Below the pieces are notes generated by a model. That model was not told the DNA's origin. It made no database searches and worked only from the letters and a program-made list of their open reading frames with translations. A stretch of DNA of 64,000 nucleotides from an uncultured delta proteobacterium (GTDB lineage Bacteria; Myxococcota_A; Polyangia; Polyangiales; Polyangiaceae): the NCBI GenBank assembly GCA_963841435.1, contig CAWJCS010000003.1, forward strand, positions 864,001-928,000, in the 5' to 3' direction. The position numbers and the translations under genes were made by a program. Every line of letters begins with the position of its first letter. The stretch's first letter is position 1. This document shows, in pieces, positions 1 to 64,000 of the stretch.

Positions 1-1228
1 CATCCGGGCTCGACGCAATCGCGTAGCCGCGGCCGAGCACCGCAAGCGGCGACAGGCCGTCGAGGCGTGTCGCCTGATCGGCGAGCCGCGCGCGCTGACG
101 CTCGAGACCGCGGCGAGCCGCCGCGGACAGGCGTACCTCGAGCGGGCCGAGTGTCACGCGGGCCGCGGCGAGCACGGCCCGCGGGTGGCGTGCCGAGAGG
201 CGCCGCTCGAGCGCGAGGAGATCGTTCGTCCGCTTGCGGAGGAGCCGCTCGGAGCGACGCCTTAGCGCGTCCGAAAGCTCGTCGAGATCTTGCTGTCGTT
301 CCAGGACGAGGAAGCGAGGGTCGCGCAAGCGGGCACGCAGGTGCATGAAGCGTTCGCGCTCGAGCTCGAGACGGCCCGAGGTGACACGCATCAACGCGAC
401 GCGCTGGCGACGCAGAGCCTCGCCGCGGGCTCGCGAGTCCGGGACGACCAGCTCGGCGGCCTGCGAGGGCGTCGCGGCGCGCACGTCCGCGACGAGATCG
501 GTGAGCGACACGTCAACCTCGTGACCGACGGCGCTCACGATCGGCACCCCGAAAGCCGCCACGCGCCGCACGACACGCTCGTCGTTGAACGCCATGAGAT
601 CCTCGCCCGACCCGCCACCGCGCCCGACGATCGCCACCTCGAGGCCAGGCAGCCGTTCGAGCAGGTCGAGCGCCAGAACGATGCTCTCCGGTGCGCCGTC
701 ACCCTGGACGAGCGCGGGGACGAGCACGAGCCGAACGCCGCCGCGACGGAAGGCGACCGTGCGGATGTCGTGAAACGCGGCCCCGTGGGCGCTCGTGACG
801 ACACCCACGACGCGCGGATCCGATGGCAGCGGTCGTTTGCGCTCCGGGGCGAAAAGCCCTTCGGCTTCGAGGCGGCCCTTGAGCGCTTCGAGTGCCTCGA
901 GCAGCGCGCCTCGGCCGGCAGGCCTGGCGAAGGTCGCCACGAGCTGGAGGCGACCGCGCGGGGCCCACACCGTCGCGCGGCCCCAGAGCTGGAGGCGGGC
1001 GCCGTCAGCGAGGTGCTTTTGCGCTCGCTGGGCGTCGAACCGATACATCACGCAGTCGATGACCGCCTCCTCTCGCTCGTCCTTGAGAGCGAAGTAGACG
1101 TGGCCGCTTGCAGCCCGCTTTATGGAAGTGACCTCACCCTCGACCCAGTAGTCACCCGTGGCACCTTCGACGGCCTGGCGAAGACGGCGGGCAAGCTCCG
1201 CCACGGAAACAATCGGGGCCCCACTCAT
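1..1228 (-). CDS. xseA: Exodeoxyribonuclease VII large subunit (3' end runs off the window)
   Basis: Not in the ORF track because there is no stop before the edge. Manual translation from ATG 1228 gives MSGAPIVSVAELARRLRQAVEG..WVEGEV..SGHVYFALKD (OB fold) and, near position 1, the C-terminal LSPLAVLGRGYAI motif in the same frame. Confidence 0.95.
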   Translation of the reverse strand, partial: MSGAPIVSVAELARRLRQAVEGATGDYWVEGEVTSIKRAASGHVYFALKDEREEAVIDCVMYRFDAQRAQKHLADGARLQLWGRATVWAPRGRLQLVATFARPAGRGALLEALEALKGRLEAEGLFAPERKRPLPSDPRVVGVVTSAHGAAFHDIRTVAFRRGGVRLVLVPALVQGDGAPESIVLALDLLERLPGLEVAIVGRGGGSGEDLMAFNDERVVRRVAAFGVPIVSAVGHEVDVSLTDLVADVRAATPSQAAELVVPDSRARGEALRRQRVALMRVTSGRLELERERFMHLRARLRDPRFLVLERQQDLDELSDALRRRSERLLRKRTNDLLALERRLSARHPRAVLAAARVTLGPLEVRLSAAARRGLERQRARLADQATRLDGLSPLAVLGRGYAIASSPD

Positions 1229-1436
1229 CGGCGCGGCGTGAATACCACGGGCCTCGCGCCGGGTGCGCATCGGTGGGACAGGCGAGGGAATTCGCTCGTA
1301 AGCATCGGAAATATTTGCACTTCAAACCGAGGCGGCCCCGGCCTGTCACGGGACGCTCCTGATCGTATTCCCCACTCTCCCGCGTTTCGGGGCGAGGGGC
1401 CGCTAGCGGGAAGACTGGCAGAGTAGGGTCAGCTGG

Positions 1437-2918
1437 TTGTTCAAAAAGATCCTGATCGCCAACCGCGGGGAGATTGCCATCCGCATCGCCCGCACGCTGC
1501 GCGAGCTCGGCGTCGCGTCGGTCGCCGTCTACCCCGACGCCGACCGCGGCGCGCTCCACCTCCGCTTCGCCGACGAGGCGGTCGAGCTCGGCGCCGATCC
1601 CCGCGCCTACCTCGACCCCGAGCGCATTCTCGACGCGGCGCGCGAGGCCGGCGCCGACGCGCTGCACCCGGGGTACGGCTTCCTCTCCGAGAATGCGGAC
1701 TTCGCCGAGGCGTGTGCCGCTCGCGGCATCACGTTCATCGGGCCGTCCGCGGCTGCCGTGCGCGCGATGGGCTCGAAACAGAGAGCGCGGGCGGCGATGA
1801 CGGCGGCGGGCGTCCCCGTCGTTCCCGGCGGTGGCGCGGCATCGCTCGACGAGGCGCGCGCCACGGCGAGCCGCGTCGGCTACCCGGTGATGATCAAGGC
1901 CGCCGACGGCGGCGGCGGGCGCGGCATGCGCCTCGTGGAGAGCGAGGCGGAGCTCTCCGGCGCGCTCGACCGCACGCAGAGCGAGGCCCGGAACGCGTTC
2001 GGCAGCGCCGACGTGTACATCGAGCGCGCCCTGTTCGGGGCACGCCACGTCGAGGTGCAGGTGCTCGGCGACCGGCACGGCAACGTCGTGGCGCTCGGCG
2101 ATCGCGACTGCTCGCTGCAGCGACGGCATCAGAAGATCCTCGAGGAGGCGCCCTGCCCCGTGCTGTCACCGTCGACGCGCGACGCCTTGCTCGACGTTGC
2201 GTTGAAGGGCGCGCGGGCGCTCGCCTACGACTCGGCCGGAACGTTCGAGTTTTTGCTCGACGCGAGCGGCGCCTTCTATTTCCTCGAGATGAACACGCGC
2301 CTGCAGGTGGAGCACACCGTGACCGAGCTCGTCACGGGCGTGGACCTCGTGCGCGAGATGGTGCGTGTCGCCGCGGGCGAGGCGGTTTCGACGCCGCCAG
2401 CGCCGAACGGCGCCGCCATCGAGGTTCGGTTGTGCGCCGAGGATCCGGCGCGCGGCTTCGTACCGAGCCCGGGTCGCGTAGAGCGCCTGCGCGCACCCGA
2501 GGGCCCGGGGATCCGGCACGACGCGGGCGTGGCCGACGGGGTGCCGGTCACGGGCGACTACGACTCGTTGCTCGCCAAGCTGTGCGTCTGGGCGCCCGAT
2601 CGCGAACGGGCTATCAAACGGCTCAGCCGCGCGCTCGACGAGTACCTGATCGTCGGTCCGACGACGAACCTCGGTTTCCTGACGAGGCTCGTGCGGCACC
2701 CGGCCGTGGCGAGCGCTGGATACGACATCGATTTCGTCGAGCAGCACGTCGCCGAGCTCGTCGCTCCCGCCATGCCCGACGCGAAGGAGCTCGAAACGCT
2801 CGGGGCGGCAGCCGCGGCGGCTGCCGCTCACGCGGCTCCGAAGCTTGCACTCACCGAGCAGGATGGCCCTTCGCCCTGGGTGCTCGCCGAGCGCGGCGCA
2901 CGAGCGTTTCCCCGCTAG
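1437..2918 (+). CDS. accC: Biotin carboxylase subunit of an acetyl/propionyl/acyl-CoA carboxylase
   Basis: MFKKILIANRGEIA, HPGYGFLSENA, KAADGGGGRGMR, RDCSLQRRHQK and FLEMNTRLQVEH. TTG start. No C-terminal biotinyl (MKM) domain. Confidence 0.92.
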   Translation: MFKKILIANRGEIAIRIARTLRELGVASVAVYPDADRGALHLRFADEAVELGADPRAYLDPERILDAAREAGADALHPGYGFLSENADFAEACAARGITFIGPSAAAVRAMGSKQRARAAMTAAGVPVVPGGGAASLDEARATASRVGYPVMIKAADGGGGRGMRLVESEAELSGALDRTQSEARNAFGSADVYIERALFGARHVEVQVLGDRHGNVVALGDRDCSLQRRHQKILEEAPCPVLSPSTRDALLDVALKGARALAYDSAGTFEFLLDASGAFYFLEMNTRLQVEHTVTELVTGVDLVREMVRVAAGEAVSTPPAPNGAAIEVRLCAEDPARGFVPSPGRVERLRAPEGPGIRHDAGVADGVPVTGDYDSLLAKLCVWAPDRERAIKRLSRALDEYLIVGPTTNLGFLTRLVRHPAVASAGYDIDFVEQHVAELVAPAMPDAKELETLGAAAAAAAAHAAPKLALTEQDGPSPWVLAERGARAFPR

Positions 2919-4003
2919 ATCTTCCGGAACTCCTCGACGAACTCCCAGTCGGCGATCAGGTGCTTCTTGAGGAGCAGCTCGAGCAGGGCGGCGAACAGCG
3001 GCTCCCAGCGCGCCTTGTCACCGAGGATCTCGCTCGCGTCGGCGCCGTGCGACACGGCGCGCAGCGCCGCGACCAAGTCGCGCGCCGTGAGCTGACCGGC
3101 CACCTCCTCACTCTCGCGCACGGGGCCGCGGGGCGCAGCATTGCGGCCCGGCGGGCCCGAGCCACGGGCGGGGAGGTTGACCTTGGTTCCGTCGAGCAGC
3201 GTCAACGTCACCATGCGACGACCCTTGCGGCGAGGCGGCGCGGGCATCGAGACTTCGCGGGCCTCGATCGTGGGCGAATCGGAAGTAGGGCCGGAATCCG
3301 GCGCCTTCGGTGGGACCGAGGCCGCTGGGGCGGGGGGAGCCGTGGCGGGCCGGGGCGACGGGGACGCTTCGGTGCGAGGCACCACGTCGTTGGGATCGAC
3401 CGAGACGGGCGTCGGCGTGATGGCCGTCGGATCGGGGCGAGGTTCCGCAATGGTTTCGGGCTCACGCGCCGGGGCGGGCTCGGCTGCCGGGGCTGCGGGC
3501 GGTGGAGCATCGGGCACCGCTCTGGATTCGGGCTCGGCCTCGGACGGCGGCGGAGCACTGCCCCCGTAGTAGGCGCGGATGGCGGCGCGGATGTCCGAGG
3601 GCGGTGCGATCATCGTTCGCACGGGCAGCCCCGAGGCCTCGGCGACGGCGGCCTGGGCGACCTCGTCCGTCGGATCCTCCATCGCAACGTAGAGCGTTTC
3701 CCCCTGGCCGCGCACGCGCCGCACGAAGATCGGAACGAGGCAATGCTTCTCGGCGAGCTCTTCGGGGACGAGGTCGAGCAGCTGGCGCGAGAAATCGATG
3801 TGGTAGAGCGACACCCAAGGGACCGAAAGCTGCTGGCTCAGGATCTGCGTAACCTGCGTTTCGGTGACGAGCCCGTGCTCGACGAGAAGCAGACCAAGAC
3901 GCCGACCGTCTCGCTTTTGGACATCGAGCATTTCGTCGAGCTGCGCCCGGCTGAGGATGCTGGCACTGACAAGGAGCTCTCCTAGACGCACACGACCCGC
4001 CAT
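2915..4003 (-). CDS. MshEN/T2SSE-N domain protein without ATPase (putative c-di-GMP receptor)
   Basis: Tandem RLGELLVSASILSRAQLDEMLDVQ / RLGLLLVEHGLVTETQVTQILSQQ motifs, then a GspE-N fold (LVPEELAEKHCLVP..VAMEDP), a Pro-rich linker and a short C-terminal helical domain. Start set at ATG 4003. Confidence 0.85.
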   Translation of the reverse strand: MAGRVRLGELLVSASILSRAQLDEMLDVQKRDGRRLGLLLVEHGLVTETQVTQILSQQLSVPWVSLYHIDFSRQLLDLVPEELAEKHCLVPIFVRRVRGQGETLYVAMEDPTDEVAQAAVAEASGLPVRTMIAPPSDIRAAIRAYYGGSAPPPSEAEPESRAVPDAPPPAAPAAEPAPAREPETIAEPRPDPTAITPTPVSVDPNDVVPRTEASPSPRPATAPPAPAASVPPKAPDSGPTSDSPTIEAREVSMPAPPRRKGRRMVTLTLLDGTKVNLPARGSGPPGRNAAPRGPVRESEEVAGQLTARDLVAALRAVSHGADASEILGDKARWEPLFAALLELLLKKHLIADWEFVEEFRKI

Positions 4004-4126
4004 GACTCCCATAAATCTACTGCATTTCTGTGCCCCCTGGTTTGCGCGCCGGAGGGCCTCTAGAATGCATTCGAGACTGGCCGAGGTAGGTCCTGCACCC
4101 ACCCCCCGGGCCGGACGGCTGACACC

Positions 4127-6808
<2,682 letters not shown>

Positions 6809-6809
6809 G

Positions 6810-7857
6810 CTACTCGGGCGCCTTGCCGGTGCTCTCGCGCACGACGAGCGTCATCGGGTACTGGTGGACGCTGCCCGCGCTTGCCTTGGCTTCCACCGAG
6901 CGGAGCACGAAGTGGCAGGCCGCTTCGCCCATCTCGCGCATTTCCTGACGCACGGTGGTCAGCCCCGGAAAGTACATACTGGCCGACGGGATGTCGTCGA
7001 AGCCGATGACCGAGAACGTCCTTCGGAATGCGCACGTCGTGCGATTGCAGGGTGCGCATGAAGCCGATCGCCATGGCGTCGTTGCCGAGCACGACGCCGG
7101 TCGGCGCGCGCGAGCGCGGCGTCTTGAGCCACTTCTCGGCGTACTCCACGCCGCACTCGACGTGGTAGCGGAGAAAGCTCACGTTGCTTTCCGGGACCTT
7201 CACGCCATGTGCGCCGAGCGCTTTCGAAAGCCCCTCGAGGCGGCTCACGCTGTCGATCGAGTGACGCCAGGTGTTCTCGCCCGTGCGCGCCTGGCCGCCG
7301 ACGAAGGCGACGCGGCGGTGTCCGAGAGCCGCCAGATGCTCGCCCACCGAACGTCCGGCCCCGACATTGTCGCCGCGCAGCACGTGAACACCCGTGAACT
7401 CGTCGTCCGGTGCGATCAGCGCCACGGCGAGCCCCGCACGACGCGACATCTCGACGAGCCGCCGCTCGTGCTGACCGGCGCGCGTGAAGATGAGCCCGTC
7501 AACGCGCCGCTCGCGGATCCACGAAGTGACGGTCGCCGCGTCGTAGCGCTCGCGCACGACGAGGCTCCCGACGAGCAGCGAAATGTGCTTCAACGTGAGC
7601 TCCGCCTCGATGCCGCCGAGGATCTGCGCGATCCACTGCCCTTGCGTGTCCTCGATGACGAGGCCGATACAGCCTGCTCGCCCCAGCGAAAAGTTTCGCG
7701 CCGTGCTCCAGGGCGTGTAGCCGAGCTTCTGGATCACCTTGCCGACGCGGGCTCGCACTTCGGGGCTCGCGTAGCCGCCATTGATGACCCGAGATACGGT
7801 GCTCTTCGAGACGCGCGCATGCCGCGCCACCTCCGCGATATCCGGCCGTCGGCTCAT
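6810..7857 (-). CDS. LacI-family transcriptional regulator (one +1 frameshift at ~7015, likely sequencing error)
   Basis: HTH DIAEVARHARVSKSTVSRVIN. Removing one base at 7015-7016 restores RIPKDVSVIGFDD..PGLTTVRQ..LVVREST and the stop at 6810. Confidence 0.9.
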
Positions 7858-7970
7858 CAGGGTCTGGTGGGGACCCTACACCAGAGGCGCGCACGCTAGC
7901 CTGAAAAATCCTGCACCGGGTACTCCCACGCTCCGCACTCACCCGCTCGGGCGGCAACGGACACCCGCGC

Positions 7971-8651
7971 TCAGGGGCCGAGCAAGGCCAGCAGGCCCGG
8001 ATAGTCCGCGTCCTCGATGGCGCCGCGGACCTTGCAGCGGACCCTACCCTTTCCGTCCACGATGATGTGGGCCGGGAGGTCCGGATCCGGATCGACGCCC
8101 GCGCCGAGCAGCCAGTCCTCGCGCTCGTGCCCCTCGCGCAGCCAGTACGTCGCGCGTAGCCCACCGGCCCCCTGATCCGTCAGGAATTTTTCGAGCTGAC
8201 GCTCGTCGTCGTCGAGCGAGACGAAGACCACGTGAAAGTCCTTTCCCGCGGCCTTGAGCCGAGACTCGAACGACAAGAGCCGAGGGATCTCCTCCTTGCA
8301 GGGGACGCACCAGGCCGCCCAGAAATTCACCCAGGTGAAGCCCGACCCGAAGCTCGGCTCGGCGGGCAGCTCGGGCACGCCGGTCGCGGCGCGGCGACCG
8401 ATGCTCTTCTTCGACAACGGGCGCCCCTCCCGCTCGAGTGCCCCACCGCAAAGCGGTGCGCGCGGTTTGGCCGGCGGCGCGGGCGCCGCGCTCGTGGCCG
8501 CGGCAACTGGAGACGCCGCCGCCGCCGGACTCTCGATGACCTGGCTGCGCTCGGCCGGCGCGAGCGACGCGTGCTTGCTCTCCTCGTTGCAGCCGGCCGC
8601 GGCGAGTGCGAGCACCAGCGCGAACGAAACGGCGGCGCGCGCGGGCGTCAC
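7971..8651 (-). CDS. TlpA-family thiol-disulfide oxidoreductase lipoprotein
   Basis: Lipobox LAAAGC and WVNFWAAWCVPCKEEIP. The GTG start overlaps the upstream TGA (GTGA). Confidence 0.85.
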   Translation of the reverse strand: MTPARAAVSFALVLALAAAGCNEESKHASLAPAERSQVIESPAAAASPVAAATSAAPAPPAKPRAPLCGGALEREGRPLSKKSIGRRAATGVPELPAEPSFGSGFTWVNFWAAWCVPCKEEIPRLLSFESRLKAAGKDFHVVFVSLDDDERQLEKFLTDQGAGGLRATYWLREGHEREDWLLGAGVDPDPDLPAHIIVDGKGRVRCKVRGAIEDADYPGLLALLGP

Positions 8652-9382
8652 AGCCGGCAATCCACCCACGAAACGAAGGCGCTGCGGTTGATGGTCTCCT
8701 CGTCGCACTTTTCGTCGGGGCGCGACGTCGGCCAGCCGCAGTACTCCTTCGAAAGCTGCGCAAACTCGTTGCCGAGCCAGAGCAAGCCCACCTTCTTGTC
8801 GATCTCGGGATCGTTGGCGATGCTCGTGAGGTGGTACATGACGGAATTCGCGCGCCGGTGCGACAACGCCCGATTCTTTGCCTGCGTGCCGGTCTTCGAA
8901 GCGCGGGCCACGACGAAGAAGTAGCGCGCACCTTTGCGCTGGAACCACTTGTCCTCGAGCATCTTCTTCGAGCTGTCGTCGAGATCTTGCATGCCTTCGT
9001 CGAACAGGATCACCGCGCCGCGCGACTTGAGCGGCGTGAACAGCTCGTTGAAATCCTCGTCGCTGATCGAAGCGAACGTCTTCACGTCGGCCGGCTTGCA
9101 GCCGCGCCGCGTTTCGTCTTGCGCGAGACCACAGGAATGCAGCACGCGCTCGAGCACTTCCTTGAAGCGCGGCGTGCAGTAGCCGACCTCCGCCTGATTC
9201 GCGATCGCGACCTTGGGCTTGTCGGCGTCGGGATGCTCGAGGCGTTCGGCGGCCGACGAGACCCAGAGCCGGACCGCGATGGCAGCGCTCACCGACAACA
9301 GCACGACGCCCGTCGCGCCGAGCCAGCCGGCCATGCCGCCGCCCGGCGCGGGGGGCGTCGGCTGCGCGTCCGCGACCGTCAC
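8648..9382 (-). CDS. Membrane-anchored, Cys-rich OmpA-like domain protein
   Basis: One N-terminal TM helix. ILFDEG..L..SSKKML and ARASKTG..NRALSHRRANSV resemble the OmpA_C fold. Six Cys. Confidence 0.6.
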   Translation of the reverse strand: MTVADAQPTPPAPGGGMAGWLGATGVVLLSVSAAIAVRLWVSSAAERLEHPDADKPKVAIANQAEVGYCTPRFKEVLERVLHSCGLAQDETRRGCKPADVKTFASISDEDFNELFTPLKSRGAVILFDEGMQDLDDSSKKMLEDKWFQRKGARYFFVVARASKTGTQAKNRALSHRRANSVMYHLTSIANDPEIDKKVGLLWLGNEFAQLSKEYCGWPTSRPDEKCDEETINRSAFVSWVDCRL

Positions 9383-10572
9383 TTGAGCACCTCCGGCGCG
9401 AGCTCAGAGAGCGCGAAGCGCAGGCCGATATCGGTGTCCTCGTCGCACACGCGTTGCGTGCCGAGGTACATCTGGGGCGTCGAGACGGGGATCGAATTGT
9501 CGGAGGCGAAGTGCAAGTGTTGGTTCAAGAGCACGTCGGTCCTGCGATCGTCGACGCACGTGAGAAGGTCGTTGCCCCAGCGCTGCTTGATGGCGGCGCG
9601 CAACACGTTGGCGCCCGCCTTGCCGGCCCGCGCGAGGTAGATCTGCTCCTCGTAGGCCCACTCGAGCACCTGCCGGGCGCGATCCTTACCGCACAAGACG
9701 GCCTTCGACACGATGCAGGCGCCCGGGTGCAGCGGTGTTTCGAGCATCCAGTTGCACTCGCTATCGAGTGGGAAGAGCACGAGGCTCACGTCGAGACGCT
9801 CGAATACGCCCTCGCCGAGCAACCGTTCGTGGAAGGCTCGGCAGGTAGGGCAGAGAGGATCCTCGAAGAACGTCACGGGGCGGATGGCGCGACTGCCGTG
9901 GATGAGGACCGGCTCGCCCGTGCTCATCTTGGGCTGCTTGAGGGTGCCGCACTTGGTGAGGTAGGGGCGTTCGTCGGGAACGCTCGCGGCGTAAACGGCG
10001 GCGGGCACGAGCGTCGTGACGCCGAGCGCGGCCAGCCAGGCGACGGGAAACAGCGCGCTCAGCAGCGGGCGCATACCGCCGCGCAGCGTCGCGAGACCGA
10101 GCAATCCGCCCGAGGCGAGAAGAAACGACGACACGTAGATGCCGACGCACGTCTTACAGAGATGCCCGAGCTTGGTGACGCTGATGGTGAGCATCACGAG
10201 CGAGACGATGAGCGGCGTCACGCCGACGCTCGCGAAGAACACCACGGCCCGGCGTGGCGCCTTCTCGCCCGCCAGCAGCAGATACAGCGAAAAACCGGCA
10301 AAAAACGTGAAGGCACCGAGGGCAAACAGCGCGATCGGCACGCCTCCCCACATGGACTCGCGAAACAGCGCGGAATAGGCGCTGTACATCGCCGCCCGGC
10401 ACGCCTCGGCCTCGGACGTGGGCGGCGCGCCCGGGATCAGGCTGCAATGCACGTCATGCAGGCCTCGATCGAGGTGCTCCGCGTAGTCGAGCGTGGAATA
10501 CGAGGCAAACAGCAGGCCGAACCCGGAGCCCACGAGCGCGAGCAATGCCGGGAGCTTGGAATTCGGCTGCAT
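9379..10572 (-). CDS. VKOR-family protein fused to a DsbA-like thioredoxin domain
   Basis: VKOR loop Cys pair (HCS..ACRAAMYSAYS), GVPIA and TM CKTC; C-terminal FFEDPLCPTC and cis-Pro STP. Confidence 0.85.
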   Translation of the reverse strand: MQPNSKLPALLALVGSGFGLLFASYSTLDYAEHLDRGLHDVHCSLIPGAPPTSEAEACRAAMYSAYSALFRESMWGGVPIALFALGAFTFFAGFSLYLLLAGEKAPRRAVVFFASVGVTPLIVSLVMLTISVTKLGHLCKTCVGIYVSSFLLASGGLLGLATLRGGMRPLLSALFPVAWLAALGVTTLVPAAVYAASVPDERPYLTKCGTLKQPKMSTGEPVLIHGSRAIRPVTFFEDPLCPTCRAFHERLLGEGVFERLDVSLVLFPLDSECNWMLETPLHPGACIVSKAVLCGKDRARQVLEWAYEEQIYLARAGKAGANVLRAAIKQRWGNDLLTCVDDRRTDVLLNQHLHFASDNSIPVSTPQMYLGTQRVCDEDTDIGLRFALSELAPEVLK

Positions 10573-10674
10573 CGGCAGGCAGGGTTGCAACGCACCGGGC
10601 GTCGGTCAAGGAGATTTAGTGGCTCGGGCGCCTGCGCGGCCCTGCCCGCACGCGCCGCGGCGCGCCGTCGTCGT

Positions 10675-11793
10675 TCAGTTCTTCTTGCCGCCCGACGTGC
10701 TCGCCGCAAGCCACCGTTGTGCCTCCGCCCGGCCGGGGTGCTTATCGGGTGCTTCGGCGAGGAAGCGCCGATAGAGCTTGTCGGCGTCGGCGGGACGTTT
10801 GAGGTAGTCGGCGTACAAGATCGCAAGATTCAAGGTGGCCGAGAGGTTTTTCGGCTCCCGCTCGAGCACCCCCGAGAGAAGCCGCTCCGATTCGCTGTAG
10901 GCAGCCACGTCGTCGCGCTTGGCGCGCCCGCGGATCGCGGCCGCGAGCGCGAGCGCGGCGGAGATATTGTCGGGCTCGGCGTCAACGACGGGTTTCAGCT
11001 CCTTGACGGCGCGGTCGTAGACACCGGCCTGGAGCAGCACGACGCCCGTGTTCAGGCGCGCCGTCGTGTCGTTCTGGTCGAGCTCACTGGCGCGCTGGAA
11101 GTGGCGAAACGCCACGGCGTCGTCGCCGCGCTTGAGCGCGATGAGCCCGGCCGTGCGCGCCGCCACGGCGCTGTCGGGCGCCGCCTTGAGGGCTTCCTTG
11201 CTGAGCAGCTCGGCCGTGTCCACCTCGCCGCGCTCGAGCTGCGCGAGGGCGAGCTCGGAGAGCGCGTAGGGATCGTTGGCATGGCGCACGAGCGCGGCCT
11301 GGGCCTCCTGGATCGCTCGGTCCACGTTGCCCCCCTCGCGTAGCGCCGAAACGAGCACGGTGCGCGCGAGACCAGCGTCCGGGTTCTGCTTCACGAACTC
11401 GCCGAGCACGCTCGTCGCGCCCGAATAGTCCCCGAGGCGCCGCCGAACTTCGCCGAGCGCCACCGCGACGTCCTCGGCGTTCGGCGCGAGCTTGTACGCT
11501 TCATTGAGCTGCTTTTCGGCGGCGACGAGGTCGCCCGTTTGGGCAAGCAGCACCCCGAGGTTGTAGCGCCCCTCCCACAGGTGCCCGTCGGCGCGCACCG
11601 CCTCCTCCAAGAGGCCGATGGCCGCCTTGCGTCCTTCGCGATCCTTCGAAGCGTCAACGCCCTGCGCGAGCTTCGACACGGCCACGGGGTTCGCGGGAGG
11701 CAGCGCCTGGACGGTGGTCGTCGCCTTGTGCGCGCCGCACCCCGCGAGCACGAGCACGGCGGCGAGGAGCCGCAGCACGGACGCGCGCTTCAT
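10675..11793 (-). CDS. TPR-repeat lipoprotein, GltE(AglT)/NfsE-like
   Basis: Lipobox VLAGC and multiple TPRs (RYNLGVLL, ARLNTGVVLL, TLNLAILY). Lies directly downstream of, and overlaps, a GltD-like gene. Confidence 0.7.
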   Translation of the reverse strand: MKRASVLRLLAAVLVLAGCGAHKATTTVQALPPANPVAVSKLAQGVDASKDREGRKAAIGLLEEAVRADGHLWEGRYNLGVLLAQTGDLVAAEKQLNEAYKLAPNAEDVAVALGEVRRRLGDYSGATSVLGEFVKQNPDAGLARTVLVSALREGGNVDRAIQEAQAALVRHANDPYALSELALAQLERGEVDTAELLSKEALKAAPDSAVAARTAGLIALKRGDDAVAFRHFQRASELDQNDTTARLNTGVVLLQAGVYDRAVKELKPVVDAEPDNISAALALAAAIRGRAKRDDVAAYSESERLLSGVLEREPKNLSATLNLAILYADYLKRPADADKLYRRFLAEAPDKHPGRAEAQRWLAASTSGGKKN

Positions 11794-14700
11794 GGCGCAC
11801 CTCCCGCGGCGGCCTTCGGCTTTTTGCCGTCCTTGGGCGCCGCCTTATCATCCTCGTCGGCACCCTGCATGGGCACGAGGTAGCGCTGGCTATAGCCGCT
11901 TTCGGTGCGGCGCGGCCCCTGGATGAGAGGCGGCAACGGCAGAGGTCCGCGCGAGCGGAGCTCGAAGCCGACCTCCTTGAGCGGAGGATACAGCTCGCCG
12001 TTGAGCCGCCCGAGCGCCTCGCGCATCTTCGCCGTCCAGGAATTGAAGATACCGAGCTCGATCGCCTTGTTCCAGCCGCTCTCGTACGCCTCGAGCGCGC
12101 GCTCCTCGATTGGCACGACGAACTCCTCGATCGACTGCTGGTAGAGCTCCTTCTCGTCGTCGCTCAAGCTGGGCGGCGGCGGCGAGCCGAGCAGCGCCTT
12201 CGAGAACGACTCGTAGGTGAAGCCGATCTGGTAGAGCGACGCCGTGGTCCACTCGGCAACACCGATCTCCGCGGTACCGAGGAAGGTGTCGGCGGCTTTC
12301 TTGAGCAGCTCGCTCTTCTTCTTCAGGCGGCTCTTGAGCTGTTTCACGTCGCCCTCGATCGTGACCCCCTCGTACTGCCGCAGGATGGCTTCGCCCTGCA
12401 TGTAGCGCGCCTTGGCGGCGTAGTACTTGCCGCGATCGCCGAGGCGGCCTTTGCTCTGCGCGTAGAGGTGCACGGCGCGTTCGAGGGCGCTCGCCATGCC
12501 CCGCTCATCGCCCTTGCGCACGCTCGCGAGGCGCACGAGCGCTTCGAGCTGGCCGTTAACACCGCGCGCGCTCTTCGAGTAGCGATCGTAGAGCGCCTCC
12601 GCCTCCTTGAGCTTGCCGGCCTTCTCGTGGGCCTTGCCCATCAAGAAGGTGACCTCGTCGGACAGCTCGTCGCGCGGATAGAGCTTGCGGAAGGTCTCGC
12701 CGCTCGCGATGGCCTTGTCGTGCTCGCCCACCGTGGCTCTCAGCAGCACGGCGTTGAACGCCGCGTCCTTGTGGTGCTCGGATTTGGGGAAGTTGTCGGC
12801 GATGATGGCGTGGTAGTTCGCCGAATCGCTGAACAGCCCCACCTCCTGGTAGGTGCTCGCGGCGATCCACAGGCCCTCCGCCGCCTCGGGGCGGTCCTTG
12901 TGATAGCGGACGAGCAACGCCGACGCCGCGCCGAGCGTTTCCAGATCCGCCGCACGGCGCGCCTCGACCTCGGCGTTGACGGCAGCCTGGGCCGAGCGAG
13001 CCTCCGTGGGAAACTCCTGAGCGGCGCGCAGGTAAGCGGCCGCGGCACGGCCGTGATCGCCGGTCGCGGCGAGCTGCTCACCCTGCTTGAACATCGCACC
13101 CACGATGAGCCCGTTGAGGCGCGACTGCTGCGCGGGCGTCTGGAAGGCGGGAGCCTTCTTCAAGCGCCGCGCCCAGGTCTCGATGTTCTCGTAGTCCTTG
13201 CTGCGGTTGAACGAATCGAGGATGAGCTCACCGGCGCCCGCGGAGAGCTTGTGATTCGGATACTTCTCGAGCAAAAGCCCCCACTGTCGGACCGCGGGGT
13301 CGTAAACCTCGTAGTCGTAGTAGAGCTTGCCTTGGCGGAACAGTAGCTCGGGGATCTGCTTGTCGTTCGGGTAGGTGCGGACGTAAAGCTCCATCGCCTC
13401 GGTGAACTTCTTGTCCGTTGGCGTCTCCTGCTGCTTCTTGCCCGCCTTCTTGGCCGCCTCGAACTCGGCCGCGCGTGCCACCTCGAGCGACGCCAGCGCG
13501 TTGTAGAGCGCGACCCGCGAGAGCTCCGCGTTCGGGTTGATGCGCACGGCGCCCAGGTACGCGTCGGCCGCGCACATCGCGTCTTCGAGGCGATAAAAGC
13601 AGATGTCGGCGAGGTTGTAGCTGGCCTCGTAGGCCTGCTTCTGCCCCGAGAAGCGCGACAGGTAAACGCGGTAGAGCTCGGCCGCCGCCACGAACTCGCC
13701 ACGACTCACCTTGTCGGCCTGCGCCTTGGCATGAAGGCCCACCGCGTCCTGCCTGAGCTGCTCTTCGACGGCTTTCTCCGCGGTCGCGCGCGTCGCGGGG
13801 GTTTGCACGGAAAGCCACGCTGAGCGCGGCGCGGGAGGCTTGCCCGGCGGCGGCGGCAGCGGCTCGACGTAGTCGCGCAGGATCTTCTTGTAGTCCTCCT
13901 CGAGCACTTGCCACGTCTCCATCGTGGAGTGTGCCGCGGCGATCTGCAGGGCGTAGCGGTAGCCCTCGGGGCTCGTCGGCTCGAGCTTGATGAGCAGCCG
14001 GTAGGCTTCCACGCCGCGCTCGTACTGCGCCTGGTCGTAGAGCGTCTCCGCGAGCGCCCGCACGATGCGGCCCGCGAACTTGTCGCCTCCTGCCTGCACG
14101 AGGAAGCGATACATGTCCTCGGCGCGGTTCTTCTCGTCCTCGACGAACACGGCCACGAGGTTCTTGAGGGCCTCGCTCTGCAGCTCCTCGAGCTCGCCGC
14201 GGCGCGTGGCCTTCTTGCCGCCCTCCTCGGTCGACTGGAACACCTTGAGGAAGCGCCGCGCCGCCTCCTGGGACTTGCCGAGCCGCCATAGCGTCCAGGC
14301 ACTCTTGAACAGGGCGATGTCGTAGAGCTCGGTGTCCTCGTAACGCAGGACCTCTTCGTATTCGTCGTATGCGTGCTGGTAGTCCGGCGCGTCCTTGGTG
14401 AACTCGAACTCGGCGCGCATCATGTGCGCGTCGGGGACGAAGCGGCTCTTGGGAAACCACTCGAGGATCTTGTTGAAGCGACCGAGCGCTTCCTCGGGCT
14501 TGCCCTCCTCGTTGGCGAGGAACCCATCGATGTACAGCGCCAGGTCGTATTCGCGGAAGGTCTTGTGGTGTTTGAGCACCTCGATGAAGCGCGCGCGCGG
14601 CTTCCGATAGTCCTGCACGGGCGGGTCACCACGCTGATCCACGGGGATCTTTTCCCACTTCTGGAAGTCCGCAAGAAATCTGTCTCGCGATTCCTCCCAC

Positions 14701-15101
14701 TCGAGCTCACCAATGCGCACGAGCGCTTCCGGGAGCTCGCTCGAGTCGGAGGGCGACTCGCGGATGAACTTTTCGAGCAGATCGTGGGCTTCGGCGCGCA
14801 GGCGCTTGGTCGCCGCGACGTTGCGAGCGATGCGTCGATCGATGCGGCGGGCGAGCGTTGCGCGCAGCGCCTCGGGGATCTGCAGGCTCACGCGAACCTC
14901 GCGCCTGGACTTCGCCTTGGACTCCGCCTTCTTCTTGATGGTGGGGCGGGCCTGGGCACCGAGCTGACGCTCGGCGGCGGGCTTGATCGACGAGCTTTCC
15001 CCGGCAAGGGAGGGGGTGACCGCATGGTCCTCGGCGCCGCTCGCCGCGACGGGCGACAGGGACACGAGGAGCGCGAAGCCAGCGACGAGGCGGGTGCGCA
15101 C
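11790..15101 (-). CDS. Large secreted TPR protein, GltD(AgmU)/NfsD-like
   Basis: Signal peptide and 1103 aa of TPRs (FPKSRFVPDA, YDIALFKSAW, YPNDKQIPE). The C-terminal PPPPSLS..LYQQSIEEFVVPIEERALEAY..FNSW segment resembles GltD homologues. Confidence 0.7.
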   Translation of the reverse strand: MRTRLVAGFALLVSLSPVAASGAEDHAVTPSLAGESSSIKPAAERQLGAQARPTIKKKAESKAKSRREVRVSLQIPEALRATLARRIDRRIARNVAATKRLRAEAHDLLEKFIRESPSDSSELPEALVRIGELEWEESRDRFLADFQKWEKIPVDQRGDPPVQDYRKPRARFIEVLKHHKTFREYDLALYIDGFLANEEGKPEEALGRFNKILEWFPKSRFVPDAHMMRAEFEFTKDAPDYQHAYDEYEEVLRYEDTELYDIALFKSAWTLWRLGKSQEAARRFLKVFQSTEEGGKKATRRGELEELQSEALKNLVAVFVEDEKNRAEDMYRFLVQAGGDKFAGRIVRALAETLYDQAQYERGVEAYRLLIKLEPTSPEGYRYALQIAAAHSTMETWQVLEEDYKKILRDYVEPLPPPPGKPPAPRSAWLSVQTPATRATAEKAVEEQLRQDAVGLHAKAQADKVSRGEFVAAAELYRVYLSRFSGQKQAYEASYNLADICFYRLEDAMCAADAYLGAVRINPNAELSRVALYNALASLEVARAAEFEAAKKAGKKQQETPTDKKFTEAMELYVRTYPNDKQIPELLFRQGKLYYDYEVYDPAVRQWGLLLEKYPNHKLSAGAGELILDSFNRSKDYENIETWARRLKKAPAFQTPAQQSRLNGLIVGAMFKQGEQLAATGDHGRAAAAYLRAAQEFPTEARSAQAAVNAEVEARRAADLETLGAASALLVRYHKDRPEAAEGLWIAASTYQEVGLFSDSANYHAIIADNFPKSEHHKDAAFNAVLLRATVGEHDKAIASGETFRKLYPRDELSDEVTFLMGKAHEKAGKLKEAEALYDRYSKSARGVNGQLEALVRLASVRKGDERGMASALERAVHLYAQSKGRLGDRGKYYAAKARYMQGEAILRQYEGVTIEGDVKQLKSRLKKKSELLKKAADTFLGTAEIGVAEWTTASLYQIGFTYESFSKALLGSPPPPSLSDDEKELYQQSIEEFVVPIEERALEAYESGWNKAIELGIFNSWTAKMREALGRLNGELYPPLKEVGFELRSRGPLPLPPLIQGPRRTESGYSQRYLVPMQGADEDDKAAPKDGKKPKAAAGGAP

Positions 15102-15235
15102 GACTACCCAGCAAGGTAAGCGACCCGCACGGAGGGGTCAACGAGGCCCAGATCCGTGCTAACCGGTGGGGGGCCAGGGAAGACGTTGGCGTCTCGCCAC
15201 GTACATCGACTTACACAAGCCGGAGGAGCGAAGCG

Positions 15236-16576
15236 ATGAAGCCGAGAAACTTGGGACCGGTTCTTGCTGTTCTAGGAGCCACTGTCGGCGTCGCGTGCGC
15301 CATCGAGGAGACGCCCGCCAACCCGGATGGGAGCTCTGGCAAGGGGGGCAGCTCGGGGGCGAGCGGCGGCACGTCGGGCAAGGGCGGCAGCTCGGGGACG
15401 AGCACGGGTGGTAGCTCGGGCAAGGGCGGTTCGTCGAGTGGCGGCACGGGCGGCAGCGGGGCGAGCGGTGGCGGCAGCGGCAAGGCGGGCAGCGGCGGCA
15501 CGGGCGGCTCGACGGGCGACGCGGGCGGCGGCGGTGAGGGTGGCGGCGGCACCATGGGCGGCCTGCCGTTCTCGCCGTCGAACCTACCGGAGCTCGACAG
15601 CGACGGCGTCGGAGACGTCGTGCTCTCCGACCAGGACTGCGAAATCGACACGGACGACGGAACCATCTCCTGCGTCAACGACGCGTCCAGCTTCGCGTTC
15701 TCGACGACCACGCAATCGGACGGGCCGGACCTCGCCATTTTCCGAGCGCTCTCGTTCCTGATCGAGCAGAGCGCGCAGGTGAAGGTGGTCGGCTCGCGCC
15801 CGCTCGTGCTGGTGGCGTTCGATGGCATCGACGTGCGCGGAGGGCTCGACGCGTCGGCCTCGACGAGCACCGCGAACGGCGGCGGCTTCGCGCAGTCCCC
15901 GTCCGGCAAGGGCGGCGGCGCCGGCGGCGGCGCTGCGAGCCGCAATTACGTGGCGGGCGGCGGCGGCGCGTTCTGCGGCAAGGGCGGCGACGGTGGCTTC
16001 CCCGCATCGGATCCCCCGGCGAGCGTCGGCGGCACGCCTTTCGGCACGCCGGAGCTCTCGCCCCTGTTCGGCGGAGCCGCGGGCGGCGGGCAGCAAGACG
16101 GAAACCAGGGCGGCGCGGGCGGCGGTGCCATCCAGCTCGTCGCCGGCACGAGCGTCATGGTCGGCACCAACGGCTACGTCAGCGTCGGGGGCGGCGGCGG
16201 GCGCTCGAACGGCGGTGGTGCGGGCAGCGGCGGCGCGATCCTCATCGAATCGCCCATGGTGACCATCAACGGCACGCTCGCCGCGAACGGCGGCGGCGGC
16301 GCGATCTTCAACGGCGGCTCGCCGGGTCAATCAGGTCAGCCCGGGGATACCGCCGCACTCGGCAGCGTCACGACGGCTGGCATCGGGAGCGCGGGCATGA
16401 CGATCGCCGGCGGCAACGGCACCAACGACGGCAGCAGCAACAATGCGAGCGGCGGCGGCGGCGGCGGCGCAGGTCGCATCCGCATCAACACCGATTCCGG
16501 CTCGGCGACGTTCGGCTCGAACGCCGTGCTCTCCCCGGCGGAGACCACGACGTGCGTGACCGAAGGCAAGCTCTAG
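15236..16576 (+). CDS. Gly-rich secreted lipoprotein of unknown function
   Basis: RBS GGAGGAG, lipobox VGVAC, GSSGKGG repeats, then a domain with recurring GGGGAGG-x-I-x-I motifs. Confidence 0.75.
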   Translation: MKPRNLGPVLAVLGATVGVACAIEETPANPDGSSGKGGSSGASGGTSGKGGSSGTSTGGSSGKGGSSSGGTGGSGASGGGSGKAGSGGTGGSTGDAGGGGEGGGGTMGGLPFSPSNLPELDSDGVGDVVLSDQDCEIDTDDGTISCVNDASSFAFSTTTQSDGPDLAIFRALSFLIEQSAQVKVVGSRPLVLVAFDGIDVRGGLDASASTSTANGGGFAQSPSGKGGGAGGGAASRNYVAGGGGAFCGKGGDGGFPASDPPASVGGTPFGTPELSPLFGGAAGGGQQDGNQGGAGGGAIQLVAGTSVMVGTNGYVSVGGGGGRSNGGGAGSGGAILIESPMVTINGTLAANGGGGAIFNGGSPGQSGQPGDTAALGSVTTAGIGSAGMTIAGGNGTNDGSSNNASGGGGGGAGRIRINTDSGSATFGSNAVLSPAETTTCVTEGKL

Positions 16577-16616
16577 AACGACTTCAGGGCCCGTCGGTCG
16601 CGCCGTAGCGCGCCGG

Positions 16617-16934
16617 CTAGGGTCCGACCCAGGTCGCGGTGGAGCCGCTCACGGCGTAGGGCGGCGACGCATTCAGCCCGTCATCGCTGATGTTGGCCTT
16701 GATCGAGGTCCGTCGGTGGCGAACGACCAGGGGCCCGGGTACGTCCCCGTGCCGGCGATCGAGATCTCGTCGACCTGCACGACGGTCGGATTCACGAGTG
16801 CCGCCGGGGCCTCGATGGTCATTGCGTCGTCGGTGTACCAGGGGTCGCCCGCGGCGATCGACGGGCTCAGCCGAACAGGCGATGAGCAAACCAAAAACGG
16901 AAAAAACTCGACCTTTTCGTAAGCTAAACGTCAT
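16617..16934 (-). pseudogene. Possible degraded or frameshifted small lipoprotein gene
   Basis: Signal-like start (..GLLIAC). Protein-like text switches frame to SIAAGDPWYTDD..YPGPWSF and back to TSIKANISDDG..TWVGP. GGAGG lies upstream. Confidence 0.35.
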
Positions 16935-17007
16935 GGGCCCTCCGTGGAGGCGATAAGGCCTTTCGGCCGCACGCCGAGTACCCTAGCTCTCCGCGAGCGG
17001 TCACCCG

Positions 17008-17793
17008 ATGAGCAGCGCCCACGGCATCGTGCTCCTGTTGCACTCGGCCCTTCGCTGGGCCGTGCTCGGCTTGGCGCTCGCCGTGGTGATCCGCGCGTGC
17101 GCAGGTTGGTACCGCGCGCGCAGCTGGACAGGCAGCGACGAGCACCTCCACGTCGCCCTCTTGTCTGCGCTCGACCTCGAGCTCGCGCTCGGGCTCGCGC
17201 TGTATCTGTTCGTCGGCCCCATGCCGCGCGCATTCCTGCTTGCGCTTCCGCGCTCACTGAAAGTCCCGGAGCTCAGGTTTTTCGGGCTCGAGCACGCGCT
17301 CGTCATGCTCGCAGCGGTCGCCCTGGCGCACGTGGGACGCTCGACGTCGCTCAGCATGGCGGAGGCCCGGTCGCGCCAGCGCCGCGTGGTCGTCACGACG
17401 CTGCCCGCCCTTTTGCTCGTTGCGTTGGCGATTCCCTGGCCATACGGGCGCGTCGAGCGGCCGCTGTTGCGAACGGCGCTGCCCAGCGCCGCGAGTGTCG
17501 TCGGGCAAACCGTGTCCGGACCGGCCTGCCCTCCGCTCTACGCCGTGCGCTGCGCGCCGTGTCACGGCGCGACTGGCCTCGGCGACGGCACGCTTTCCGC
17601 TTCGCTCAGACCGGCACCGCCACGCTTCGACGACGCCGCCTGGCAGGCCACGCTGAGCGACGCCGAGCTCCAGATCCTCATTCGCGACGGCGGCGCGCGA
17701 GCGGGCAAGAGCCCCCTCATGCCTTCCCACCGTGATCTTCCCCTCGCCAACGTCACCTGGCTCGTGCGCTGCGTGCGCTCTTTCCGGGAGTGA
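17008..17793 (+). CDS. Four-TM membrane protein (His-containing, cytochrome b-like) fused to a c-type cytochrome domain
   Basis: LHSALRW, FFGLEH and LAHVG lie in TM helices. The C-terminus has a CAPCHG heme-c motif and a distal MP. Confidence 0.75.
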   Translation: MSSAHGIVLLLHSALRWAVLGLALAVVIRACAGWYRARSWTGSDEHLHVALLSALDLELALGLALYLFVGPMPRAFLLALPRSLKVPELRFFGLEHALVMLAAVALAHVGRSTSLSMAEARSRQRRVVVTTLPALLLVALAIPWPYGRVERPLLRTALPSAASVVGQTVSGPACPPLYAVRCAPCHGATGLGDGTLSASLRPAPPRFDDAAWQATLSDAELQILIRDGGARAGKSPLMPSHRDLPLANVTWLVRCVRSFRE

Positions 17794-19655
17794 CGGTGGC
17801 AAACCCCGAGCGACGGCACGCGGCGCGCTTACGCGCGGGCGCTCGACCGGCTTATGCTCCGCAGCGAACGTCCTTGCCCGCCAGAACGCCCAATCCTGCC
17901 CGCCGACCTCGCCGCGGAGATCCGCTCGCGTTGCTCGTCGCGGCGGCGCTCGTCGGCGCAGCCGACTGGCTGTTCCCGATACGGGGGCTGCTTTCGATCG
18001 CGCTCTGCGCGGCGCTGAGCTTGCTCGCCATCCCCTGGACGGTGCACGTCTTCGCGAGCCTTGGTGACCGCGAAAAGACGCCGCAGGAGAGCACGGTCGG
18101 GTGGCTCCTTTTCAGGCTCGGCATGCTGTTTTTGCTCTTGGCCTTCCTCACGGCAAAGTGGCTGGTCGTCGTGTATTCGCACGGCGACCACGCCGACTTC
18201 GCGGCGTCGTCTCAGAGCTACACGCTCGGTGTTCTTTTCGTGTTCTCCCTCGGGCTCGCCGCGCGGGGCCTGCACATCGCGCGCTTCGCCGAGCTGGTCG
18301 CCGACCACCCCGCGCGACTGATGGCGCTTTCCTTCGGCATCACGGGCGTGGCCGGTGCGCTCGTTCTGAGCCTGCCGTTCTCGGTCGAGACCGTGAAGGG
18401 CGTGTCGCTCGTCAACAACCTGTTCATGGCCTTCAGCGCCGTGTGCGTCACCGGGCTCGCCGTCAACAACGTCGCGGCGACTTACAGCGTCGCCGGCCAG
18501 GCCGTGCTCTGCCTGCTGATCCAGGTCGGTGGTCTCGGCATCATGGTGCTTTCGGCGGCGATCAGCGTGCTCTCGGGCCGCCGCATGAAGGTGAAGAGCA
18601 GCGCCGTGCTCGCCGAGATGGTCGATGTGAGCTCGCTCGCGAGCCTGCGCCGCACCGTGGTGATGATCCTCTTTTACACCCTGTTTCTCGAGGGCGCCGG
18701 GGCCACGCTGCTCTATCTCGACTTCGCCGCACGACCCGAGATGGCGCACCGCTTCGGCGGCGACCTCGCAGGAGCGGGCGACGCACGCTGGGCCGCGGTC
18801 TTTCACGCCGTGAGCGCCTTTTGCAACGCGGGGTTCTCCAATCTTTCGGGCGGGCTCATGCCGTTTTCATCCTCACCGTCGGTCACGCTGACGATTTCGG
18901 TGCTCGTCGTGCTCGGCGGCATCGGTTTTCCGGTGATCGACGAGCTGTTCCACAGCCTGTTCACCTTCCTCCGCCGGCGGCGCGTGACGGTGCTCAGCCT
19001 CAACACGCGCGTCGCCCTGCGATCGACGGCGCTTTTGCTCGTCGCGATGGCCGGCGTCTACCTGCTCCTCGAGTGGCGCTCGTCGATGTCGGGGCTCGGG
19101 TTCGGCGAACGCTTGAACGCCGCCCTCTTCCAGTCGGTGTCGTGCCGCACAGCCGGCTTCAATCTCGTCAACGTGGGCGCCATGACGCCGGCCGTGCTCG
19201 TGTTGACTGCGGGAGCGATGTTCGTGGGGGCATGCCCGGGGAGCACCGCGGGCGGCATCAAGACGACGACGCTCGCCGTGCTCGTTGCCGGCGTGCGCTC
19301 CGAGCTCGTGGGTCGCCCACCGTGCCTGTTGAACCGGCGCGTGCCGGAGGCCATGATTCGCCGCGCGAGCAGCGTTGCCGTGCTCAGCATGCTCCTGGTC
19401 TCGTTCGTGTTCGTGCTGCTCTTGCTCGTCGAGCGCCACGCGCCGCTCGCGCTGGCGTTCGAGGCGGTGAGCGCCTTTTCGACGACGGGCCTCTCGACCG
19501 GCATCACCCCCGAGCTCTCGACGACCGGCAAGCTCATCGTAACCCTGACCATGTTCATCGGGCGCATCGGACCCCTGACGCTCGCGCTCGCGCTCGCTCG
19601 CGCAGCCTCGGAGCGCAGCATCCAGCTACCCGAAGAGCGCGTGATGATTGGTTGA
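17790..19655 (+). CDS. ktrB: Trk/Ktr K+ uptake membrane subunit with N-terminal TM extension
   Basis: Four pore-loop motifs (SAVCVTGL, SAFCNAGFS, RTAGFN, SAFSTTGLS), plus GSTAGGIK and MFIGRIGPLT. Start uncertain. Confidence 0.92.
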   Translation: MTVANPERRHAARLRAGARPAYAPQRTSLPARTPNPARRPRRGDPLALLVAAALVGAADWLFPIRGLLSIALCAALSLLAIPWTVHVFASLGDREKTPQESTVGWLLFRLGMLFLLLAFLTAKWLVVVYSHGDHADFAASSQSYTLGVLFVFSLGLAARGLHIARFAELVADHPARLMALSFGITGVAGALVLSLPFSVETVKGVSLVNNLFMAFSAVCVTGLAVNNVAATYSVAGQAVLCLLIQVGGLGIMVLSAAISVLSGRRMKVKSSAVLAEMVDVSSLASLRRTVVMILFYTLFLEGAGATLLYLDFAARPEMAHRFGGDLAGAGDARWAAVFHAVSAFCNAGFSNLSGGLMPFSSSPSVTLTISVLVVLGGIGFPVIDELFHSLFTFLRRRRVTVLSLNTRVALRSTALLLVAMAGVYLLLEWRSSMSGLGFGERLNAALFQSVSCRTAGFNLVNVGAMTPAVLVLTAGAMFVGACPGSTAGGIKTTTLAVLVAGVRSELVGRPPCLLNRRVPEAMIRRASSVAVLSMLLVSFVFVLLLLVERHAPLALAFEAVSAFSTTGLSTGITPELSTTGKLIVTLTMFIGRIGPLTLALALARAASERSIQLPEERVMIG

Positions 19656-19670
19656 GCGAAGGAGAACGGC

Positions 19671-20348
19671 GTGGCGACGAAGAAGGTACTGGTCGTGGGC
19701 CTCGGGCGCTTCGGTGGCGCGCTCGCGGACGAGTTGTGGGACACCGGCAGCGAGCTCATCATCGTGGACAAGGATCCCGACGCCATCGACGCCTACAAGT
19801 CGAAGGCGAGCGCCGCGTTCGTGGCCAACGTCAACGACCCCGGCGTGCTGGAGAGCGTCGGCGCGCGGGACGTCAACGTCGCCGTCGTCACGGCGGGCGA
19901 GGACTTCGAGGCCACGGTGCTCGCCGTTGCGCAGCTTTCGCAGCTCGGCGTAAAGACGATCTTCGCCCGCGCCGTGAACGACCGGCAGGCCCACGTGCTG
20001 CGCGCCGTGGGGGCGACGCGCGCCGTGCAGGTCGAGGACGAAATGGGGCGGCGCCTCGCCGTCCAGGTGCTGAACCCCTCGGCGGCCCACCTGATGGACT
20101 ACGCCACGCACTTTCGCGTCGTGCCCTGGGTGGCGGCCCCGCCGCACGTCGGCCGGACGCTCGCGGAGGCGCGGTTTCGTCGCTACGAGGTCAACGTGCT
20201 CGGTTACTTTCCCAAGGATTCGAAGCACGAGGGGCGACCACGCCTCCAGATGGCCGCGCCCGACTACCGCATCCGCGAGGGCGACACGCTCCTCATCGTG
20301 TGTGAGGAGGAAAAGCTCGAGCGCTTCCTCGCTTCCGTGGAAGGCTGA
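19671..20348 (+). CDS. ktrA: Trk/Ktr K+ uptake regulatory RCK subunit
   Basis: VVGLGRFG Rossmann motif and RCK_C. RBS AAGGAG. Follows ktrB. Confidence 0.92.
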   Translation: MATKKVLVVGLGRFGGALADELWDTGSELIIVDKDPDAIDAYKSKASAAFVANVNDPGVLESVGARDVNVAVVTAGEDFEATVLAVAQLSQLGVKTIFARAVNDRQAHVLRAVGATRAVQVEDEMGRRLAVQVLNPSAAHLMDYATHFRVVPWVAAPPHVGRTLAEARFRRYEVNVLGYFPKDSKHEGRPRLQMAAPDYRIREGDTLLIVCEEEKLERFLASVEG

Positions 20349-20383
20349 TCCGGCCCGAGCGGGCATGGTAGCCTCCTTGTCGC

Positions 20384-20821
20384 ATGCAAGCCGCGCACCT
20401 TCCACCCGAAGCGGAGGTGGAGGAAGTGTTCTTCGACGGCCGCCCCGCGTTGGTACCGAGCCTCGGCGTCGCGTTGCTCGTGATCCTGACGCTCGGCCTG
20501 TGGCTGATCCCCCAGTGGTGGGTGTCACGCGGCTGCCACTACCGGGTCACCTCGCGGCGTATCGTCGTCGAGACCGGCGTGCTGTCGAAACGACTCGAGC
20601 AGATCGATCTCTATCGTATCAACGACTACAGCGTGGAGCGACCCTTTTTCCAGCGCCTACTCGGTACCGGCAATCTGCTCCTCAAAGCGATGGACAAGAC
20701 CACCCCCGAGCTCAAGCTCGCGAACCTGAAGACCGACGTGGTGGCGCTGTACGAGCGCGTGAGGGAAGCAACGGAAATCGACAAGGCCAAGCGCAACACG
20801 CGGGTCGTCGACTACGAATGA
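20384..20821 (+). CDS. Bacterial PH (bPH_2) domain membrane protein
   Basis: YRVTSRRIVVETGVLSK..IDLYRI..RPFFQRLLGTG. Confidence 0.8.
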   Translation: MQAAHLPPEAEVEEVFFDGRPALVPSLGVALLVILTLGLWLIPQWWVSRGCHYRVTSRRIVVETGVLSKRLEQIDLYRINDYSVERPFFQRLLGTGNLLLKAMDKTTPELKLANLKTDVVALYERVREATEIDKAKRNTRVVDYE

Positions 20822-20890
20822 CTCACTCCGCTCCGAGGTCGAGCTCGCCGCAGGCGCTTTCGTCCTAAAGGCTGAGCCCGCCGAATGCGC

Positions 20891-22519
20891 TCAGTAGATG
20901 CGCGGGGGCGGCGTCTCGTACAGGCTCTTGACCTTCTCGGCGAAGGACACGGTATTGCCGATCGCAAACGTCATCTCCTGCAGCACCTCCTTCTCTTGGT
21001 TCACTTCCTGAACCACGCCCGCTGACGAGTAGGTGATGATGGTGTTGCCGTTGTCGAGGCGCTGCACGTCGCCGCCGAAGGCCGCGCTCAGGCCGGCGTC
21101 GTAGCTCCAGAGCTCGGTTGCCGTCTTGGCCGTGAGATCGAGCTGGTATTCGTGGACGATCGAGTTTTGGCCGGCGTTGCCGTTGCTGAACAAGAGCAGA
21201 TGGTCGGGCGTGAGCATGTGGATGCCGTGCTGACGGCTCCAGGTTCCACCGCTGATCGTCGCGTGCTGCCCGCCCAAGATCCACTGGATCTGCCCCTGGC
21301 GGCTGATGTGCACGATGTGGCTCGCCTCGTAGTCCGAGAACGTGAAGCTGTCGTCCGCGGCCGAGTACACGAGGAAGTTCACGTGGCACATCGTGCTCTG
21401 GCTCGCCTGCATGGCGTCAACGAGCGACGTCAACGTCCCGGTCGAGGGGTCGAACTCGAGGATTTCGTCGCAACCCGACGGCGCGTGCGCGATGAGCCCG
21501 ATGTGACCGTCGGGGATGACGGCGAGATCGTGGGTCGTCTTCGGCAGGTCCCAACGCTCCTCGTTGATGCCGTCGAGCGAAACGCGCTTGACGACGCCCG
21601 TGCCGTCGGTCTGCGCCGTGTTGCGGATCCACATCGATTTTCCATCGAACGAGAGGCGCGTGCGGATCACGTCGACGTCACCCGGGTACCACCAGACGAT
21701 GTCGCCGTCGGAGTCGAGCACGATGGCCGGGCCGTCGTTGTTCATGCCCCAGCGCGCCGTGATCAGGAAGCCGCCGTAGAGCGCGGACGGCGCGGCGTTC
21801 GTCGTCACGGTGGGCTTGGTGACGAGGTTCGTGGCCGCGTCCGTCATGACGGTGAAGTCGTCGCTGTCGCAGCGCTGGGTGCCCGCGTTGCCGACCACGC
21901 GGAAGTGGTAGGTGTGAGACCCCTTCATGCCGAGCAGCAGCGTTCGATGGTTCGCCGCCGCGAGGTCGACGGGCGCCGTCATGCCGTAGCTCGTGTCGAG
22001 CCCGAACTCGATGTGCGCACTGTCCATCCCGGGCAAATCGCTCGACCACTCGACGATGCCGACGGTGCCGATCTTCGGGCTCAGCGAAGAGGTCACGCTG
22101 AAGCTACAGGTCGTGTTGGCGACACCACCCGTCGCCCCGCTTCCCGCGCCGCCGAGCGCACCCGTGCCACCGAGCGCACCCGTGCCGGCGAGCGCGCCCG
22201 TGCCGGCGAGCGCGCCCGTGCCACCGAGCGCGCCCGTGCCACCGAGCCCCGCGGTGCCGCCCGGCGCACCACCCGTGACGCCGCCGCCGGAAAAGCCCGC
22301 GCCGCCGGCACTGCCGCCGAGCCCCGCCGCCGCGGCCACACCGCCGCTTCCCGAGCTTCCCGCGACGAGCCCGCCCGTGCCCGACGAGCTGCCGGCCACG
22401 GCGCCGCCGCTCCCGCCCGAGGCCGACGGCGTGTCATCCGAACCATTGACCGTGCAGCTCAGCGCGCTGGCGAGCAGCGGCGCGAGCAACACGCGGCGAG
22501 CCTGCGCGTGTCGTTTCAT
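20891..22519 (-). CDS. Arylsulfotransferase (ASST)-like beta-propeller lipoprotein with Gly-rich tether
   Basis: Lipobox ALSC; Ig-like region; THD, CHVN and RQH motifs; GDVQRLDNGNTII. Confidence 0.7.
   Translation of the reverse strand: MKRHAQARRVLLAPLLASALSCTVNGSDDTPSASGGSGGAVAGSSSGTGGLVAGSSGSGGVAAAAGLGGSAGGAGFSGGGVTGGAPGGTAGLGGTGALGGTGALAGTGALAGTGALGGTGALGGAGSGATGGVANTTCSFSVTSSLSPKIGTVGIVEWSSDLPGMDSAHIEFGLDTSYGMTAPVDLAAANHRTLLLGMKGSHTYHFRVVGNAGTQRCDSDDFTVMTDAATNLVTKPTVTTNAAPSALYGGFLITARWGMNNDGPAIVLDSDGDIVWWYPGDVDVIRTRLSFDGKSMWIRNTAQTDGTGVVKRVSLDGINEERWDLPKTTHDLAVIPDGHIGLIAHAPSGCDEILEFDPSTGTLTSLVDAMQASQSTMCHVNFLVYSAADDSFTFSDYEASHIVHISRQGQIQWILGGQHATISGGTWSRQHGIHMLTPDHLLLFSNGNAGQNSIVHEYQLDLTAKTATELWSYDAGLSAAFGGDVQRLDNGNTIITYSSAGVVQEVNQEKEVLQEMTFAIGNTVSFAEKVKSLYETPPPRIY
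22152..22259. repeat. Six imperfect 18-bp tandem repeats encoding (G/A)GTGAL linker units
   Basis: CCGAGCGCACCCGTGCCA-like units read directly from the sequence. Confidence 0.85.
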
Positions 22520-22678
22520 TGAAGGTCAATCTATATTCCGAATTGACCGTGGCGCACCCGATTGGCACGCGTCCGATTACGATTTTCCGTGACGCGCGCG
22601 CCGTCGTGCGCGGGGCGCCTGCTCACGATGCGTCCGGTTACTAAGCTCGCATGGCGAGCTGTACCGGCGTGCCACGCC

Positions 22679-24289
22679 TCACGGATATTGCGTGTAGTCT
22701 AGAAAATTCCCGGTGAGCATCAGCATGGACATCATCGTCCACGACTCGTCGTAGTACTGCCCACCGCACCACATGTTGTTCTGCTTCAGCATGCCCCACG
22801 CGGCATCGATGAAGCTCTGGAAGCTCGGGCTGTGCATGGCGCCGACGCCGGCGGGCCCGATGAACGCCGCGGAAAGACCCCCGTATTGCGAGGGATATTG
22901 GGGGTTCGGCGTGCCATCGAGCTGATAGCCGTCAACGATGTTCGGCGCCGTGATGCCCGCGAAGAACTGGCTCGTCTTCGACACGTAGCCGACGGCGCGC
23001 GTGTCGCCGGTGAAGCACGCGTCGAGACCGATGCGGAACGGCGTGCGACAGGAATCGTACTGGTACGTGTACGGTAGCCCGCCCTGGCCCGGCCCCACCT
23101 CCGCGGGGCTTCCATTCGCCTGTGACCACGCGGGCACGAGCCCGTTCGACTGATTACCGTTCTCGCTCTTCAGGTTGTTGTCGATCACCTGGTAGACGTA
23201 GTCGACGACGGAGCTCGCCCAGCGGCTCTCCCCCGTGACCTGGGCGAACACCTTGTAATACGCCGGCGCGAAGTACGAGATATTGAGGCTGGTGTCGCCG
23301 CCCCAGCTCGAGCCGTTCTTCGGCAGACGATTGTTGTCGATCTCGTAGGACCAGATGTCGCCGAGCATCTGCTTGGCCGAGTCGAGGTAGCTCTTCGAAA
23401 GGCTGCCCTGGCCACCCCATTGCTCGTTCGCCATCACGAGGGCCCACGCCATGTCCTCGTCGGCGTCGGTCGCGGCGCCGTAGCCGTCTTGACCGCCGGA
23501 ATCCTGCGTCGAAACGTTGCCGTCGGCGAGGATGTACCAGTTCATCAGCACGGTCAACGCGGGATTGCCGAACTGCGGCGTGTACTGCCAGGTGTGCGCG
23601 AGCGAGTACTTCCAGAGATCGTCGAAGAGCGACTGATCATCCATGTACACGGCGATCATCATCCCGTACGCGATGCCCTCGGACACCGTGGAGTCCTTGT
23701 TGAGCCCGGGCTCGGCCGGCCGCTTGACGCGCCGGAAGCCGCCCGCGCCGTCGGACGTCACGAGGTCGGCCTTCCACGCGTCGTAGACGTTCTTTACGTC
23801 CTGGTTGTCGAAGACCGACGGGTACGTGCAGTGCGAGCTGCGGCGGTTCTGCGGGAAGGGGAACTTCAACGTCGCGGAGGGGGGCGTCGGGCCCATGCCG
23901 CTGCTGCCGCCGCCCGTGCCGCCGCTCGCCACGCCCGCGCTACCGCTCGCGCCGCCCGCACTCGCACCGGCCACGCCGCCGCTCGAGCTACCGCCGCTCG
24001 AAGTGCCGCCGTTGCCGGCGCTCGCTGCGGTGCCGGCGCTCCCCGAGACGCCACCGCCGCCGCTCGCTGCCGAGACGCCACCCGAGCCCGCGCCGCTTGC
24101 GGCACCGGTTCCAGCCCCGCCCGTCGTGCCCCCGGAGCCGAGGCCGCTCGTCCCTCCCGCGCCAGGGGAGGCGGACGTGCCGTTGTCGTCGTCGTCGGCC
24201 GGCGACGCCGAATCGCACGACAGCAGCAGGAAACACGGGGCAAGGACCAGGGCCGTGCCAAAGAGAAGTGCTCGACTCGACAAGCGCAT
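22679..24289 (-). CDS. Glycoside hydrolase family 8 lipoprotein (endoglucanase/licheninase/chitosanase type)
   Basis: TVSEGIAYGM, AATDADEDMAWAL, NISYFAPAYY and YDSCRTPFRIGLD; lipobox LLSC; Gly/Ser tether. Confidence 0.9.
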   Translation of the reverse strand: MRLSSRALLFGTALVLAPCFLLLSCDSASPADDDDNGTSASPGAGGTSGLGSGGTTGGAGTGAASGAGSGGVSAASGGGGVSGSAGTAASAGNGGTSSGGSSSGGVAGASAGGASGSAGVASGGTGGGSSGMGPTPPSATLKFPFPQNRRSSHCTYPSVFDNQDVKNVYDAWKADLVTSDGAGGFRRVKRPAEPGLNKDSTVSEGIAYGMMIAVYMDDQSLFDDLWKYSLAHTWQYTPQFGNPALTVLMNWYILADGNVSTQDSGGQDGYGAATDADEDMAWALVMANEQWGGQGSLSKSYLDSAKQMLGDIWSYEIDNNRLPKNGSSWGGDTSLNISYFAPAYYKVFAQVTGESRWASSVVDYVYQVIDNNLKSENGNQSNGLVPAWSQANGSPAEVGPGQGGLPYTYQYDSCRTPFRIGLDACFTGDTRAVGYVSKTSQFFAGITAPNIVDGYQLDGTPNPQYPSQYGGLSAAFIGPAGVGAMHSPSFQSFIDAAWGMLKQNNMWCGGQYYDESWTMMSMLMLTGNFLDYTQYP

Positions 24290-24447
24290 GGTTTTAATCT
24301 TGCCCGCCAGGCGGCTCGTGCCAAGCGCGACGTCGCCCTTTACTGGCACGACATGCTGTCCACGCTCAAAAAACTCAACGACCTCAGAAACGGTCACCGT
24401 GAACGCCTGGACGGCCGGCGGAACGGGTACCTGGAAGGGTGAGTACC

Positions 24448-26028
24448 ATGCGCCTGCGTCTCGGGGTCCTCCCGTTCGGTCTCGTGGCGCTCTTCGGCGC
24501 GGCGGGTGGTCAGGGTTGCGGCTCCGGGTCGTCCGGGGACGACGCAGGCCGCGGCGGCGCAGAAGCCACGGCGGGCAGAGGCGGAGCGGGTATGTCGAGC
24601 GGCGGCGGCTCGGGCGCCACGTCCGGCTCGGGCGGCTCGAGCGGTAGCATCGATGTCACGACGGGGGGCGGGGCCGGAGTGGCAAGCGGCGGGTCCGCCG
24701 GCCTCGATGAATGCGCGGGAGACATCTCCAAGGCCGAGCTCTTGCCGCTCGACATCGTCGTGATGCTCGACAGCTCGAGCTCGATGCTCGACGACACCCA
24801 AACAGCAGGCACGAAGTGGGACGCGGTGAGCCGCGCGCTCGCCGCGTTCGTCACCGACACGGCGTCCGCGGGAATCGGCGTGGGATTGCAGTTCTTCCCG
24901 CTCCACGACCCAGCGGTTCCCGACACGTGCGACACCGACGCCGAATGCGGCTCGTTCGGGCCCTGCTTCCAGAAGTTCTGCCAGAACGCGGGCCCGGACT
25001 TTTACCCGTGCGCGAACAATCAGGACTGCGTCGCCAACAACGACGACTTCGGCCCCTGCGCGCCACTCACCTACTGTTGGCCGCCCGCTGATCCTCTAGA
25101 GCTTTGCCACAACGCCACCGAGTGCCCCATGGCCGGCGATTGCGTGCCCTTCGCCGAATGCAGCGGCGACACGCAATACGCGTGCAATCAGGTTGGCCAA
25201 ATGTGCGGCCAGGGCCTGGGTACCTGCCAGGCGTTCGACCCGACCTCGATCTGCATTCACACGAGCAGCTGCAGCGCCGCCGCGTACGCCGCGCCTGCCG
25301 CGGAGATCGCGGTGCTCCCCGGCGCCGCCGCCGGCATTCGCCGCGCCATCGACGCCCAGATGCCCAACGGCGACACGCCGACCGCGCCCGCCCTCGACGG
25401 CGCCATCCAGCATGCGCAGGCCTGGGCCGACGCTCACGCCGATCACAAAGTCGTCGTGCTGCTCGCGACCGACGGGCTGCCGACCGAGTGCATCGCCGAT
25501 CCGGGCACGGATCCGACCGGCATCGACGAAGTCGCGGGCATTGCGGCCGCAGGGCTCGCCGGCTCACCGAGCATCGCGACGTTCGTGATCGGCGTGTTTG
25601 CTCCCACCGACATGGGCGCGGGCGCGAACCTCGACGCCATCGCCGTCGCGGGCGGCAGCGACTCTGCTTTCATCGTCGACACGAGCCTCAACGTCGAACA
25701 GGAGTTCCTCGCCGCGCTCGACGCGATCCGCGGTACGCGGTTGCCCTGCGAGTTCCAGATCCCCGAGCCCGAGGCAGGCAAGACGCTCGACTACCAGCAG
25801 GTCAACGTGCGTTTCACCGCCGGTGGGAGCGAGCAGACGCTCTACTACTGGGACGACAAGAGCGCGTGCGACGCGACCGACGGCGGCTGGTACTACGATG
25901 TCGACCCGACGCAGGGCAAGCCCACGAAGATCATCGCTTGCCCGAAGAGCTGCGAAGCGCTCCAGGGCGCGAGCGACGGCACCGTCGAGATCGTGCTCGG
26001 GTGCACGACGGTGACGGTGGTCAAGTAG
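24448..26028 (+). CDS. vWA-domain lipoprotein with Cys-rich insertion (CglB-like architecture)
   Basis: Lipobox GQGC. MIDAS elements LDSSSSM, DTPT and ATDG. A Cys-rich insert lies inside the vWA fold. Confidence 0.8.
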   Translation: MRLRLGVLPFGLVALFGAAGGQGCGSGSSGDDAGRGGAEATAGRGGAGMSSGGGSGATSGSGGSSGSIDVTTGGGAGVASGGSAGLDECAGDISKAELLPLDIVVMLDSSSSMLDDTQTAGTKWDAVSRALAAFVTDTASAGIGVGLQFFPLHDPAVPDTCDTDAECGSFGPCFQKFCQNAGPDFYPCANNQDCVANNDDFGPCAPLTYCWPPADPLELCHNATECPMAGDCVPFAECSGDTQYACNQVGQMCGQGLGTCQAFDPTSICIHTSSCSAAAYAAPAAEIAVLPGAAAGIRRAIDAQMPNGDTPTAPALDGAIQHAQAWADAHADHKVVVLLATDGLPTECIADPGTDPTGIDEVAGIAAAGLAGSPSIATFVIGVFAPTDMGAGANLDAIAVAGGSDSAFIVDTSLNVEQEFLAALDAIRGTRLPCEFQIPEPEAGKTLDYQQVNVRFTAGGSEQTLYYWDDKSACDATDGGWYYDVDPTQGKPTKIIACPKSCEALQGASDGTVEIVLGCTTVTVVK

Positions 26029-26176
26029 CGCTCTTTTCGCTGTGGGTGGACGCGCTGTACGGCCCCTCTTGGGATATCAGCCAGTAGGGAAACTGGAGGT
26101 TTAGCGTGCGTGCAGCAGGGCGGCGCGCGCGGCGGGCGCTCCCGTAAGGCGGTGGCGCGTGCTAGCTTCCGGCACC

Positions 26177-27460
26177 ATGTGGGAAAGGACTGCTCTCGTC
26201 TTGCTGTCCTTTGCGGCCTTCGCGTGCGGGGGCGGAAACGAAGGCTCGCCGGAGGAGTCCTCGGTGGGCTCACGAGCCGGCGAGGTCGGCAGCGGTGGCA
26301 GTGGCGGAACGGGGCCGACCGTCACCTGGGCGAGTGACATAGCGCCCATCGTCGATCGAGAGTGCGTTGGATGCCACCGCGAGGGCGGCATCGCGCCGTT
26401 CTCGCTCACGAGCTACGCCGACGCCGCGCCGCGCGCGCGTAGTATGGCCTCGGCGACGCGTGACCGCATCATGCCGCCCATGCCCGTCGACAACAGCGGC
26501 TCGTGCAACACCTTCGCGAACGCGCGCTGGCTCGACGACGACGAGATCGCGCTAATCGCCGCCTGGTCTGCCGCGGGTGCTCCAGAGGGCGACCGCTCGA
26601 AGACGCCACCGGTTCCGCCGCCTCCCGCGGGCCTCACCCGCGTCGATGTCACGGTCGACCCCGGCGAGAGCTACACGCCGAACCCCGGCTACACCGACGA
26701 CTACCGCTGCTTCGTCGTCGATCCGGGCCTCGCCGCGCCGACCTTCCTCGTCGCCTACGACGTCGTGCCGGGCGACGCGCGCATCGTGCATCACGCCATT
26801 CTCTACGCGCCCTCGAGCGACGAAGAATCGCAGAACGCCGTGGACCTCGACGCCGCCGAGGCGGGCCTCGGCTACACGTGCTTCGGCAGCTCCCGCGTTG
26901 ACGCGAGCCCCCTTGCGATCTGGGCCCCGGGCGGCGGCGTGACGACGCTGCCGACGGACACGGGGCTCGCGCTGCCCGCGCGCAAGCTCGTCCTGGAGGT
27001 TCACTACAACGTCCAGGCCGGCGTGTTCCCCGACCGCACGACCGTGAGGATCCAGACCTCACCCGTCGTCTCGCACCCCGCTGCCCTCGTGCCCATCGGG
27101 GACCTGTCGCTGTCCGTGCCACCGGGTGAGGAGCTGGCCGTCTCCATGCGCGAATTCACGCTCAAGGAACCGCTCGGCACCGCGACCGTGTACGGCGTCG
27201 TGCCCCACATGCACACGCTCGGCCGCACGCTCGGATTGCAAGCGACGATTGGCTCCGACAGCCTTTGCATGGTCAGCGTCGATCGCTGGGATTTTCACTG
27301 GCAAAATGCCTGGTGGTACGAACATCCCATGAGCGTTACCGGCGCGACGAGCTTCACGCTGAGCTGTGGCTACGACACGCGAGAGCGCACCGACAACGTG
27401 ACGTGGGGCGACGGCACGCGCGACGAAATGTGCCTCGTGTACCTCTACGCGGCGCTCTGA
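26177..27460 (+). CDS. Copper type II (PHM/DBH-like) monooxygenase lipoprotein with N-terminal heme-c motif
   Basis: Lipobox AFAC; CVGCH; Cu-ligand motifs VHH, EVHY, PHMH and EMC; WDFHWQ. Confidence 0.8.
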   Translation: MWERTALVLLSFAAFACGGGNEGSPEESSVGSRAGEVGSGGSGGTGPTVTWASDIAPIVDRECVGCHREGGIAPFSLTSYADAAPRARSMASATRDRIMPPMPVDNSGSCNTFANARWLDDDEIALIAAWSAAGAPEGDRSKTPPVPPPPAGLTRVDVTVDPGESYTPNPGYTDDYRCFVVDPGLAAPTFLVAYDVVPGDARIVHHAILYAPSSDEESQNAVDLDAAEAGLGYTCFGSSRVDASPLAIWAPGGGVTTLPTDTGLALPARKLVLEVHYNVQAGVFPDRTTVRIQTSPVVSHPAALVPIGDLSLSVPPGEELAVSMREFTLKEPLGTATVYGVVPHMHTLGRTLGLQATIGSDSLCMVSVDRWDFHWQNAWWYEHPMSVTGATSFTLSCGYDTRERTDNVTWGDGTRDEMCLVYLYAAL

Positions 27461-27500
27461 GCGCGCAGGAAGGTCGCAGGCTTGGTCCGCGCCTCGCCGT

Positions 27501-28349
27501 GTGCTTTGCTGCCCTGGGTCCTTGTTCTCGCGCACGTTCGGCATCCTGCTCTGGTTCGTTCTGCCGGTTGCTCTGGTCGGCTTTCTCGATCTGACCACGG
27601 GGCCCGAGTACGGGCTCTCGATCCTCTACCTCGTGCCCGTCGTCCTCGCCGGGTGGCTCCAGGGCCCGAAGGTGGCAGGCGCCATCGCGCTCGAGGCCGC
27701 CGGGCTTTGGCTTTGGGCGGAGTCCATCACGCGCCCCGACGCCCCGCTGCTCGCGATTGCCTGGAACGGCTTCACGCGCCTGGCCATCTACGTGGCCATG
27801 GGCCTCGGCGCCGGCGTCCTGCGCGCCGACCGCGAACAGTTCAGAGAGCTCGCGCGCCGCGAGCAGGAGCTCGCCCGCACCGATCTCGTCACGGGCCTCA
27901 GCAATCGGCGAGCCTTCGACGAGCAGCTTCAGGCCGATCTCGCCCGCTCGCGCCGGGACCAGCGACCCCTGTCGGTGCTGATGCTCGATCTCGACAATTT
28001 CAAGCGCGTCAACGACGCCGAAGGGCACGCTGTCGGCGACCGTGCTCTCGCCGAGGTGGCCGTTGCCTTGCGTGGCGTGCTGCGCGAGGGCGACCGCGTC
28101 GCGCGGGTCGGCGGGGACGAGTTCGCCGCGATTCTCTGGGGCGTCGACGCCAGGGGTGCGCGCAGCGTCGCCGAGCGCGCCGTTCGCGCGGTCCGCAAGA
28201 TTGCGGAGCGCTATCCCAGCACCGAGCTCGGTGCGAGCGCCGGCGTCGCAGAGGACCAGGGCGGCGAGGCGAGCGCGCTCGTCGCGGCCGCAGACCAGGC
28301 GCTTTACCGAGCCAAGGAGGGCGGCAAGGGCATGGTCGAAGGACCCTAG
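27501..28349 (+). CDS. Membrane-bound diguanylate cyclase
   Basis: N-terminal TMs; TDLVTGLSNRR, DLDNFKRVND, intact GGDEF and RxxD I-site (REGD). Start uncertain. Confidence 0.9.
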   Translation: MLCCPGSLFSRTFGILLWFVLPVALVGFLDLTTGPEYGLSILYLVPVVLAGWLQGPKVAGAIALEAAGLWLWAESITRPDAPLLAIAWNGFTRLAIYVAMGLGAGVLRADREQFRELARREQELARTDLVTGLSNRRAFDEQLQADLARSRRDQRPLSVLMLDLDNFKRVNDAEGHAVGDRALAEVAVALRGVLREGDRVARVGGDEFAAILWGVDARGARSVAERAVRAVRKIAERYPSTELGASAGVAEDQGGEASALVAAADQALYRAKEGGKGMVEGP

Positions 28350-28442
28350 CGGGGCCCGCGCCGCCGCCGCCTGCGACCGAGCTCGCCGGTCAGAGCCCTT
28401 TGTGTTTGCTGAATCCGCTGGAGGGCGTTAGCGGTAACGAGC

Positions 28443-29426
28443 ATGCATTTCGGACTGTCCTCGAAGCGCTGGTTCTGGGTCGTACCGGGGGCGCTGGTGT
28501 CGCTCGTCGCGTACTTCCAGGCGCGCGGGGTGTCCTCGCTCCTGGGCGCCACGCTGATCAGCCGATCGGGCGGAGGCGGGGCCCGCTTTCGCGCGGCGCG
28601 GCCGGCGGCTTCCGGTTCGGCGCGTTCGGGCGATCCCGTGCTCGAGCGAAACGCGTTCGATTCCGCGACGGGACCACTCACTGGCGACGCCCTCGAAGCC
28701 GTGCTGCCACCGCCCCCGGCACCCGATCCCCTCGAGGTTCCGCGCTGCGGGGACGTGCGCGTCGTCGCCACCGCCGAGAGCGAGGATCCCCTCGAGTCGC
28801 AGGCCGTGCTGCAGGTCGAGGGTGACGACCGCGGGGTCGTGCGCCGCGTCGGCGACCCCATCGGCGACCGCCAGGTGGCGTTCATCGGCCACAACCCACT
28901 CGAGATGAGCCCCGGGGTCTGGTTGCTCGGCGAGACCGGACTCTGCCAGAGCCTCGTCTTCGACCAGCCGTCGCTCGAGCCGCGCCGCGCGAGCAACGCG
29001 AAGCACGAGTCGAAGCCGAAGAAGGGCGAGCACAAGAGTCCGAAGGGTCGAGCCAAGACCCCGAAGCTTCCGTCGAGCATCCGCAAAAAAATTGCCGAGA
29101 TCGGCCCGGGTCGCTACCGCGTCGAACGCTCGGCCCTCGAAGCGATCATCGAGAAGGCGACGGTCTACATGAAGAGCGTGCGTATTCGCCCGCAAAAGGA
29201 GGGTGACAAGGTCGTCGGGGTGCAGCTCTCGCGCGTCCAGAAGGGCACGCTGCTCGACGTTTTGGGGCTCAAGAACGGCGACCGGATCCAATCGATCAAC
29301 GGGTTCGAGCTCGCCGGCCCCGCGCAGGCACTTCAGGCCTACGCGCGCCTGCGCCTCGCCGACAACATCCGCGTTCAGGCAGTCCGCGGCGGTCGCCCTC
29401 TCGAGCTCGAGTACCGAATTCAGTGA
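28443..29426 (+). CDS. GspC-like protein with C-terminal PDZ domain
   Basis: N-terminal TM; VLERNAFDS; PDZ segment LLDVLGLKNGDRIQSING..ALQAY typical of deltaproteobacterial GspC. Confidence 0.75.
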   Translation: MHFGLSSKRWFWVVPGALVSLVAYFQARGVSSLLGATLISRSGGGGARFRAARPAASGSARSGDPVLERNAFDSATGPLTGDALEAVLPPPPAPDPLEVPRCGDVRVVATAESEDPLESQAVLQVEGDDRGVVRRVGDPIGDRQVAFIGHNPLEMSPGVWLLGETGLCQSLVFDQPSLEPRRASNAKHESKPKKGEHKSPKGRAKTPKLPSSIRKKIAEIGPGRYRVERSALEAIIEKATVYMKSVRIRPQKEGDKVVGVQLSRVQKGTLLDVLGLKNGDRIQSINGFELAGPAQALQAYARLRLADNIRVQAVRGGRPLELEYRIQ

Positions 29427-29499
29427 CGCCACGAGGCGGGCGCACACCGAAAGCGCCTGCACCTTCTCGCCGGCCGAAAACTGAAGGTTCGAACCCTCC

Positions 29500-30384
29500 A
29501 TGCCGCATCGAGCCCCGGTCATCGACAGCCACGTGCACCTCTACGAGGTGACGCGCCCCGGCGGCGTGCCCTGGCCGCCGGCGGGCAGCGGGGCGCTCGA
29601 CGAGAATCGACTTCTGCCCGACTACGAGGCCCTCGCGCGGCCGCTCGGCGTGGTCGGCACCGTCGTCGTCGAGGCGAGCCCGCTCGTCGAGGACACGCGC
29701 TGGGTGCTCGAGCACGTCGGGGAAAATCCACTCTTCGTCGGGCTCGTGGCCGCGCTCGACGTGACGGCGCCGGACGTCGAGCACCGGCTCGCCGCGCTCG
29801 CCGCCGAGCCACGCGTCGTCGGCGTGCGGGCGTTCCTCTGGACGGGAAGCATCCAAATGAGCGAAGCCGAGCTCGCGCTCTTCGGCGAGCTCGCGCGAAA
29901 CGACATGACGCTCGACCTCGTCAGCCGCAAGGGCAGAAACCCGGCCGAGCGCGTCGTGCGGCTCGCCGAGGCGGCGCCCGGGCTCCGCGTCGTCGTCGAT
30001 CACCTCGCGGGCGCCCGGGGAAAAGAGCCGAACGAGCATTGGCGCAACGAGGTGAAGCGCCTTTCGTCGTGCCCGAACGTCCACCTCAAGCTCTCCGCGC
30101 TCTACGACATGTTCAATGCCGGACCCGACGAGAACACGCCCTGGGCTTCGCCGGCGACGGTCAACGCCTACCGGACGCACCTCGACGCCGCGCTCGAAGC
30201 GTTCGGCGACGCGCGCCTGATCTTCGGCAGCAACTGGCCCGTCACGGAGATGAGCGGCTCACTCGCCGATGAGCTCCGCCTCATCGAGGAGTACCTCGCG
30301 CCCCTCGGCACGACGGCGCGAAACCGCGTGATGCACGACAACGCGCGCGCTTTCTACCGGCGCTTTGCCGCGCCCCGCTCGTAG
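29500..30384 (+). CDS. Amidohydrolase_2 family protein (sugar lactonase-like)
   Basis: IDSHVH, VVDHL, LKLS and IFGSNWP. Confidence 0.85.
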   Translation: MPHRAPVIDSHVHLYEVTRPGGVPWPPAGSGALDENRLLPDYEALARPLGVVGTVVVEASPLVEDTRWVLEHVGENPLFVGLVAALDVTAPDVEHRLAALAAEPRVVGVRAFLWTGSIQMSEAELALFGELARNDMTLDLVSRKGRNPAERVVRLAEAAPGLRVVVDHLAGARGKEPNEHWRNEVKRLSSCPNVHLKLSALYDMFNAGPDENTPWASPATVNAYRTHLDAALEAFGDARLIFGSNWPVTEMSGSLADELRLIEEYLAPLGTTARNRVMHDNARAFYRRFAAPRS

Positions 30385-30385
30385 G

Positions 30386-32440
30386 TCAGCGCAGCCCTTC
30401 GCCGCCGACGTACTCGTCTTCCCAGTCCTCGCCCTCGAACGGCCAGTACTCCTCGTCGTCACCGAGGTAGCGGGCCGCATCGAGCGAGTCTACTATGGTC
30501 TGGGGCAAGAGCCCTCGCGAGAGCGCGTCAACCTCGAGCTCGAGCGCGCGCTTCTTGCCGAGCACGGTCTCGACGCGGCCGAGCCGTGCGCGGCGCAAAA
30601 GCCGCGTGAGGCGGCGGTCGAGGCGCTGGAAAGCGTCCTTCGCGAGGGCGAGCTGCTCGGTCTCGATGCTCTCGCGCAGCATCGTGGCGGCGGCGTGGAG
30701 CTCGACCGCCCGCTCGCGATCCTGGGCCAAGAGCTCCGGCAGGTCGCTGCCCTTCGGCGCTTCGGAGGGCTCGGGCTGTGCGCCGCTCGCCGTGCGCGCC
30801 GCTCGCACCTGCAGCTCGAGCGCCTCGAGGTCCTTCTTGAGCGGCGCGAGCTCGCTCGCGGATCTTCCGGTGCGCTCAGCCTCGCGGATCAGCCGCCGCA
30901 CCTCGGCGAGCTGCGACTCGGCGCGCCGGAGCTGCTCGGCGTCGCTCATGCCGAGCGGCCCCTCAGCCTGCCCGCGCACCGCCTTGGGCGAAGCCAGGCG
31001 GCGGCTGGCCTCGTCGAGGTCGCCCATCGCGGCAAGCAGGCCGTTCATCTGCAAGTCGAGCTCGGTGAGCTTCGTCGTGGCGCGGCCGTAGCCGGTATCG
31101 ACGCGGAGCAGCGAGCCGAGAGCGCGCGCCGTGTCCTCCGGCACGCCGAGGCCCGCGCTCGCGGGATCGGCACCGGTGCGCAGCGCCTCGGTGAGGCGGC
31201 GCATGGCGCCCTCGTCGCTCGCGAGGCGCCGCGCGGCGTCGCGCACGGGCTCGTAGCGCGCGAGGAACACGCCGAGCTTCTTGTCGGCCTGAGGGAAGCG
31301 GCACATCGCGAGATCGATGTACGCGTCGAGGATGTACGCTTCGTCCTCGTAGGGGTGATTGGTGCCAAGCCGCGTGAGCTCGTCCATCGACGCGCGGGCG
31401 CCCTCGTAGTCCTTGGCCTCGTAGCGCGTCGTCGCGGTCTCGTAGAGCGCCTCGGGGAGCCGCTCCGAGTCCGCGGGCACGAGGTAATAGTAGTAGCGCG
31501 CGTCGTCGAAGCGGAACTGCTCGTGGGCGACGCGGCCGAGGCCGAGCCGTGCGAGATCGCGCACGCGGAAGAAGTCACCGCCGCCGAAGAGCGGAGCGCG
31601 CTTGGGGGTGCGCTTGGGGTCGGCCACCCTGCAAAACAGCTCCTCGCCGCGCCTGTACTGTCGGCGCTCGACCTCGATGACGCCCGAAAGGTAGGTCGCC
31701 TGGGCCCAGAAGCGCGAGCGCTCTCGCACCCTCGCGTAGGCGGCGAGCGCTTCGTCCGGCTTGTTCTCGACCTCGGCGCTGCGACCGGCGAGGTACGCGA
31801 TGTCACCGGTGATCTCGTCGCCCGCCGTCGGGGGCACCACCTTCAGATCCTCGAGGAACGTGCGGGGCCGTTCGCTCTCGAGGCCGAAGTCGATGAGCGA
31901 ATGCACCGCCTGGCGATACCAGGTGTCCGTCGGGTCGCCTTCGAGCAGCGGCACGAGATACGCCCTGCCGAGATCGTGCGCTCCGGCGCGGCCGAGCGCG
32001 TCACCGAGCAGGAAGCGCGCCGTTCTACCCTCGGGCGCCCGCGCGAACGGCGCGAAGCGCGGCGTCTCCACGAGGTAGACGAGATCACCGATGGCCTCGT
32101 CACGACGCCCGGCGAGCACCTTCTCCTCCACGACGGCAAGCTCGTCGCGCAGGCGCTGCGCGCTGAGCCCCTCGGTCGGCGCGAGGTGACGGGCGTCGAG
32201 GGCCTTCTGGTACGAAAGGATGGCGGCGCTGCGCGTGTCGAGCGGCTGCGGCCCCGTCGGCGCGGCGGGCGCAGGCGCTTCGGCCGCGGGGGCTCCTTCC
32301 GGCGCGGCGGAGGCGCCCTCGGGAGGCGCGGCGGGCGCGCCGGGGGCGCTCGACGTGGCGGCGCCGGACGGCGGGGGCTGAGCAAGCGCGGTCGACGTGA
32401 AAAAGACGAGCAGCGAAACCCCCCCGAGCGCCGCTCGCAT
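30386..32440 (-). CDS. Secreted TPR protein, GltC/NfsC-like
   Basis: Signal peptide; TPRs (RDLARLGLGRVAHE, ALYE); a C-terminal EYWPFEGEDWEDEY motif of the kind seen in GltC homologues. Confidence 0.7.
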   Translation of the reverse strand: MRAALGGVSLLVFFTSTALAQPPPSGAATSSAPGAPAAPPEGASAAPEGAPAAEAPAPAAPTGPQPLDTRSAAILSYQKALDARHLAPTEGLSAQRLRDELAVVEEKVLAGRRDEAIGDLVYLVETPRFAPFARAPEGRTARFLLGDALGRAGAHDLGRAYLVPLLEGDPTDTWYRQAVHSLIDFGLESERPRTFLEDLKVVPPTAGDEITGDIAYLAGRSAEVENKPDEALAAYARVRERSRFWAQATYLSGVIEVERRQYRRGEELFCRVADPKRTPKRAPLFGGGDFFRVRDLARLGLGRVAHEQFRFDDARYYYYLVPADSERLPEALYETATTRYEAKDYEGARASMDELTRLGTNHPYEDEAYILDAYIDLAMCRFPQADKKLGVFLARYEPVRDAARRLASDEGAMRRLTEALRTGADPASAGLGVPEDTARALGSLLRVDTGYGRATTKLTELDLQMNGLLAAMGDLDEASRRLASPKAVRGQAEGPLGMSDAEQLRRAESQLAEVRRLIREAERTGRSASELAPLKKDLEALELQVRAARTASGAQPEPSEAPKGSDLPELLAQDRERAVELHAAATMLRESIETEQLALAKDAFQRLDRRLTRLLRRARLGRVETVLGKKRALELEVDALSRGLLPQTIVDSLDAARYLGDDEEYWPFEGEDWEDEYVGGEGLR

Positions 32441-33192
32441 CAGTCGAGCACCTGCGCGCGGAGACGCACGCGAAGGTCGTACTCCCCGTCCTCGTCGTCC
32501 GGGAAATCGTCGGCCATGTCGGAGTCGTCCTGGATGCGAAAGCTCGTTTCGAGGCGCTTGCTCTCCGGAACGACGACGGCGAATTTCGAGACCTGATACG
32601 TACGATACGCGCGGTTGCGCGCGTCGTAGCGCTCGATCTCGACGCCGAGCATGTGATGGCCCGGCGCGACGGCGTGCTCGTACACGACCTGGGGCTCGTC
32701 GCCGCCGCCGAAGCGCTCCGCCGCAGCGAAGATGACGCCGTCGTCGAGCGTGACCTTGAAGCTTGCGACGCGCGCGTCGTCGCCCTCGACGCCGACGAGC
32801 ACGCGGAGCTTGCTCGAGAAGAGCGTCGTCGTCACGGCCGCCACGCGGCCGCGCAGCGCGGCGATGTCGGCGATGAGTCGATCGTAACCGGGCGGCGGCG
32901 GCTTCGGCGCGCCCGAAGGGAACTCGTTGGGCTCGGGCGTGAGCGGCGAACGCTTCACGGCGGGGGTGTCACCCTGCGTTTTCGGCGGGGCCTCGCCGAG
33001 GTCGTCGCCGGACGCCGCGGAGCCGGGCGCGGGCTCGTCCTCGGTCGCGGCGGGCTCGGCCTTCGCCTCGGGGGGCTTCGCGGGCTCGGCGGCGGCCGCA
33101 GGCTTGACCCCCTTCTTGGAGCGCGGCTGTGCCTGGGCGCCGAATGCGATCCCGAGCACCAAGAGGCCGATCAGAGGGACCTTGCCTCGCAT
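32440..33192 (-). CDS. Secreted hypothetical protein translationally coupled to the GltC-like gene
   Basis: Signal peptide, Pro/Ala linker, coiled coil and beta-rich C-terminal domain. TGATG overlap at 32440. Confidence 0.7.
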   Translation of the reverse strand: MRGKVPLIGLLVLGIAFGAQAQPRSKKGVKPAAAAEPAKPPEAKAEPAATEDEPAPGSAASGDDLGEAPPKTQGDTPAVKRSPLTPEPNEFPSGAPKPPPPGYDRLIADIAALRGRVAAVTTTLFSSKLRVLVGVEGDDARVASFKVTLDDGVIFAAAERFGGGDEPQVVYEHAVAPGHHMLGVEIERYDARNRAYRTYQVSKFAVVVPESKRLETSFRIQDDSDMADDFPDDEDGEYDLRVRLRAQVLD

Positions 33193-33259
33193 CGAGCGAT
33201 CGAGCCTAACACGCCTCCAAACGGCGAGAAAGACCCAGGAAACCCGGGCGGCGTCCCGG

Positions 33260-34007
33260 CTAGCCCTTCAGCTGGTTGGCGACCGCTTTCGCGGCCTTCT
33301 CGGCGGCCTCCGGGTCACCGAGGTAGTAGCGCGGCTTGATGGGCTTCAGGTTCGCGTCGAGCTCGTAGACGAGCGGGATGCCGGTCGGGATGTTGAGCTC
33401 GACGATGTCGGCGTCGCTCACGCCGTCGAGGTGCTTGACGAGGGCGCGCAGGCTATTGCCGTGCGCCGCGATGACGACGCGCTCGCCCCGCTTCACGCGC
33501 GGCGCGATGTCGCTCTCCCAGAAGGGCAGGAAGCGCTCGACCGTGTCCTTCAGGCACTCCGTCTTCGGGATCTCGTTCTTGGCGAGACCCGCGTAGCGGC
33601 GGTCCTTGCCGGGCCAGTGCTCGTGCGACTCGTCGAGGGCGGGCGGCGGCACGTCGTAGGAGCGGCGCCAGAATCTTGACCTGCTCCTCACCGTGGCGCG
33701 CGACCGTCTCGGCCTTGTTGAGGCCCTGCAGCGCGCCGTACATGCGCTCGTTCACGCGCCAGGTGCGCTGCACGGGGATCCACATCAGATCGAGGTCTTC
33801 GAGCACGATCCAGAGCGTCTTGATGGCGCGCTTGAGCACGGAGGTGAAGGCGAAATCGAAGCTCAGCCCGGCCTCCTCGAGCAGCCGCGCCGCTTCGTGC
33901 GCTTCCTTCACCCCGAGCTCGCTCAGCGGGACGTCCACCCAGCCGGTGAAGCGGTTGTCGAGGTTCCACTGGCTCTGACCGTGTCGCAACAAAACGAGCT
34001 TGTGCAT
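33260..34007 (-). CDS. gpmA: 2,3-BPG-dependent phosphoglycerate mutase (one +1 frameshift at ~33672, likely sequencing error)
   Basis: [29 protein letters not shown] and AHGNSLRAL. Deleting one base restores [13 protein letters not shown] and a 248-aa product. Confidence 0.95.
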
Positions 34008-34203
34008 GGCGCTTCGTGTCCCCTTAGACGCGCGCCGGGGATGCTGCAAGCGGCGCGCAACAGGTCGCCGCCACCGAGCCGGCGCAGTCAGCTCGTTCGC
34101 CCGCGCTGCCGCCGACGAACCGGCACGTTTCGACGGCGCGGCATTTTCTTTTGATTGGGGCGACCGACGCGCGGCGGCGAAACGTGGACGCCGCACGTCG
34201 TTC

Positions 34204-34243
34204 CACCCGGACGCACCCGGACGCACCCGGACGCGCCCGAACG
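34204..34243. repeat. 10-bp tandem repeat CACCCGGACG x3 plus one degenerate copy, intergenic upstream of gpmA
   Basis: Read directly from the sequence. Confidence 0.8.
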
Positions 34244-34296
34244 CGTCTCCGTGTGGGACTCCGGCGCTCGTCCGCCGGTCCCCGGCAAGTGCGGGG

Positions 34297-34980
34297 CTAG
34301 CTCGAGAACGGGATGAACAGGCTCAGACCGCCCGTGGCCGTGATGTCGTTCACGATCTTGTCGACGCCGAGCTGCACGCGCTGCTGCGAGTGCACGATGT
34401 CGCGCGTGTCGAGCCGGAACGCGAGCCATTCGGTGAGGTAGAACTTGAAGCCGAAGCCGCCGGAGCCGCTCAGGCCGAGATCACCCGGCTCGACGGTCGC
34501 GCCGCCGCCGAGCGCGACGTAAAAATCGTAGCGACCGATGGCGCCGCCGAGCCAGCGGACCTTGCCGTAGGCGATCGACCAGACCAGATGCCCGAGGAAG
34601 AACTGGATGGGGTTCGAATCCGCCTGGACGATGTCGATGAGGCCCTGCTGCCGCTGCTCGATGGCCTCGAGCAGGGAGTACTTCTGACGGGCGCGGAGGT
34701 AGCTTGCCTCGAGGCCGAGATCCTCGGTGAAGTGGAAGGTGTAGGCGCCGCCGTAGGTGGGAGCGCCGTCGGAGATGTCGCCCGCGTACCAGCCGCCGAA
34801 CGCCGAGATCTCGTGGCGGAGGGCCTTCTTGATGAGGCGCGGCACGACGCCGCGGTACGCGCGCTGGCCGATGAGCTGCTGCTTGAGCGCTTCGTCGACG
34901 CACTGGGCGCGGGCCTTTGCGGGCACGAGCAGGGCGAAGGCGACGGCCAGCGCGCCGAGCCAGACACGGACCGGGGGCAT
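34297..34980 (-). CDS. Myxobacterial outer-membrane beta-barrel protein, GltA/GltB/NfsA-like
   Basis: Signal peptide ending [21 protein letters not shown] and DFY motifs; alternating beta strands. Confidence 0.7.
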
Positions 34981-35203
34981 GTTCAGCGCGCCCTCGACGG
35001 GGGGCAGAACAACGCGGAAGCGGGTGCAGCGGCGCCGGCGCTCAACTCGCCATAGGGAACTATCACACCTGACACCGGCACGAAAAGCGCAGTTTTTCGC
35101 GCGGCCCCGCTGCCGTCTCGGGCACGCCTCGCTGCGCGGCCGACGGCGGCGGGGCGCGCCTCTCACGCCCCGCGCTGCGCGGTCGGCGCTAGGCTCTGGT
35201 TCC

Positions 35204-36541
35204 ATGCGGATACCGCTGTCTCTCGCGGCGCTCCTTCTGTTCGTGACGACGCGCGTCGCGGCCGAGCCGGCCCGGGGGGCGGACGCCTGCGCCGGCCCGC
35301 TCCGCTCGACGCTCACCACCGTCGGCTGCCGGCTCGCTGCCGGTCTCGGCGAGCGAGCGCAGGGCGCGCTCGTCATCGGCGTCACCCCCACGGCCGACCC
35401 ACCGGTCGCCGTGCGCGCCGAGCTCGCGAGCCGCCTCGCGCGGCTGGTCGCGGGGTCGATCGGGAGCGGCGCCACCGCCTGGCCCGCCGTGCTCGGCGCG
35501 GCGCGCGCCAGAGCGCTCTCCGACGGCCGGCGCCCGCTCGTGGTCGTCACGGCGCGCCTGGGCGACGCGCGCCTCGAGGTCACGGCCGACGCGTTCGTCG
35601 GCCGTGACACGCTGTGGCGCCGCCTGCGACGCGGGCGCTCGGGGCCCGTTTCGCACGCGTTCGCGGAGGGCCCACTCGACGCCGAGCTCAAGACGTTCTT
35701 GCCGCCCGTGCCGCTCGTCGCTCGCGAGATCATCAAGGGTCAGGGCGCCGACGCCGACCTCGTGGCGGTCGCCTGTGGCGACCTCGACGGCGACGGATCG
35801 CCCGAAATCGCAGCGCTCGGGCGTCGCCGAGTGTCCGTTTTGCGACTACGCGGGGGTCGCGTCGAAACGGCGGCGGCGAGGCCGCTCACGGCGCTCGCGC
35901 CCGTCGCCGGCACGCCGCTCCGCGAGCCGATCGCCGCGGCGTGGATCCCCGCGAAAGGAGCGCTCGACCTCGGCGTGACCGATCGAGCGGCCGCGCTGCG
36001 CCTGGACGCGAAGCTCCAGAGCGTGACGCCGCTCGCCGGGCGGCTGCCGTGGCCGGGAGGAGGCTGTGCGAACGTCGCCGAGCTCGGCGTGGCGCCGAAG
36101 CTCGAGCCGTGCCGTCCGGGAGAGGCGGCGCCGGGCGGCGAGGCCCCGGGCGCCGGAGCGGGCGATGCGCTCGCGGGCGCGCGCGTGACGCGGCGTGACG
36201 GCTCGGTCGCCGTCGTGCGTGCCGTACGGCTGCTCGGCACGAGCACGGCGAGCATCCGCGACGGCGCGCGCACGCTCACGGTCGAGCCCGTGGGAGCCGA
36301 GCTCGCCGTCGGGGACCTCGACGGCGACGGCTCGGCGGAGCTCGTCGCGAGCCTGGACACGCAAAAGCGCGAGGAGGACGCCATCGTCGTCTACGGCTTC
36401 TCCGCCGACGGTCAGGCGAGCGAGCGCTTCCGTCTACCCGTGCCGAGCGGCGTGCGCGCCGTCGGCGTGTGTCCGCTGCGCTCGAGCGCGATGGCGCCGA
36501 TCGTGGTTGCCACGGGAGATGGCCTTTGGCTCGTGCGCTGA
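35204..36541 (+). CDS. Secreted protein with FG-GAP/VCBS-like Ca-binding repeats
   Basis: Signal peptide; GDLDGDGSPE and GDLDGDGSAE. Confidence 0.7.
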   Translation: MRIPLSLAALLLFVTTRVAAEPARGADACAGPLRSTLTTVGCRLAAGLGERAQGALVIGVTPTADPPVAVRAELASRLARLVAGSIGSGATAWPAVLGAARARALSDGRRPLVVVTARLGDARLEVTADAFVGRDTLWRRLRRGRSGPVSHAFAEGPLDAELKTFLPPVPLVAREIIKGQGADADLVAVACGDLDGDGSPEIAALGRRRVSVLRLRGGRVETAAARPLTALAPVAGTPLREPIAAAWIPAKGALDLGVTDRAAALRLDAKLQSVTPLAGRLPWPGGGCANVAELGVAPKLEPCRPGEAAPGGEAPGAGAGDALAGARVTRRDGSVAVVRAVRLLGTSTASIRDGARTLTVEPVGAELAVGDLDGDGSAELVASLDTQKREEDAIVVYGFSADGQASERFRLPVPSGVRAVGVCPLRSSAMAPIVVATGDGLWLVR

Positions 36542-37869
36542 GGCCGGGAGCGCCCGCGCGCGCAAGCCGCCGCGCCTTCGGAGCGCTCCTTCTGCTCGCG
36601 CCCGGCGCGAGCGCGCTCGGGCGGACGCCGCTCGGCGGCACGCTGCGACTGAGCGTGCCGTTTTCGACCCGCGAGCTCGATCCGCACGCGGGCGACAGCG
36701 CGATCGCGGCGTTGTTCGCGCCAGCCGTCGCCGATCCGCTGTTCGCGCTCGACGAGGAAGGGCGCCCCTACGCGGCGCTCGCCGAAGCGCTGCCCGAGCG
36801 CACCGCCGAGGGCGCGCGCCTCACGTTGCGCGCCGGGCTCGTGAGCGCACGCGGCAAGCGCCTCGACGCGCGCGACGTGGCCTTCTCGCTCGCCCGCGCC
36901 GCCCGCCTCGGCGGGGCCGCGACGCTCGGCGAGCTCCCGGCGCCGAGCCCCGATGCGCGCGACAGGCTCGCGCTCGTGTTTCCCGGCGCAGACCCGACGG
37001 CGGTCGCCGTCGCGCTCGCGAGCCCTCTCACCGCGCTCGTCCCGCGCGGCTTCTCCGCGGCTCGCCCCGACGGCACGGGCGCATTCCGGGCCACCGTGAC
37101 GGCGTCGGGACTGACGCTCGAGCGCAACGTCGTCGCGGCGCGCGGCCCGGCGTTCCTCGAACGCGTCGAGGTGACGCGCGCCGCCGGTCTCGCCGACGCG
37201 CTGCGCGCCTTCGAGTCGGCGCGGGCCGACGTGGGTTGGCTCGGAGCGGGCCTTCACCAGCCGCGGCGCGGCTCGGTGGCACTCGCCGGGCCGGACTACG
37301 GGCTGCTCGTGCTCCGCACCGGACGCGAGGCGCGCGCCTGGGCCGCGCCGGGCATCGCGCAGGGGCTCCTCGACCGCGTGCCGCCGGGCGCCCTCGCGCA
37401 CCTCGGCGTGCGAGACGTGGGCGGCACGCGACGCGCGGGCGCGCTGTGGGACGGCGGTGCCGCCGAGCTCGTCGTGGCATCCGACGAACCGATGCTCGGC
37501 GAGATTGCCGAGGCGCTCGCGGGCCTGCTCGCACCGCGCGCGGGGACGCTCGCCGCGCGCGGCGTCCCGCCGAGCGAGCTTGCCGCACGGCGAGCCACGG
37601 GCGCCTTCGCGCTCATGCTCGACTTCGTGCGCCTCGCCGGTCCGCCGGGGCGCGCAACCTTGCTCGCGCTGCTCGCCGCGACGAGCCCCGAACTCGCGCG
37701 CCGCCCGCCGCGCCCACCGTCTTACGAGCCACGCGACGTGGCACGCACTCTCCCGCTCGGCGTCGTGGGCGCCCTGCACGTCACGGGCGCGCGGGTGCCC
37801 GAGCTCGGCGGGCTCGAGCACTGGCAGCTCGGCAACGCCTATCTCACGCCGAATAGCGCACCGCCCTGA
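36526..37869 (+). CDS. Family-5 (Opp/Dpp-like) extracellular solute-binding protein homologue
   Basis: Twin-Arg-like SRRAF signal; GGTLRL..LDP, LA..P, LDARDVAFSL and GTGAF. TTG start with GGGAGA upstream. Confidence 0.65.
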   Translation: MARALRPGAPARASRRAFGALLLLAPGASALGRTPLGGTLRLSVPFSTRELDPHAGDSAIAALFAPAVADPLFALDEEGRPYAALAEALPERTAEGARLTLRAGLVSARGKRLDARDVAFSLARAARLGGAATLGELPAPSPDARDRLALVFPGADPTAVAVALASPLTALVPRGFSAARPDGTGAFRATVTASGLTLERNVVAARGPAFLERVEVTRAAGLADALRAFESARADVGWLGAGLHQPRRGSVALAGPDYGLLVLRTGREARAWAAPGIAQGLLDRVPPGALAHLGVRDVGGTRRAGALWDGGAAELVVASDEPMLGEIAEALAGLLAPRAGTLAARGVPPSELAARRATGAFALMLDFVRLAGPPGRATLLALLAATSPELARRPPRPPSYEPRDVARTLPLGVVGALHVTGARVPELGGLEHWQLGNAYLTPNSAPP

Positions 37870-37933
37870 CGTTGGCGGCGACGCGTCACGCGGCGCCGGG
37901 ACGACCGCGCTACGACCGCGGCACCGTTCGCCG

Positions 37934-38797
37934 TCAGCGGGCGGCGTCGAGCACGGCGCGGCCCGCCGCTTCGAAGTGGGCCTGTAAGACGGCGCCGGGG
38001 ACGGCCGCGTCGCGCCGCGCCGAGATGCTGCGGGCGGCGTCGAAGGCGGCGCCTTCGAGGCCGAGCGCCGTGTAGAGCGCGCCCTCGAGCTCGGCGAAGA
38101 GCGCTTCCTCGTCGGGGCCGAGCGGGCCGCACTCGGGGGCCGCCCGGCCGCGGTCGCGCGCGAGGCGGCGCCGCGCGGCCATCTTCAGCCGCATCTTGAG
38201 GACCGACAGCAGGTACACCGACGAGCCGTTCATGTCGGACGCGAGCCGGTCGCGGTCGGCGCGCCAGGCCGCGTCGAGGTCGAGCTCGGCCGCGCGCCAG
38301 GCGGGCGCCCCGGCGAGGCCCGCGAGCGCGGAGAAGTAGCCCACCTGCTCGGTGTGGTGCTCCTCGCTCGCGAACTTGTCGAGGTGACACAGGTCGTGGA
38401 TCAAGAATTCGAAGCCGTCACGCGGACCGTGCTCGACCGAGACGGGGAGCAGGCTCGCGCAGCGCGCACCGCGCGCCTGCAGCGCGAGCACGTGCGCCGC
38501 GGCGGGCACGTCGCGGCGAAGCTCGACGGAAAAGCCGCCCGACCAGCGAAACAGCGCCCGCACGGCGCGCTCGGGCACGCGGCAGAGCCGCCGTGTCGCG
38601 AGCAGCGAGAGCGCGGGCGACGGTGGCCCGCCGAGCGGCTCGCGCCGCGCGCCCTGATCAGCGCGGCGGCCGAGCGCCTGCGCGGCGCGCTCGACGAGGT
38701 ACGCGGCGGCGTGCTCGGCGTCGTTTTCGGGCGTGGAACGGCTCGGCCCGCCGGCGTCGACGCTGTCGAGCAGCGGTCGCCCCAAAAAACCAACCAT
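37934..38797 (-). CDS. Hypothetical protein with HDLCH motif
   Basis: Coherent ORF with GC3-biased codons; conserved-looking FLIHDLCHLDKF, EQVGYF and SDMN blocks. Confidence 0.6.
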   Translation of the reverse strand: MVGFLGRPLLDSVDAGGPSRSTPENDAEHAAAYLVERAAQALGRRADQGARREPLGGPPSPALSLLATRRLCRVPERAVRALFRWSGGFSVELRRDVPAAAHVLALQARGARCASLLPVSVEHGPRDGFEFLIHDLCHLDKFASEEHHTEQVGYFSALAGLAGAPAWRAAELDLDAAWRADRDRLASDMNGSSVYLLSVLKMRLKMAARRRLARDRGRAAPECGPLGPDEEALFAELEGALYTALGLEGAAFDAARSISARRDAAVPGAVLQAHFEAAGRAVLDAAR

Positions 38798-38827
38798 CGC
38801 CTCGCGTCCCGGGCTGCACCGCGCGCG

Positions 38828-39598
38828 CTACGGTACCTTGGTCGGCTCCGGCAGCTGGGCGCCGCCGCGCACGGCCTTGACGATGCTTTCGCTGAGCTTG
38901 TCGTCGGCCTTCACGCATTTCAGGCTCACGTCGCCGCTCGTCGCGCCCTTGCACTCCTTGCGACGCGCCTGGTACGCCTCGTTGATGGTGCTGTCGGTGC
39001 GCAGTGCTTCCTGCACGTTGTCGTCGAGGAAGCGCCAGTCGATGTGGGCCGCCTTGGGCTGCGGCGGCTTGTCGAGCGTCATCTCCTCGGCCGAGAGCGT
39101 CACGCAGCTGCCGTCCCAGCGCAGCGCGTCGTAGCTTGCACCCGCGCCGCTCACCTGCATGCCGCCGAGATCGGCCTTTCGCTCCATCAGCACGAGGACT
39201 TCCTCGTCGAACTCGAGCCAGCCGTTGTCCGACGCGCCACCCGAAGCGTTCCAGGCCCTGGTTTTTCCGCGCAGGTAGCCGCGCGCCCACGGCGAGCCGT
39301 TGGCGAACAGGTAGAGCGCCACGCCGGGAAAGCTCGCGGCGCAGAGCCTTTCGACGAATTTTCGCGGCGGGACGCAGGTGCCACCCTTCTTGCTGCACTC
39401 CTTGGGGACGCCCGCCGTCTCGCTCGCGCGGGTCGCTTCGCCCTCGCCGGCGCTCGACCCGTCACCCTCGTCGCTCGCGGGGCCCTCGGCGGCGTCGCTC
39501 GATGCCGAGGGCGCGGCCGGCGGGGGTGCGCCGCCACCGCAGGCGAGCAGAAAGAGCGCGACGGGGATCGGAAGCTCGAAGGCACGCATGGTCGTCAT
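38828..39598 (-). CDS. Hypothetical Cys-containing lipoprotein
   Basis: Lipobox LLAC; ATGA overlap with the upstream gene. Confidence 0.7.
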   Translation of the reverse strand: MTTMRAFELPIPVALFLLACGGGAPPPAAPSASSDAAEGPASDEGDGSSAGEGEATRASETAGVPKECSKKGGTCVPPRKFVERLCAASFPGVALYLFANGSPWARGYLRGKTRAWNASGGASDNGWLEFDEEVLVLMERKADLGGMQVSGAGASYDALRWDGSCVTLSAEEMTLDKPPQPKAAHIDWRFLDDNVQEALRTDSTINEAYQARRKECKGATSGDVSLKCVKADDKLSESIVKAVRGGAQLPEPTKVP

Positions 39599-40326
39599 TT
39601 CCCCTTGACGTTCGGCGGCACGGCGACGGTCGCCTTCGCTTTCCAGTGGTCGACACTCGCCTTGACGCGGGCAAGCTGCCTGACGGCGCGGCGATTGGCC
39701 GGACCCGTCCCGAGGCCCCAGAGCCCCACGTCGAGCTCGACGCTCTCGCCGTTGCCGAGCGGCTTCATGCCGTGCTTGCCAGGCCATTCGCGTGAAAGCT
39801 TGACGGTGGTTCCGGCGCCGAGCGGCTGGTCGCCATCGCCCTCGCGCTCGTCCCCGAAGGACTCGGCGTCGCTCTTGCCCCCGCGCTTGACCGCACCGGC
39901 GAACGCGAGCGGTCCGTTCTTCGGAGCGAGCAGCGAGCGGTCCTCGCTCGCCGTGGCCGAGACGACGACGCGCACGCCGAAGCCCGCGGGCGTCCGCACC
40001 GTCTCGGCTTTGATCATGAAGCGCACGTCGTCGACCTCGGCCTTGAGCCCCTCGGGCATGAGCACGTAACGAACGGTGCGCTGGGCGTTCGGGTCGCGCG
40101 CCGGCGGTGCGGGCTCGTCCGGCTGATCGTCGGCGGGCACCGTGTCGTCGGTCCGAGCGGGATCGGAGCCGACGCTCTCCGCGGGCTCCAAAGGGGGCGG
40201 CTCGGGCGCGACGCTCGCGGGCGCTTCGGGGGCCGCGGCCGCTGGGGTTTCGGCGGCGCCGCCGCCGCAGGCGACGAGCGCCATCGCGAGGGGAGCGAGA
40301 AGGACGAGCGGAGCAATGACCCGCAT
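39595..40326 (-). CDS. Hypothetical lipoprotein
   Basis: Lipobox LVAC, Pro-rich linker and beta-rich domain; RBS GAGGGAG. Confidence 0.7.
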   Translation of the reverse strand: MRVIAPLVLLAPLAMALVACGGGAAETPAAAAPEAPASVAPEPPPLEPAESVGSDPARTDDTVPADDQPDEPAPPARDPNAQRTVRYVLMPEGLKAEVDDVRFMIKAETVRTPAGFGVRVVVSATASEDRSLLAPKNGPLAFAGAVKRGGKSDAESFGDEREGDGDQPLGAGTTVKLSREWPGKHGMKPLGNGESVELDVGLWGLGTGPANRRAVRQLARVKASVDHWKAKATVAVPPNVKGK

Positions 40327-40487
40327 CGCTCCCTCTTACCCTGGAAAATGCACGGCTTGAAAGGCCCTTGCCTCGACCGCCCGAGCCGGCGGGGCCCTCG
40401 GGCGCGCGAGCACGCGAACGACGCGTCGCGCCACGGCCGAAAAGTACCATCGCCACGTCACACACGCGAGGCTACGCTTCGCGCCAA

Positions 40488-41834
40488 ATGACCGGCGGAG
40501 AGCGCGAATCCGGGACCCCGCCGAGCGGAGCCGCACCCCACGGTGCACCGCGCTTCCAGAAGATCCGCCGCATGAACCGGGGGGGCATCGGTTGCATCGA
40601 CGTAGCCAGGGACCCGGTGATCGGGCGCCGCGTCGCCATCAAGGTGTTGCGCTCGGAGCTCGAGGGCAACGATGCCGCCGCGCTCAAGTTCGCCGAGGAG
40701 GCGCAGATCACGGGTCAGCTCGAGCACCCGAACATCGTGCCCATCTACGATCTCGGGTACGACGAGCGCGGTCCGTACATCGTGATGAAGCTCATCCGCG
40801 GGCTCAGCCTCGCGGAAGCGATTGCCGACGTGCGCGGCCGCGAGCGCCCCGAGCGGCTGCAGGAGCTCGTCGAGGTCGTGCTCAAGCTGTGCGATGCGCT
40901 CGCGTTCGCCCACAGCCGCGGCGTGATTCACTGCGACGTTAAGCCCGAGAACGTGATGGTGGGGGATTTCGGCCAGGTTTACCTGATGGATTGGGGGGTG
41001 GCGCTCGTCGCCTCGGGACGCGAGGGCTCCCCGAGCCAACGCGGCACGCTGCCGCCCCCCGCTTCGCCGCAAAAGGAGCCCTGCGATGCCGCCGAGCACG
41101 ACTCGTTCGTGCACATCGACATGTCCGCCGTCTCGAGCAGCAAGGTGTGGGGCACGCCGGCCTACATGGCGCCCGAGCAAGTGTCGGCCAGGAGCGAAGC
41201 CATCGACGAGCGCACCGACGTCTTCGGCATCGGCGGCATCCTGCACGAGATCCTCACGGGCCGACCGCCCAACGACTGGCAGAAGCTGATCGGGCCGGGG
41301 CTCAACCACCCGCTCGAATCGTTGCCCGACAAGAGCGACCTCTGGCCGCGCCTGCCACCGGAGCTCTGCCGCATCGCACTTAGGGCGCTCTCGCCGAAGA
41401 GCGAGGACCGCTACCCCACGATCCCCGCGCTCAAGGCCGATCTCGAGCAGTTCTTGCGCGGCGGGGGCTGGTTCGAGACCCAGACCTTCCCGCCCGGTGC
41501 CCTCGTGATTTCCGAAGGAGCGCCCGGCGACGCCGCGTACATCATCGAGAGCGGGCACGCCGACGTGTTCAAGCACATGAACGGCGAGCGCACCTTCGTG
41601 CGCCGTCTCGGCCCGGGGGAGGTCTTCGGTGAAACGGCCGTGCTCACGGGCGGCGCGCGCACCGCGACCGTCGTCGCAGTTGACGCGCTGAGGCTCAAGG
41701 TGATCACGGGTGAGTCGCTGAACCGGGAGCTCGATCTGAACCCATGGCTCGCGGCGTTCGTGCGCTCGCTCGCGAGGCTATTTAGCGAGACGGACCAGCG
41801 TCTGTCACGACCGGAGGGGCTCGGTCGCACGTAG
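40488..41834 (+). CDS. Ser/Thr protein kinase with C-terminal cyclic-nucleotide-binding domain
   Basis: VAIK, HCDVKPEN, DWG and GTPAYMAPE; CNB domain EGAPGDAAYIIESG..GEVFGETA..RTATV. Confidence 0.9.
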   Translation: MTGGERESGTPPSGAAPHGAPRFQKIRRMNRGGIGCIDVARDPVIGRRVAIKVLRSELEGNDAAALKFAEEAQITGQLEHPNIVPIYDLGYDERGPYIVMKLIRGLSLAEAIADVRGRERPERLQELVEVVLKLCDALAFAHSRGVIHCDVKPENVMVGDFGQVYLMDWGVALVASGREGSPSQRGTLPPPASPQKEPCDAAEHDSFVHIDMSAVSSSKVWGTPAYMAPEQVSARSEAIDERTDVFGIGGILHEILTGRPPNDWQKLIGPGLNHPLESLPDKSDLWPRLPPELCRIALRALSPKSEDRYPTIPALKADLEQFLRGGGWFETQTFPPGALVISEGAPGDAAYIIESGHADVFKHMNGERTFVRRLGPGEVFGETAVLTGGARTATVVAVDALRLKVITGESLNRELDLNPWLAAFVRSLARLFSETDQRLSRPEGLGRT

Positions 41835-41885
41835 GGGGCGGAGGTCGGTAGCGAGAGAAAAAACCAGCAGCGAGAGGGAGACGCC

Positions 41886-44800
41886 ATGACGGTCACGACA
41901 AGCAGCAAGAGCCTTCGTACGTTGACGGAGCTGACGCTCCTCGCGGACATCAAGCCGGGCTTCGTGCCCGTGCCCGACCTCATGTCTTACGCGACGCGCC
42001 TCGGCGCGCTGCTCAAGGCCCTGTTCGGGCTCAGGCGGCAGAGCATCGAGGCGGAGCCGTCCGGCTACGTGGGACCGCTCGAGCGCTTGCAATCGCTGCA
42101 CTTCGTGCGCTGGTCGATCCTCGAGGGGAAGAAGCTCTTGCTCGGCGTGAGCTTCGACCGCGCCTGGGAGCCTTACATTCGCGGCATCGTTGACGAAGCG
42201 GGGCCGTTTCTCGACGTGATCTTTTGCCATACCAAGGACTACGACGGGCACGCGACGAGCGACGGCTACGCGAAGTTCTCCCAGTGGGTGCGCGCGCATC
42301 AGGTTGACGTGCCGTTCTTCTACGCCGGCAATCCCGGCCTCACCGTCGACGACGAACGCTTTCTCGCCGAGTACGAGCGGCGCGTGCGCGCCGGCGACGA
42401 CGCGACGGACCTGGTGCTCCCCGAGCCCGGCGCCGAGGCACCGAAGCAAGAAGCCCCGGACATCGCCCAACGTCGCCTCCGGCGCGCGACGCGGGCGCTC
42501 GCGCTGATTCGCGAGTTTTTCCCGCCCGGGCGAGACCAGGACTTCTTCGACCACGCGGTGTTTTCGCTGCTCGAGGGCCTGGTCCCGCGCTCGGCCGGCG
42601 AGAGCATCGACGACGCGCTGAAGGCGCTCGCCGCCGCCGCGCCCGACATAGCCCAGCCGCTCGCAGCGATGCGCCAAAAAGTTCCCGGAGCGGCGCTGCT
42701 CGAGGACGACGAGGAGGCCGACGATCTGTCCGACGATCTCCAGGGTAACGTGCGCACGGGCTACCGTGGCATGACCCATGGCTGCCTCGCGCTCTTGCGC
42801 TGCGACGGCCGAAAGGCGGCGCGGAAGCTGCTCGCTCGCCTCGTCGCTCACGTGACGACCGACGCGTGCGCGAACGAAGCCAAGGAGGCCGTCAACGTGG
42901 CGCTGACGCGGGACGGCCTGCGCACGCTCGGCGTGAGCGAGGCCGAGCTCGCCGTCTTCCCCGCCGAGTTTCTCGAAGGCATGGAGGCGCGCGCCGGGCT
43001 GCTCGGCGACGTTGAGGCCGAGCATCCGTCGCGCTGGCAGCTGCCGAGGTTCGACGGCGATCCGGTGCCCCTGTCGAGCGTCGACGCAGTGCTCTCCGTG
43101 CAGGCGTCGCCCGCGAAGGTCGGGCCGAACGACCACGTGTTCGGCGCCGAGCATCCACTCGCGCCGCGGCTCGCCGCGCTGCTCGAGGGCCTCGAGGGGG
43201 TGAGCGTGCTGCACGTCGAGCCGCTCCTCAGGCGGCCACAACCTCCAACCGAGCCCTTCGTGCGCGAGCACTTCGGCTTCGTCGACGGCATCAGCCAACC
43301 GGTTCCCCGGGCGCGGCGCGCGGACGCACCGCCGTCCCGCGACGAGGTCGCGCTCGGCGAGGTCGTGCTCGGGTATCAGGACGATCACGGAGAGCGCCCT
43401 CCGGGAAGCGACGGCGGGCTGCTCAGGCACGGCAGCTTTCTCGTCGTGCGCAAGCTCGTGCAGGACGTGAGGGCGTTCCACGCGTTCGTGGCCACGTCCG
43501 GCATCCCCGCCGAGCGGCTCTACGGCGCGCTCATGGGACGCAAGCGCGACGGCGCGCCCCTCGTGGGACGCGGGGCGAAGGGAGACAACGATTTCGACTA
43601 CTCGGAAGCCGAGGCGAACCAGAAGTGCCCGGTCGCTTCGCACGTGCGCCGCACGAACCCGCGCACGCCCGATCGCCTGTCCGTGCACGGCCGGCCCATG
43701 CGCACGCCGCGCATCGTGCGGCGCGGCTTCTCGTTCGGCCCGATCGACCCCGAGATCGAAGCCCCCCGCGGCCTCGTGTTCATGGCCTACAACGCGAGCA
43801 TCGCGAATCAGTTCGAGGTGCTGCAGCGCTGGATCAACGGCGGCAACAGCACGGGCGACCTCAGCAGCCACTCCGACCCCGTCGTGAGCCACGCGCACCC
43901 GCGCGTCGTCACCGTGCCCCACGACGGCAAGCACGTTCGGCTCCAGAAAACGAAGCCGTTCGTCACGCTCGCGTGGGGCATGTACCTCTTTTCGCCATCG
44001 CGGAGCGCGCTCAGCGAGCTCGCCGCGCGCGACGAGACGCGCGACCGAGAGCTCGCGCGGGTCGACGAAGACGAGCTGGCCGCGCGGGGACACGAGATCA
44101 TCACCAAGCTCGAGCTCGCTCACGCCGTGCTCGGCGAAACCGCTGCGCGGGCAGAGTGGAAGCTCGTGCTCGAGGATCGCGGCGCGCGCGAGCAGGGGCG
44201 GGCCGTGTGGGCGGCGATCCGCCGGCGGGGCGGCGCGCTCCGCACTCCGTACGGCGTGCTCGTGGGGAGCGCCGACGCGGTGCTCGACGTGCTCGCCGAC
44301 GACGGGCGCTGCTCGGTGCGCGGCTACTACGAACGCATGGAGGCCTCCGTCGGGCCGCTCTACCTCGGTATGGACCGCTGCCCGGTCGCGCACGAGGGTG
44401 CGGGCTCGCAAGCCGACCAGCATTACGAGCGCGTGGTCCAGCCGGGAACCTACGACGCGTCGGCCGAGGCTCCCAATCGCTTCATGCGCGGCCTCACGCG
44501 CGAAGACGCCTTCTCGGCCACCCGGCAGGCGGCGCTGCTCACGCTCGCGGGGCTCGCGACGCTGAGCCCGCTCGTTGACCTTCGCTACTACGCCGCGGGA
44601 ACGGCGCGCCGCGTGTCGGAGGCTTGGTTCGGCCTGCCCAACGCGGATGAGCAGTTTCGGGAGATCTTCTCGGTCGCGGCGCAGAGCATTTTCGATCCCC
44701 ACCCGGAGCCCGTGGTGCTCGCCGAAGCGGAGAAGGCTCGCGAGAAGCTCCGCACCGCGGAGGAGAAGCTGCTCGAGACGAACCCGCCCATGCTCGCCGC

Positions 44801-45359
44801 CCTGCCCGGTTTCGACGACGAAGAGAAGAAGCGGGCGCTCGTCGGGGGCGCGCAGGGTTTCCTCGTGGCGACCGTCGCAAGCTTCGTGGGCGTCGCCGCC
44901 GACTGGCTCGAGAGCGGACGCGCCGCGCGGCTCTCGCAATGGCTGCGCACCGCGGCCCCCCGCGGGCTCACCGATCCGCACCAGAAGCCGTCGGCTGCCG
45001 ACCTCGAGGACTGCGTCTGGCTCGTGCGCGAGCTTTACGACGCGCTTCGGCGCCACCCGCAGCCGGACATCCTGTACAGAAAGGCCGTCGTCCCGAAGAG
45101 CGTGGCGGACGGTGCCGTGTTCGTCGCGCCGGGCGACACGCTGGTCGTCAGCCTGGCCTCGGCTGCGGCGGAGCGCCCGGAATCGATCGACATCCTGTTC
45201 GGCGGGGCCGATCCACGCCGCGCGGACGACCCGCATCCGCTCCACTACTGCCCAGGCAAGGAAGCGGCCATCGGCGTCATGCTCGCGCTCGCCGTGACGC
45301 TGCTCCAAGAGCACGAGCTCAGGCTCGAGGTGCCGCTGTCGATCTCGTTCAAGGCGTGA
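41886..45359 (+). CDS. Multidomain hemoprotein: unknown N-terminal domain + DyP-type peroxidase + atypical cytochrome P450 domain
   Basis: DyP: EHFGFVDGISQP, GSFLVVRKL, HVRRTNPR, RIVRRG, GLVFMAYNASIANQFE. P450: DALRRHP (ExxR-like) and FGG..HYCPG Cys ligand. RBS GAGGGAG. Confidence 0.85.
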   Translation: MTVTTSSKSLRTLTELTLLADIKPGFVPVPDLMSYATRLGALLKALFGLRRQSIEAEPSGYVGPLERLQSLHFVRWSILEGKKLLLGVSFDRAWEPYIRGIVDEAGPFLDVIFCHTKDYDGHATSDGYAKFSQWVRAHQVDVPFFYAGNPGLTVDDERFLAEYERRVRAGDDATDLVLPEPGAEAPKQEAPDIAQRRLRRATRALALIREFFPPGRDQDFFDHAVFSLLEGLVPRSAGESIDDALKALAAAAPDIAQPLAAMRQKVPGAALLEDDEEADDLSDDLQGNVRTGYRGMTHGCLALLRCDGRKAARKLLARLVAHVTTDACANEAKEAVNVALTRDGLRTLGVSEAELAVFPAEFLEGMEARAGLLGDVEAEHPSRWQLPRFDGDPVPLSSVDAVLSVQASPAKVGPNDHVFGAEHPLAPRLAALLEGLEGVSVLHVEPLLRRPQPPTEPFVREHFGFVDGISQPVPRARRADAPPSRDEVALGEVVLGYQDDHGERPPGSDGGLLRHGSFLVVRKLVQDVRAFHAFVATSGIPAERLYGALMGRKRDGAPLVGRGAKGDNDFDYSEAEANQKCPVASHVRRTNPRTPDRLSVHGRPMRTPRIVRRGFSFGPIDPEIEAPRGLVFMAYNASIANQFEVLQRWINGGNSTGDLSSHSDPVVSHAHPRVVTVPHDGKHVRLQKTKPFVTLAWGMYLFSPSRSALSELAARDETRDRELARVDEDELAARGHEIITKLELAHAVLGETAARAEWKLVLEDRGAREQGRAVWAAIRRRGGALRTPYGVLVGSADAVLDVLADDGRCSVRGYYERMEASVGPLYLGMDRCPVAHEGAGSQADQHYERVVQPGTYDASAEAPNRFMRGLTREDAFSATRQAALLTLAGLATLSPLVDLRYYAAGTARRVSEAWFGLPNADEQFREIFSVAAQSIFDPHPEPVVLAEAEKAREKLRTAEEKLLETNPPMLAALPGFDDEEKKRALVGGAQGFLVATVASFVGVAADWLESGRAARLSQWLRTAAPRGLTDPHQKPSAADLEDCVWLVRELYDALRRHPQPDILYRKAVVPKSVADGAVFVAPGDTLVVSLASAAAERPESIDILFGGADPRRADDPHPLHYCPGKEAAIGVMLALAVTLLQEHELRLEVPLSISFKA

Positions 45360-48300
45360 GGCAACGCTTGGCGCGCGCGGCGAACGCGTGCATCCCGAGC
45401 TCGCGGAACGCCTCGGGCAGCGTGCCCGCGAGGTCGCGCGCCTCCTTGGCGTCCTTTTCGCCGTGGAGCAGCTCGGCCCGCGTGAGCTGCGTCAGCAGGA
45501 GCTCTCGCCGCGACTCGTGGGAGGCCGCGACCTCTTCGGCCCGATTCGAGCTCCGATTTCGCGCGCTCGATGTCCCTTTCTCGCGCGGCAAGCCGCGCAC
45601 GCACACGGTACGCCGGCACCTCGCCCAGGCGGTCGCCCGCCTCGGCACGCTCGAGCGCCCGGCCCGCGGCCCGCGCAGCCCCCTCGTCGTCGCCCGCGGC
45701 GAAAAGCGCCTCGGCGAGGCAAGCGCACCAGAACGACAGAAACAGGCGCATCCCGCGCTCGTCGAGCCAGGACACCACGCGGCCGAGCTCACCGAGCGCC
45801 GCCGGATCGGCACCGAGCATCGCTCGCGCGAACGAGCCGAGCGCCTCGCTCGTCGCGAACACGTAGGGCCCGCTCATCCGCTCGGCGCGCAGACGGCTCA
45901 CGCTCGCGGTCTGCACGCAGTCGCCGTAACGCCCCTGCCAGACCTCTATCATACCACGGAGCCCCATCAGCGAGGCCTCGACGGCGTGCTCGGCGCCCCG
46001 CACGGCCCTGAGCGCGGTCTCCATCGTGGCAGCGCTCTCTTGAAAATCTCCCTGGTAGCCCTGCACGAGCGCCTCGACGCCGAGGGCGTACGCGAAACCC
46101 ACGGGCACGGCGCGCAAGAAGTGAGTCTTCACCTGCGTGCGCTTGAGCTCGAGGGCGCGCTCGAGCATGGCGAGAGCTTGCGTGCACTCCGCGGATGCCG
46201 CGTGCACGTGTCCTAGATTGGCGAGGAGTTGCGCCACGAGCTTGAAGCTGCCCGTGTGCTCGGCGATGGCGAGCGCGGCACGCGCGTGGGACGAGGCGGA
46301 CTTGGCATCCCCGAGCGCGTAGTGGATCCAGCTCAGCCAGTAGTGGCTGCGCGCGATCGCCTCGGGATCGTCCAGCTTGACGGCGAACTCGAGCGCCCGC
46401 TCGAGCAGCCCCACCTGCTCGGGCGCGGGGCTGAACACGCACGCCGCCGCCCATTTCCAGGCAATCTCGAGCCAGCGTCGGCGCGTGGGCGCCGACGTTG
46501 AAATGCGGTCGAGCTCGAGCATGGCGGCGCCGTATTGCTGGCGCGCGCAGTCGAGCGACGACGCCGCTGCCGCCTTGTCGCCCGCGAGCTCCGCGTACAT
46601 GCTGGCGCGCTCGGGCTCGGCGGCGCCCGCCCAATGCGCGGCGAGCGCCTCGCTCCGTTCGAGCGCGCCGCTCTCGCCGAAACAGTCTTCGATGGCGCGT
46701 GCGATGGCACCGTGCAAGCGGCGGCGCTCACCGAGCTTCACGGAATTGTACACCACCTCACGCGTGATGCCGTGCTTGAAGCGGTAGAGTCCCGAGCTAT
46801 AGCCGGCGTAAACGAGGTCGTTCTCGGCGAGCGAATCGAGCGCCTGGGCCAGACCGTCGGGGCCGACGATGCGCGAGAGCAGCCATTCCTCGAACTCGCT
46901 GCCGATCACGGCGGCCGCCTGCGAGACCAGTGAAAGCGCCGGGGGCAAGCGCTGAACGCGAGCCTGGATGAGACCGTGAATCGTGCTCGGCACGCTCTTT
47001 TCGCGACCGAGGTCGAGCTCCACGCCGTCGCGCGACAGCGCCTGGCAGAGCTCTTCCAAGAAGAGGGCATTGCCGCCCGCGCGCTCCTTCATGGCGCCCG
47101 TGGTCTCGAGATCGAGCGCCGTGGGCATGAGCGCCCGCATCATGGCGTCCACCTCGTCCGTGTCGAACGGCATCAGCTCGATGAAGCCGCTCTCGCCGGA
47201 GACCGGCGCCATCACCTTCCCGGTACGCGCGCACGTCACCACGAGCACGCGCCGGGCCTCGCGCGACAGGCCCGCCACGAGATCGGCGAGCAGCTGCCGT
47301 GAGGCGTCGTCCGCCCACTGCCAGTCGTCGAGCGTCAGAACGACGGGGCCGCGCTCGGAGAGGGCGGTGATCCATTGCACGAACGCGTTCGAGAGCGACC
47401 CGTCCTCGGACTCTTGCTTCACGGGCGCGCCGAGCGACAGCGCCTGCAACAACGCTGGCAGTTGACGCAAGAGGCGGCGATCGAGGGCAGCGAGCTCTGC
47501 TTCCACGCGGCGCGCCGACGCTTCGCGAGGCGTATCGGCCTTGAGCCCGAACGCCTGGCGGAGGATCTGCAAGAACGGTTGCAGCGGCGCGATGTTGCCG
47601 TAGCTCTCGCAGTGCCCGGCGAACGTCCGGAGCTCGGGTTGCTCGAGCCGGCGCCGAAACTCCTCGAGCAGCCGCGTTTTGCCGACGCCCGCGTCGCCGC
47701 GCACCTCGAGCACCCGGACCTTGCCCGACAGCACGGCCGCGAGCGCACCGTCGAGCGCAGCGATCTCGCGCGAGCGGCCGATGAACGTCGTGAGCCCACG
47801 CCGGGCGCGCGCCTCGAAGCGCGTCGCGACGCCCGTGCGCCCGAGCACGCGATACACGGGCACGGGCTTGCCCTTGCCCTTCAAGCGCAAAGGCTCGACG
47901 GCCCGCGTCTCGAAGAACGGCTCCACGCCGCCGAGCGCGCTCTCGCTCGCGAGGATCTCGTCGTTCCCCGCCGCCGCGCAGAGACGCGCCGCCGTGTTGA
48001 CCGGGTCGCCGACGAGCTCGTAGCGGCCCTCCGCGGGGTCGGCTTCGCGCGCGTACACGAGGCCCGCGTGGATGCCCGTGTGCAATCGCGCGATGAAGCC
48101 CGGCGGCAGATCGACGTTCGAGCTTTAGCTCGCGGATGGCGGCGTGCAGCTCGAGCGCGGCCTCCGCGGCCCTTCGCACGTCGTCCTCGCCAGGGGTCGG
48201 CAGGCCGAAGACGGCGAGGAGGCCGTCGCCGTAGAATTGATTGAGCGTGCCGCCGTGCTTCTCGATGATGCCCTTGGCGAGCGCTTTCGTGCGATGAAGC

Positions 48301-48434
48301 AGCAACGCCACGAGCTCGGGATCGCTCTCCTCGTTGAGCGCCGTGTAGTCGCAGAGATCCGAAAAAAGCAGGCCGACGTGGCACCGCCGCTCGACCGAGA
48401 CGGGCCCGTCCGACCTTTTGCCACCTCGTGTCAT
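45349..48434 (-). CDS. Class III nucleotide cyclase - AAA/STAND ATPase - TPR protein (two +1 frameshifts at ~48117 and ~45545, likely sequencing errors)
   Basis: LFSDLCDYT, NQFYGDG and GDPVNTAARL; FIGR, GDAGVGKTRL, LDDWQWAD, GGNALFLEEL and FKHG; C-terminal TPRs. Removing two bases gives one ~1027-aa frame. Confidence 0.88.
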
Positions 48435-48600
48435 CGCCGGACCGGATCCTAGAGCGCCTGCAGGCGACGTGGGAGGCCGCCCTTTTCCCCACGCGTCCGG
48501 AGTTTGCCGCTGGGCGCTCCGAGCGCGCAAAAAAGGCGTGATGCCGGCCGTAACGGGCGGCGACGGCGGGGAGGTGGGGCCCGGGAGGGGCCCGGCGGCG

Positions 48601-49779
48601 TCAGGAGCGGCGAGCCGCCTCGTGCTCGATGCGGGCGGCCTCGAGCAGCCCTGGAGATTCGAGCAGGTCCGCAGCCGTCCTGGCCATGGCCTTGGCGGCG
48701 ACCAGCATCGTTTCGTAGCCGCGCGCGCTGTCGGCACACGCGGCGAAGGCGCGCTCGTGGCAAAGCGCGTGACCCTCGTCGCAAATCGCGAGCCAAGGGT
48801 GAATCGCGGGGACGGCGAGGCTCACGTCGCCCATGTCGGTGGACGCCGAGCCCACGCTGGGATCCGTTTCACGCGGCTTACGCCCCAGCACCTCGAGGGC
48901 CGCACCGAAGCGCCGCGCCATGGCCATGTTGTTGAGCATGCCGCTGTAACCGACCTCGCGCTGGACGCGCACCTCGACATCGGAGGCGAGCGCTGCCGCG
49001 CGCGCGCAGCGCTCGACGAGATCGGCGACGGGACCCACCCCTTCGGTGGTGGGCGCGCGAACCGTGAACTCGCACGCCGCGTCCTCCACGATGATGTTCG
49101 GCGCCTGGCCCCCGTTCGTGACGATGCCGTAGATCCTCACGCCGTCTCGCAGATGAACGCGCTGAGAATCCACGAGCCGGAAGGTGTCGAGGCAGGCCGT
49201 GAGAGCGCTCTTGCCGTCCCAGGGTGCGAAGGCGGCGTGCGCGGGGACGCCATGGAACGCGACCTGCACGCGCAGCGTCGCGAGAGCCGGGTGCGCGAGC
49301 ACGTCGCGGTCGAACGGGTGAAACATCATGGCCGCATCGACGCCCTCGAACACGCCCGCTTCGATGAGCCGGATCTTACCGCCGCCGCCCTCCTCGGCGG
49401 GCGTGCCCACGAGCTCGATCGCGCCGGGCAGGGAGGCCCCGTGGCGCGCGAGCGCGAGGAACGCCCCCACGGCCGCGCCGGCGATGAGATTGTGCCCGCA
49501 GGCGTGCCCGATCTCCGGCAGCGCGTCGTACTCGGCGAGGACGGCCACGCGCGGCCCCTCGGCGGCGCCCGCCCGCGCGCGAAAGGCGGTGGCGAGCCCG
49601 CCGAGACCGCGCTCGACGACGACGCCGGCCACGCCCTCCACCATCTCGGAAATCCAGGAGCTCGCCTGCCGCTCCTCGAACGAGAGCTCGGGGTGATGGT
49701 GGATCTGGCGCGAAAGCTCGGTCAGCCGTTCCCCGAGCTCGTCAACGGCGCGATCGATGGCAGCGCGATCGAGCGGCAT
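48601..49779 (-). CDS. M20 family amidohydrolase (PM20D2/AbgB-like)
   Basis: HPELSFEE, AEYDALP..GHACGHNLI, GTPAEEGGGGK and STDMGDVS. Confidence 0.9.
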   Translation of the reverse strand: MPLDRAAIDRAVDELGERLTELSRQIHHHPELSFEERQASSWISEMVEGVAGVVVERGLGGLATAFRARAGAAEGPRVAVLAEYDALPEIGHACGHNLIAGAAVGAFLALARHGASLPGAIELVGTPAEEGGGGKIRLIEAGVFEGVDAAMMFHPFDRDVLAHPALATLRVQVAFHGVPAHAAFAPWDGKSALTACLDTFRLVDSQRVHLRDGVRIYGIVTNGGQAPNIIVEDAACEFTVRAPTTEGVGPVADLVERCARAAALASDVEVRVQREVGYSGMLNNMAMARRFGAALEVLGRKPRETDPSVGSASTDMGDVSLAVPAIHPWLAICDEGHALCHERAFAACADSARGYETMLVAAKAMARTAADLLESPGLLEAARIEHEAARRS

Positions 49780-49808
49780 GAGCCTACAATAGGGCGCTCC
49801 CCTTCCCC

Positions 49809-50972
49809 GTGCCACCCCGCCGTCGTCTTCTCGTGAGCCACGGGCTCGTGCTGCTCGTTTCGGGCGTAACCGCCGCCTGTGCGAATCCACGCGCGCCGTC
49901 CAGCACCCAGCCGGCCGCGCTCCCCACGAAGAGCTCGACCGTCGCCGTCGAAAGAGCGCCCGCCAAAGCGAAACCAGAGCCGTCGAAGCTCGCGCCGCCC
50001 GCGCCCGTGAAGATCGAGCTCAGGGAAGTCGCGATGGGGACGAGCGTGACGTTCGTGGCGTTCACCAACGAGCGTGCCGACGAGGCCGCCGTGCGCGCCG
50101 CGATGGCGAGCGCGCTCACGCGCATGCGCGGGCTCGAAGCCGTCCTCAGCGAGTGGCGCGACGACAGCGAGATCGGCCAGTTGAACCTGCACGCGGGCGA
50201 GTGGGTTCCGATGGGCCCCGAGTCGCTCGAGGTCATCCAGAAGGGCCTGTGGGCGGGGCGGCTGTCGGGCGGCGTGTTCGACATCACGTTCCAGGCGATG
50301 AAGGACGTGTGGAAGTTCGGCACCGCGAGCGAGGCCGAGCCCCACGTTCCGACGCACAAGGAGATCGAGGCGCGCCGCCGGCTCGTGGACTATCGCAAGG
50401 TCGAGATCGACGAGGGCGCGCACGCCGTTCGCATCGGCAAGCAGCAGCAAGTCGGCCTCGGCGGCATCGCCAAGGGGTACATCGTCGACAAGGCGGCGCG
50501 CGTGCTGCGCGATGCGGGCGTCGACGCGTTTCTCGTCCAGGCCGGCGGCGATCTGTACGGCGCGGGCCGCAAGCCCGACGGCTCTCCCTGGGTGAGCGGC
50601 ATCCAGGATCCGCGCGGCGCGCCCGGGCAATTCTTTGCCACGATCGAGCTCACCGATCACGCCTTTTCGACCGCCGGCGACTACGCACGCGCCTACGTCG
50701 TCAAGGGCAAGCGCTATCACCACATCATCGATCCGCGTACGGGCTATCCGGCAACGGCGTGCCGCAGCGTGACGGTCTGGGCCCCCGACGCCTTCATCGC
50801 CGACGCGGTCGACGACATCGTCTTCATCCTCGGCCCCGAAAAGGGCATCCCGCTCGTCGAGTCACTCGACGGCGTCGGAGCGGTCATCGTCGACGAAAAG
50901 AATCACGTCACGGTGACGCGCAGGCTCGAGGGCAAGGTGCACGTCGTGTCAGCGCCGACCGACGGCATCTGA
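49809..50972 (+). CDS. apbE: FAD:protein FMN transferase lipoprotein
   Basis: AMGT, FDIT, LGGIAKGYIVD, AGGD, STAGDY and HHIIDPRTGYP. Confidence 0.92.
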   Translation: MPPRRRLLVSHGLVLLVSGVTAACANPRAPSSTQPAALPTKSSTVAVERAPAKAKPEPSKLAPPAPVKIELREVAMGTSVTFVAFTNERADEAAVRAAMASALTRMRGLEAVLSEWRDDSEIGQLNLHAGEWVPMGPESLEVIQKGLWAGRLSGGVFDITFQAMKDVWKFGTASEAEPHVPTHKEIEARRRLVDYRKVEIDEGAHAVRIGKQQQVGLGGIAKGYIVDKAARVLRDAGVDAFLVQAGGDLYGAGRKPDGSPWVSGIQDPRGAPGQFFATIELTDHAFSTAGDYARAYVVKGKRYHHIIDPRTGYPATACRSVTVWAPDAFIADAVDDIVFILGPEKGIPLVESLDGVGAVIVDEKNHVTVTRRLEGKVHVVSAPTDGI

Positions 50973-51002
50973 GGGGAAGGAGGCGCGGCGAGCTCGGCCC
51001 CG

Positions 51003-52071
51003 CTAGAGCGCGCCGTTCAGCGGGTCGTAGTCGCTGGCGCCGCCCTTCTTGCCCTTCTTGGACTTGAACGTCGGGTCCATCGACGGGCGTGACGCACCGG
51101 CCGGCGCCGTGCGCGGCGCTGGCGCCGCCGGCGGTTTGGCTTTCGGAGCCACCTCGGCCTTCGCGGCCGTTTCGGCAGGCGCCGGCTCGGCACTCGCGGG
51201 CTCGGTTTCTTCGGCGGTCGCCGTGGCGGTGGGCGCGGCCGCGGCGACCTCGGGCTCACTCGACGGAGCGCGCTCGGTCATCTTCTCGACGGCGCGCGGC
51301 GTGCCGAACCCGGGCCCGCCGAGCGCGGCTTCGAGCGCCAGATAGGTCGAACTCCTGACCGAGCGAGGTCGCCGCGGCGTGGACGACCGCGTTGCGATAG
51401 AGCGTGACCACGAGGCCCGCGGCGATCGACAGCCCGATGACCAGCGCGCCCGAACGCGAACGAGGCAGCGCGCGACGCGCCGTGTCCGTGAGCGAGCTTG
51501 GCACGGGCACCGACGGCGGCACCGACTCGACGAACGGCGACGGCGCGGCCGCGACCGTCGGGGCGAACGAAGCGGGCGCCGGATTGGACCAGGCGGAGGC
51601 CGGCGGCCAGGAGCTCCCCGTCGAATCCGGAGCGGGTGCCGAACGGGCGGACGGTGGCGGCGGCCGCGTGCTCATCGGCGGGGGCGGTGCCGGCGCTCGC
51701 GAGGAGACCACCGGTGGGAACGACGAGGCGGCGGGGGCGGGCGCCCGCGACGGGACGACCGGCGGCGGATACGACGAGGCCGCGACCGGGCTTGCCGAGA
51801 CGGCGGGTGGCCAGGACGTCGCCGTCTGCGCCATGCGGTTCATCGGAGGCGGCTCCGAGACCGGGATGCTGACGGCGGGCCCGTCCTCCTCTCCCAGCCC
51901 CGCGACGACGCTGAGCGGCAACCACTCGGCCATCCCCGGCTGCCAGATCAGCGTGTCCGCGCTGATGATGTCGAGGCGGAAAAGGTCGTCGAGCTTTTCG
52001 AGCGTGAGCTTTTTGACCTCGTCCGGGCCCATCCGAACGTGCCAGAGATCGTCTTCGCTTTCGTCGGCCAT
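51003..52071 (-). CDS. GYF_2-like domain, Pro-rich, single-TM protein (one +1 frameshift at ~51350)
   Basis: WHV..I..DTLIWQPGMAEWLPL, Pro/Ser linker and TM helix. Removing one base joins it to the 51003-51281 ORF, which ends YDPLNGAL. Confidence 0.7.
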
Positions 52072-52377
52072 GGTCCCTCGGTGGCGCGAGGAGCGTAGCA
52101 GCGACCGCCGGCGCGCAAGGCGGCCGTCACTGGACCGACGATCCACGGGCTGCCTGCAAGGCGACTAGAAAATTCCCGAGAAAATGGCGTGGCCGCGCCG
52201 TTTCGGCGTTGGCCGACCGGCACGACCCCTGGGAAACTTACAAGCTCTTGGTAAAATTTGTTCGGTGGCGGAAATTCGAACCTATCGTCCGCGCATTGAG
52301 CTTGGAGCGGATCACCGACGAGCAGTACAGGTGACGTCGCAAGCGGCGGCGCCCCGACCCCCAACCCGAGAAATCCG

Positions 52378-53148
52378 ATGGCAAGAAATCCCTTCGACGA
52401 CGATCCGGACGTCGCGGCGATGCGCTCGATGCGGCCGCGCTCCGGTCCGACCTCCTGGGGCCGCGTGCTGTTCGGCGTGCTCGTCGTGGTAAGCGGCACG
52501 TTCGGCTTCGCCTATTACCTACCGCTCTACCGGGCGCACGCCGCCCTCGTGAGCGATCATGCGCGCCTGCGCGGTGAACTCGAAGGAGTCGAGAGCAATC
52601 TCAAACAGACCCGCGAAGAGCTGAAGACGGTGAGCGAGCGCAAGGACGAGCTGCAAGCCGAGCACGAAAAGGTCGAGGCTGCCGCCAAGTCGCAGAGCGC
52701 GGGGGCCCAGTCTCTGCGCGACAAGTTGCTCGACGCGCTCGACAAGCCCGAAAAGAAGAAGCAAGCGATGGTGGGCCTCGACGACGCGGGCGTGCGCGTG
52801 GCGCTCGCCTCGAGCTTTCTGTTCTCGACCGGCAAGATCGACGTGAGCTCCTCGGGGCGCGCCGCGCTCTGCGAGCTCGCGAAAAGCAGCGGCTCGGCGA
52901 CGCTCAACGTCTCGGGCGTCGCCACGGACGACGACGTGCCCGCGCTCTTGAAATCCAAGCTGCCCAGCGCCTGGGCGTACACGGGCGCCGCGGCAGCGAG
53001 TGTCGCCGAGACGCTGGAATCGAAATGTCAGGTGCCGCGCGGGCGCCTGCGGCTCGGCAGCGTTCCGGGCGGCAGCGCGGCTTTCGCCGGGCAGAGCCCG
53101 CCGTCACCCCGCGTCGAGATCGTCGTCGGCACCGCCAAGAAATCCTGA
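52378..53148 (+). CDS. TM + coiled-coil + degenerate MotB/OmpA-like domain protein
   Basis: TM helix, coiled coil, L..FLFSTGK..G..AL and final RVEIVV. Confidence 0.6.
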   Translation: MARNPFDDDPDVAAMRSMRPRSGPTSWGRVLFGVLVVVSGTFGFAYYLPLYRAHAALVSDHARLRGELEGVESNLKQTREELKTVSERKDELQAEHEKVEAAAKSQSAGAQSLRDKLLDALDKPEKKKQAMVGLDDAGVRVALASSFLFSTGKIDVSSSGRAALCELAKSSGSATLNVSGVATDDDVPALLKSKLPSAWAYTGAAAASVAETLESKCQVPRGRLRLGSVPGGSAAFAGQSPPSPRVEIVVGTAKKS

Positions 53149-53188
53149 CCGCGCCCGCGTGCGGCGTGGGCCCGCGCCCAACGCGAGA

Positions 53189-54283
53189 CTAGAGCGCGTC
53201 GTCGCGCCCGAGCCGCTCGAGCTCGGCGACGATCGCGCGCACGTCCTGCGAGCGGTCGCGGGGCACGATGAGCAGCGCGTCGTCCGTCTCGACGACGCAC
53301 AGGTTGTCGATGCCGAGCGCAGCGACGAGCCGGCGGCGCCGGCCGCTCGTGAGGTCGAAAAACAGGTTGTTCTTGGACTCGAGCGCGAGGGCGTGGCCGT
53401 GGCTCGCGTTGCCGGCGGCGTCCTTCTCCGCGAGCTCCCAGGCGCTCTCCCAGCTACCGAGGTCGGTCCAGCCAATCGACGCCGGCACCACCAGGAAGCT
53501 TTCGAGCTTCTCCATCACCCCCACGTCGATGCTCACGCGCGGCAGAGCCTCGAACACGCGACGCGTCTCGGCGGTTTCGCGCTCCGGTCCCAACTTCGCC
53601 GCCTGCTCGATGGAGCGAAGGCCCGCGGCGAGCTCCGGGAGGTGGCGTTCGATCGCCGCCAGCATCGCGTCGGCGCGGAAGATGAACATGCCCGCGTTCC
53701 AGACGTGGCGGCCGCCCTGCCTGTAACGCTCGGCGGTCGCGAGATCGGGCTTCTCGGCGAAGGAAACCCCCTGGCGCACGCCGGGCGACACGCTCTCGCC
53801 GACTGCGACGTAGCCGTAGCCGGTCTCCGCGCGCGTCGGCTCGATGCCGATCGTGACGACGCGACCCGTGGACGCCGCGTCGAGAGCGACGCGCAGCACC
53901 TCGCGAAACGCCCCGACATCGGCGATGTGGTGGTCGCTCGGCAAAACGACGATGCGCGCCTCCGGATCACGCCGGTGGACGAGGGAGGTGGCCCAGCCGA
54001 TGCACGCGGCGGTGTTGCGCGGCATGGGCTCACCGAGAAAGGCGCTGTCCGGCAGCTCGGGGAGCGCCGCGCGCGTCGCGGAGACGAGGTCCGCTCCCGT
54101 GGCGATGACCACGTGATCGTCGTCCATCAGCGGTCGGATCCGCGCGACGGTGGCGCCAATGAGCGGGAGGTCCTCGCTCGGTCCCAGCGGCAAGAGCTGC
54201 TTCGGACGCGCCCTGCGCGACGCCGGCCAGAACCGCGTGCCGCTGCCGCCGGCGAGGATCACGGCGTGAGCGTGCGGAATCAC
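53189..54283 (-). CDS. manC: Mannose-1-phosphate guanylyltransferase
   Basis: VILAGGSGTRFWPASR..PKQ, EPMPRNTA, PSDH, TGYGY, WNAGMF, SIDVGVMEK and WTDLGSW. Confidence 0.93.
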   Translation of the reverse strand: MIPHAHAVILAGGSGTRFWPASRRARPKQLLPLGPSEDLPLIGATVARIRPLMDDDHVVIATGADLVSATRAALPELPDSAFLGEPMPRNTAACIGWATSLVHRRDPEARIVVLPSDHHIADVGAFREVLRVALDAASTGRVVTIGIEPTRAETGYGYVAVGESVSPGVRQGVSFAEKPDLATAERYRQGGRHVWNAGMFIFRADAMLAAIERHLPELAAGLRSIEQAAKLGPERETAETRRVFEALPRVSIDVGVMEKLESFLVVPASIGWTDLGSWESAWELAEKDAAGNASHGHALALESKNNLFFDLTSGRRRRLVAALGIDNLCVVETDDALLIVPRDRSQDVRAIVAELERLGRDDAL

Positions 54284-54368
54284 CGGGCCCCCCGTAGCAC
54301 GGGATGGCGGCCCGGGCAGCGCTCGATCGCCCCGGGGCCGCGGACCGCGTGGAATTTCAGCCGTGGGC

Positions 54369-54956
54369 TCACGCGGGCTCGTCGCCGTCGGCCTCGGCTT
54401 CGGCGTCGTCCGGCAGCTCGTCGAGCCCGGTGCCGCCGCGCACGGGGATGGCGCGAGCGTGCCCCACCTTCTCGAGCGCGCTAGCGAGCTTGTCACGGTC
54501 GCTCACCTCGGGAAGGTACGCCCGGGTGCCGTCCCAGAGCTCGAGCACGATCGAGCGCTGGCCGTCGAGCAGGATGCGATCGATCTGCGCCCACTTGTAA
54601 CGCTTCGTGCGGGGGATGCCGAGCGAGACGACATCGCGAAACTCGAGACCATCGCCCCGGATGCGGACGCCGCGCATGCTCGTCTTCACGATCGAGGAGA
54701 CGGCCCCGAGCACGAGCAGCGCAGCGACGGCCCGCGCGCCGATGAAGCCGCGCAGGCTCCGCTCCACCACCTGGTGGTAGAGAAACGTGCCCGCTGGCGC
54801 CCGTTCCCCGAGGAAGACGAGCACCACGGCGGCGATCGCGACGCCCAGGTACACGAGCGACGGGAGGTGGGTCACGAACGGCGGACCGAAGACGGTCTCG
54901 GCGGGCCGATACGTCATGTCGAAGCCCGGCGGGCGCGACGGGCGAGCCATGTGCAA
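54369..54956 (-). CDS. Hypothetical two-TM protein with PH-like C-terminal domain
   Basis: Two hydrophobic helices, then GVRIRGDGL..YKWAQI. Confidence 0.65.
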   Translation of the reverse strand: MHMARPSRPPGFDMTYRPAETVFGPPFVTHLPSLVYLGVAIAAVVLVFLGERAPAGTFLYHQVVERSLRGFIGARAVAALLVLGAVSSIVKTSMRGVRIRGDGLEFRDVVSLGIPRTKRYKWAQIDRILLDGQRSIVLELWDGTRAYLPEVSDRDKLASALEKVGHARAIPVRGGTGLDELPDDAEAEADGDEPA

Positions 54957-55024
54957 TGGACCCTAACGTCCGGCTCTGCCTTTGGGTAGCTCGACGACGA
55001 TCGTGGTACTCAAGCGATACCGCC

Positions 55025-55573
55025 ATGCCGACCATCGTGAGTCGCCGTGCCGCGCGCGCGCCCGAGCTCGACGCCCGTCGGGTGCGCGTGCTCGGCGATC
55101 GCATGCTCGGCGCCCTGGATCTCGGCGACGCCGAGCTCAGCGTCCACCTAGTGGATGACTTTACGATCCAGGTGCTCAACCGGGATTACCGTAAGAAGGA
55201 CGCCCCCACCGACGTGCTCGCGTTCCCCCTGTCCGCGCGGCGCGGCGCCCCCCGGGACGCGCCGCGGCTACTCGGGGACGTCGTGATTTCCCTGCCTACC
55301 GCGCTCCGACAGGCCCGCTCCCGAAAGCGTGCGCTCTTGCCCGAGGTCCGCTTCCTGCTCGCCCACGGCCTTCTGCACCTCGTGGGCTACGACCACGGAA
55401 CGCCGAGCCAGAAGCGGGAAATGGACCGTGAGACACGACGCCTCGTCCGCGCGGCGTCACCGTCGCGGTCGGGCAGCGCAACCCGCTCCCGGGGTCGGAT
55501 GCCCCCACCCAACAGGCCCGCCAGTAAGCGCGCTAGATCCCGGAAACTTCCTTCGAAATCGCGCCTAACCTAG
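55025..55573 (+). CDS. ybeY: rRNA maturation endoribonuclease YbeY
   Basis: LNRDYRKKDAPTDVLAF, LGDVVIS and HGLLHLVGYDH. Confidence 0.95.
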   Translation: MPTIVSRRAARAPELDARRVRVLGDRMLGALDLGDAELSVHLVDDFTIQVLNRDYRKKDAPTDVLAFPLSARRGAPRDAPRLLGDVVISLPTALRQARSRKRALLPEVRFLLAHGLLHLVGYDHGTPSQKREMDRETRRLVRAASPSRSGSATRSRGRMPPPNRPASKRARSRKLPSKSRLT

Positions 55574-55878
55574 CGGTTTCAGGGCAGATTGCAGTATTGC
55601 GAGCTACCGACCGACGAGCCAGCAGGAAACAAGGGACGATGCAAAGTGGCTCGCCGGATCCAGCGTACATGCTGCTACCCGGGCACCCCCTCCGTCCCGT
55701 TATGCATAAAAAAAGCTCTAAGGGAGCTTTTCTCTCTTGAATACCCATGGACTCCCCTGGTATCCGTGCCGGTGCCTGGTTGACGAAGCCACCGGCCCCA
55801 GAAAAAGGGGCGGATCGGCGACTGCGACCTGGTGGGTCGGTAACGGGAAACACTGGATTTGCGTACAGGAGGACTGGC

Positions 55879-56190
55879 ATGGCAGGCAAGAGGCTGACGA
55901 AGGCTCAGGTGATCGCTGAGCTCGCTGGTGCGACGGATCTCGACAAAAAAAGCGTGGCGCGCGTGTTCGAAGGGCTTTCGGATCTGATCCGCAAGCAGCT
56001 TTCGGTGCGCGGACCGGGTGAATTCGTGGTGCCGGGGCTGGTCAAGCTCCGCGTCGTGAAGAAGCCCGCGACCAAGGAACGCCAGGGCATCAATCCCTTC
56101 ACGAAGGAGCCCATCACGATTCCGGCGAAGCCCGCGAGCAAGAAGGTGCGGGCGACCGCCCTCAAGGCCCTCAAGGATCTCGTTCAGTAA
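55879..56190 (+). CDS. HU-family DNA-binding protein
   Basis: LTKAQVIAELA..PGLVKL..RQGINPFTKE..PAKPASK; strong RBS AGGAGG. Confidence 0.92.
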   Translation: MAGKRLTKAQVIAELAGATDLDKKSVARVFEGLSDLIRKQLSVRGPGEFVVPGLVKLRVVKKPATKERQGINPFTKEPITIPAKPASKKVRATALKALKDLVQ

Positions 56191-56219
56191 AGAACCGAGA
56201 GTCCAAAGGGACACGAGAG

Positions 56220-56257
56220 TCCCCGGCGCCCCTGTGGCGACCGGGGATTTTCGTTTT
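56220..56257 (+). terminator. Rho-independent terminator after the HU gene
   Basis: TCCCCGG-CGCC..GGCG-A-CCGGGGA stem followed by TTTTCGTTTT. Confidence 0.75.
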
Positions 56258-56289
56258 GTAGCCCTGGCTCGCGACGCGCGGCGGGAGCG

Positions 56290-57099
56290 TCAGAAGTAGA
56301 ACGTCGCGCCGGCTCGAAAGAGGCCGCCCGCCGAGCCGTTCGTCGCCAGGTGCGTGCTCGGGTCGACGAACTCGGGATCGCCGTGGGGGCTGTCGGTGCG
56401 GTAGCGCGCGAGCGCGACGAGGTCGGCGCCGATCGCCGCTCGACGCACGATCCGCCACTCGACACCGAGGCCACCCTGCACGCCGGCGTGCGTGTAGCTC
56501 GCGTCGTACGCAGAGACGGCAAGGCCCCCGTAGCGATGCACGCGCACCCACGACTGACTGAGCGCGACGCCACCGAGCAGGTACACCTGCACCGGGTCCC
56601 CGGGGTTCACGAACAAAAGGGCGTTGCCGACGAAAGCGCGCTCCGAGCGGTGGTTACCCGCATAGTCTTTGCCACCGACGAAATCGAAGCCCACGTCGGC
56701 CGCGAACGGTGGGAGCGGTCGAAAGCGGAACGCGACGCCGAGGCCGGCCATGCCCGCGCCGCTCGCGGCCCCGCTGCCGAGCAGCGCTCCGTCGAAGTGC
56801 AAGTTGAAACCGTATTCGCGGCGCGGGCGGTGGTGGCGGTGCCGCGAACGGGGCTCGGGCGGCACGTCGAAGTGCATTTCGTCTTCGGCGCCGTCCGAGG
56901 CGACGCTCGCCGGTGGCTCGGGCGCCTCGTCGAGAGGCGTCGCCTTGGGGGGCGGCGCGAGAGGCTCGGCGGGTGGCGGCTCGGCTGGAGCCTCACCGTC
57001 GTCGCAAAACCAGCCGTCGGGACAAGAGTCTGCCGCCCACACCACCCGGGGCAGCACGCCGAGCGCGGCAATCAGGACGGCAACACGACGCACCAGCAT
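56290..57099 (-). CDS. Outer-membrane beta-barrel domain protein
   Basis: Signal peptide, Pro-rich linker, amphipathic strands and C-terminal ATFYF. Confidence 0.75.
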   Translation of the reverse strand: MLVRRVAVLIAALGVLPRVVWAADSCPDGWFCDDGEAPAEPPPAEPLAPPPKATPLDEAPEPPASVASDGAEDEMHFDVPPEPRSRHRHHRPRREYGFNLHFDGALLGSGAASGAGMAGLGVAFRFRPLPPFAADVGFDFVGGKDYAGNHRSERAFVGNALLFVNPGDPVQVYLLGGVALSQSWVRVHRYGGLAVSAYDASYTHAGVQGGLGVEWRIVRRAAIGADLVALARYRTDSPHGDPEFVDPSTHLATNGSAGGLFRAGATFYF

Positions 57100-57155
57100 G
57101 CCGTCGAACAAAGGTAGCACGCTCGAGCGCGGCCGACGTGGTAGGCAAGGCCCCA

Positions 57156-58344
57156 ATGGGCGCCGTGATTCTCAAGGCCGGCCACGTTCAGCCGGTTTGG
57201 GCCGGGCACCCGTGGGTGTTCGCGCAGGCGATCGAGCGCGTCGAGGGCGGCGTCAGTGCCGGCGACGACGTCGAGGTGCTCGATCCGCGCGGGCAGGCGC
57301 TCGGGCGCGGGCTCTACTCGCCGGGCTCCGCGATCCCCGTGCGCATCTACACGCGCGACCGCACGCGCGCCATCGACGGCGCGCTGCTCGCCGAGCGCAT
57401 CGAGCGCGCCGTCCGGCGTCGCGCGCGGCTCGGACTGCCAGGCCCCGACACCGACGCGTATCGGCTGGTCCACGCCGAGGGCGACGAGGTACCGGGGCTC
57501 ATCGTCGATCGCTTCGGGTCGGTGCTGAGCATCCAGATCGGAACGCTCGGGCTCAAGCAGCGCGAAGCCGCCATTCTCGAAGCGCTCTCGAAGCTCGAGC
57601 CGAAGGCGATCGTCGATCGCACGCCGGAGCGCGCCGCCAAGAGCGAGGGCTTCGAGGCGCGCTCGGGCGTAATCCGCGGCGACACAACACTCGACGCATT
57701 TTCGTTTCGCGAGCGCGGCCTCACCTTTCGCATTCCACTCGAGCTCGGACAGAAGACTGGCTTCTATCTCGACCAGCGCCCGCTGCGCGCGCGCATCGAA
57801 GAGCTCGCGCGCGACCGCAGCGTGCTCGACGCGTTCTGTTACGTCGGCGCTATCGCGCTCGGGGCCGCGCGCGGCGGCGCCGCCTCCGTCGAGGCCGTCG
57901 ACATGAGCGCGCTCGCCGTCGAGGTGGGTGCCGAATGCGCGGCGGAAAACGGCCTTTCGGAGCGCATTCACTTCGAGCGCGGCGACGCCCACGAGGCGCT
58001 CGCCCACGTCGGACGCAAGGGCGGAGTTGACCTCGTGATTCTGCGATCCGCCGAAGCTTGCGCCGAGCCGGGCGGCGCGCACCCGAGCACTCGACATGAT
58101 GAGGCGGCTCGCGGGCGCCGGCACACGCGCGACCAAGCCGGGCGGGCTCTTCGTGCTCTGCTCGTGCTCCGCCTCGATCGGCTTTCCCGAGCTCACGCGC
58201 GCGCTCGCGCTCGGCGCGCGCGACGTGGGCGCTCGCGCGACCATTCTCGAGCGCTTCACACAAGGCCCCGATCACCCCGTGCCCGCCGCCTTCCCCGAGG
58301 GGCTCTACCTCACCTCGGTGATCGCCGAGATTGACGTGGAGTAG
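57156..58344 (+). CDS. rlmI: RlmI-like PUA-domain SAM-dependent rRNA methyltransferase (one +1 frameshift at ~58039)
   Basis: GHPWVF, RLVHAEGDEVPGLIVD, GQKTGFYLDQR and CSCS..DHP..FPEGLYL. Deleting one T restores VICDPPK. Confidence 0.88.
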
Positions 58345-58352
58345 GCCCGCGG

Positions 58353-59132
58353 ATGCGGCCGCTCACCGCGCTCACCGGCGACGAGGCGCGCGCTCTCACG
58401 GGCCTCTTGTTCGATCTCGACGACACGTTGCTCGACCACGGGCGGCTCGGCGAAAATGCGTACTCGGCGCTCTTCCGGCTGCGCGAGGCGCGACTCTCGC
58501 TCTACGTCGTGACGGGGCGGCCGCTCGGCTGGGTGCGACTGCTGGCGCGCCTCTTCCCCATCGACGGCGGCGTCGCAGAGAACGGCGGCGCGCTCGTGGG
58601 GCCGGGCGGCGACTTCATCGACAGCGTGCCGCCCGGCGTGCGCGCCGAGCGCCGGGCGCGGCTCGCGTCACTCGTGCGCGAGCTCGGCGAGGCATTCGTC
58701 GAGCTCGCGCCGCCCGACGACGTGGGCGAGCGGCTCACCGACTACACGTTCGACGTCGGCGAGCGCCGCGCGGTCCCACGCGAGACGATCGAGCGCGTCA
58801 CGGCGTTCGCCCGCGAACGCGGCGCCGTCGTTCACGTGTCGAGCGTGCACCTTCACGTGGGGTTCGACGCCGTCGACAAGGCGTCCGGCGCCGTGCGGCT
58901 GCTCTCGAAGCTCGCCGGCGTCGATCCCACGGCGGCGCTCGCGCGCTATGCGTTCGTGGGCGACAGCGAAAACGACGCGGCCTGCTTCGCTGCCTTCAAG
59001 ACGACGTTCGGCGTCGCGAACCTGCGTGGTCGCCCGACCCTCATGCCCCGCTACCTCACGAGCGCGCCCCGAGGCGCAGGCTTCGCCGAGCTTTCACGCA
59101 CGCTCGGCGCGCTCCGGGCCTCGTCGGAGTGA
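58353..59132 (+). CDS. HAD-superfamily hydrolase (subfamily IIB-like)
   Basis: FDLDDTL, VTGR, AENG, DK and GDSEND. Confidence 0.88.
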   Translation: MRPLTALTGDEARALTGLLFDLDDTLLDHGRLGENAYSALFRLREARLSLYVVTGRPLGWVRLLARLFPIDGGVAENGGALVGPGGDFIDSVPPGVRAERRARLASLVRELGEAFVELAPPDDVGERLTDYTFDVGERRAVPRETIERVTAFARERGAVVHVSSVHLHVGFDAVDKASGAVRLLSKLAGVDPTAALARYAFVGDSENDAACFAAFKTTFGVANLRGRPTLMPRYLTSAPRGAGFAELSRTLGALRASSE

Positions 59133-59150
59133 CGGGCCTCGTCGGAGTGA
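59115..59150. repeat. Perfect 18-bp tandem duplication spanning the HAD stop codon
   Basis: CGGGCCTCGTCGGAGTGA x2. Confidence 0.9.
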
Positions 59151-59183
59151 CGGCCCTTGGGCGGGGTGCTATTGGAGCGCGCC

Positions 59184-60395
59184 ATGAGCGCCTCCCAAGC
59201 CGAGCTCGTCGCCCTGGGGCAAGAGCACCTCTACCCGAACTACCGCCAGGCCCCGATGGTCCTTGCGCGCGGGCGAGGCGCCGTGCTCTTCGACCTCGAA
59301 GGTAAGCGCTACCTCGACATGGTGGCGGGCATTGCCGTGAGCGCGCTCGGCCACGCGCACCCGGCGCTCGTGAAAGCCATCGCGGAGCAGGCCGCGCGCG
59401 TCATCCACACCTCGAATTACTATTACAACGAGCCCAACGTCCGACTCGCCGCGAAGCTCTGCGGGCTCACCGGTATGGACCGCGCGTTTTTCTGCAACTC
59501 CGGCACCGAGGCGATCGAGGCGAGCCTCAAGCTCGTCCGGCGCCATTTTTATGCACGCGGCGAGACCGAGCGTTACGAGGTCATCGCGTTCGAGAACTCG
59601 TTCCACGGTCGCACGCTCGGCGCGCTCGCCGCCACGGGCCAGGAAAAGTACAAGCAGGGCTTCGGTCCGCTGCCGGGCACTCGTCACTTTGCCTATGGTG
59701 ACGTCGAGGGCGTGCGCCGCGCGCTCGGTCCGCGCGTCGCGGCGGTGCTGTTCGAGCCCGTCCAGGGCGAGGGCGGTGTGATCCCGGCGCCGCCCGGCTT
59801 CATCGAGGCGCTTCGCGCGCTGTGCGACGCGAGCGGCGCGCTGCTCGTCGCCGACGAGATCCAGACGGGCATCGGCCGTACCGGCACTTTCCTCGCCTGC
59901 GAAAAGGTCGGCGTGAAGGCCAACGTCGTCGCGCTCGCCAAGGGGCTCGGCGGCGGCGTCCCCATCGGCGCCATCGTTTGCGGCACGAAGCTCGCCGAGG
60001 CGCTGCCGCCCGGCAGCCACGGCTCCACCTTCGGCGGCAACCCGTTGGCGTCGGCGGCGGCGCTCGCCGTGCTCGACGTCCTCGAGAGCGAGCGCCTGCT
60101 CGCGCGCGTCAACGAGCTCGGGGAGCTGCTCGCGCGCCGCCTGGCCGAGCTCGTGGAGCGCCATCCGAAGCTCGCCGTGTCGTCGCGCGGCTCGGGCTTG
60201 CTGCAAGCCCTCGTGCTCGGTAACGACGTGGATCCACGCGCGCTCATCGCGGAGCTCGCACGCCGCGGGCTGCTCCTCAGCGTCGCCGGGGGCACGGCCC
60301 TGCGCTTCACGCCGCCGCTCGTCGTCGAACCGGCCGAGCTCGTCGAGGCGCTCGACATCCTCGACGCGACGCTCGCCGAGCTCGGGAGCAGATGA
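59184..60395 (+). CDS. argD: Acetylornithine aminotransferase (class III PLP)
   Basis: AGIAVSALGHAHP, NSGTEA, SFHGRT, EPVQGEGG, DEIQTG, AKGLGGG and HGSTFGGNP. Confidence 0.92.
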   Translation: MSASQAELVALGQEHLYPNYRQAPMVLARGRGAVLFDLEGKRYLDMVAGIAVSALGHAHPALVKAIAEQAARVIHTSNYYYNEPNVRLAAKLCGLTGMDRAFFCNSGTEAIEASLKLVRRHFYARGETERYEVIAFENSFHGRTLGALAATGQEKYKQGFGPLPGTRHFAYGDVEGVRRALGPRVAAVLFEPVQGEGGVIPAPPGFIEALRALCDASGALLVADEIQTGIGRTGTFLACEKVGVKANVVALAKGLGGGVPIGAIVCGTKLAEALPPGSHGSTFGGNPLASAAALAVLDVLESERLLARVNELGELLARRLAELVERHPKLAVSSRGSGLLQALVLGNDVDPRALIAELARRGLLLSVAGGTALRFTPPLVVEPAELVEALDILDATLAELGSR

Positions 60396-62653
60396 CGCCG
60401 ACGCCGAGCGCCGCGAGCCCCCTCGGCGCCGGTCAGCGCCCCTGCTCGACCTGCGGAACGCCGCTCGATCCGCTGCGGGCCTCGCGCGTCGCGTACGTGC
60501 GCGACCGCTTCCGGTACTTTTGCAGCCCACCCTGCCGCGAGCAGTTCGACGCTGACGCGCGCGCCACGCCGCTGCCCGTGCCGCGCGCACGCGCCCACGA
60601 GTTCTTGGCGAGCGTCCGCTCGAAGGCCGAAAAGGCGGAGAGGGCCGAGCCCGATCGCGCCGTCGCGGAGCGAGCGCTCTTGGACGTGGGCCGACCCGTG
60701 ACGGCGGGCGAGACCATCGGAGCGCTCGTGGCGGAGGGGGCACCCGTCGAGGTCCAGCCGCTGCCCGCCCTGCCGCTCGAGCCGAGGGCGCTCGGCGCGA
60801 GCAACTTGCTGCTTTCGTTGTCGGGGCTCGGGTGTGCGCTCTCGCTCGGGCTCATGCTGGCCGGGGGCTCACGGCTCGTGCTCGGAGCGCGGGTCGTGCT
60901 CGCCGCCGTCGCGTGCGCGGCGCTCGTCACCGAGCGCGCCACGGCGAGCCGCGACGCCACGGAGCTCCATCCCGCGGCGTTCTCGGCGGCGCCCATCGGA
61001 GCCGCGGGGGTCGCCTGGGGAGCTCTCCTCCTCGGCGACCCGCGCACGTCGGACGCCGCGCTGCTAACGGCGGTGGTCGTCGCGCTCGGAGCCCTGTCAA
61101 CGGCGCTCCTGCGGCGCGCGCGCCGCCCCATCGACCTGGCGCGCGAAGGCCTCGTCGCCGCGCTCGACACCGAGTCGCGACGCGTCGTCGAGGACGGCAC
61201 CATCCCGGCGCGGGCGCGTGATCTGCGCCCCGGCGAGGAAATCCTCGTCGAGCCGGGTGACACAGTGCCCGCGGACGGCACCGTCATCGCGGGCAGCGGC
61301 CGCGTCGTGCCGTGGCTCTACGCGAAGACGGCGGAGCCCGTCGGCGAGGGCGATACCGTGCTCGCGGGCGGGCGGCTCACCGACGGCATGCTGCGCGTCG
61401 TCGTTGGCTGGTCGGGCCACGACCGCGCCTTTCTGCGGCTCACGAGCGACCCGCGCCGGCGCGCCGATCTGCTCGCCCCGGTGGCGCGCCTCGGGCGCGC
61501 GTTCGCCGAGCGCGGCGCGCCGCTCGTCACGGGGCTCGCGGCGCTCACGGCCTTCGCGGCGGGCCTCGACGGCGTCGAGATCCTGCTCGTCGCCGTCGCG
61601 GTGCAGGCGGCGTGCGCCCACGGCGTCACGGCGGCGCTCGCGGCACTCCGGGTGTCGAGCGCCGTGCTCGGGTCGCTCAGGCGGGGCGCGGTGTTTCGCA
61701 GCGCCGAGGCGCTCGACCGCGCCGGACACACCTCGCTCGTCGTGTTCTGCGCGCGCGGCACGCTCTTGCTCGGCGAGCCCGAGGTTGCGACGATCGAGGC
61801 GTTCGGCAGCCACGAGCCCGAAGAGGTGCTCGGGCTCGTCGCCGCGGTCGAAGCGGGTGAGCACCACCCCGTGGCGAGCGCCGTGGTGCGAGCGGCGCGC
61901 ACGCGTGGCGTCCGCCCAGACGGCGTGCGCAACGCGCGCGCCCAGCCTGGGCTCGGCGTCACGGCAATCGCGTCGAACGGGCAGCCGCTCGTCGTCGGCA
62001 GCCGCGCGCTGCTCCTGCACGAGCACGTCAGCGTGGCGATGGCCGAGCGCCGCATCCAGGAGCTCGAGTCGATGGGGCAGACCGTGCTGCTCGTCGCGCA
62101 GTCGGGGCGGCTCGCGGGGCTCATCGGCCTTCAAGACGGGCTGCGACCCGGGGCTCGCGCGGCCGTCCAACACCTGCTCGATGCCGGCCTCGAGCCCGCG
62201 CTGCTCTCCGGCGACGCCCGCGAGACCTGCGAGGTCCTCGGCCGCACGCTCGCCATCGACCACGTGCGCCCCGAAATCCCTCCAGCCGAACGCGGCGACG
62301 AGATCCGGCGCCTCGTGGGCGGCGGGGCAACGGTCGCCGTGGTCGGCCAGAGCCCGACCGACGACGCGGCGCTCGCCGCCGCGGACGTAGCGGTCGCGCT
62401 GCGCGCCGCGGGCTCGACCTCGGCCGACTGGGGCCTGCAGCTCGCCACCGACGACGTGCGCGACGCGGCCTACGCGCTGCACGTCGCGCGCGACTGTCTG
62501 CGCCGCGCTCGCGCCGACCTTTTGCTCACGGCGCTGCCCGCGGTCGCGCTTGCCGCCGTGACGGCGCTCGGTCTCTTGCCGACCCCGTGGGTACCGACTC
62601 TCGTCACGGCAAGCGCATTGTTGCGCCTGCGTAAGGCCGCGTCTCTCGGATGA
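60392..62653 (+). CDS. P1B-type heavy-metal ATPase homologue lacking catalytic motifs (pseudo-ATPase)
   Basis: N-terminal TRASH/YHS-like CSTC..YFCSPPC; A domain PGDTVPADG; HP motif; PGLGV; D.LRP. DKTGT is replaced by CARGT, TGE is absent and GDGxND is replaced by GQSPTD. Confidence 0.82.
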   Translation: MTPTPSAASPLGAGQRPCSTCGTPLDPLRASRVAYVRDRFRYFCSPPCREQFDADARATPLPVPRARAHEFLASVRSKAEKAERAEPDRAVAERALLDVGRPVTAGETIGALVAEGAPVEVQPLPALPLEPRALGASNLLLSLSGLGCALSLGLMLAGGSRLVLGARVVLAAVACAALVTERATASRDATELHPAAFSAAPIGAAGVAWGALLLGDPRTSDAALLTAVVVALGALSTALLRRARRPIDLAREGLVAALDTESRRVVEDGTIPARARDLRPGEEILVEPGDTVPADGTVIAGSGRVVPWLYAKTAEPVGEGDTVLAGGRLTDGMLRVVVGWSGHDRAFLRLTSDPRRRADLLAPVARLGRAFAERGAPLVTGLAALTAFAAGLDGVEILLVAVAVQAACAHGVTAALAALRVSSAVLGSLRRGAVFRSAEALDRAGHTSLVVFCARGTLLLGEPEVATIEAFGSHEPEEVLGLVAAVEAGEHHPVASAVVRAARTRGVRPDGVRNARAQPGLGVTAIASNGQPLVVGSRALLLHEHVSVAMAERRIQELESMGQTVLLVAQSGRLAGLIGLQDGLRPGARAAVQHLLDAGLEPALLSGDARETCEVLGRTLAIDHVRPEIPPAERGDEIRRLVGGGATVAVVGQSPTDDAALAAADVAVALRAAGSTSADWGLQLATDDVRDAAYALHVARDCLRRARADLLLTALPAVALAAVTALGLLPTPWVPTLVTASALLRLRKAASLG

Positions 62654-62702
62654 ATTCGGCGCGCAACTTGACGTTGGTAGTCACGCAGAGGAAGAAACGG
62701 GG

Positions 62703-63203
62703 GTGAAGAGCGGTGGCTCGAAGTCCAGCCTCGGGCGGCCGGCTCGGTCGCCCGACGCCGCGAGGCTTCGGACCGACCTCGACGACTTCATGGCCAAGCG
62801 GGGCCTGCGTTCGACGGGTCAGCGCCGGCTCATCATCGACACCCTCTTCGCGGCCCACGAGCACGTCACGATCGACGGCCTGCTCGAGCAGGTGCGCACC
62901 GTGGACCCGGGCATCGGCTACGCCACCGTCTATCGCACGCTCAAGCTCCTCACGGAAAGTGGCGTTGCGCAGGAGCACCACTTCGGCGACGGGCACACGC
63001 GCTACGAGCTTTCCGACGACCAAGCGCACCACGACCACCTCATTTGCATCGAATGCGGCAGCATCACCGAGTTCGAGGAGCCCGCCGTCGAGGAGCTGCA
63101 GGACCGCGTCGCCAAGCGCTACGGCTTCGAGATCCGCGCGCACAAGCACGAGCTTTACGGCGTTTGCTCGAGCTGCCAGGCAAAGTCCGACAAGAAGCGG
63201 TAG
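62703..63203 (+). CDS. fur: Fur-family metal-responsive regulator
   Basis: ATVYRTLKLL, HHDHLICIECG and C-terminal CSSC. Confidence 0.92.
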   Translation: MKSGGSKSSLGRPARSPDAARLRTDLDDFMAKRGLRSTGQRRLIIDTLFAAHEHVTIDGLLEQVRTVDPGIGYATVYRTLKLLTESGVAQEHHFGDGHTRYELSDDQAHHDHLICIECGSITEFEEPAVEELQDRVAKRYGFEIRAHKHELYGVCSSCQAKSDKKR

Positions 63204-63362
63204 CCATGGCAGCTCGGGGGCTGCCCACCCTCGTCCGTGCTCGCCTCGCGGCCGAAAAGCACGCGACCAACGGCGAGCCGCGAGCCTGCGCGCGGCCGGT
63301 CCCTCCCCGGCGCTCGCGGACTCGCACGGGAGGGACTTCGCGGAGCGGCGCGCGGGGGCGGT

Positions 63363-63992
63363 TCAGCGCGAGGGCACGACGATCGTGCGCGTTTCGGTGA
63401 TGACAACGTCGCAAGCGACATCGTGCGGCAAGACCGGTAGCTCGGCGAGCAGCTGAAAATCGTACGCCACGACGACGGCGACGGCGGGCGGGCAAAAATC
63501 GGGAAGAGTCGCGTCGTAAAAGCCGGAGCCGTACCCGAGACGGTGCCCGCCGGGGCTCACGGCGAGAGCCGGAACGACGACGAGGTCGAGCGTCCCGCGC
63601 TCGGCGACCGGCGCCTCGGGTGGCGGCTCGGCGAACTGACTTCCGCGCGGCTCGAGCTCGGCGAGCGACTGCGTCCGACGGATTTCGCTGCGTGTGCCGC
63701 CGCCCGCGCTCGGCGCGACGCCGGGATAGTACACGTCCTTCTCGAGCCCCCTGAGGCGGGCGTCGAGCTCGCGCAGATCGACCTCTCGCCGCTCGAGCAT
63801 CGGAAAGAAGAGCGCCACGCCGCGACTCGTTCGTAGCGCCGGCAGCTCGGAGAGGCGCTCCACGATGCGGGCGCTACGCTCGGCGAGCGCGGCCGCCGGA
63901 TGCGCCGAGCGCAGCGCCCGCATGCGCTGCCGGAGCTGGATCTTGGCGCGCCCGGCAAGCTCCACGTAAAGCCGGGGGTCTAGCGGATCCAT
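63363..63992 (-). CDS. ygfA: 5-formyltetrahydrofolate cyclo-ligase
   Basis: K..LR, LDLVVVPALA, RLGYGSGFYD and PHDV. Confidence 0.92.
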   Translation of the reverse strand: MDPLDPRLYVELAGRAKIQLRQRMRALRSAHPAAALAERSARIVERLSELPALRTSRGVALFFPMLERREVDLRELDARLRGLEKDVYYPGVAPSAGGGTRSEIRRTQSLAELEPRGSQFAEPPPEAPVAERGTLDLVVVPALAVSPGGHRLGYGSGFYDATLPDFCPPAVAVVVAYDFQLLAELPVLPHDVACDVVITETRTIVVPSR

Positions 63993-64000
63993 GCGAGAAG

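Follow-up and report, generated by a model that had tools for sequence, protein, structure and literature searches.

A conserved pair of hemoprotein and STAND-type cyclase genes in bacteria and its possible control by cyclic nucleotide

Introduction

Do three adjacent genes of an uncultured delta proteobacterium form one signaling unit, and if so, in which direction does the signal flow? In the DNA stretch of 64,000 nucleotides analyzed here (referred to as the window), an earlier note had described a kinase gene with a CNB domain, a hemoprotein gene, and a convergent cyclase gene, and their positions, including a 51-bp gap between the first two and an 11-bp overlap between the last two, were correct. 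A circuit was proposed, in which an oxidized lipid or peroxide signal that the hemoprotein makes or removes is sensed by the TPR-STAND cyclase, and the kinase reads the cyclic nucleotide (cNMP). We herein compared the window with 80 related hemoprotein loci, and suggest another order of events.

Results

Domain structure of the hemoprotein

The hemoprotein gene (41886..45359, + strand) starts 51 bp past the stop of the kinase gene, on the same strand, and encodes 1157 amino acids. The AlphaFold2 model (91 sequences; pLDDT 93.5 and pTM 0.92), profiles, and Foldseek indicated three domains: an N-terminal domain, a DyP domain, and a P450-like domain. Profile and fold searches both agreed with the DyP-P450 fusion described previously, to which an N-domain of 285 residues must be added. 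No signal peptide was seen at the N-terminus by visual inspection. The family comprised 119 other proteins, most of which aligned over nearly the whole length. The genome collection yielded at least 616 pattern matches, 592 of which were relatives, with record titles of Burkholderiales, Sphingomonadales, Bradyrhizobium, other Alphaproteobacteria, Pseudomonadales, Polyangiales/Myxococcales, and Vicinamibacterales. A search of 72,556 plasmid records gave no full-length copy.

The N-domain (approximately residues 1-285; 41886..42740, +) had no match in Pfam, matched only unnamed clusters in the Atlas, and was assigned to no known family: an FD..WE.Y motif was conserved, and R38, F90, Y97, and D156 were invariant. 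In Skermanella pSM-3, this motif was found twice in a separate gene (BLASTP E values of 3e-7 and 0.003) upstream of DyP and P450 genes, as a split N-domain/DyP/P450 operon; P0120 was a P450...DyP fusion, the domain order of which differed from that of the window hemoprotein. Together with the P450-like domain being nearly always fused (of the 150 representatives listed, most had 1130-1620 residues), this suggested that DyP and P450 are a recurring unit.

The DyP-type peroxidase domain (approximately residues 286-714; 42741..44027, +) was of the long C/D type and complete by profile and fold searches: 8re3 was matched both in a sequence-profile search of the PDB (E = 3.6e-77), which also returned DyP2 (4g2c) and AnaPX (5c2i), and by Foldseek (E = 1.9e-23; TM for target, 0.79). 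D467 was conserved in FGFVDGISQP, and H586, R612, and R613 were invariant. The full DyP fold, distal Asp (GxxDG), distal Arg, and proximal His were shared with the enzymes from Deinococcus radiodurans (8re3), Amycolatopsis (4g2c), and Anabaena (5c2i), whereas the window domain was the middle part of a 1157-residue fusion, with 22-30% identity.

The C-terminal domain (residues 715-1157; 44028..45359, +) had a divergent cytochrome P450 fold. It was not detected by the Pfam p450 model, and its predicted P450 identity was visible by profile and fold only: in a separate model (pLDDT 94.9), every listed Foldseek match was a P450 (TM, 0.51-0.63), the best listed being CYP184A1 (7wzl; E = 1.5e-10), CYP51, CYP97C1, and P450BioI. 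H1120 and C1122 were invariant in HxCPG, while the ExxR motif was degenerate (D-A-L-R here) and not conserved in the family. Among 91 homologues, the F-to-C spacing in the Cys loop was 11-33 residues, and the acid-alcohol pair in helix I was absent. This long Cys-loop insertion and helix I lacking the acid-alcohol pair suggest the hallmarks of hydroperoxide-rearranging P450s that are independent of O2 and a reductase. In CYP74 (allene oxide synthase and hydroperoxide lyase), a nine-residue insertion in the heme loop and the missing AGxD/ET are tied to chemistry needing neither O2 nor NADPH, according to an excerpt of PMC5764023. In spite of these shared features, sequence kinship with CYP74 was undetectable, the best listed structural matches were ordinary monooxygenases and not CYP74, and the insertion length varied within the family.

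Interrupted cyclase gene

The cyclase gene (45349..48434, -) encodes a class III nucleotide cyclase, AAA_16 (STAND P-loop) with the Walker A motif GDAGVGKT, and TPR, as recognized from Pfam pieces and blastx. The coding region starts at ATG 48434; its final frame terminates at 45349, and 11 bp are thereby shared with the 3' end of the convergent hemoprotein gene. The domains and position described previously were therefore retained, but not the single open frame, because two frame changes were found. The first (48109..48117, -) was within the catalytic domain: the Guanylate_cyc profile was split between ORF 46797..48737 (positions 3-96) and ORF 45245..48085 (positions 103-176), and in blastx against the intact orthologues of loci L001, L002, L009, and L012 (n = 4), frame 2 matched to 48117 and frame 3 from 48109. 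No homopolymer run was present at this site. The second (45536..45550, -) lay near the C-terminus of the TPR region, at a short run of G: in frame B, similarity to orthologues stopped at 45530-45566 (blastx), GC3 changed frame at ~45540, and the third-frame tail (...ASHESRRELLLTQL...AFRELGMHAF...) aligned with the C-termini of orthologues, which were single ORFs (median, 1026 residues). GC3 was high and all catalytic residues were kept in each frame of the interrupted gene. Since a gpmA-like gene of the same window was also frameshifted, a pseudogene and an assembly error were inseparable for the cyclase gene; the two frame changes may reflect either a circuit that no longer works in this genome or a faulty assembly.

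Both metal-binding Asp residues, Asn, and Arg were conserved in 60 orthologues. The specificity residues were R/Q and E instead of K and D, for which reason more than one cyclic nucleotide is a candidate product. Non-canonical substrate-specifying residues are also a feature of mycobacterial Rv0386-type cyclases, for which the details of substrate selection reportedly come from Castro et al. 2005. In an excerpt of PMC3938503, these enzymes (cyclase, AAA-ATPase, and HTH) likewise have a class III head on a STAND-like ATPase; the window cyclase differed in its C-terminal TPR (HTH was not detected by Pfam), in the R/Q and E pair, and in having a hemoprotein gene as a partner. Alignment was also found with positions 390-1210 of TIGR03903 (E = 3.8e-65), a TOMM-system kinase/cyclase fusion. 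Members of this family have the cyclase and a Ser/Thr kinase in one polypeptide, and therefore, a link between kinase and cyclase-STAND is not confined to the window. However, the score of 220 bits was far below the cut-off of 705.75, no kinase was fused to the window cyclase, and no TOMM genes were seen around the window cyclase.

Conservation of the gene pair

A cyclase-AAA-TPR gene lay beside the hemoprotein gene in 65 of the 80 loci by ORF clustering (66 by tblastn), a pairing beyond chance. The two genes were convergent, with the cyclase downstream, in 62 of these 65: 26 overlapped, 23 were separated by 0-100 bp, 3 by 101-400 bp, and 10 by more than 400 bp, such that 52 pairs, from several phyla, were within 400 bp. 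This orientation excluded one shared transcript. The cyclase gene was missing from 15 loci, 10 of which had truncated flanks; in the other five (L021, L025, L033, L041, and L069), it was absent despite ample flanks. The co-occurrence expected from the earlier note was thus found for the hemoprotein and cyclase, but not for the kinase, a full-length homologue of which was found in only 1 of the 80 loci (the myxobacterial L012), 3 kb off and on the opposite strand. The conserved part is an uncharacterized two-gene core, to which readers specific to each lineage are added.

Readers of the cyclic nucleotide

The gene for the Ser/Thr kinase with a C-terminal CNB domain (40488..41834, +) was recognized by Pfam and its translation within an ORF opening at TTG 40368 (40368..41834, +), and the in-frame ATG 40488 is likely to be the start. 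Pkinase (E = 1.6e-32; residues 64-227 and a second stretch) and cNMP_binding (E = 2.9e-19; residues 372-455) were both matched in this ORF. The translation contained the VAIK lysine, DWG, and APE motifs, a catalytic loop of HCD without Arg preceding Asp, and the phosphate-binding cassette FGE...ARTA of CNB. A further kinase gene, of the kinase-AAA_16-TPR type, was located at 4127-6805 of the window.

The presence of a cNMP reader was supported more widely, but not its kinase type: CNB ORFs were found within 10 kb in 22 of the 80 loci, in addition to the window, and most were Crp-type HTH regulators. Other readers were the kinase-CNB of L012 and one ABC-CNB, and at L080, a CNB-NTE-patatin gene directly followed the hemoprotein gene. 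The CRP-type box has the consensus TGTGA-N6-TCACA. Allowing two or fewer mismatches, with expectations from mononucleotide shuffles, boxes preceded the hemoprotein gene in 21 of 75 loci (3.5 expected), and in 11 of the 19 with a Crp neighbor (0.8 expected); four were perfect palindromes, and most sites were at -90 to -126. No enrichment was observed upstream of cyclase genes (4 of 56; 4.5 expected). In the window, the upstream regions of all three genes (kinase, hemoprotein, and cyclase) lacked a box, and in most Burkholderiales loci, CNB genes and CRP boxes were both absent from the vicinity. Since boxes were enriched before the hemoprotein and not the cyclase, the likeliest flow is from the cyclase through cNMP and a reader to the hemoprotein, opposite to the proposed order of hemoprotein product, TPR cyclase, and kinase. 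These boxes may belong to a global CRP rather than to the local cyclase.

Link to lipids

A GDSL/SGNH extension was found at the C-terminus in 10 of the 80 loci (15 of 120 proteins) and patatin at the N-terminus in 3 of 120 proteins, and a patatin-like gene adjoined the pair in 4 loci; most members, including that of the window, were without a lipase domain. These fusions and neighbors give comparative support to the oxidized-lipid idea, while the substrate itself is something that we infer: together with the CYP74-like features of the P450-like domain, they point to a putative lipid. We know of no DyP producing fatty-acid hydroperoxides. A peroxidase-type heme domain and self-sufficient P450 partner are also united on one polypeptide in the two-heme fungal DOX-CYP proteins (linoleate diol synthases/Ppo; PMC13049297), the logic of which, making a fatty-acid hydroperoxide and then rearranging it, is also that proposed here. 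In contrast to DOX-CYP, the first heme domain of the window hemoprotein, known from its sequence, is a DyP (ferredoxin-like barrels) and not a cyclooxygenase-like animal-heme peroxidase, and it has an additional N-domain and a bacterial host.

Discussion

Domain identities, pair conservation, reader diversity, CRP-box enrichment, and lipase fusions were established by this analysis. We consider it somewhat better than even (a probability of approximately 0.55) that the two genes form a conserved module with the hemoprotein as an output under cNMP control, most likely acting on fatty acids or hydroperoxides, and that the window adds its own reader. The first gene would encode a cytoplasmic enzyme with two predicted heme sites (N-domain, DyP, and divergent P450), and the second, convergent and usually touching it, a class III cyclase with a STAND-type P-loop ATPase and TPR sensor. 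A ligand at the TPR/ATPase switch may cause oligomerization, by which the cyclase heads would dimerize and produce a presumed cyclic nucleotide, to be read by a CNB protein encoded nearby. This reader would be a Crp-type regulator in Alphaproteobacteria, Acidobacteriota, and others, acting at a box ~100 bp upstream of the hemoprotein gene, and a kinase-CNB protein in the window and one other myxobacterial locus. The hemoprotein would be the controlled output: it would most likely act on fatty acids or the corresponding hydroperoxides, released by the GDSL or patatin lipases that are fused or adjacent in other lineages, with the DyP heme performing putative peroxide or radical chemistry and the P450 heme rearranging the product, which may feed back on the sensor. 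A cyclase with a CNB-domain reader is shared with cAMP-CRP regulons and Pycsar, and a CRP-type box upstream of the target gene with the former; however, the cyclase of the module is a dedicated, locally encoded STAND protein, readers differ between lineages, and neither TM/TIR effectors of the Pycsar type nor a defense context were found around it.

The circuit proposed previously, from hemoprotein product to sensor to kinase, appears unlikely. TPR sensors of STAND proteins bind ligands, the hemoprotein/cyclase pair is conserved, and the kinase gene is co-oriented 51 bp upstream of the hemoprotein gene and is also near the pair in L012. Unsaturated fatty acids are reported to activate the class III cyclase Rv2212 (excerpt of PMC3938503). 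Nevertheless, sensing of the enzyme product by TPR is an assumption, the kinase occurs in only 1 of the 80 other loci, CRP boxes indicate that the reader acts before the hemoprotein gene, and the window cyclase gene is frameshifted; such a loop could coexist with the preferred reading as feedback. We also give little credence to a common stress-response or catabolic enzyme controlled by cAMP-CRP, for peroxide detoxification or aromatic/xenobiotic oxidation, beside a generic cyclase and with no signaling lipid. Convergent pairing within 400 bp in 52 of the 80 loci across phyla is not expected of a generic cyclase, and recurrent lipase fusions, the CNB-patatin neighbor at L080, and a P450-like domain without the O2-activation motif also argue against it, even though DyPs are broad-range peroxidases with dye-decolorizing enzymes as the nearest solved structures here, CRP boxes suit catabolite-type control, msrAB and SDR genes are near the pair in L002 and L001, and most members lack a lipase domain.

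Decay in this genome, with the cyclase as a true pseudogene and the kinase as an unrelated neighbor answering other cyclases, is possible, but on the doubtful side. The 3.1-kb gene has two frame changes, the first away from a homopolymer, and the kinase is not conserved with the pair; myxobacterial genomes have many kinases, including the kinase-AAA_16-TPR gene noted above. On the other hand, indels in the assembly are suggested by the frameshifted gpmA-like gene, the contig has a length of 1.55 Mb, high GC3 and all catalytic residues are retained in each frame, and the kinase association is repeated at L012. A role in anti-phage defense or abortive infection, in which a cyclase-headed STAND sensor resembling Avs signals to effectors by means of cNMP and membranes are harmed by the hemoprotein, alone or together with a lipase, is very improbable. 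Patatin effectors occur in cyclic-nucleotide defense systems, and the STAND-TPR architecture, weak PycC matches of the L002 cyclase domain (best E = 9e-13), and PycTIR CNB matches of Crp-like proteins are consistent with it; however, PADLOC models matched neither the hemoprotein nor the window cyclase ORF, matches among the 145 of 250 neighbors sampled were generic (RecQ, Crp CNB, GlgB, and one sigma-54 activator), readers are chiefly transcription factors, and full-length copies are absent from the plasmid records searched. An exception among the sampled neighbors was a 7.5-kb insertion in L050.

Under the preferred reading, a cNMP-controlled hemoprotein output, the window holds either a module without a working sensor or an assembly with indel errors. 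A DyP-P450 fusion placed tail-to-tail with a cyclase sensor hints at an uncharacterized pathway that is controlled by cyclic nucleotide and possibly oxidizes lipids.

Gene organization and reading frames

Three coding regions stood out in size and third-position G+C between 40.3 and 48.8 kb of the window, the overall G+C content of which is ~70%. The first is an ORF on the forward strand (40368..41834) with an in-frame ATG at 40488; its product is a Hanks-type Ser/Thr kinase with a C-terminal cyclic-nucleotide-binding (CNB) domain, with Pfam matches above the cut-offs to Pkinase (E = 1.6e-32) and cNMP_binding (residues 372-455, E = 2.9e-19), and its regulation by cNMP is putative. The VAIK lysine, the HCD catalytic loop, DWG, APE, and the CNB phosphate-binding cassette (FGE...ARTA) were all present in the translation. 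The second gene (41886..45359, forward strand), which encodes a hemoprotein of 1157 amino acid residues, lies 51 bp 3' of the kinase-CNB gene, and its end overlaps by 11 bp that of the third, a class III cyclase-AAA_16-TPR gene on the reverse strand (ATG at 48434, end at 45349). These ORF positions confirmed the coordinates, 51-bp spacing, and 11-bp overlap in an earlier note on this DNA, which had proposed a circuit in which the hemoprotein product acts on the cyclase and the resulting cNMP acts on the kinase. No Rfam family was found in the window, a promoter and terminator scan of 40000-48900 was uninformative, and a literature search for myxobacterial kinase-CNB proteins returned nothing relevant.

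The cyclase gene was correctly placed and described in content in the earlier note, but it is not a single open gene; two frame changes had gone unnoticed. The Pfam Guanylate_cyc match was split, with profile positions 3-96 in an ORF at 46797..48737 and positions 103-176 in another at 45245..48085, which additionally carries AAA_16 and TPR. In a blastx comparison with four intact orthologues (from loci L001, L002, L009, and L012), the match in one frame ended at 48117 and continued in the next at 48109, and no residues were missing; this alignment indicates a single small indel within the catalytic domain, away from any homopolymer. Similarity of the second frame to the orthologues ended at 45530-45566, beyond which the high-GC3 frame switches, and the third-frame tail, with its stop at 45349, matches the conserved C-termini of the orthologues; the site of this second change is a short G run. 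The orthologues are single ORFs (median, 1026 amino acid residues) with Guanylate_cyc within one frame.

The interruption may mark either a pseudogene or an assembly error. Assembly indels are favored because a gpmA-like phosphoglycerate mutase gene (33263..34322, reverse strand) is also split between two frames, between ...EEQVKI and WRRSYD... (one frame holds His_Phos_1 profile positions 1 to ~90, the other 94-173), and because the contig is 1.55 Mb long; on the other hand, the cyclase gene accounts for two of the three clear frame changes, and the remaining Pfam-covered genes in the window show no interruption. The split gpmA-like gene, as the third frame change in the window, calls for caution on assembly quality. 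A further frame change is possible in 36000-38000 (77.6% G+C), where ORFs on the same strand overlap (34757..36541, with FG-GAP repeats, and 36469..37869).

DyP domain of the hemoprotein

The description of the hemoprotein as a DyP-P450 fusion was borne out, for the DyP part by profile and fold and for the P450 part by profile and by the fold of residues 715-1157. Dyp_perox_C was the only Pfam family matched (31.7 bits; cut-off, 20), and NCBIfam TIGR01413 scored 96.1 bits, just under its cut-off of 100.5. The AlphaFold2 model of the whole protein (pLDDT 93.5, pTM 0.92) retrieved DyPs with Foldseek, showing the DyP fold of two ferredoxin-like α+β barrels (8re3, E = 1.9e-23, target TM 0.79). When a 91-member profile of the family was compared with the PDB, complete long DyPs were matched: that from D. 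radiodurans (8re3, E = 3.6e-77), DyP2 (4g2c), and AnaPX (5c2i). Among the 91 sequences, the distal Asp (D467 in FGFVDGISQP, a GxxDG motif) was nearly invariant, and H586, R612, and R613, which cover the proximal His and the distal Arg, were invariant; these catalytic residues aligned with the corresponding motifs of 8re3. The middle domain is therefore assigned as a DyP-type peroxidase domain, for which heme binding and peroxidase activity are predicted from sequence and model.

P450 and N-terminal domains

The P450 domain was detectable by profile and fold searches; the Pfam p450 model (PF00067) did not detect it, and single-sequence phmmer against the PDB gave a weak match to CYP97C1 alone (E = 0.33). 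The 91-member profile yielded weak but repeated P450 matches that spanned helix K through the Cys loop (7qan, E = 2.5e-6), together with CYP51 over ~210 positions (E = 8.5e-4). Residues 715-1157, modelled separately (pLDDT 94.9), retrieved only P450s among the Foldseek matches listed, including CYP184A1 (E = 1.5e-10), CYP51, CYP97C1, and P450BioI, over ~415-480 aligned columns with TM of 0.51-0.63 and 12-18% identity. The predicted Cys ligand of heme, C1122 in an HxCPG motif, is invariant and located in the loop before helix L.

This P450 part is atypical. PMC5764023 gives FxxGxRxCxG, ExxR, and AGxD/ET as conserved P450 motifs, and describes CYP74 enzymes as requiring neither O2 nor NADPH, with a nine-residue insertion in the heme-binding loop and loss of AGxD/ET. 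In the hemoprotein family, 11-33 residues separate the conserved Phe and the Cys, in place of the canonical FxxGxRxCxG spacing, the ExxR position is occupied by DALR and is not conserved, and helix I lacks the acid-alcohol pair of AGxD/ET. The heme-loop insertion and the loss of AGxD/ET are thus common to this domain and to CYP74 as described in that paper, a likeness in features only and not in kinship; no CYP74 appeared among the listed sequence or fold matches, so the domain was not placed in the CYP74 clan.

Residues 1-285 form an extra domain without a known family in Pfam or Atlas, and an Atlas search with this N-domain returned unnamed clusters only. On plasmid pSM-3 of Skermanella mucosa (locus L081, 4262-8669), the N-domain, DyP, and P450 parts occupy three distinct genes that overlap and keep the order of the fusion: the first encodes a 558-aa protein containing the N-domain motif twice (E = 3e-7 and 0.003), the second a DyP-like protein, and the third an annotated P450. 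These genes are flanked by toxin-antitoxin genes, and no annotated cyclase was found in their 6-kb flanks. Another homologue, P0120, is a fusion in a different domain order, P450...DyP. The separate pSM-3 genes and the P0120 fusion show that DyP and P450 are a recurring partnership. A search for the P450-like domain gave 518 representatives among 1.84 billion at E ≤0.001; of the 150 listed, most were 1130-1620 amino acid residues long with the domain at the same place, and it is therefore nearly always fused.

Conservation of the gene pair

Homologues of the hemoprotein comprised 119 further proteins of 741-1628 amino acid residues, most of which aligned end to end, and relatives were found in at least 592 species genomes of the genome collection. 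The closest (P0002-P0008; 56-59% identity) are of metagenomic origin, and cultured, non-pathogenic carriers include Sphingomonas changbaiensis, Bradyrhizobium manausense, B. agreste, and strains of Pelomonas, Paucibacter, and Roseateles. Carriage on plasmids was considered and rejected: none of the 61 matching plasmid records covered ≥80% of the hemoprotein.

To survey the neighborhood, ORFs were called and clustered in the loci of the best 80 of the 592 relatives, which by their record titles belong to Burkholderiales, Sphingomonadales, Bradyrhizobium and other Alphaproteobacteria, Pseudomonadales, Polyangiales/Myxococcales, and Vicinamibacterales. The cyclase-AAA-TPR gene was present in 65 loci by clustering (66 by tblastn), and was downstream of and convergent with the hemoprotein gene in 62 of these 65 and upstream in the other three. 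The 62 convergent pairs consisted of 26 that overlap, 23 with gaps of 0-100 bp, three with gaps of 101-400 bp, and 10 with gaps of >400 bp. Among the 15 loci in which the cyclase gene was absent, the flanks were truncated in 10 and ample in five (L021, L025, L033, L041, and L069). The next commonest neighbor cluster was limited to 14 loci, and a full-length kinase-CNB counterpart was found in one of the 80, a Myxococcales MAG (L012), 3 kb upstream and on the other strand. Co-localization of all three genes, as proposed earlier, thus held for the hemoprotein and cyclase genes (65/80) but not for the kinase-CNB gene (1/80). The conserved unit is the DyP-P450 protein together with the cyclase-STAND-TPR protein, and the STAND-type cyclase is a near-obligatory partner of the former.

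Several other features were seen around the pair. In L012 (5331-8475), upstream of the hemoprotein gene, the kinase-CNB gene and a GAF-sigma-54 activator gene are divergently oriented, a layout that may provide a kinase-to-activator route in Myxococcales. In nine Burkholderiales loci (L054, 7753-9003, reverse strand, and eight more), a conserved 416-aa protein with an FD..GFS motif is encoded next to the cyclase gene, on its 5' side; neither Pfam nor NCBIfam assigned it to a family, and Atlas linked it weakly to cyclase-domain proteins (score 0.91, 143 shared features). Small proteins of ~90-130 amino acid residues (L031, 9505-9786, and L039, 18020-18373, both on the reverse strand, and relatives; 10 and five Burkholderiales loci, respectively) flank the pair; they belong to no family, their N-terminal part includes a hydrophobic stretch, and the motif LPRVV(I/V)xG recurs in them.

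Properties of the cyclase

The two metal-binding Asp, the transition-state Asn, and the Arg of class III cyclases were conserved in 60 orthologues, and the pieces in the window retain both Asp, the Asn, and the Arg. AAA_16 (E = 1e-27) and TPR_12 (E = 2.5e-10) were detected by Pfam together with a Walker A motif (GVGKT), in agreement with a STAND/TPR architecture. Canonical specificity pairs are Lys/Asp in adenylyl and Glu/Cys in guanylyl cyclases; at these positions the family carries R and E, with Q in place of R in the window, a combination that matches neither pair and does not predict the nucleotide product. Few input signals of STAND-type bacterial cyclases are known. A second STAND-type protein in the window (4127-6805, forward strand; 893 amino acid residues), consisting of a Ser/Thr kinase, AAA_16, and TPR, has the chassis of the cyclase with a kinase head; a tRNA-Val (cac) called by ARAGORN within its coding region on the opposite strand (4654-4741) is probably a false positive.

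Several known systems resemble parts of the pair. Fungal DOX-CYP enzymes carry an N-terminal cyclooxygenase-like (animal-heme) dioxygenase domain, whereas the hemoprotein has DyP instead. Cyclase-ATPase-HTH proteins of the Rv0386 type end in a LuxR-type HTH, but neither the window pieces nor the orthologues from L001 and L002 showed an HTH. The window cyclase scored 220.5 bits against the TOMM kinase/cyclase fusion model TIGR03903 (cut-off, 705.75), and the match, which begins at model position 390, past the kinase, covers the cyclase-AAA-TPR part. A role as a defense system, Pycsar included, was also considered and rejected: PADLOC models matched neither the hemoprotein nor the cyclase ORF of the window, the L002 cyclase gave generic PycC matches, and the 145 of 250 immediate neighbors of the pair that were sampled gave only generic matches (RecQ, Crp CNB, GlgB, and one sigma-54 activator) outside L050. 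L050 has a 7.5-kb insertion (13705-21289) between its hemoprotein and cyclase genes, and genes in this insertion match the NsnA/PD-T4-2_A and mad2 defense models.

Cyclic-nucleotide readers and direction of signal flow

The 14-locus neighbor cluster is a Crp-type regulator (CNB and HTH). With an HMM of CNB domains, CNB ORFs were found within 10 kb in 22 of the 80 loci and in the window; they usually adjoin the cyclase gene at its 5' end or closely precede the hemoprotein gene. Readers other than Crp included the kinase of L012, an ABC-transporter-CNB protein in L021, and a protein of 1364 amino acid residues with CNB, an NTE P-loop, and patatin (L080, 13656-17747, forward strand), which starts ~1.3 kb past the end of the hemoprotein gene and is a candidate cyclic-nucleotide-binding phospholipase. 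Cyclic-nucleotide readers are recruited lineage by lineage.

CRP boxes (TGTGA-N6-TCACA, up to two mismatches) were searched in the 250 bp upstream of the hemoprotein gene, with expectations from shuffles. They occurred there in 21 of 75 loci versus 3.5 expected, comprising 11 of 19 loci with a Crp neighbor (0.8 expected) plus 10 of the remaining 56 (2.7 expected); four were perfect palindromes, and most were located at -90 to -126. No enrichment of CRP boxes was found upstream of cyclase genes (4/56 versus 4.5 expected). For the FNR-type box (TTGAT-N4-ATCAA), no clear excess was seen. No CRP box was found in the window itself, where the reader, if the kinase-CNB protein is one at all, is the kinase. 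The distribution of CRP boxes, the sole evidence on the direction of flow, points to the hemoprotein gene as the target of a cNMP reader. Accordingly, the hemoprotein, which had been proposed as the signal source, looks like an output instead, as far as promoter sequences indicate; feedback from its product to the sensor of the cyclase is possible.

Potential physiological role

A lipid substrate was suggested indirectly by several fusions and neighbors. The hemoprotein carries a fused GDSL/SGNH-type C-terminal extension in 10 of 80 loci and in 15 of 120 proteins, part of them recognized by Pfam and the others connected by BLASTP; an N-terminal patatin is fused in three of 120 proteins, and a patatin-like gene, with a Pfam score just under the cut-off, adjoins the pair in four loci. 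The CNB-patatin gene of L080 and the atypical P450 features described above point the same way. One reading is that the pair may be a widespread bacterial oxylipin-cyclic nucleotide circuit running from lipase through DyP and P450 to the TPR-STAND cyclase. A lipase would release an unsaturated fatty acid, the DyP heme would form its hydroperoxide through radical chemistry, and the CYP74-like P450 heme would convert this into a signaling lipid by rearrangement. The TPR sensor of the neighboring STAND cyclase would then bind the signaling lipid or a precursor, and the lipid and cNMP messengers would cross-regulate via CNB readers of the Crp, kinase, or patatin type. On the other hand, most family members, including the copy in the window, have no lipase domain, and the nearest structures of the P450 are ordinary monooxygenases, both of which argue against a lipid substrate. 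We regard the complete circuit as unlikely, with a probability of roughly 15%.

No account of a DyP-P450 fusion or of a DyP/cyclase pairing was found in the literature searched, which covered few subscription journals. The pairing supplies a concrete candidate output for a STAND-type cyclase, as well as a candidate lipoxygenase-free bacterial route to oxidized lipids, analogous to the fungal DOX-CYP enzymes, and the cultured carriers make it directly testable. If true, the oxylipin-cyclic nucleotide circuit would be a bacterial counterpart of eicosanoid and jasmonate signaling built from different parts.

Follow-up and report, generated by a model that had tools for sequence, protein, structure and literature searches.

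What can a bacterial protein do that carries a DyP-type peroxidase and a P450-like domain in a single chain? A gene for such a protein, P0001, lies in the genome of an uncultured delta proteobacterium of the Polyangiaceae (GCA_963841435.1). We analyzed positions 864,001-928,000 of contig CAWJCS010000003.1, forward strand, and refer to this whole stretch of 64,000 nt as the window. A sequence-only reading had described the product as an intact DyP followed by a P450 domain, and this description is borne out by the DyP match, the AF2 model, Foldseek, hhalign and an invariant cysteine. All motifs that it had pointed out are present at the positions given (Table 1).

Table 1. Features of the P0001 gene and its two neighbors (positions in the window)
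Feature	Position	Strand	Residues, evidence and remarks
Ser/Thr protein kinase with C-terminal cNMP-binding domain	40368..41834	+	Pfam Pkinase 1.6e-32, cNMP_binding 2.9e-19
Whole ORF (P0001)	41886..45359	+	1157 aa: N-terminal domain, then DyP, then P450-like domain
N-terminal domain	41886..42731	+	aa 1-282; ferredoxin-like, outside known families
Complete DyP-type peroxidase domain	42729..44021	+	aa 282-712; phmmer, family profile, Pfam, TIGR01413
GFVDG	43275..43289	+	aa 464-468; GxxDG motif, distal Asp467; D467 in at least 90% of 50 sequences
HVRRTNPR	43641..43664	+	aa 586-593; proximal heme ligand His586
RRG	43719..43727	+	aa 612-614; distal Arg region; R612, R613 invariant (50 sequences)
Linker helices and predicted diverged P450-fold heme-thiolate domain	44016..45356	+	aa 711-1157; AF2, Foldseek, hhalign
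Arg817	44334..44336	+	candidate heme-propionate ligand, B'/C-helix region; R in 126/128 sequences
I-helix	44817..44915	+	aa 978-1010, G987xxxG991-F-L-V-A-T996; AF2 model; no acid-alcohol pair, no Asn
DALR	45039..45050	+	aa 1052-1055; ExxR position of K-helix; not conserved in family
Arg1065	45078..45080	+	R in 128/128; aligns with conserved Arg after K-helix in solved P450s
Cys pocket FGGADPRRADDPHPLHYCPG	45198..45257	+	aa 1105-1124; F1105-G-G, 12-residue variable loop, H1120-Y-C1122-P-G
Convergent class III nucleotide cyclase, AAA_16 (STAND) NTPase, TPR gene	45245..48389	-	Pfam; tblastn with orthologues

The gene family and the first two modules

The reading frame is open throughout, starts with ATG, and has a Shine-Dalgarno-like GGGAG 7 nt upstream of it; its GC3 of 0.89 is like that of other genes in the window. 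Sequence search yielded 120 proteins at E ≤ 0.001, and the best 37 of these matches (query excluded) cover 97-100% of the query, except P0032 with 64%. The C-terminal domain alone matches 519 representative clusters (50% identity) at E ≤ 0.001. Given these numbers and the near-full coverage, the DyP-P450 architecture is not due to chance. Relatives occupy 338 places in the genome collection; the combination of a DyP with a very diverged, formerly unrecognized P450-like domain is widespread yet unstudied. It is also recurrent: P0120 contains the same three module types in a permuted order, P450, membrane region, and then the N-terminal module directly before the DyP.

The 282-aa N-terminal domain, as well as the conserved cyclase neighbor, had been missing from the sequence-only reading. 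In the AF2 model (pLDDT 87.8), the domain has a ferredoxin-like beta-alpha-beta-beta-alpha core at aa ~8-140 followed by helices. R38, F90, E95, Y97, D110, and D156 are invariant. It has no Pfam or PDB sequence matches, and a Foldseek search of PDB gave no matches at E ≤ 0.001 and only a weak ABM/DABB-like resemblance; an Atlas search returned unnamed clusters only. This first module thus has no assigned family and seems to be a constant companion of the DyP.

The second module aligns with 8re3_A from residue 9 to residue 441 of 445 (phmmer, E 5.9e-34; family profile, 1.2e-73). It is matched by Pfam Dyp_perox_C (1.6e-7) and by TIGR01413 (2.5e-27), in the latter case with 96.1 bits, slightly below the cut-off of 100.5. 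H586, R588, N591, P592, and R593 are invariant in all 50 sequences compared. The module is a complete C/D-type DyP in which a His would ligate the heme and an Asp and an Arg form the distal pair. We searched the DyP domain for a family-specific residue that would mark a catalytic Tyr and found none; we know of no DyP with fatty-acid dioxygenase activity.

A diverged P450-like domain and the CYP74 question

Pfam does not detect p450 in the C-terminal domain. As the sequence-only reading had expected, the region nevertheless models as a P450 fold. The AF2 model of aa 711-1157 (447 aa) has pLDDT 95.4 and pTM 0.93 and gives at least 500 Foldseek matches at E ≤ 0.001; every match listed is a P450, the top one being 7wzl (E 2.7e-10). 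The listed alignments span 410-483 columns over the 447-aa model with TM 0.49-0.62; such values are low for one P450 against another, so that large differences in the active site are possible. Profile searches of PDB point in the same direction. The family profile finds the P450 7qan at 1e-6, and also CYP51, CYP19, and CYP125, while 50 of the 51 matches of the C-domain profile at E ≤ 1 are P450s. By hhalign, the domain matches the Pfam-recognized P450 of P0120 (96.4%, E 1.2e-9) and clade A6, twelve sequences named "cytochrome P450" (99.3%, E 3e-20, 333 columns). Judging by the model and the alignments, the segment from aa ~771, where the homology begins, to aa 1157 is a real P450 fold overlooked by Pfam.

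In the 128 aligned sequences of the family, some P450 hallmarks are retained, but there is no longer a PERF meander, an I-helix acid or a conserved ExxR. In the Cys pocket, G1106 and C1122 are invariant, and F1105 and H1120 are each found in 127 of the 128 sequences. Arg817 is taken here to be a heme-propionate ligand from general knowledge of P450s. In the hhalign alignment with the recognized P450 clade, D1052 and R1055 coincide exactly with the ExxR Glu and Arg, so DALR had been read correctly as the ExxR equivalent; E occurs at position 1052 in only 11/128 sequences, and R at 1055 in 19/128. The (A/G)Gx(D/E)T motif was not found in aa 978-1010 and the acid is absent from its position, in agreement with the earlier view that AGxET is unrecognizable there. 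The loss of the I-helix Thr, claimed at the same time, is doubtful, since T996 is one residue off the canonical position.

The count of 16 residues between F1105 and C1122 was exact; across the family, the F-to-C distance varies from 11 to 33, and in the model pLDDT of the loop falls to 73. Whether this spacing counts as an insertion depends on how the sequences are aligned. When HMMER aligns the domain to solved P450s, F1105 falls on the Phe of the meander (PERF) without any indel, and here the proposed insertion of ~10 aa disappears. In the stronger profile-profile alignments, F1105 instead matches the Phe of the Cys pocket, with a 13-16-column deletion in the meander and a 10-column insertion in the pocket, as had been proposed; across the family this insertion is 4-26 residues long. 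Taken together, the third module is a deeply diverged P450-fold domain that retains the predicted thiolate Cys, the His of HxC, and two Arg at heme-propionate positions, and its Cys pocket is interrupted by a loop of variable length. It lacks the I-helix acid needed to activate O2, the "ERR" lock formed by ExxR and PERF, and most of the meander.

The CYP74-like label of the sequence-only reading is not supported. Going by the defining features described in PMC8124189, membership in CYP74 is unsupported: the catalytic Asn is absent from the I-helix, the ERR triad is unconserved at the frequencies given above, PPV reads P-Q-P, and the insertion is variable instead of a fixed nine residues. No CYP74, allene oxide synthase or prostacyclin synthase occurs among the 41 Foldseek matches listed (down to rank 50) or among the 51 PDB profile matches at E ≤ 1.

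Genome neighborhood and possible function

The cNMP-binding kinase gene ends 51 nt upstream of P0001 on the same strand, and its product could serve the module as a cNMP receptor. On the other side, the 3' end of the cyclase gene overlaps P0001 by about 115 nt; as the two are convergent, they are not co-transcribed. In the window, the cyclase reading is split over two frames, which switch near 48093-48118 (tblastn with three orthologues: frame -3, then -1), so the module may be impaired here, or there may be an error in the sequence. Cyclase-AAA_16-TPR orthologues occur in 59/79 related loci; in 49 of the 72 loci with a target found by the ORF caller, the gene follows directly downstream in convergent orientation. 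Crp-type cNMP-binding regulators occur in 22 loci. The Pfam scan of the 35 window ORFs revealed no ferredoxin, flavodoxin or FAD-reductase domains, consistent with the earlier remark that no such partner is encoded nearby, and there are no redox partners among the annotated neighbor clusters of related loci.

Lipases recur in the family. Among 18 long members scanned with Pfam, seven have an N-terminal patatin and three a C-terminal GDSL domain; a homologous GDSL-like extension is found in 26/251 retrieved proteins and is a separate downstream gene in L056. Separate patatin genes lie at most two genes from the target in eight loci (L029 and L006, scanned directly, and L010, L022, L034, L037, L042, and L060, assigned by BLAST cluster). 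A fused lipase is present in at least 33/251 members, with 18 covered by the Pfam scan; most members have none, and the 35 window ORFs scanned include no lipase, lipoxygenase or desaturase genes. Patatin and SGNH hydrolases cleave non-lipid esters too.

We tentatively propose, as the most likely function, that P0001 is an enzyme with two hemes that needs no reductase and acts, in a cNMP module, on (hydro)peroxides derived from lipids. It would be a cytoplasmic three-module oxidoreductase. As no reductase or ferredoxin is fused or near, the P450 module is expected to act on a pre-oxidized (peroxide or hydroperoxide) substrate or through a peroxide shunt, and not as an NAD(P)H-driven monooxygenase. 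Since patatin and GDSL/SGNH lipases are fused or adjacent in relatives, an acyl chain derived from a lipid is the most likely substrate. The order of steps that we infer is as follows: a lipase would free a fatty acid, one heme domain would form or reduce its hydroperoxide, and the other would rearrange the hydroperoxide. The cyclase-STAND-TPR neighbor and the nearby cNMP-binding regulators, in the window presumably the Ser/Thr kinase, would place the enzyme inside a cyclic-nucleotide signaling module, where it probably oxidizes lipid-derived molecules.

Other functions have to be weighed. P0001 could oxidize or detoxify non-lipid substrates (aromatics, secondary metabolites, organic peroxides) in a reaction driven by peroxide, with both hemes using H2O2, as a DyP peroxidase and a P450 peroxygenase, and with lipase fusions as lineage-specific add-ons. 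DyPs typically oxidize dyes and phenolics, a P450 without O2-activating residues or partners is compatible with a peroxygenase too, and most members, P0001 included, have no fused or adjacent lipase. Still, we consider this unlikely, as two unrelated lipase families are repeatedly fused or adjacent, the Arg-Pro pair of CYP152 peroxygenases is absent from the I-helix, and conserved signaling neighbors are unexpected for a detoxifier. The full DyP catalytic set (distal Asp/Arg) is conserved, which would be superfluous for a pure sensor, and the hydrolase fusions indicate metabolism; a heme-based sensor of O2, NO, CO, H2O2 or redox state that regulates the STAND cyclase, directly or indirectly, without making a product, is therefore less likely still, despite the tight, phylum-spanning synteny with the cyclase-STAND-TPR protein and cNMP receptors, the fact that the TPR sensors of STAND proteins frequently have protein ligands, and an N-terminal domain to which no function has been assigned.

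In an anti-phage or abortive infection system, the STAND cyclase would detect infection and produce a cyclic nucleotide, whereupon lipid peroxidation driven by heme, together with a patatin phospholipase, would damage the membrane. Models of CBASS phospholipase effectors are indeed matched by the patatin domain of P0055 (1.1e-41), there is a weak match of the orthologous cyclase to Pycsar cyclases (9.4e-15), and STAND NTPases are frequent in defense. However, the PycC matches reflect generic class III cyclase similarity, neither P0001 nor the window's cyclase matches any PADLOC model, and the locus lies among housekeeping-type genes with synteny kept across orders, like a core regulon and unlike a mobile defense island, making this role improbable. 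Least probable of all is a C-terminal domain that is a structural P450 relic no longer binding heme, leaving a DyP with accessory domains. The losses of ExxR, PERF, canonical FxxGxHxCxG spacing, and the Pfam signature would fit, but if no heme were bound, it would be difficult to account for the retention of Cys1122, His1120, Arg1065, Arg817, and F-G-G in 126-128 of 128 sequences whose overall identity is about 30%.

Comparison with known systems

The nearest solved structures of C/D-type DyPs, 8RE3/8RE2 from Deinococcus radiodurans (PMC10820274), resemble aa 282-712 over the full length and share the proximal His, the GxxDG Asp, and RRG. Unlike in these enzymes, the DyP of P0001 occupies the middle of a 1157-aa chain, flanked by the N-terminal and P450-like domains, and scores slightly under the TIGR01413 cut-off. 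The nearest recognizable P450 relatives are the clade annotated as "cytochrome P450" (e.g. Reyranella sp.; P0252-P0279) and the long form P0120. The clade has an I-helix G-F-x-P-T motif without the acid in common with the P0001 family but, unlike P0001, keeps ExxR, a PERF-like P..F...R, and canonical F-G-x-G-x-H-x-C-x-G spacing, and is Pfam-detectable; P0120 differs in its permuted order and hydrophobic region. Similar to the CYP74 clan (AOS, HPL, DES, EAS), the P450 domain has a Cys ligand, no reductase, no classical I-helix acid-alcohol pair and, in the best alignment, an insertion in the heme-binding loop; unlike the clan as described in PMC8124189, it lacks the I-helix Asn, the conserved ERR triad, and PPV. 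Class III cyclase-AAA_16 (STAND)-TPR signaling proteins have a Pfam architecture identical to that of the conserved neighbor, and we found no report in the literature of their dedicated pairing with a DyP-P450 enzyme.

Like the fungal dioxygenase-P450 fusions described in PMC13049297 (Ppo, linoleate diol synthases, 8/9-AOS, EAS), P0001 combines in one chain a peroxidase-type domain, whose heme would be His-ligated, and a P450 after it, and its P450 retains HxC and would be self-sufficient, with no reductase. The first domain is a DyP with a ferredoxin-like barrel, unlike the COX/animal-peroxidase fold of the fungal proteins, and P0001 has an extra N-terminal domain, a bacterial host, and no catalytic Tyr that we could find. 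The lipase fusions suggest a fatty-acid context for the P0001 family; thus, of the bacterial analogue of these fusions seen in the sequence-only reading, the lipid-oxidizing idea gains independent but indirect support from the patatin/GDSL fusions and adjacent patatin genes, and the CYP74 label is not supported. The oleate-diol synthase PA2077/PA2078 of Pseudomonas aeruginosa is di-heme cytochrome c peroxidase-like (PMC4496055). It differs from P0001 in consisting of two separately encoded c-type di-heme proteins, in having neither a P450 nor a DyP, and in being unrelated in sequence, but it provides a bacterial precedent for a peroxidase fold recruited to fatty-acid oxygenation and oxylipin signaling.

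The target family and its DyP module

The target ORF (P0001) is open throughout, has a GC3 of 0.89, like the adjacent genes, and carries GGGAG 7 nt upstream of its ATG. A scan of positions 40000–46000 yielded no promoter-like sites, and its three terminator-like sites say little, as 2.9 were expected. All motifs that a sequence-only reading had placed in this ORF were found in its translation at their positions, including the length of the gap between F1105 and C1122 (see the table).

Coordinates of the target and its convergent neighbour, with residues kept in the C-terminal domain (counts from the 128-sequence family alignment)
Feature	Position	Strand	Conservation	Remark
Target ORF	41886–45359	+		1157 aa
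GFVDG	starts at 43275	+		position confirmed in ORF translation
HVRRTNPR	starts at 43641	+		position confirmed in ORF translation
RRG	starts at 43719	+		position confirmed in ORF translation
Cys pocket, FGG...HYCPG	45198–45257	+		16 residues separate F1105 and C1122
DALR	aa 1052–1055	+		ExxR position
R817			kept, 126/128	candidate propionate Arg
G991			kept, 128/128
P1060			kept, 128/128
R1065			kept, 128/128	candidate propionate Arg
F1105			kept, 127/128
G1106			kept, 128/128
G1107			kept, 124/128
H1120			kept, 127/128	HxC His
C1122			kept, 128/128	putative thiolate ligand
P1123			kept, 123/128
Cyclase-AAA_16-TPR	45245–48389	-		reading frame changes; homology to orthologues

Judging from database searches, P0001 is not an orphan protein. 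A word-indexed search, in which 7,997 candidates were scored, found 120 homologues at E ≤ 0.001, and the best 37 after the query covered 97–100% of it, with the exception of P0032 (64%). When the C-terminal 447 aa were searched alone and exhaustively, 519 representative clusters matched at E ≤ 0.001, including 358 at ≤1e-10 and 53 at ≤1e-30. The sources name the 120 homologues solely 'Dyp-type peroxidase', 'EfeB' or 'hypothetical', and call none of them a P450. When a single genome of each species was scanned, 428 stretches matched, 338 of them coding for relatives. The carriers are Polyangiales, other Myxococcota, and Alpha-, Beta- and Gammaproteobacteria (Bradyrhizobium, Sphingomonas, Sneathiella, Variovorax, Roseateles, Pseudorhodoferax, Paucibacter, Pseudomonadales), in addition to a single MAG each from the Actinomycetes and the Spirochaetaceae. 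As the best genome match was just 44% identical, the window's own species is absent from this genome set.

The central part of the protein is a DyP domain. Residues 282–712 aligned with residues 9–441 of the 445 residues of 8re3_A (phmmer against the PDB, E 5.9e-34), followed by other C/D-type DyPs, and the family profile matched 8re3_A at E 1.2e-73; the similarity to solved DyPs, with their two ferredoxin-like halves, is thus full-length. One report ties 8RE3/8RE2 to the Deinococcus radiodurans DyP (PMC10820274). With the Pfam models for the DyP class (PF20628/PF21105), Dyp_perox_C exceeded its cut-off of 20 (31.7 bits, E 1.6e-7), while DyP_N stayed below its own (15.6 against 27.5 bits); TIGR01413 (E 2.5e-27) scored 96.1 bits, slightly below its cut-off of 100.5. 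In an alignment of 50 sequences, H586, R588, N591, P592, R593, R612 and R613 were invariant (50/50), and D467 was present in at least 90%. We take H586 to be the proximal His, D467 the distal Asp of GxxDG, and R612/R613 the distal Arg region. Since these catalytic residues are conserved, the peroxidase machinery appears to be intact, with predicted heme b binding and H2O2-dependent activity. By its full-length similarity and its residues, this part of the target can be assigned to the DyP-type peroxidases.

The C-terminal domain and its putative heme pocket

As a single sequence, the C-terminal domain had no Pfam match at E ≤ 10, including p450 (PF00067), and its sole phmmer match in the PDB, CYP97C1, was insignificant (E 0.34). 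Out of 21 family C-domains, one reached Pfam p450, at E 0.26. The full-length family profile, on the other hand, matched the P450 7qan in the PDB at 1e-6, as well as CYP51, NasF5053-type, CYP19 and CYP125 at 1e-4 to 1e-3, with all P450 matches confined to its last ~230 positions. The profile of the C-domain only retrieved 51 PDB sequences at E ≤ 1, of which 50 were P450s and one was a PSII protein. As single-sequence searches fail and profiles succeed, the P450 homology is detectable with profiles only. Because Pfam makes no p450 call for this domain, genome-wide P450 counts would miss it in Variovorax, Bradyrhizobium, Sphingomonas, Roseateles and many Polyangiales.

An AF2 model of the domain, built from a 65-sequence alignment, had a pLDDT of 95.4 and a pTM of 0.93. 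Foldseek found at least 500 PDB matches to it at E ≤ 0.001, and every match listed was a P450 (410–483 aligned columns, TM 0.49–0.62), the best ones being CYP184A1 (7wzl, 2.7e-10), P450BioI, CYP97C1, CYP51, CYP102A5 and CYP134A1. Several of the top entries are fatty-acid complexes, which is not evidence of specificity, since the E-values are too alike across P450s. What decides the matter is a bridging clade that connects the family with recognised P450s. Its long, permuted form, P0120 (1620 aa), matches Pfam p450 at aa 69–420 (2.9e-12) and has a DyP at the C-terminus; 37 shorter proteins are related to its P450 domain, many of them named 'cytochrome P450' by the sources. The family C-domain aligned with P0120 over 346 columns (hhalign 96.4%, E 1.2e-9) and with clade A6, a 12-sequence P450 clade, over 333 columns (99.3%, E 3e-20). 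In clade A6, ExxR is kept with invariant E310 and R313, followed by a PERF-like P..F...R and a canonical F381-G-x-G-x-H-x-C388-x-G390. By modelled fold and homology, the target thus ends in a cryptic P450, and AF2 modelling, Foldseek and profile comparison bear out the P450 fold that had been proposed for this region.

The N-terminal module belongs with the DyP, as it precedes the DyP in P0120 too: residues 63–158 match P0120 residues 986–1087 (BLASTP, 2e-7), directly ahead of the P0120 DyP. In the AF2 model (pLDDT 87.8), aa 1–282 form a ferredoxin-like core of beta-alpha-beta-beta-alpha topology, with helices after it. This domain had no Pfam match and no PDB sequence match; Foldseek gave no PDB match at E ≤ 0.001 and a weak ABM/DABB-like resemblance, and the ESM Atlas returned unnamed clusters alone, at 0.87–0.88, under the Atlas reliability line. 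P0120 itself consists of the P450 (aa 57–457), a second N-domain-like stretch (~aa 500–560), a long hydrophobic region (~aa 680–920) that probably spans the membrane, the N-domain (986–1087) and the DyP (1125–1617). Many 'cytochrome P450' proteins of 620–890 aa extend along P0120, and some may be truncated copies.

In the family C-domain, the thiolate pocket is retained (see the table). C1122, H1120 and R1065/R817 presumably stand where ordinary P450s have their thiolate ligand, HxC His and heme-propionate arginines, and in the AF2 model the L-helix begins 3 residues past C1122. An HxC rule for P450s is given in one paper, as is the canonical Cys-pocket motif FxxGx(R/H)xCxG (PMC13049297). The spacing in the family departs from this motif: F stands at C-17 in the query and at C-11 to C-33 in the family, never at C-7, and there is a Pro at C-4 in 88 of 128 sequences. 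The ERR triad, that is, ExxR and the PERF meander, is not preserved either. D1052 and R1055 fall exactly on the E and R of ExxR when the query is aligned with clade A6 by hhalign, yet among the 128 family sequences the residues counted at position 1052 include R (39), A (18), Q (12) and E (11), and those at position 1055 include Q (56) and R (19). The PERF-like segment of clade A6 and P0120 lies opposite a gap of 13–16 columns in the family.

The I-helix of the query reads G991-F-L-V-A-T996, and the family consensus is G-F-x-(P/A)-(P/T)-T. The motif (A/G)Gx(D/E)T(T/S) is absent, with P, A or V at the acid position, in agreement with the observation that AGxET is unrecognisable here. A loss of the I-helix Thr, hinted at in the same reading, is doubtful: the query has T996, and in clade A6, where the segment is G-F-I-P-T, Thr is invariant even though the acid is missing. 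Therefore, the Thr has probably not been truly lost in the target.

The F-to-C segment can be aligned in two ways. HMMER comparison with solved P450s (E 0.003–0.005) puts L-F-G-G on the meander Phe ('rFDP', 'DVFRPG') free of indels, whereas hhalign against the closer P450 clade puts F1105-G1106 on the pocket F-G, with a 10-column insertion before H-x-C and the meander deleted. We lean towards the insertion as the likelier reading of these sequences, as the hhalign statistics are far stronger, F-G-G is nearly invariant, as expected of a pocket motif, the variable F-to-C distance suits a surface loop between fixed anchors, and 11–14 residues are too short for the canonical PERF-to-Cys span, which is 19 in solved-P450 alignments. 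The lost conservation of ExxR, explained by the loss of the meander, also counts for the insertion. Among the 230 of 251 proteins that fit the pattern (21 did not), the F-to-C distance is 11–33; the commonest value is 14, in 74 sequences, and 30 have 17 like the query; an apparent distance of 7 in the retrieved protein P0014 was a regular-expression artefact of two FGG motifs, the true one being 11. Read as an insertion, the extra segment comprises 4–26 residues in the family and 10 columns in the query. This loop is the sole low-confidence stretch of the AF2 model (pLDDT 73). Hence the ~10-aa insertion suggested earlier is recovered by hhalign, but HMMER needs no indel.

Fused lipases and gene neighbourhood

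A Pfam scan of 18 long family members revealed an N-terminal patatin in seven and a C-terminal GDSL lipase in three. By phmmer, a homologous GDSL-like extension is present in 26 of the 251 retrieved proteins, including P0088 of Variovorax sp. KK3, and at one locus (L056) a separate GDSL-like gene lies directly downstream of the target.

For the neighbourhood analysis, 79 loci were retrieved out of the 338 places encoding relatives, ORFs were called by a GC3-weighted greedy heuristic, and 864 ORFs were clustered by BLASTP. This ORF calling retrieved the target from 72 loci, and the other seven were excluded from position counts. A cluster of ~1030-aa cyclase-STAND-TPR proteins occurred in 59 of 79 loci; in 49 of the 72 it lay directly downstream of the target on the opposite strand, the stops often overlapping by 4 nt; the four members scanned with Pfam all had Guanylate_cyc, AAA_16 and TPR. 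Crp-type cNMP-binding regulators formed a cluster in 22 loci (two members scanned), L039 has a cNMP-binding ABC protein near the target, and patatin genes lie at most two genes from the target in at least eight loci.

The convergent neighbour in the window is the same cyclase, with 41.5–44.8% identity over >830 aa to three orthologues, but it is split between two frames: orthologue residues ~17–115 are in frame -3 (nt 48389–48093) and ~107–958 in frame -1 (nt 48118–45566). The frame change is either a real frameshift, which would make the gene a pseudogene, or a sequence error. Its 3' end overlaps that of the target by ~115 nt, while the overlap is 4 nt in orthologous pairs, unless a gap of ~35 nt lies between the two genes. 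In L003, L006 and other loci from distant lineages, target and cyclase stand stop-to-stop on opposite strands with a 4-nt overlap; such unusually tight convergence may mean that the two share a terminator or interfere with each other's transcription. Upstream of the target, on the same strand, the window has a Ser/Thr kinase gene with a cNMP-binding domain. There is no lipase gene among the window ORFs scanned.

The earlier observation that no ferredoxin or reductase gene lies nearby proved correct, as none was found among the window ORFs scanned or fused to the target, and no such cluster is conserved among the annotated neighbour clusters. Sigma-54 activators, TonB receptors, MFS, MCP, RecQ and MutS were rejected as parts of the system, being lineage-specific. 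Beyond the cyclase gene, loci of the Roseateles/Paucibacter group share a conserved protein of ~420 aa (cluster c4: L046, L050, L054, L061, L072, L073, L077, L078), which could be a further, lineage-specific component; its sole member scanned (L046:14589–16049) had no Pfam match. At the Polyangiaceae locus L035, a gene for an AMP-binding, acyl-CoA-synthetase-like protein (4545–6356, +) lies directly upstream of the target, a hint at a fatty-acyl context.

Elsewhere in the window, 4127–6808 (+) encodes a second STAND-type protein of 893 aa (Ser/Thr kinase, AAA_16, TPR), with the NTPase-TPR chassis of the cyclase neighbour and a different output domain. The ORF at 26159–27460 (+) encodes a PHM/DBH-like copper type II ascorbate-dependent monooxygenase with its two halves, an enzyme uncommon in bacteria; next to it, at 27501–28349, comes a GGDEF diguanylate cyclase. 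Between 30.4 and 40.3 kb, the ORFs 30386–32440, 32440–33192, 34297–35736, 37934–38797 and 39595–40326 had no Pfam match. The local GC content peaks at 36001–38000 (0.776) and 60001–62000 (0.761), the window mean being ~0.70.

Possible function and comparison with known enzymes

From architecture, residue conservation and gene context, we infer that the target is a reductase-independent two-heme enzyme embedded in a cNMP signalling module, lipid-derived peroxides being its most likely substrate. As indirect support, the lipase fusions and neighbours hint that a fatty acid may become a hydroperoxide and next a rearranged oxylipin, as with the fungal DOX-CYP fusions. That the whole system amounts to a bacterial eicosanoid/oxylipin cascade, complete in itself, seems to us improbable. 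In such a cascade, a fatty acid would be released by the patatin or GDSL lipase that is fused or adjacent in many lineages; the DyP heme would dioxygenate it via a protein radical, or instead reduce its hydroperoxide; the reductase-free P450 module would rearrange the hydroperoxide; the TPR sensor of the adjoining STAND cyclase would read the resulting oxylipin; and the cAMP or cGMP formed would act on Crp-type regulators, in this genome on the cNMP-binding Ser/Thr kinase. If such a cascade were real, the target would be the first DyP to carry out dioxygenase-type chemistry on lipids, and its C-terminal module a new P450 clan invisible to current domain models. For the two-heme enzyme in general, the order of the hemes, the making as opposed to the reduction of the hydroperoxide by the DyP, and the feeding of the product to the cyclase are all steps that we infer.

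Several rivals compete with a lipid-peroxide enzyme. The target might be a peroxide-driven oxidase of other substrates; the fused and neighbouring lipases point to lipids. It might also be a heme sensor, or a heme-less relic. With its ExxR/PERF lock lost and its thiolate pocket retained, the domain shows that a P450 fold can outlast that lock, which is relevant for the minimal needs of heme-thiolate chemistry. A defence module is a further rival; no PADLOC model was matched by P0001 or the window cyclase, and the PADLOC kinase matches (PD-T4-6 and others) were dismissed as generic kinase similarity. For the preferred two-heme enzyme, the lipase fusions and its pairing with a STAND cyclase and cNMP receptors across phyla suggest that bacteria may pass from membrane lipid to second messenger in this way, although very few oxylipin signalling systems are known in them. 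As the family has cultured, non-pathogenic carriers, such as Variovorax soli NBRC 106424 (L021), Roseateles saccharophilus DSM 654 (L077), Sphingomonas changbaiensis NBRC 104936 (L022) and Bradyrhizobium lablabi CCBAU 23086 (L034), experiments should be straightforward.

It is rare for two different heme enzymes to be fused in nature, and such cases are informative about mechanism. We found no DyP-P450 fusion in full-text literature searches; a prior description in subscription journals or bioRxiv supplements, outside this search, is possible. CYP152 peroxygenases have an I-helix Arg-Pro motif, and a CYP152-type peroxygenase is not favoured here, as the conserved Arg before the I-helix Pro is absent in the 128-sequence tabulation.

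The label CYP74-like, given to the domain by the sequence-only reading, has to be dropped. As hallmarks of CYP74, one paper names the catalytic Asn in a groove of the I-helix, the ERR triad, the PPV domain, nine residues inserted into the heme-binding loop, and the Cys ligand (PMC8124189); only the Cys is clearly shared by the target. The I-helix of the query (aa 978–1010) has no Asn, the closest family column (aa 999) having N in 54 of 128 sequences. Unlike CYP74 with its ERR triad and PPV, the target has an unconserved ExxR followed by H-P-Q-P-D (P-x-P in the family), and the insertion that hhalign places in the same heme-binding loop is variable in length, whereas that of CYP74 is fixed at nine. 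No CYP74, AOS or PGIS occurred among the 41 Foldseek matches listed (to rank 50) or the 51 profile matches (E ≤ 1). With the Asn missing, ERR unconserved, P-Q-P in place of PPV and no CYP74 among the matches listed, membership is rejected, and the resemblance would be convergent at best.

The analogy with fungal Ppo enzymes fares better. Fungal DOX-CYP enzymes have a C-terminal self-sufficient P450 with HxC (PMC13049297). Similarly, the C-terminal P450 of the target keeps H1120-x-C1122, and a reductase is neither fused nor nearby, so that a reductase-free HxC P450, predicted in the target, follows a heme-peroxidase-type domain in both. However, the fungal fusions start with a COX-like (animal heme peroxidase) dioxygenase with a catalytic Tyr, while the first heme domain of the target has the DyP fold. 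By analogy, the target may be described as a variation on fungal DOX-CYP, in which a heme-peroxidase-type domain likewise precedes a self-sufficient P450; its first fold is a different one, and to this it adds a hidden P450 clade, an extra N-terminal domain and a conserved signalling partner.
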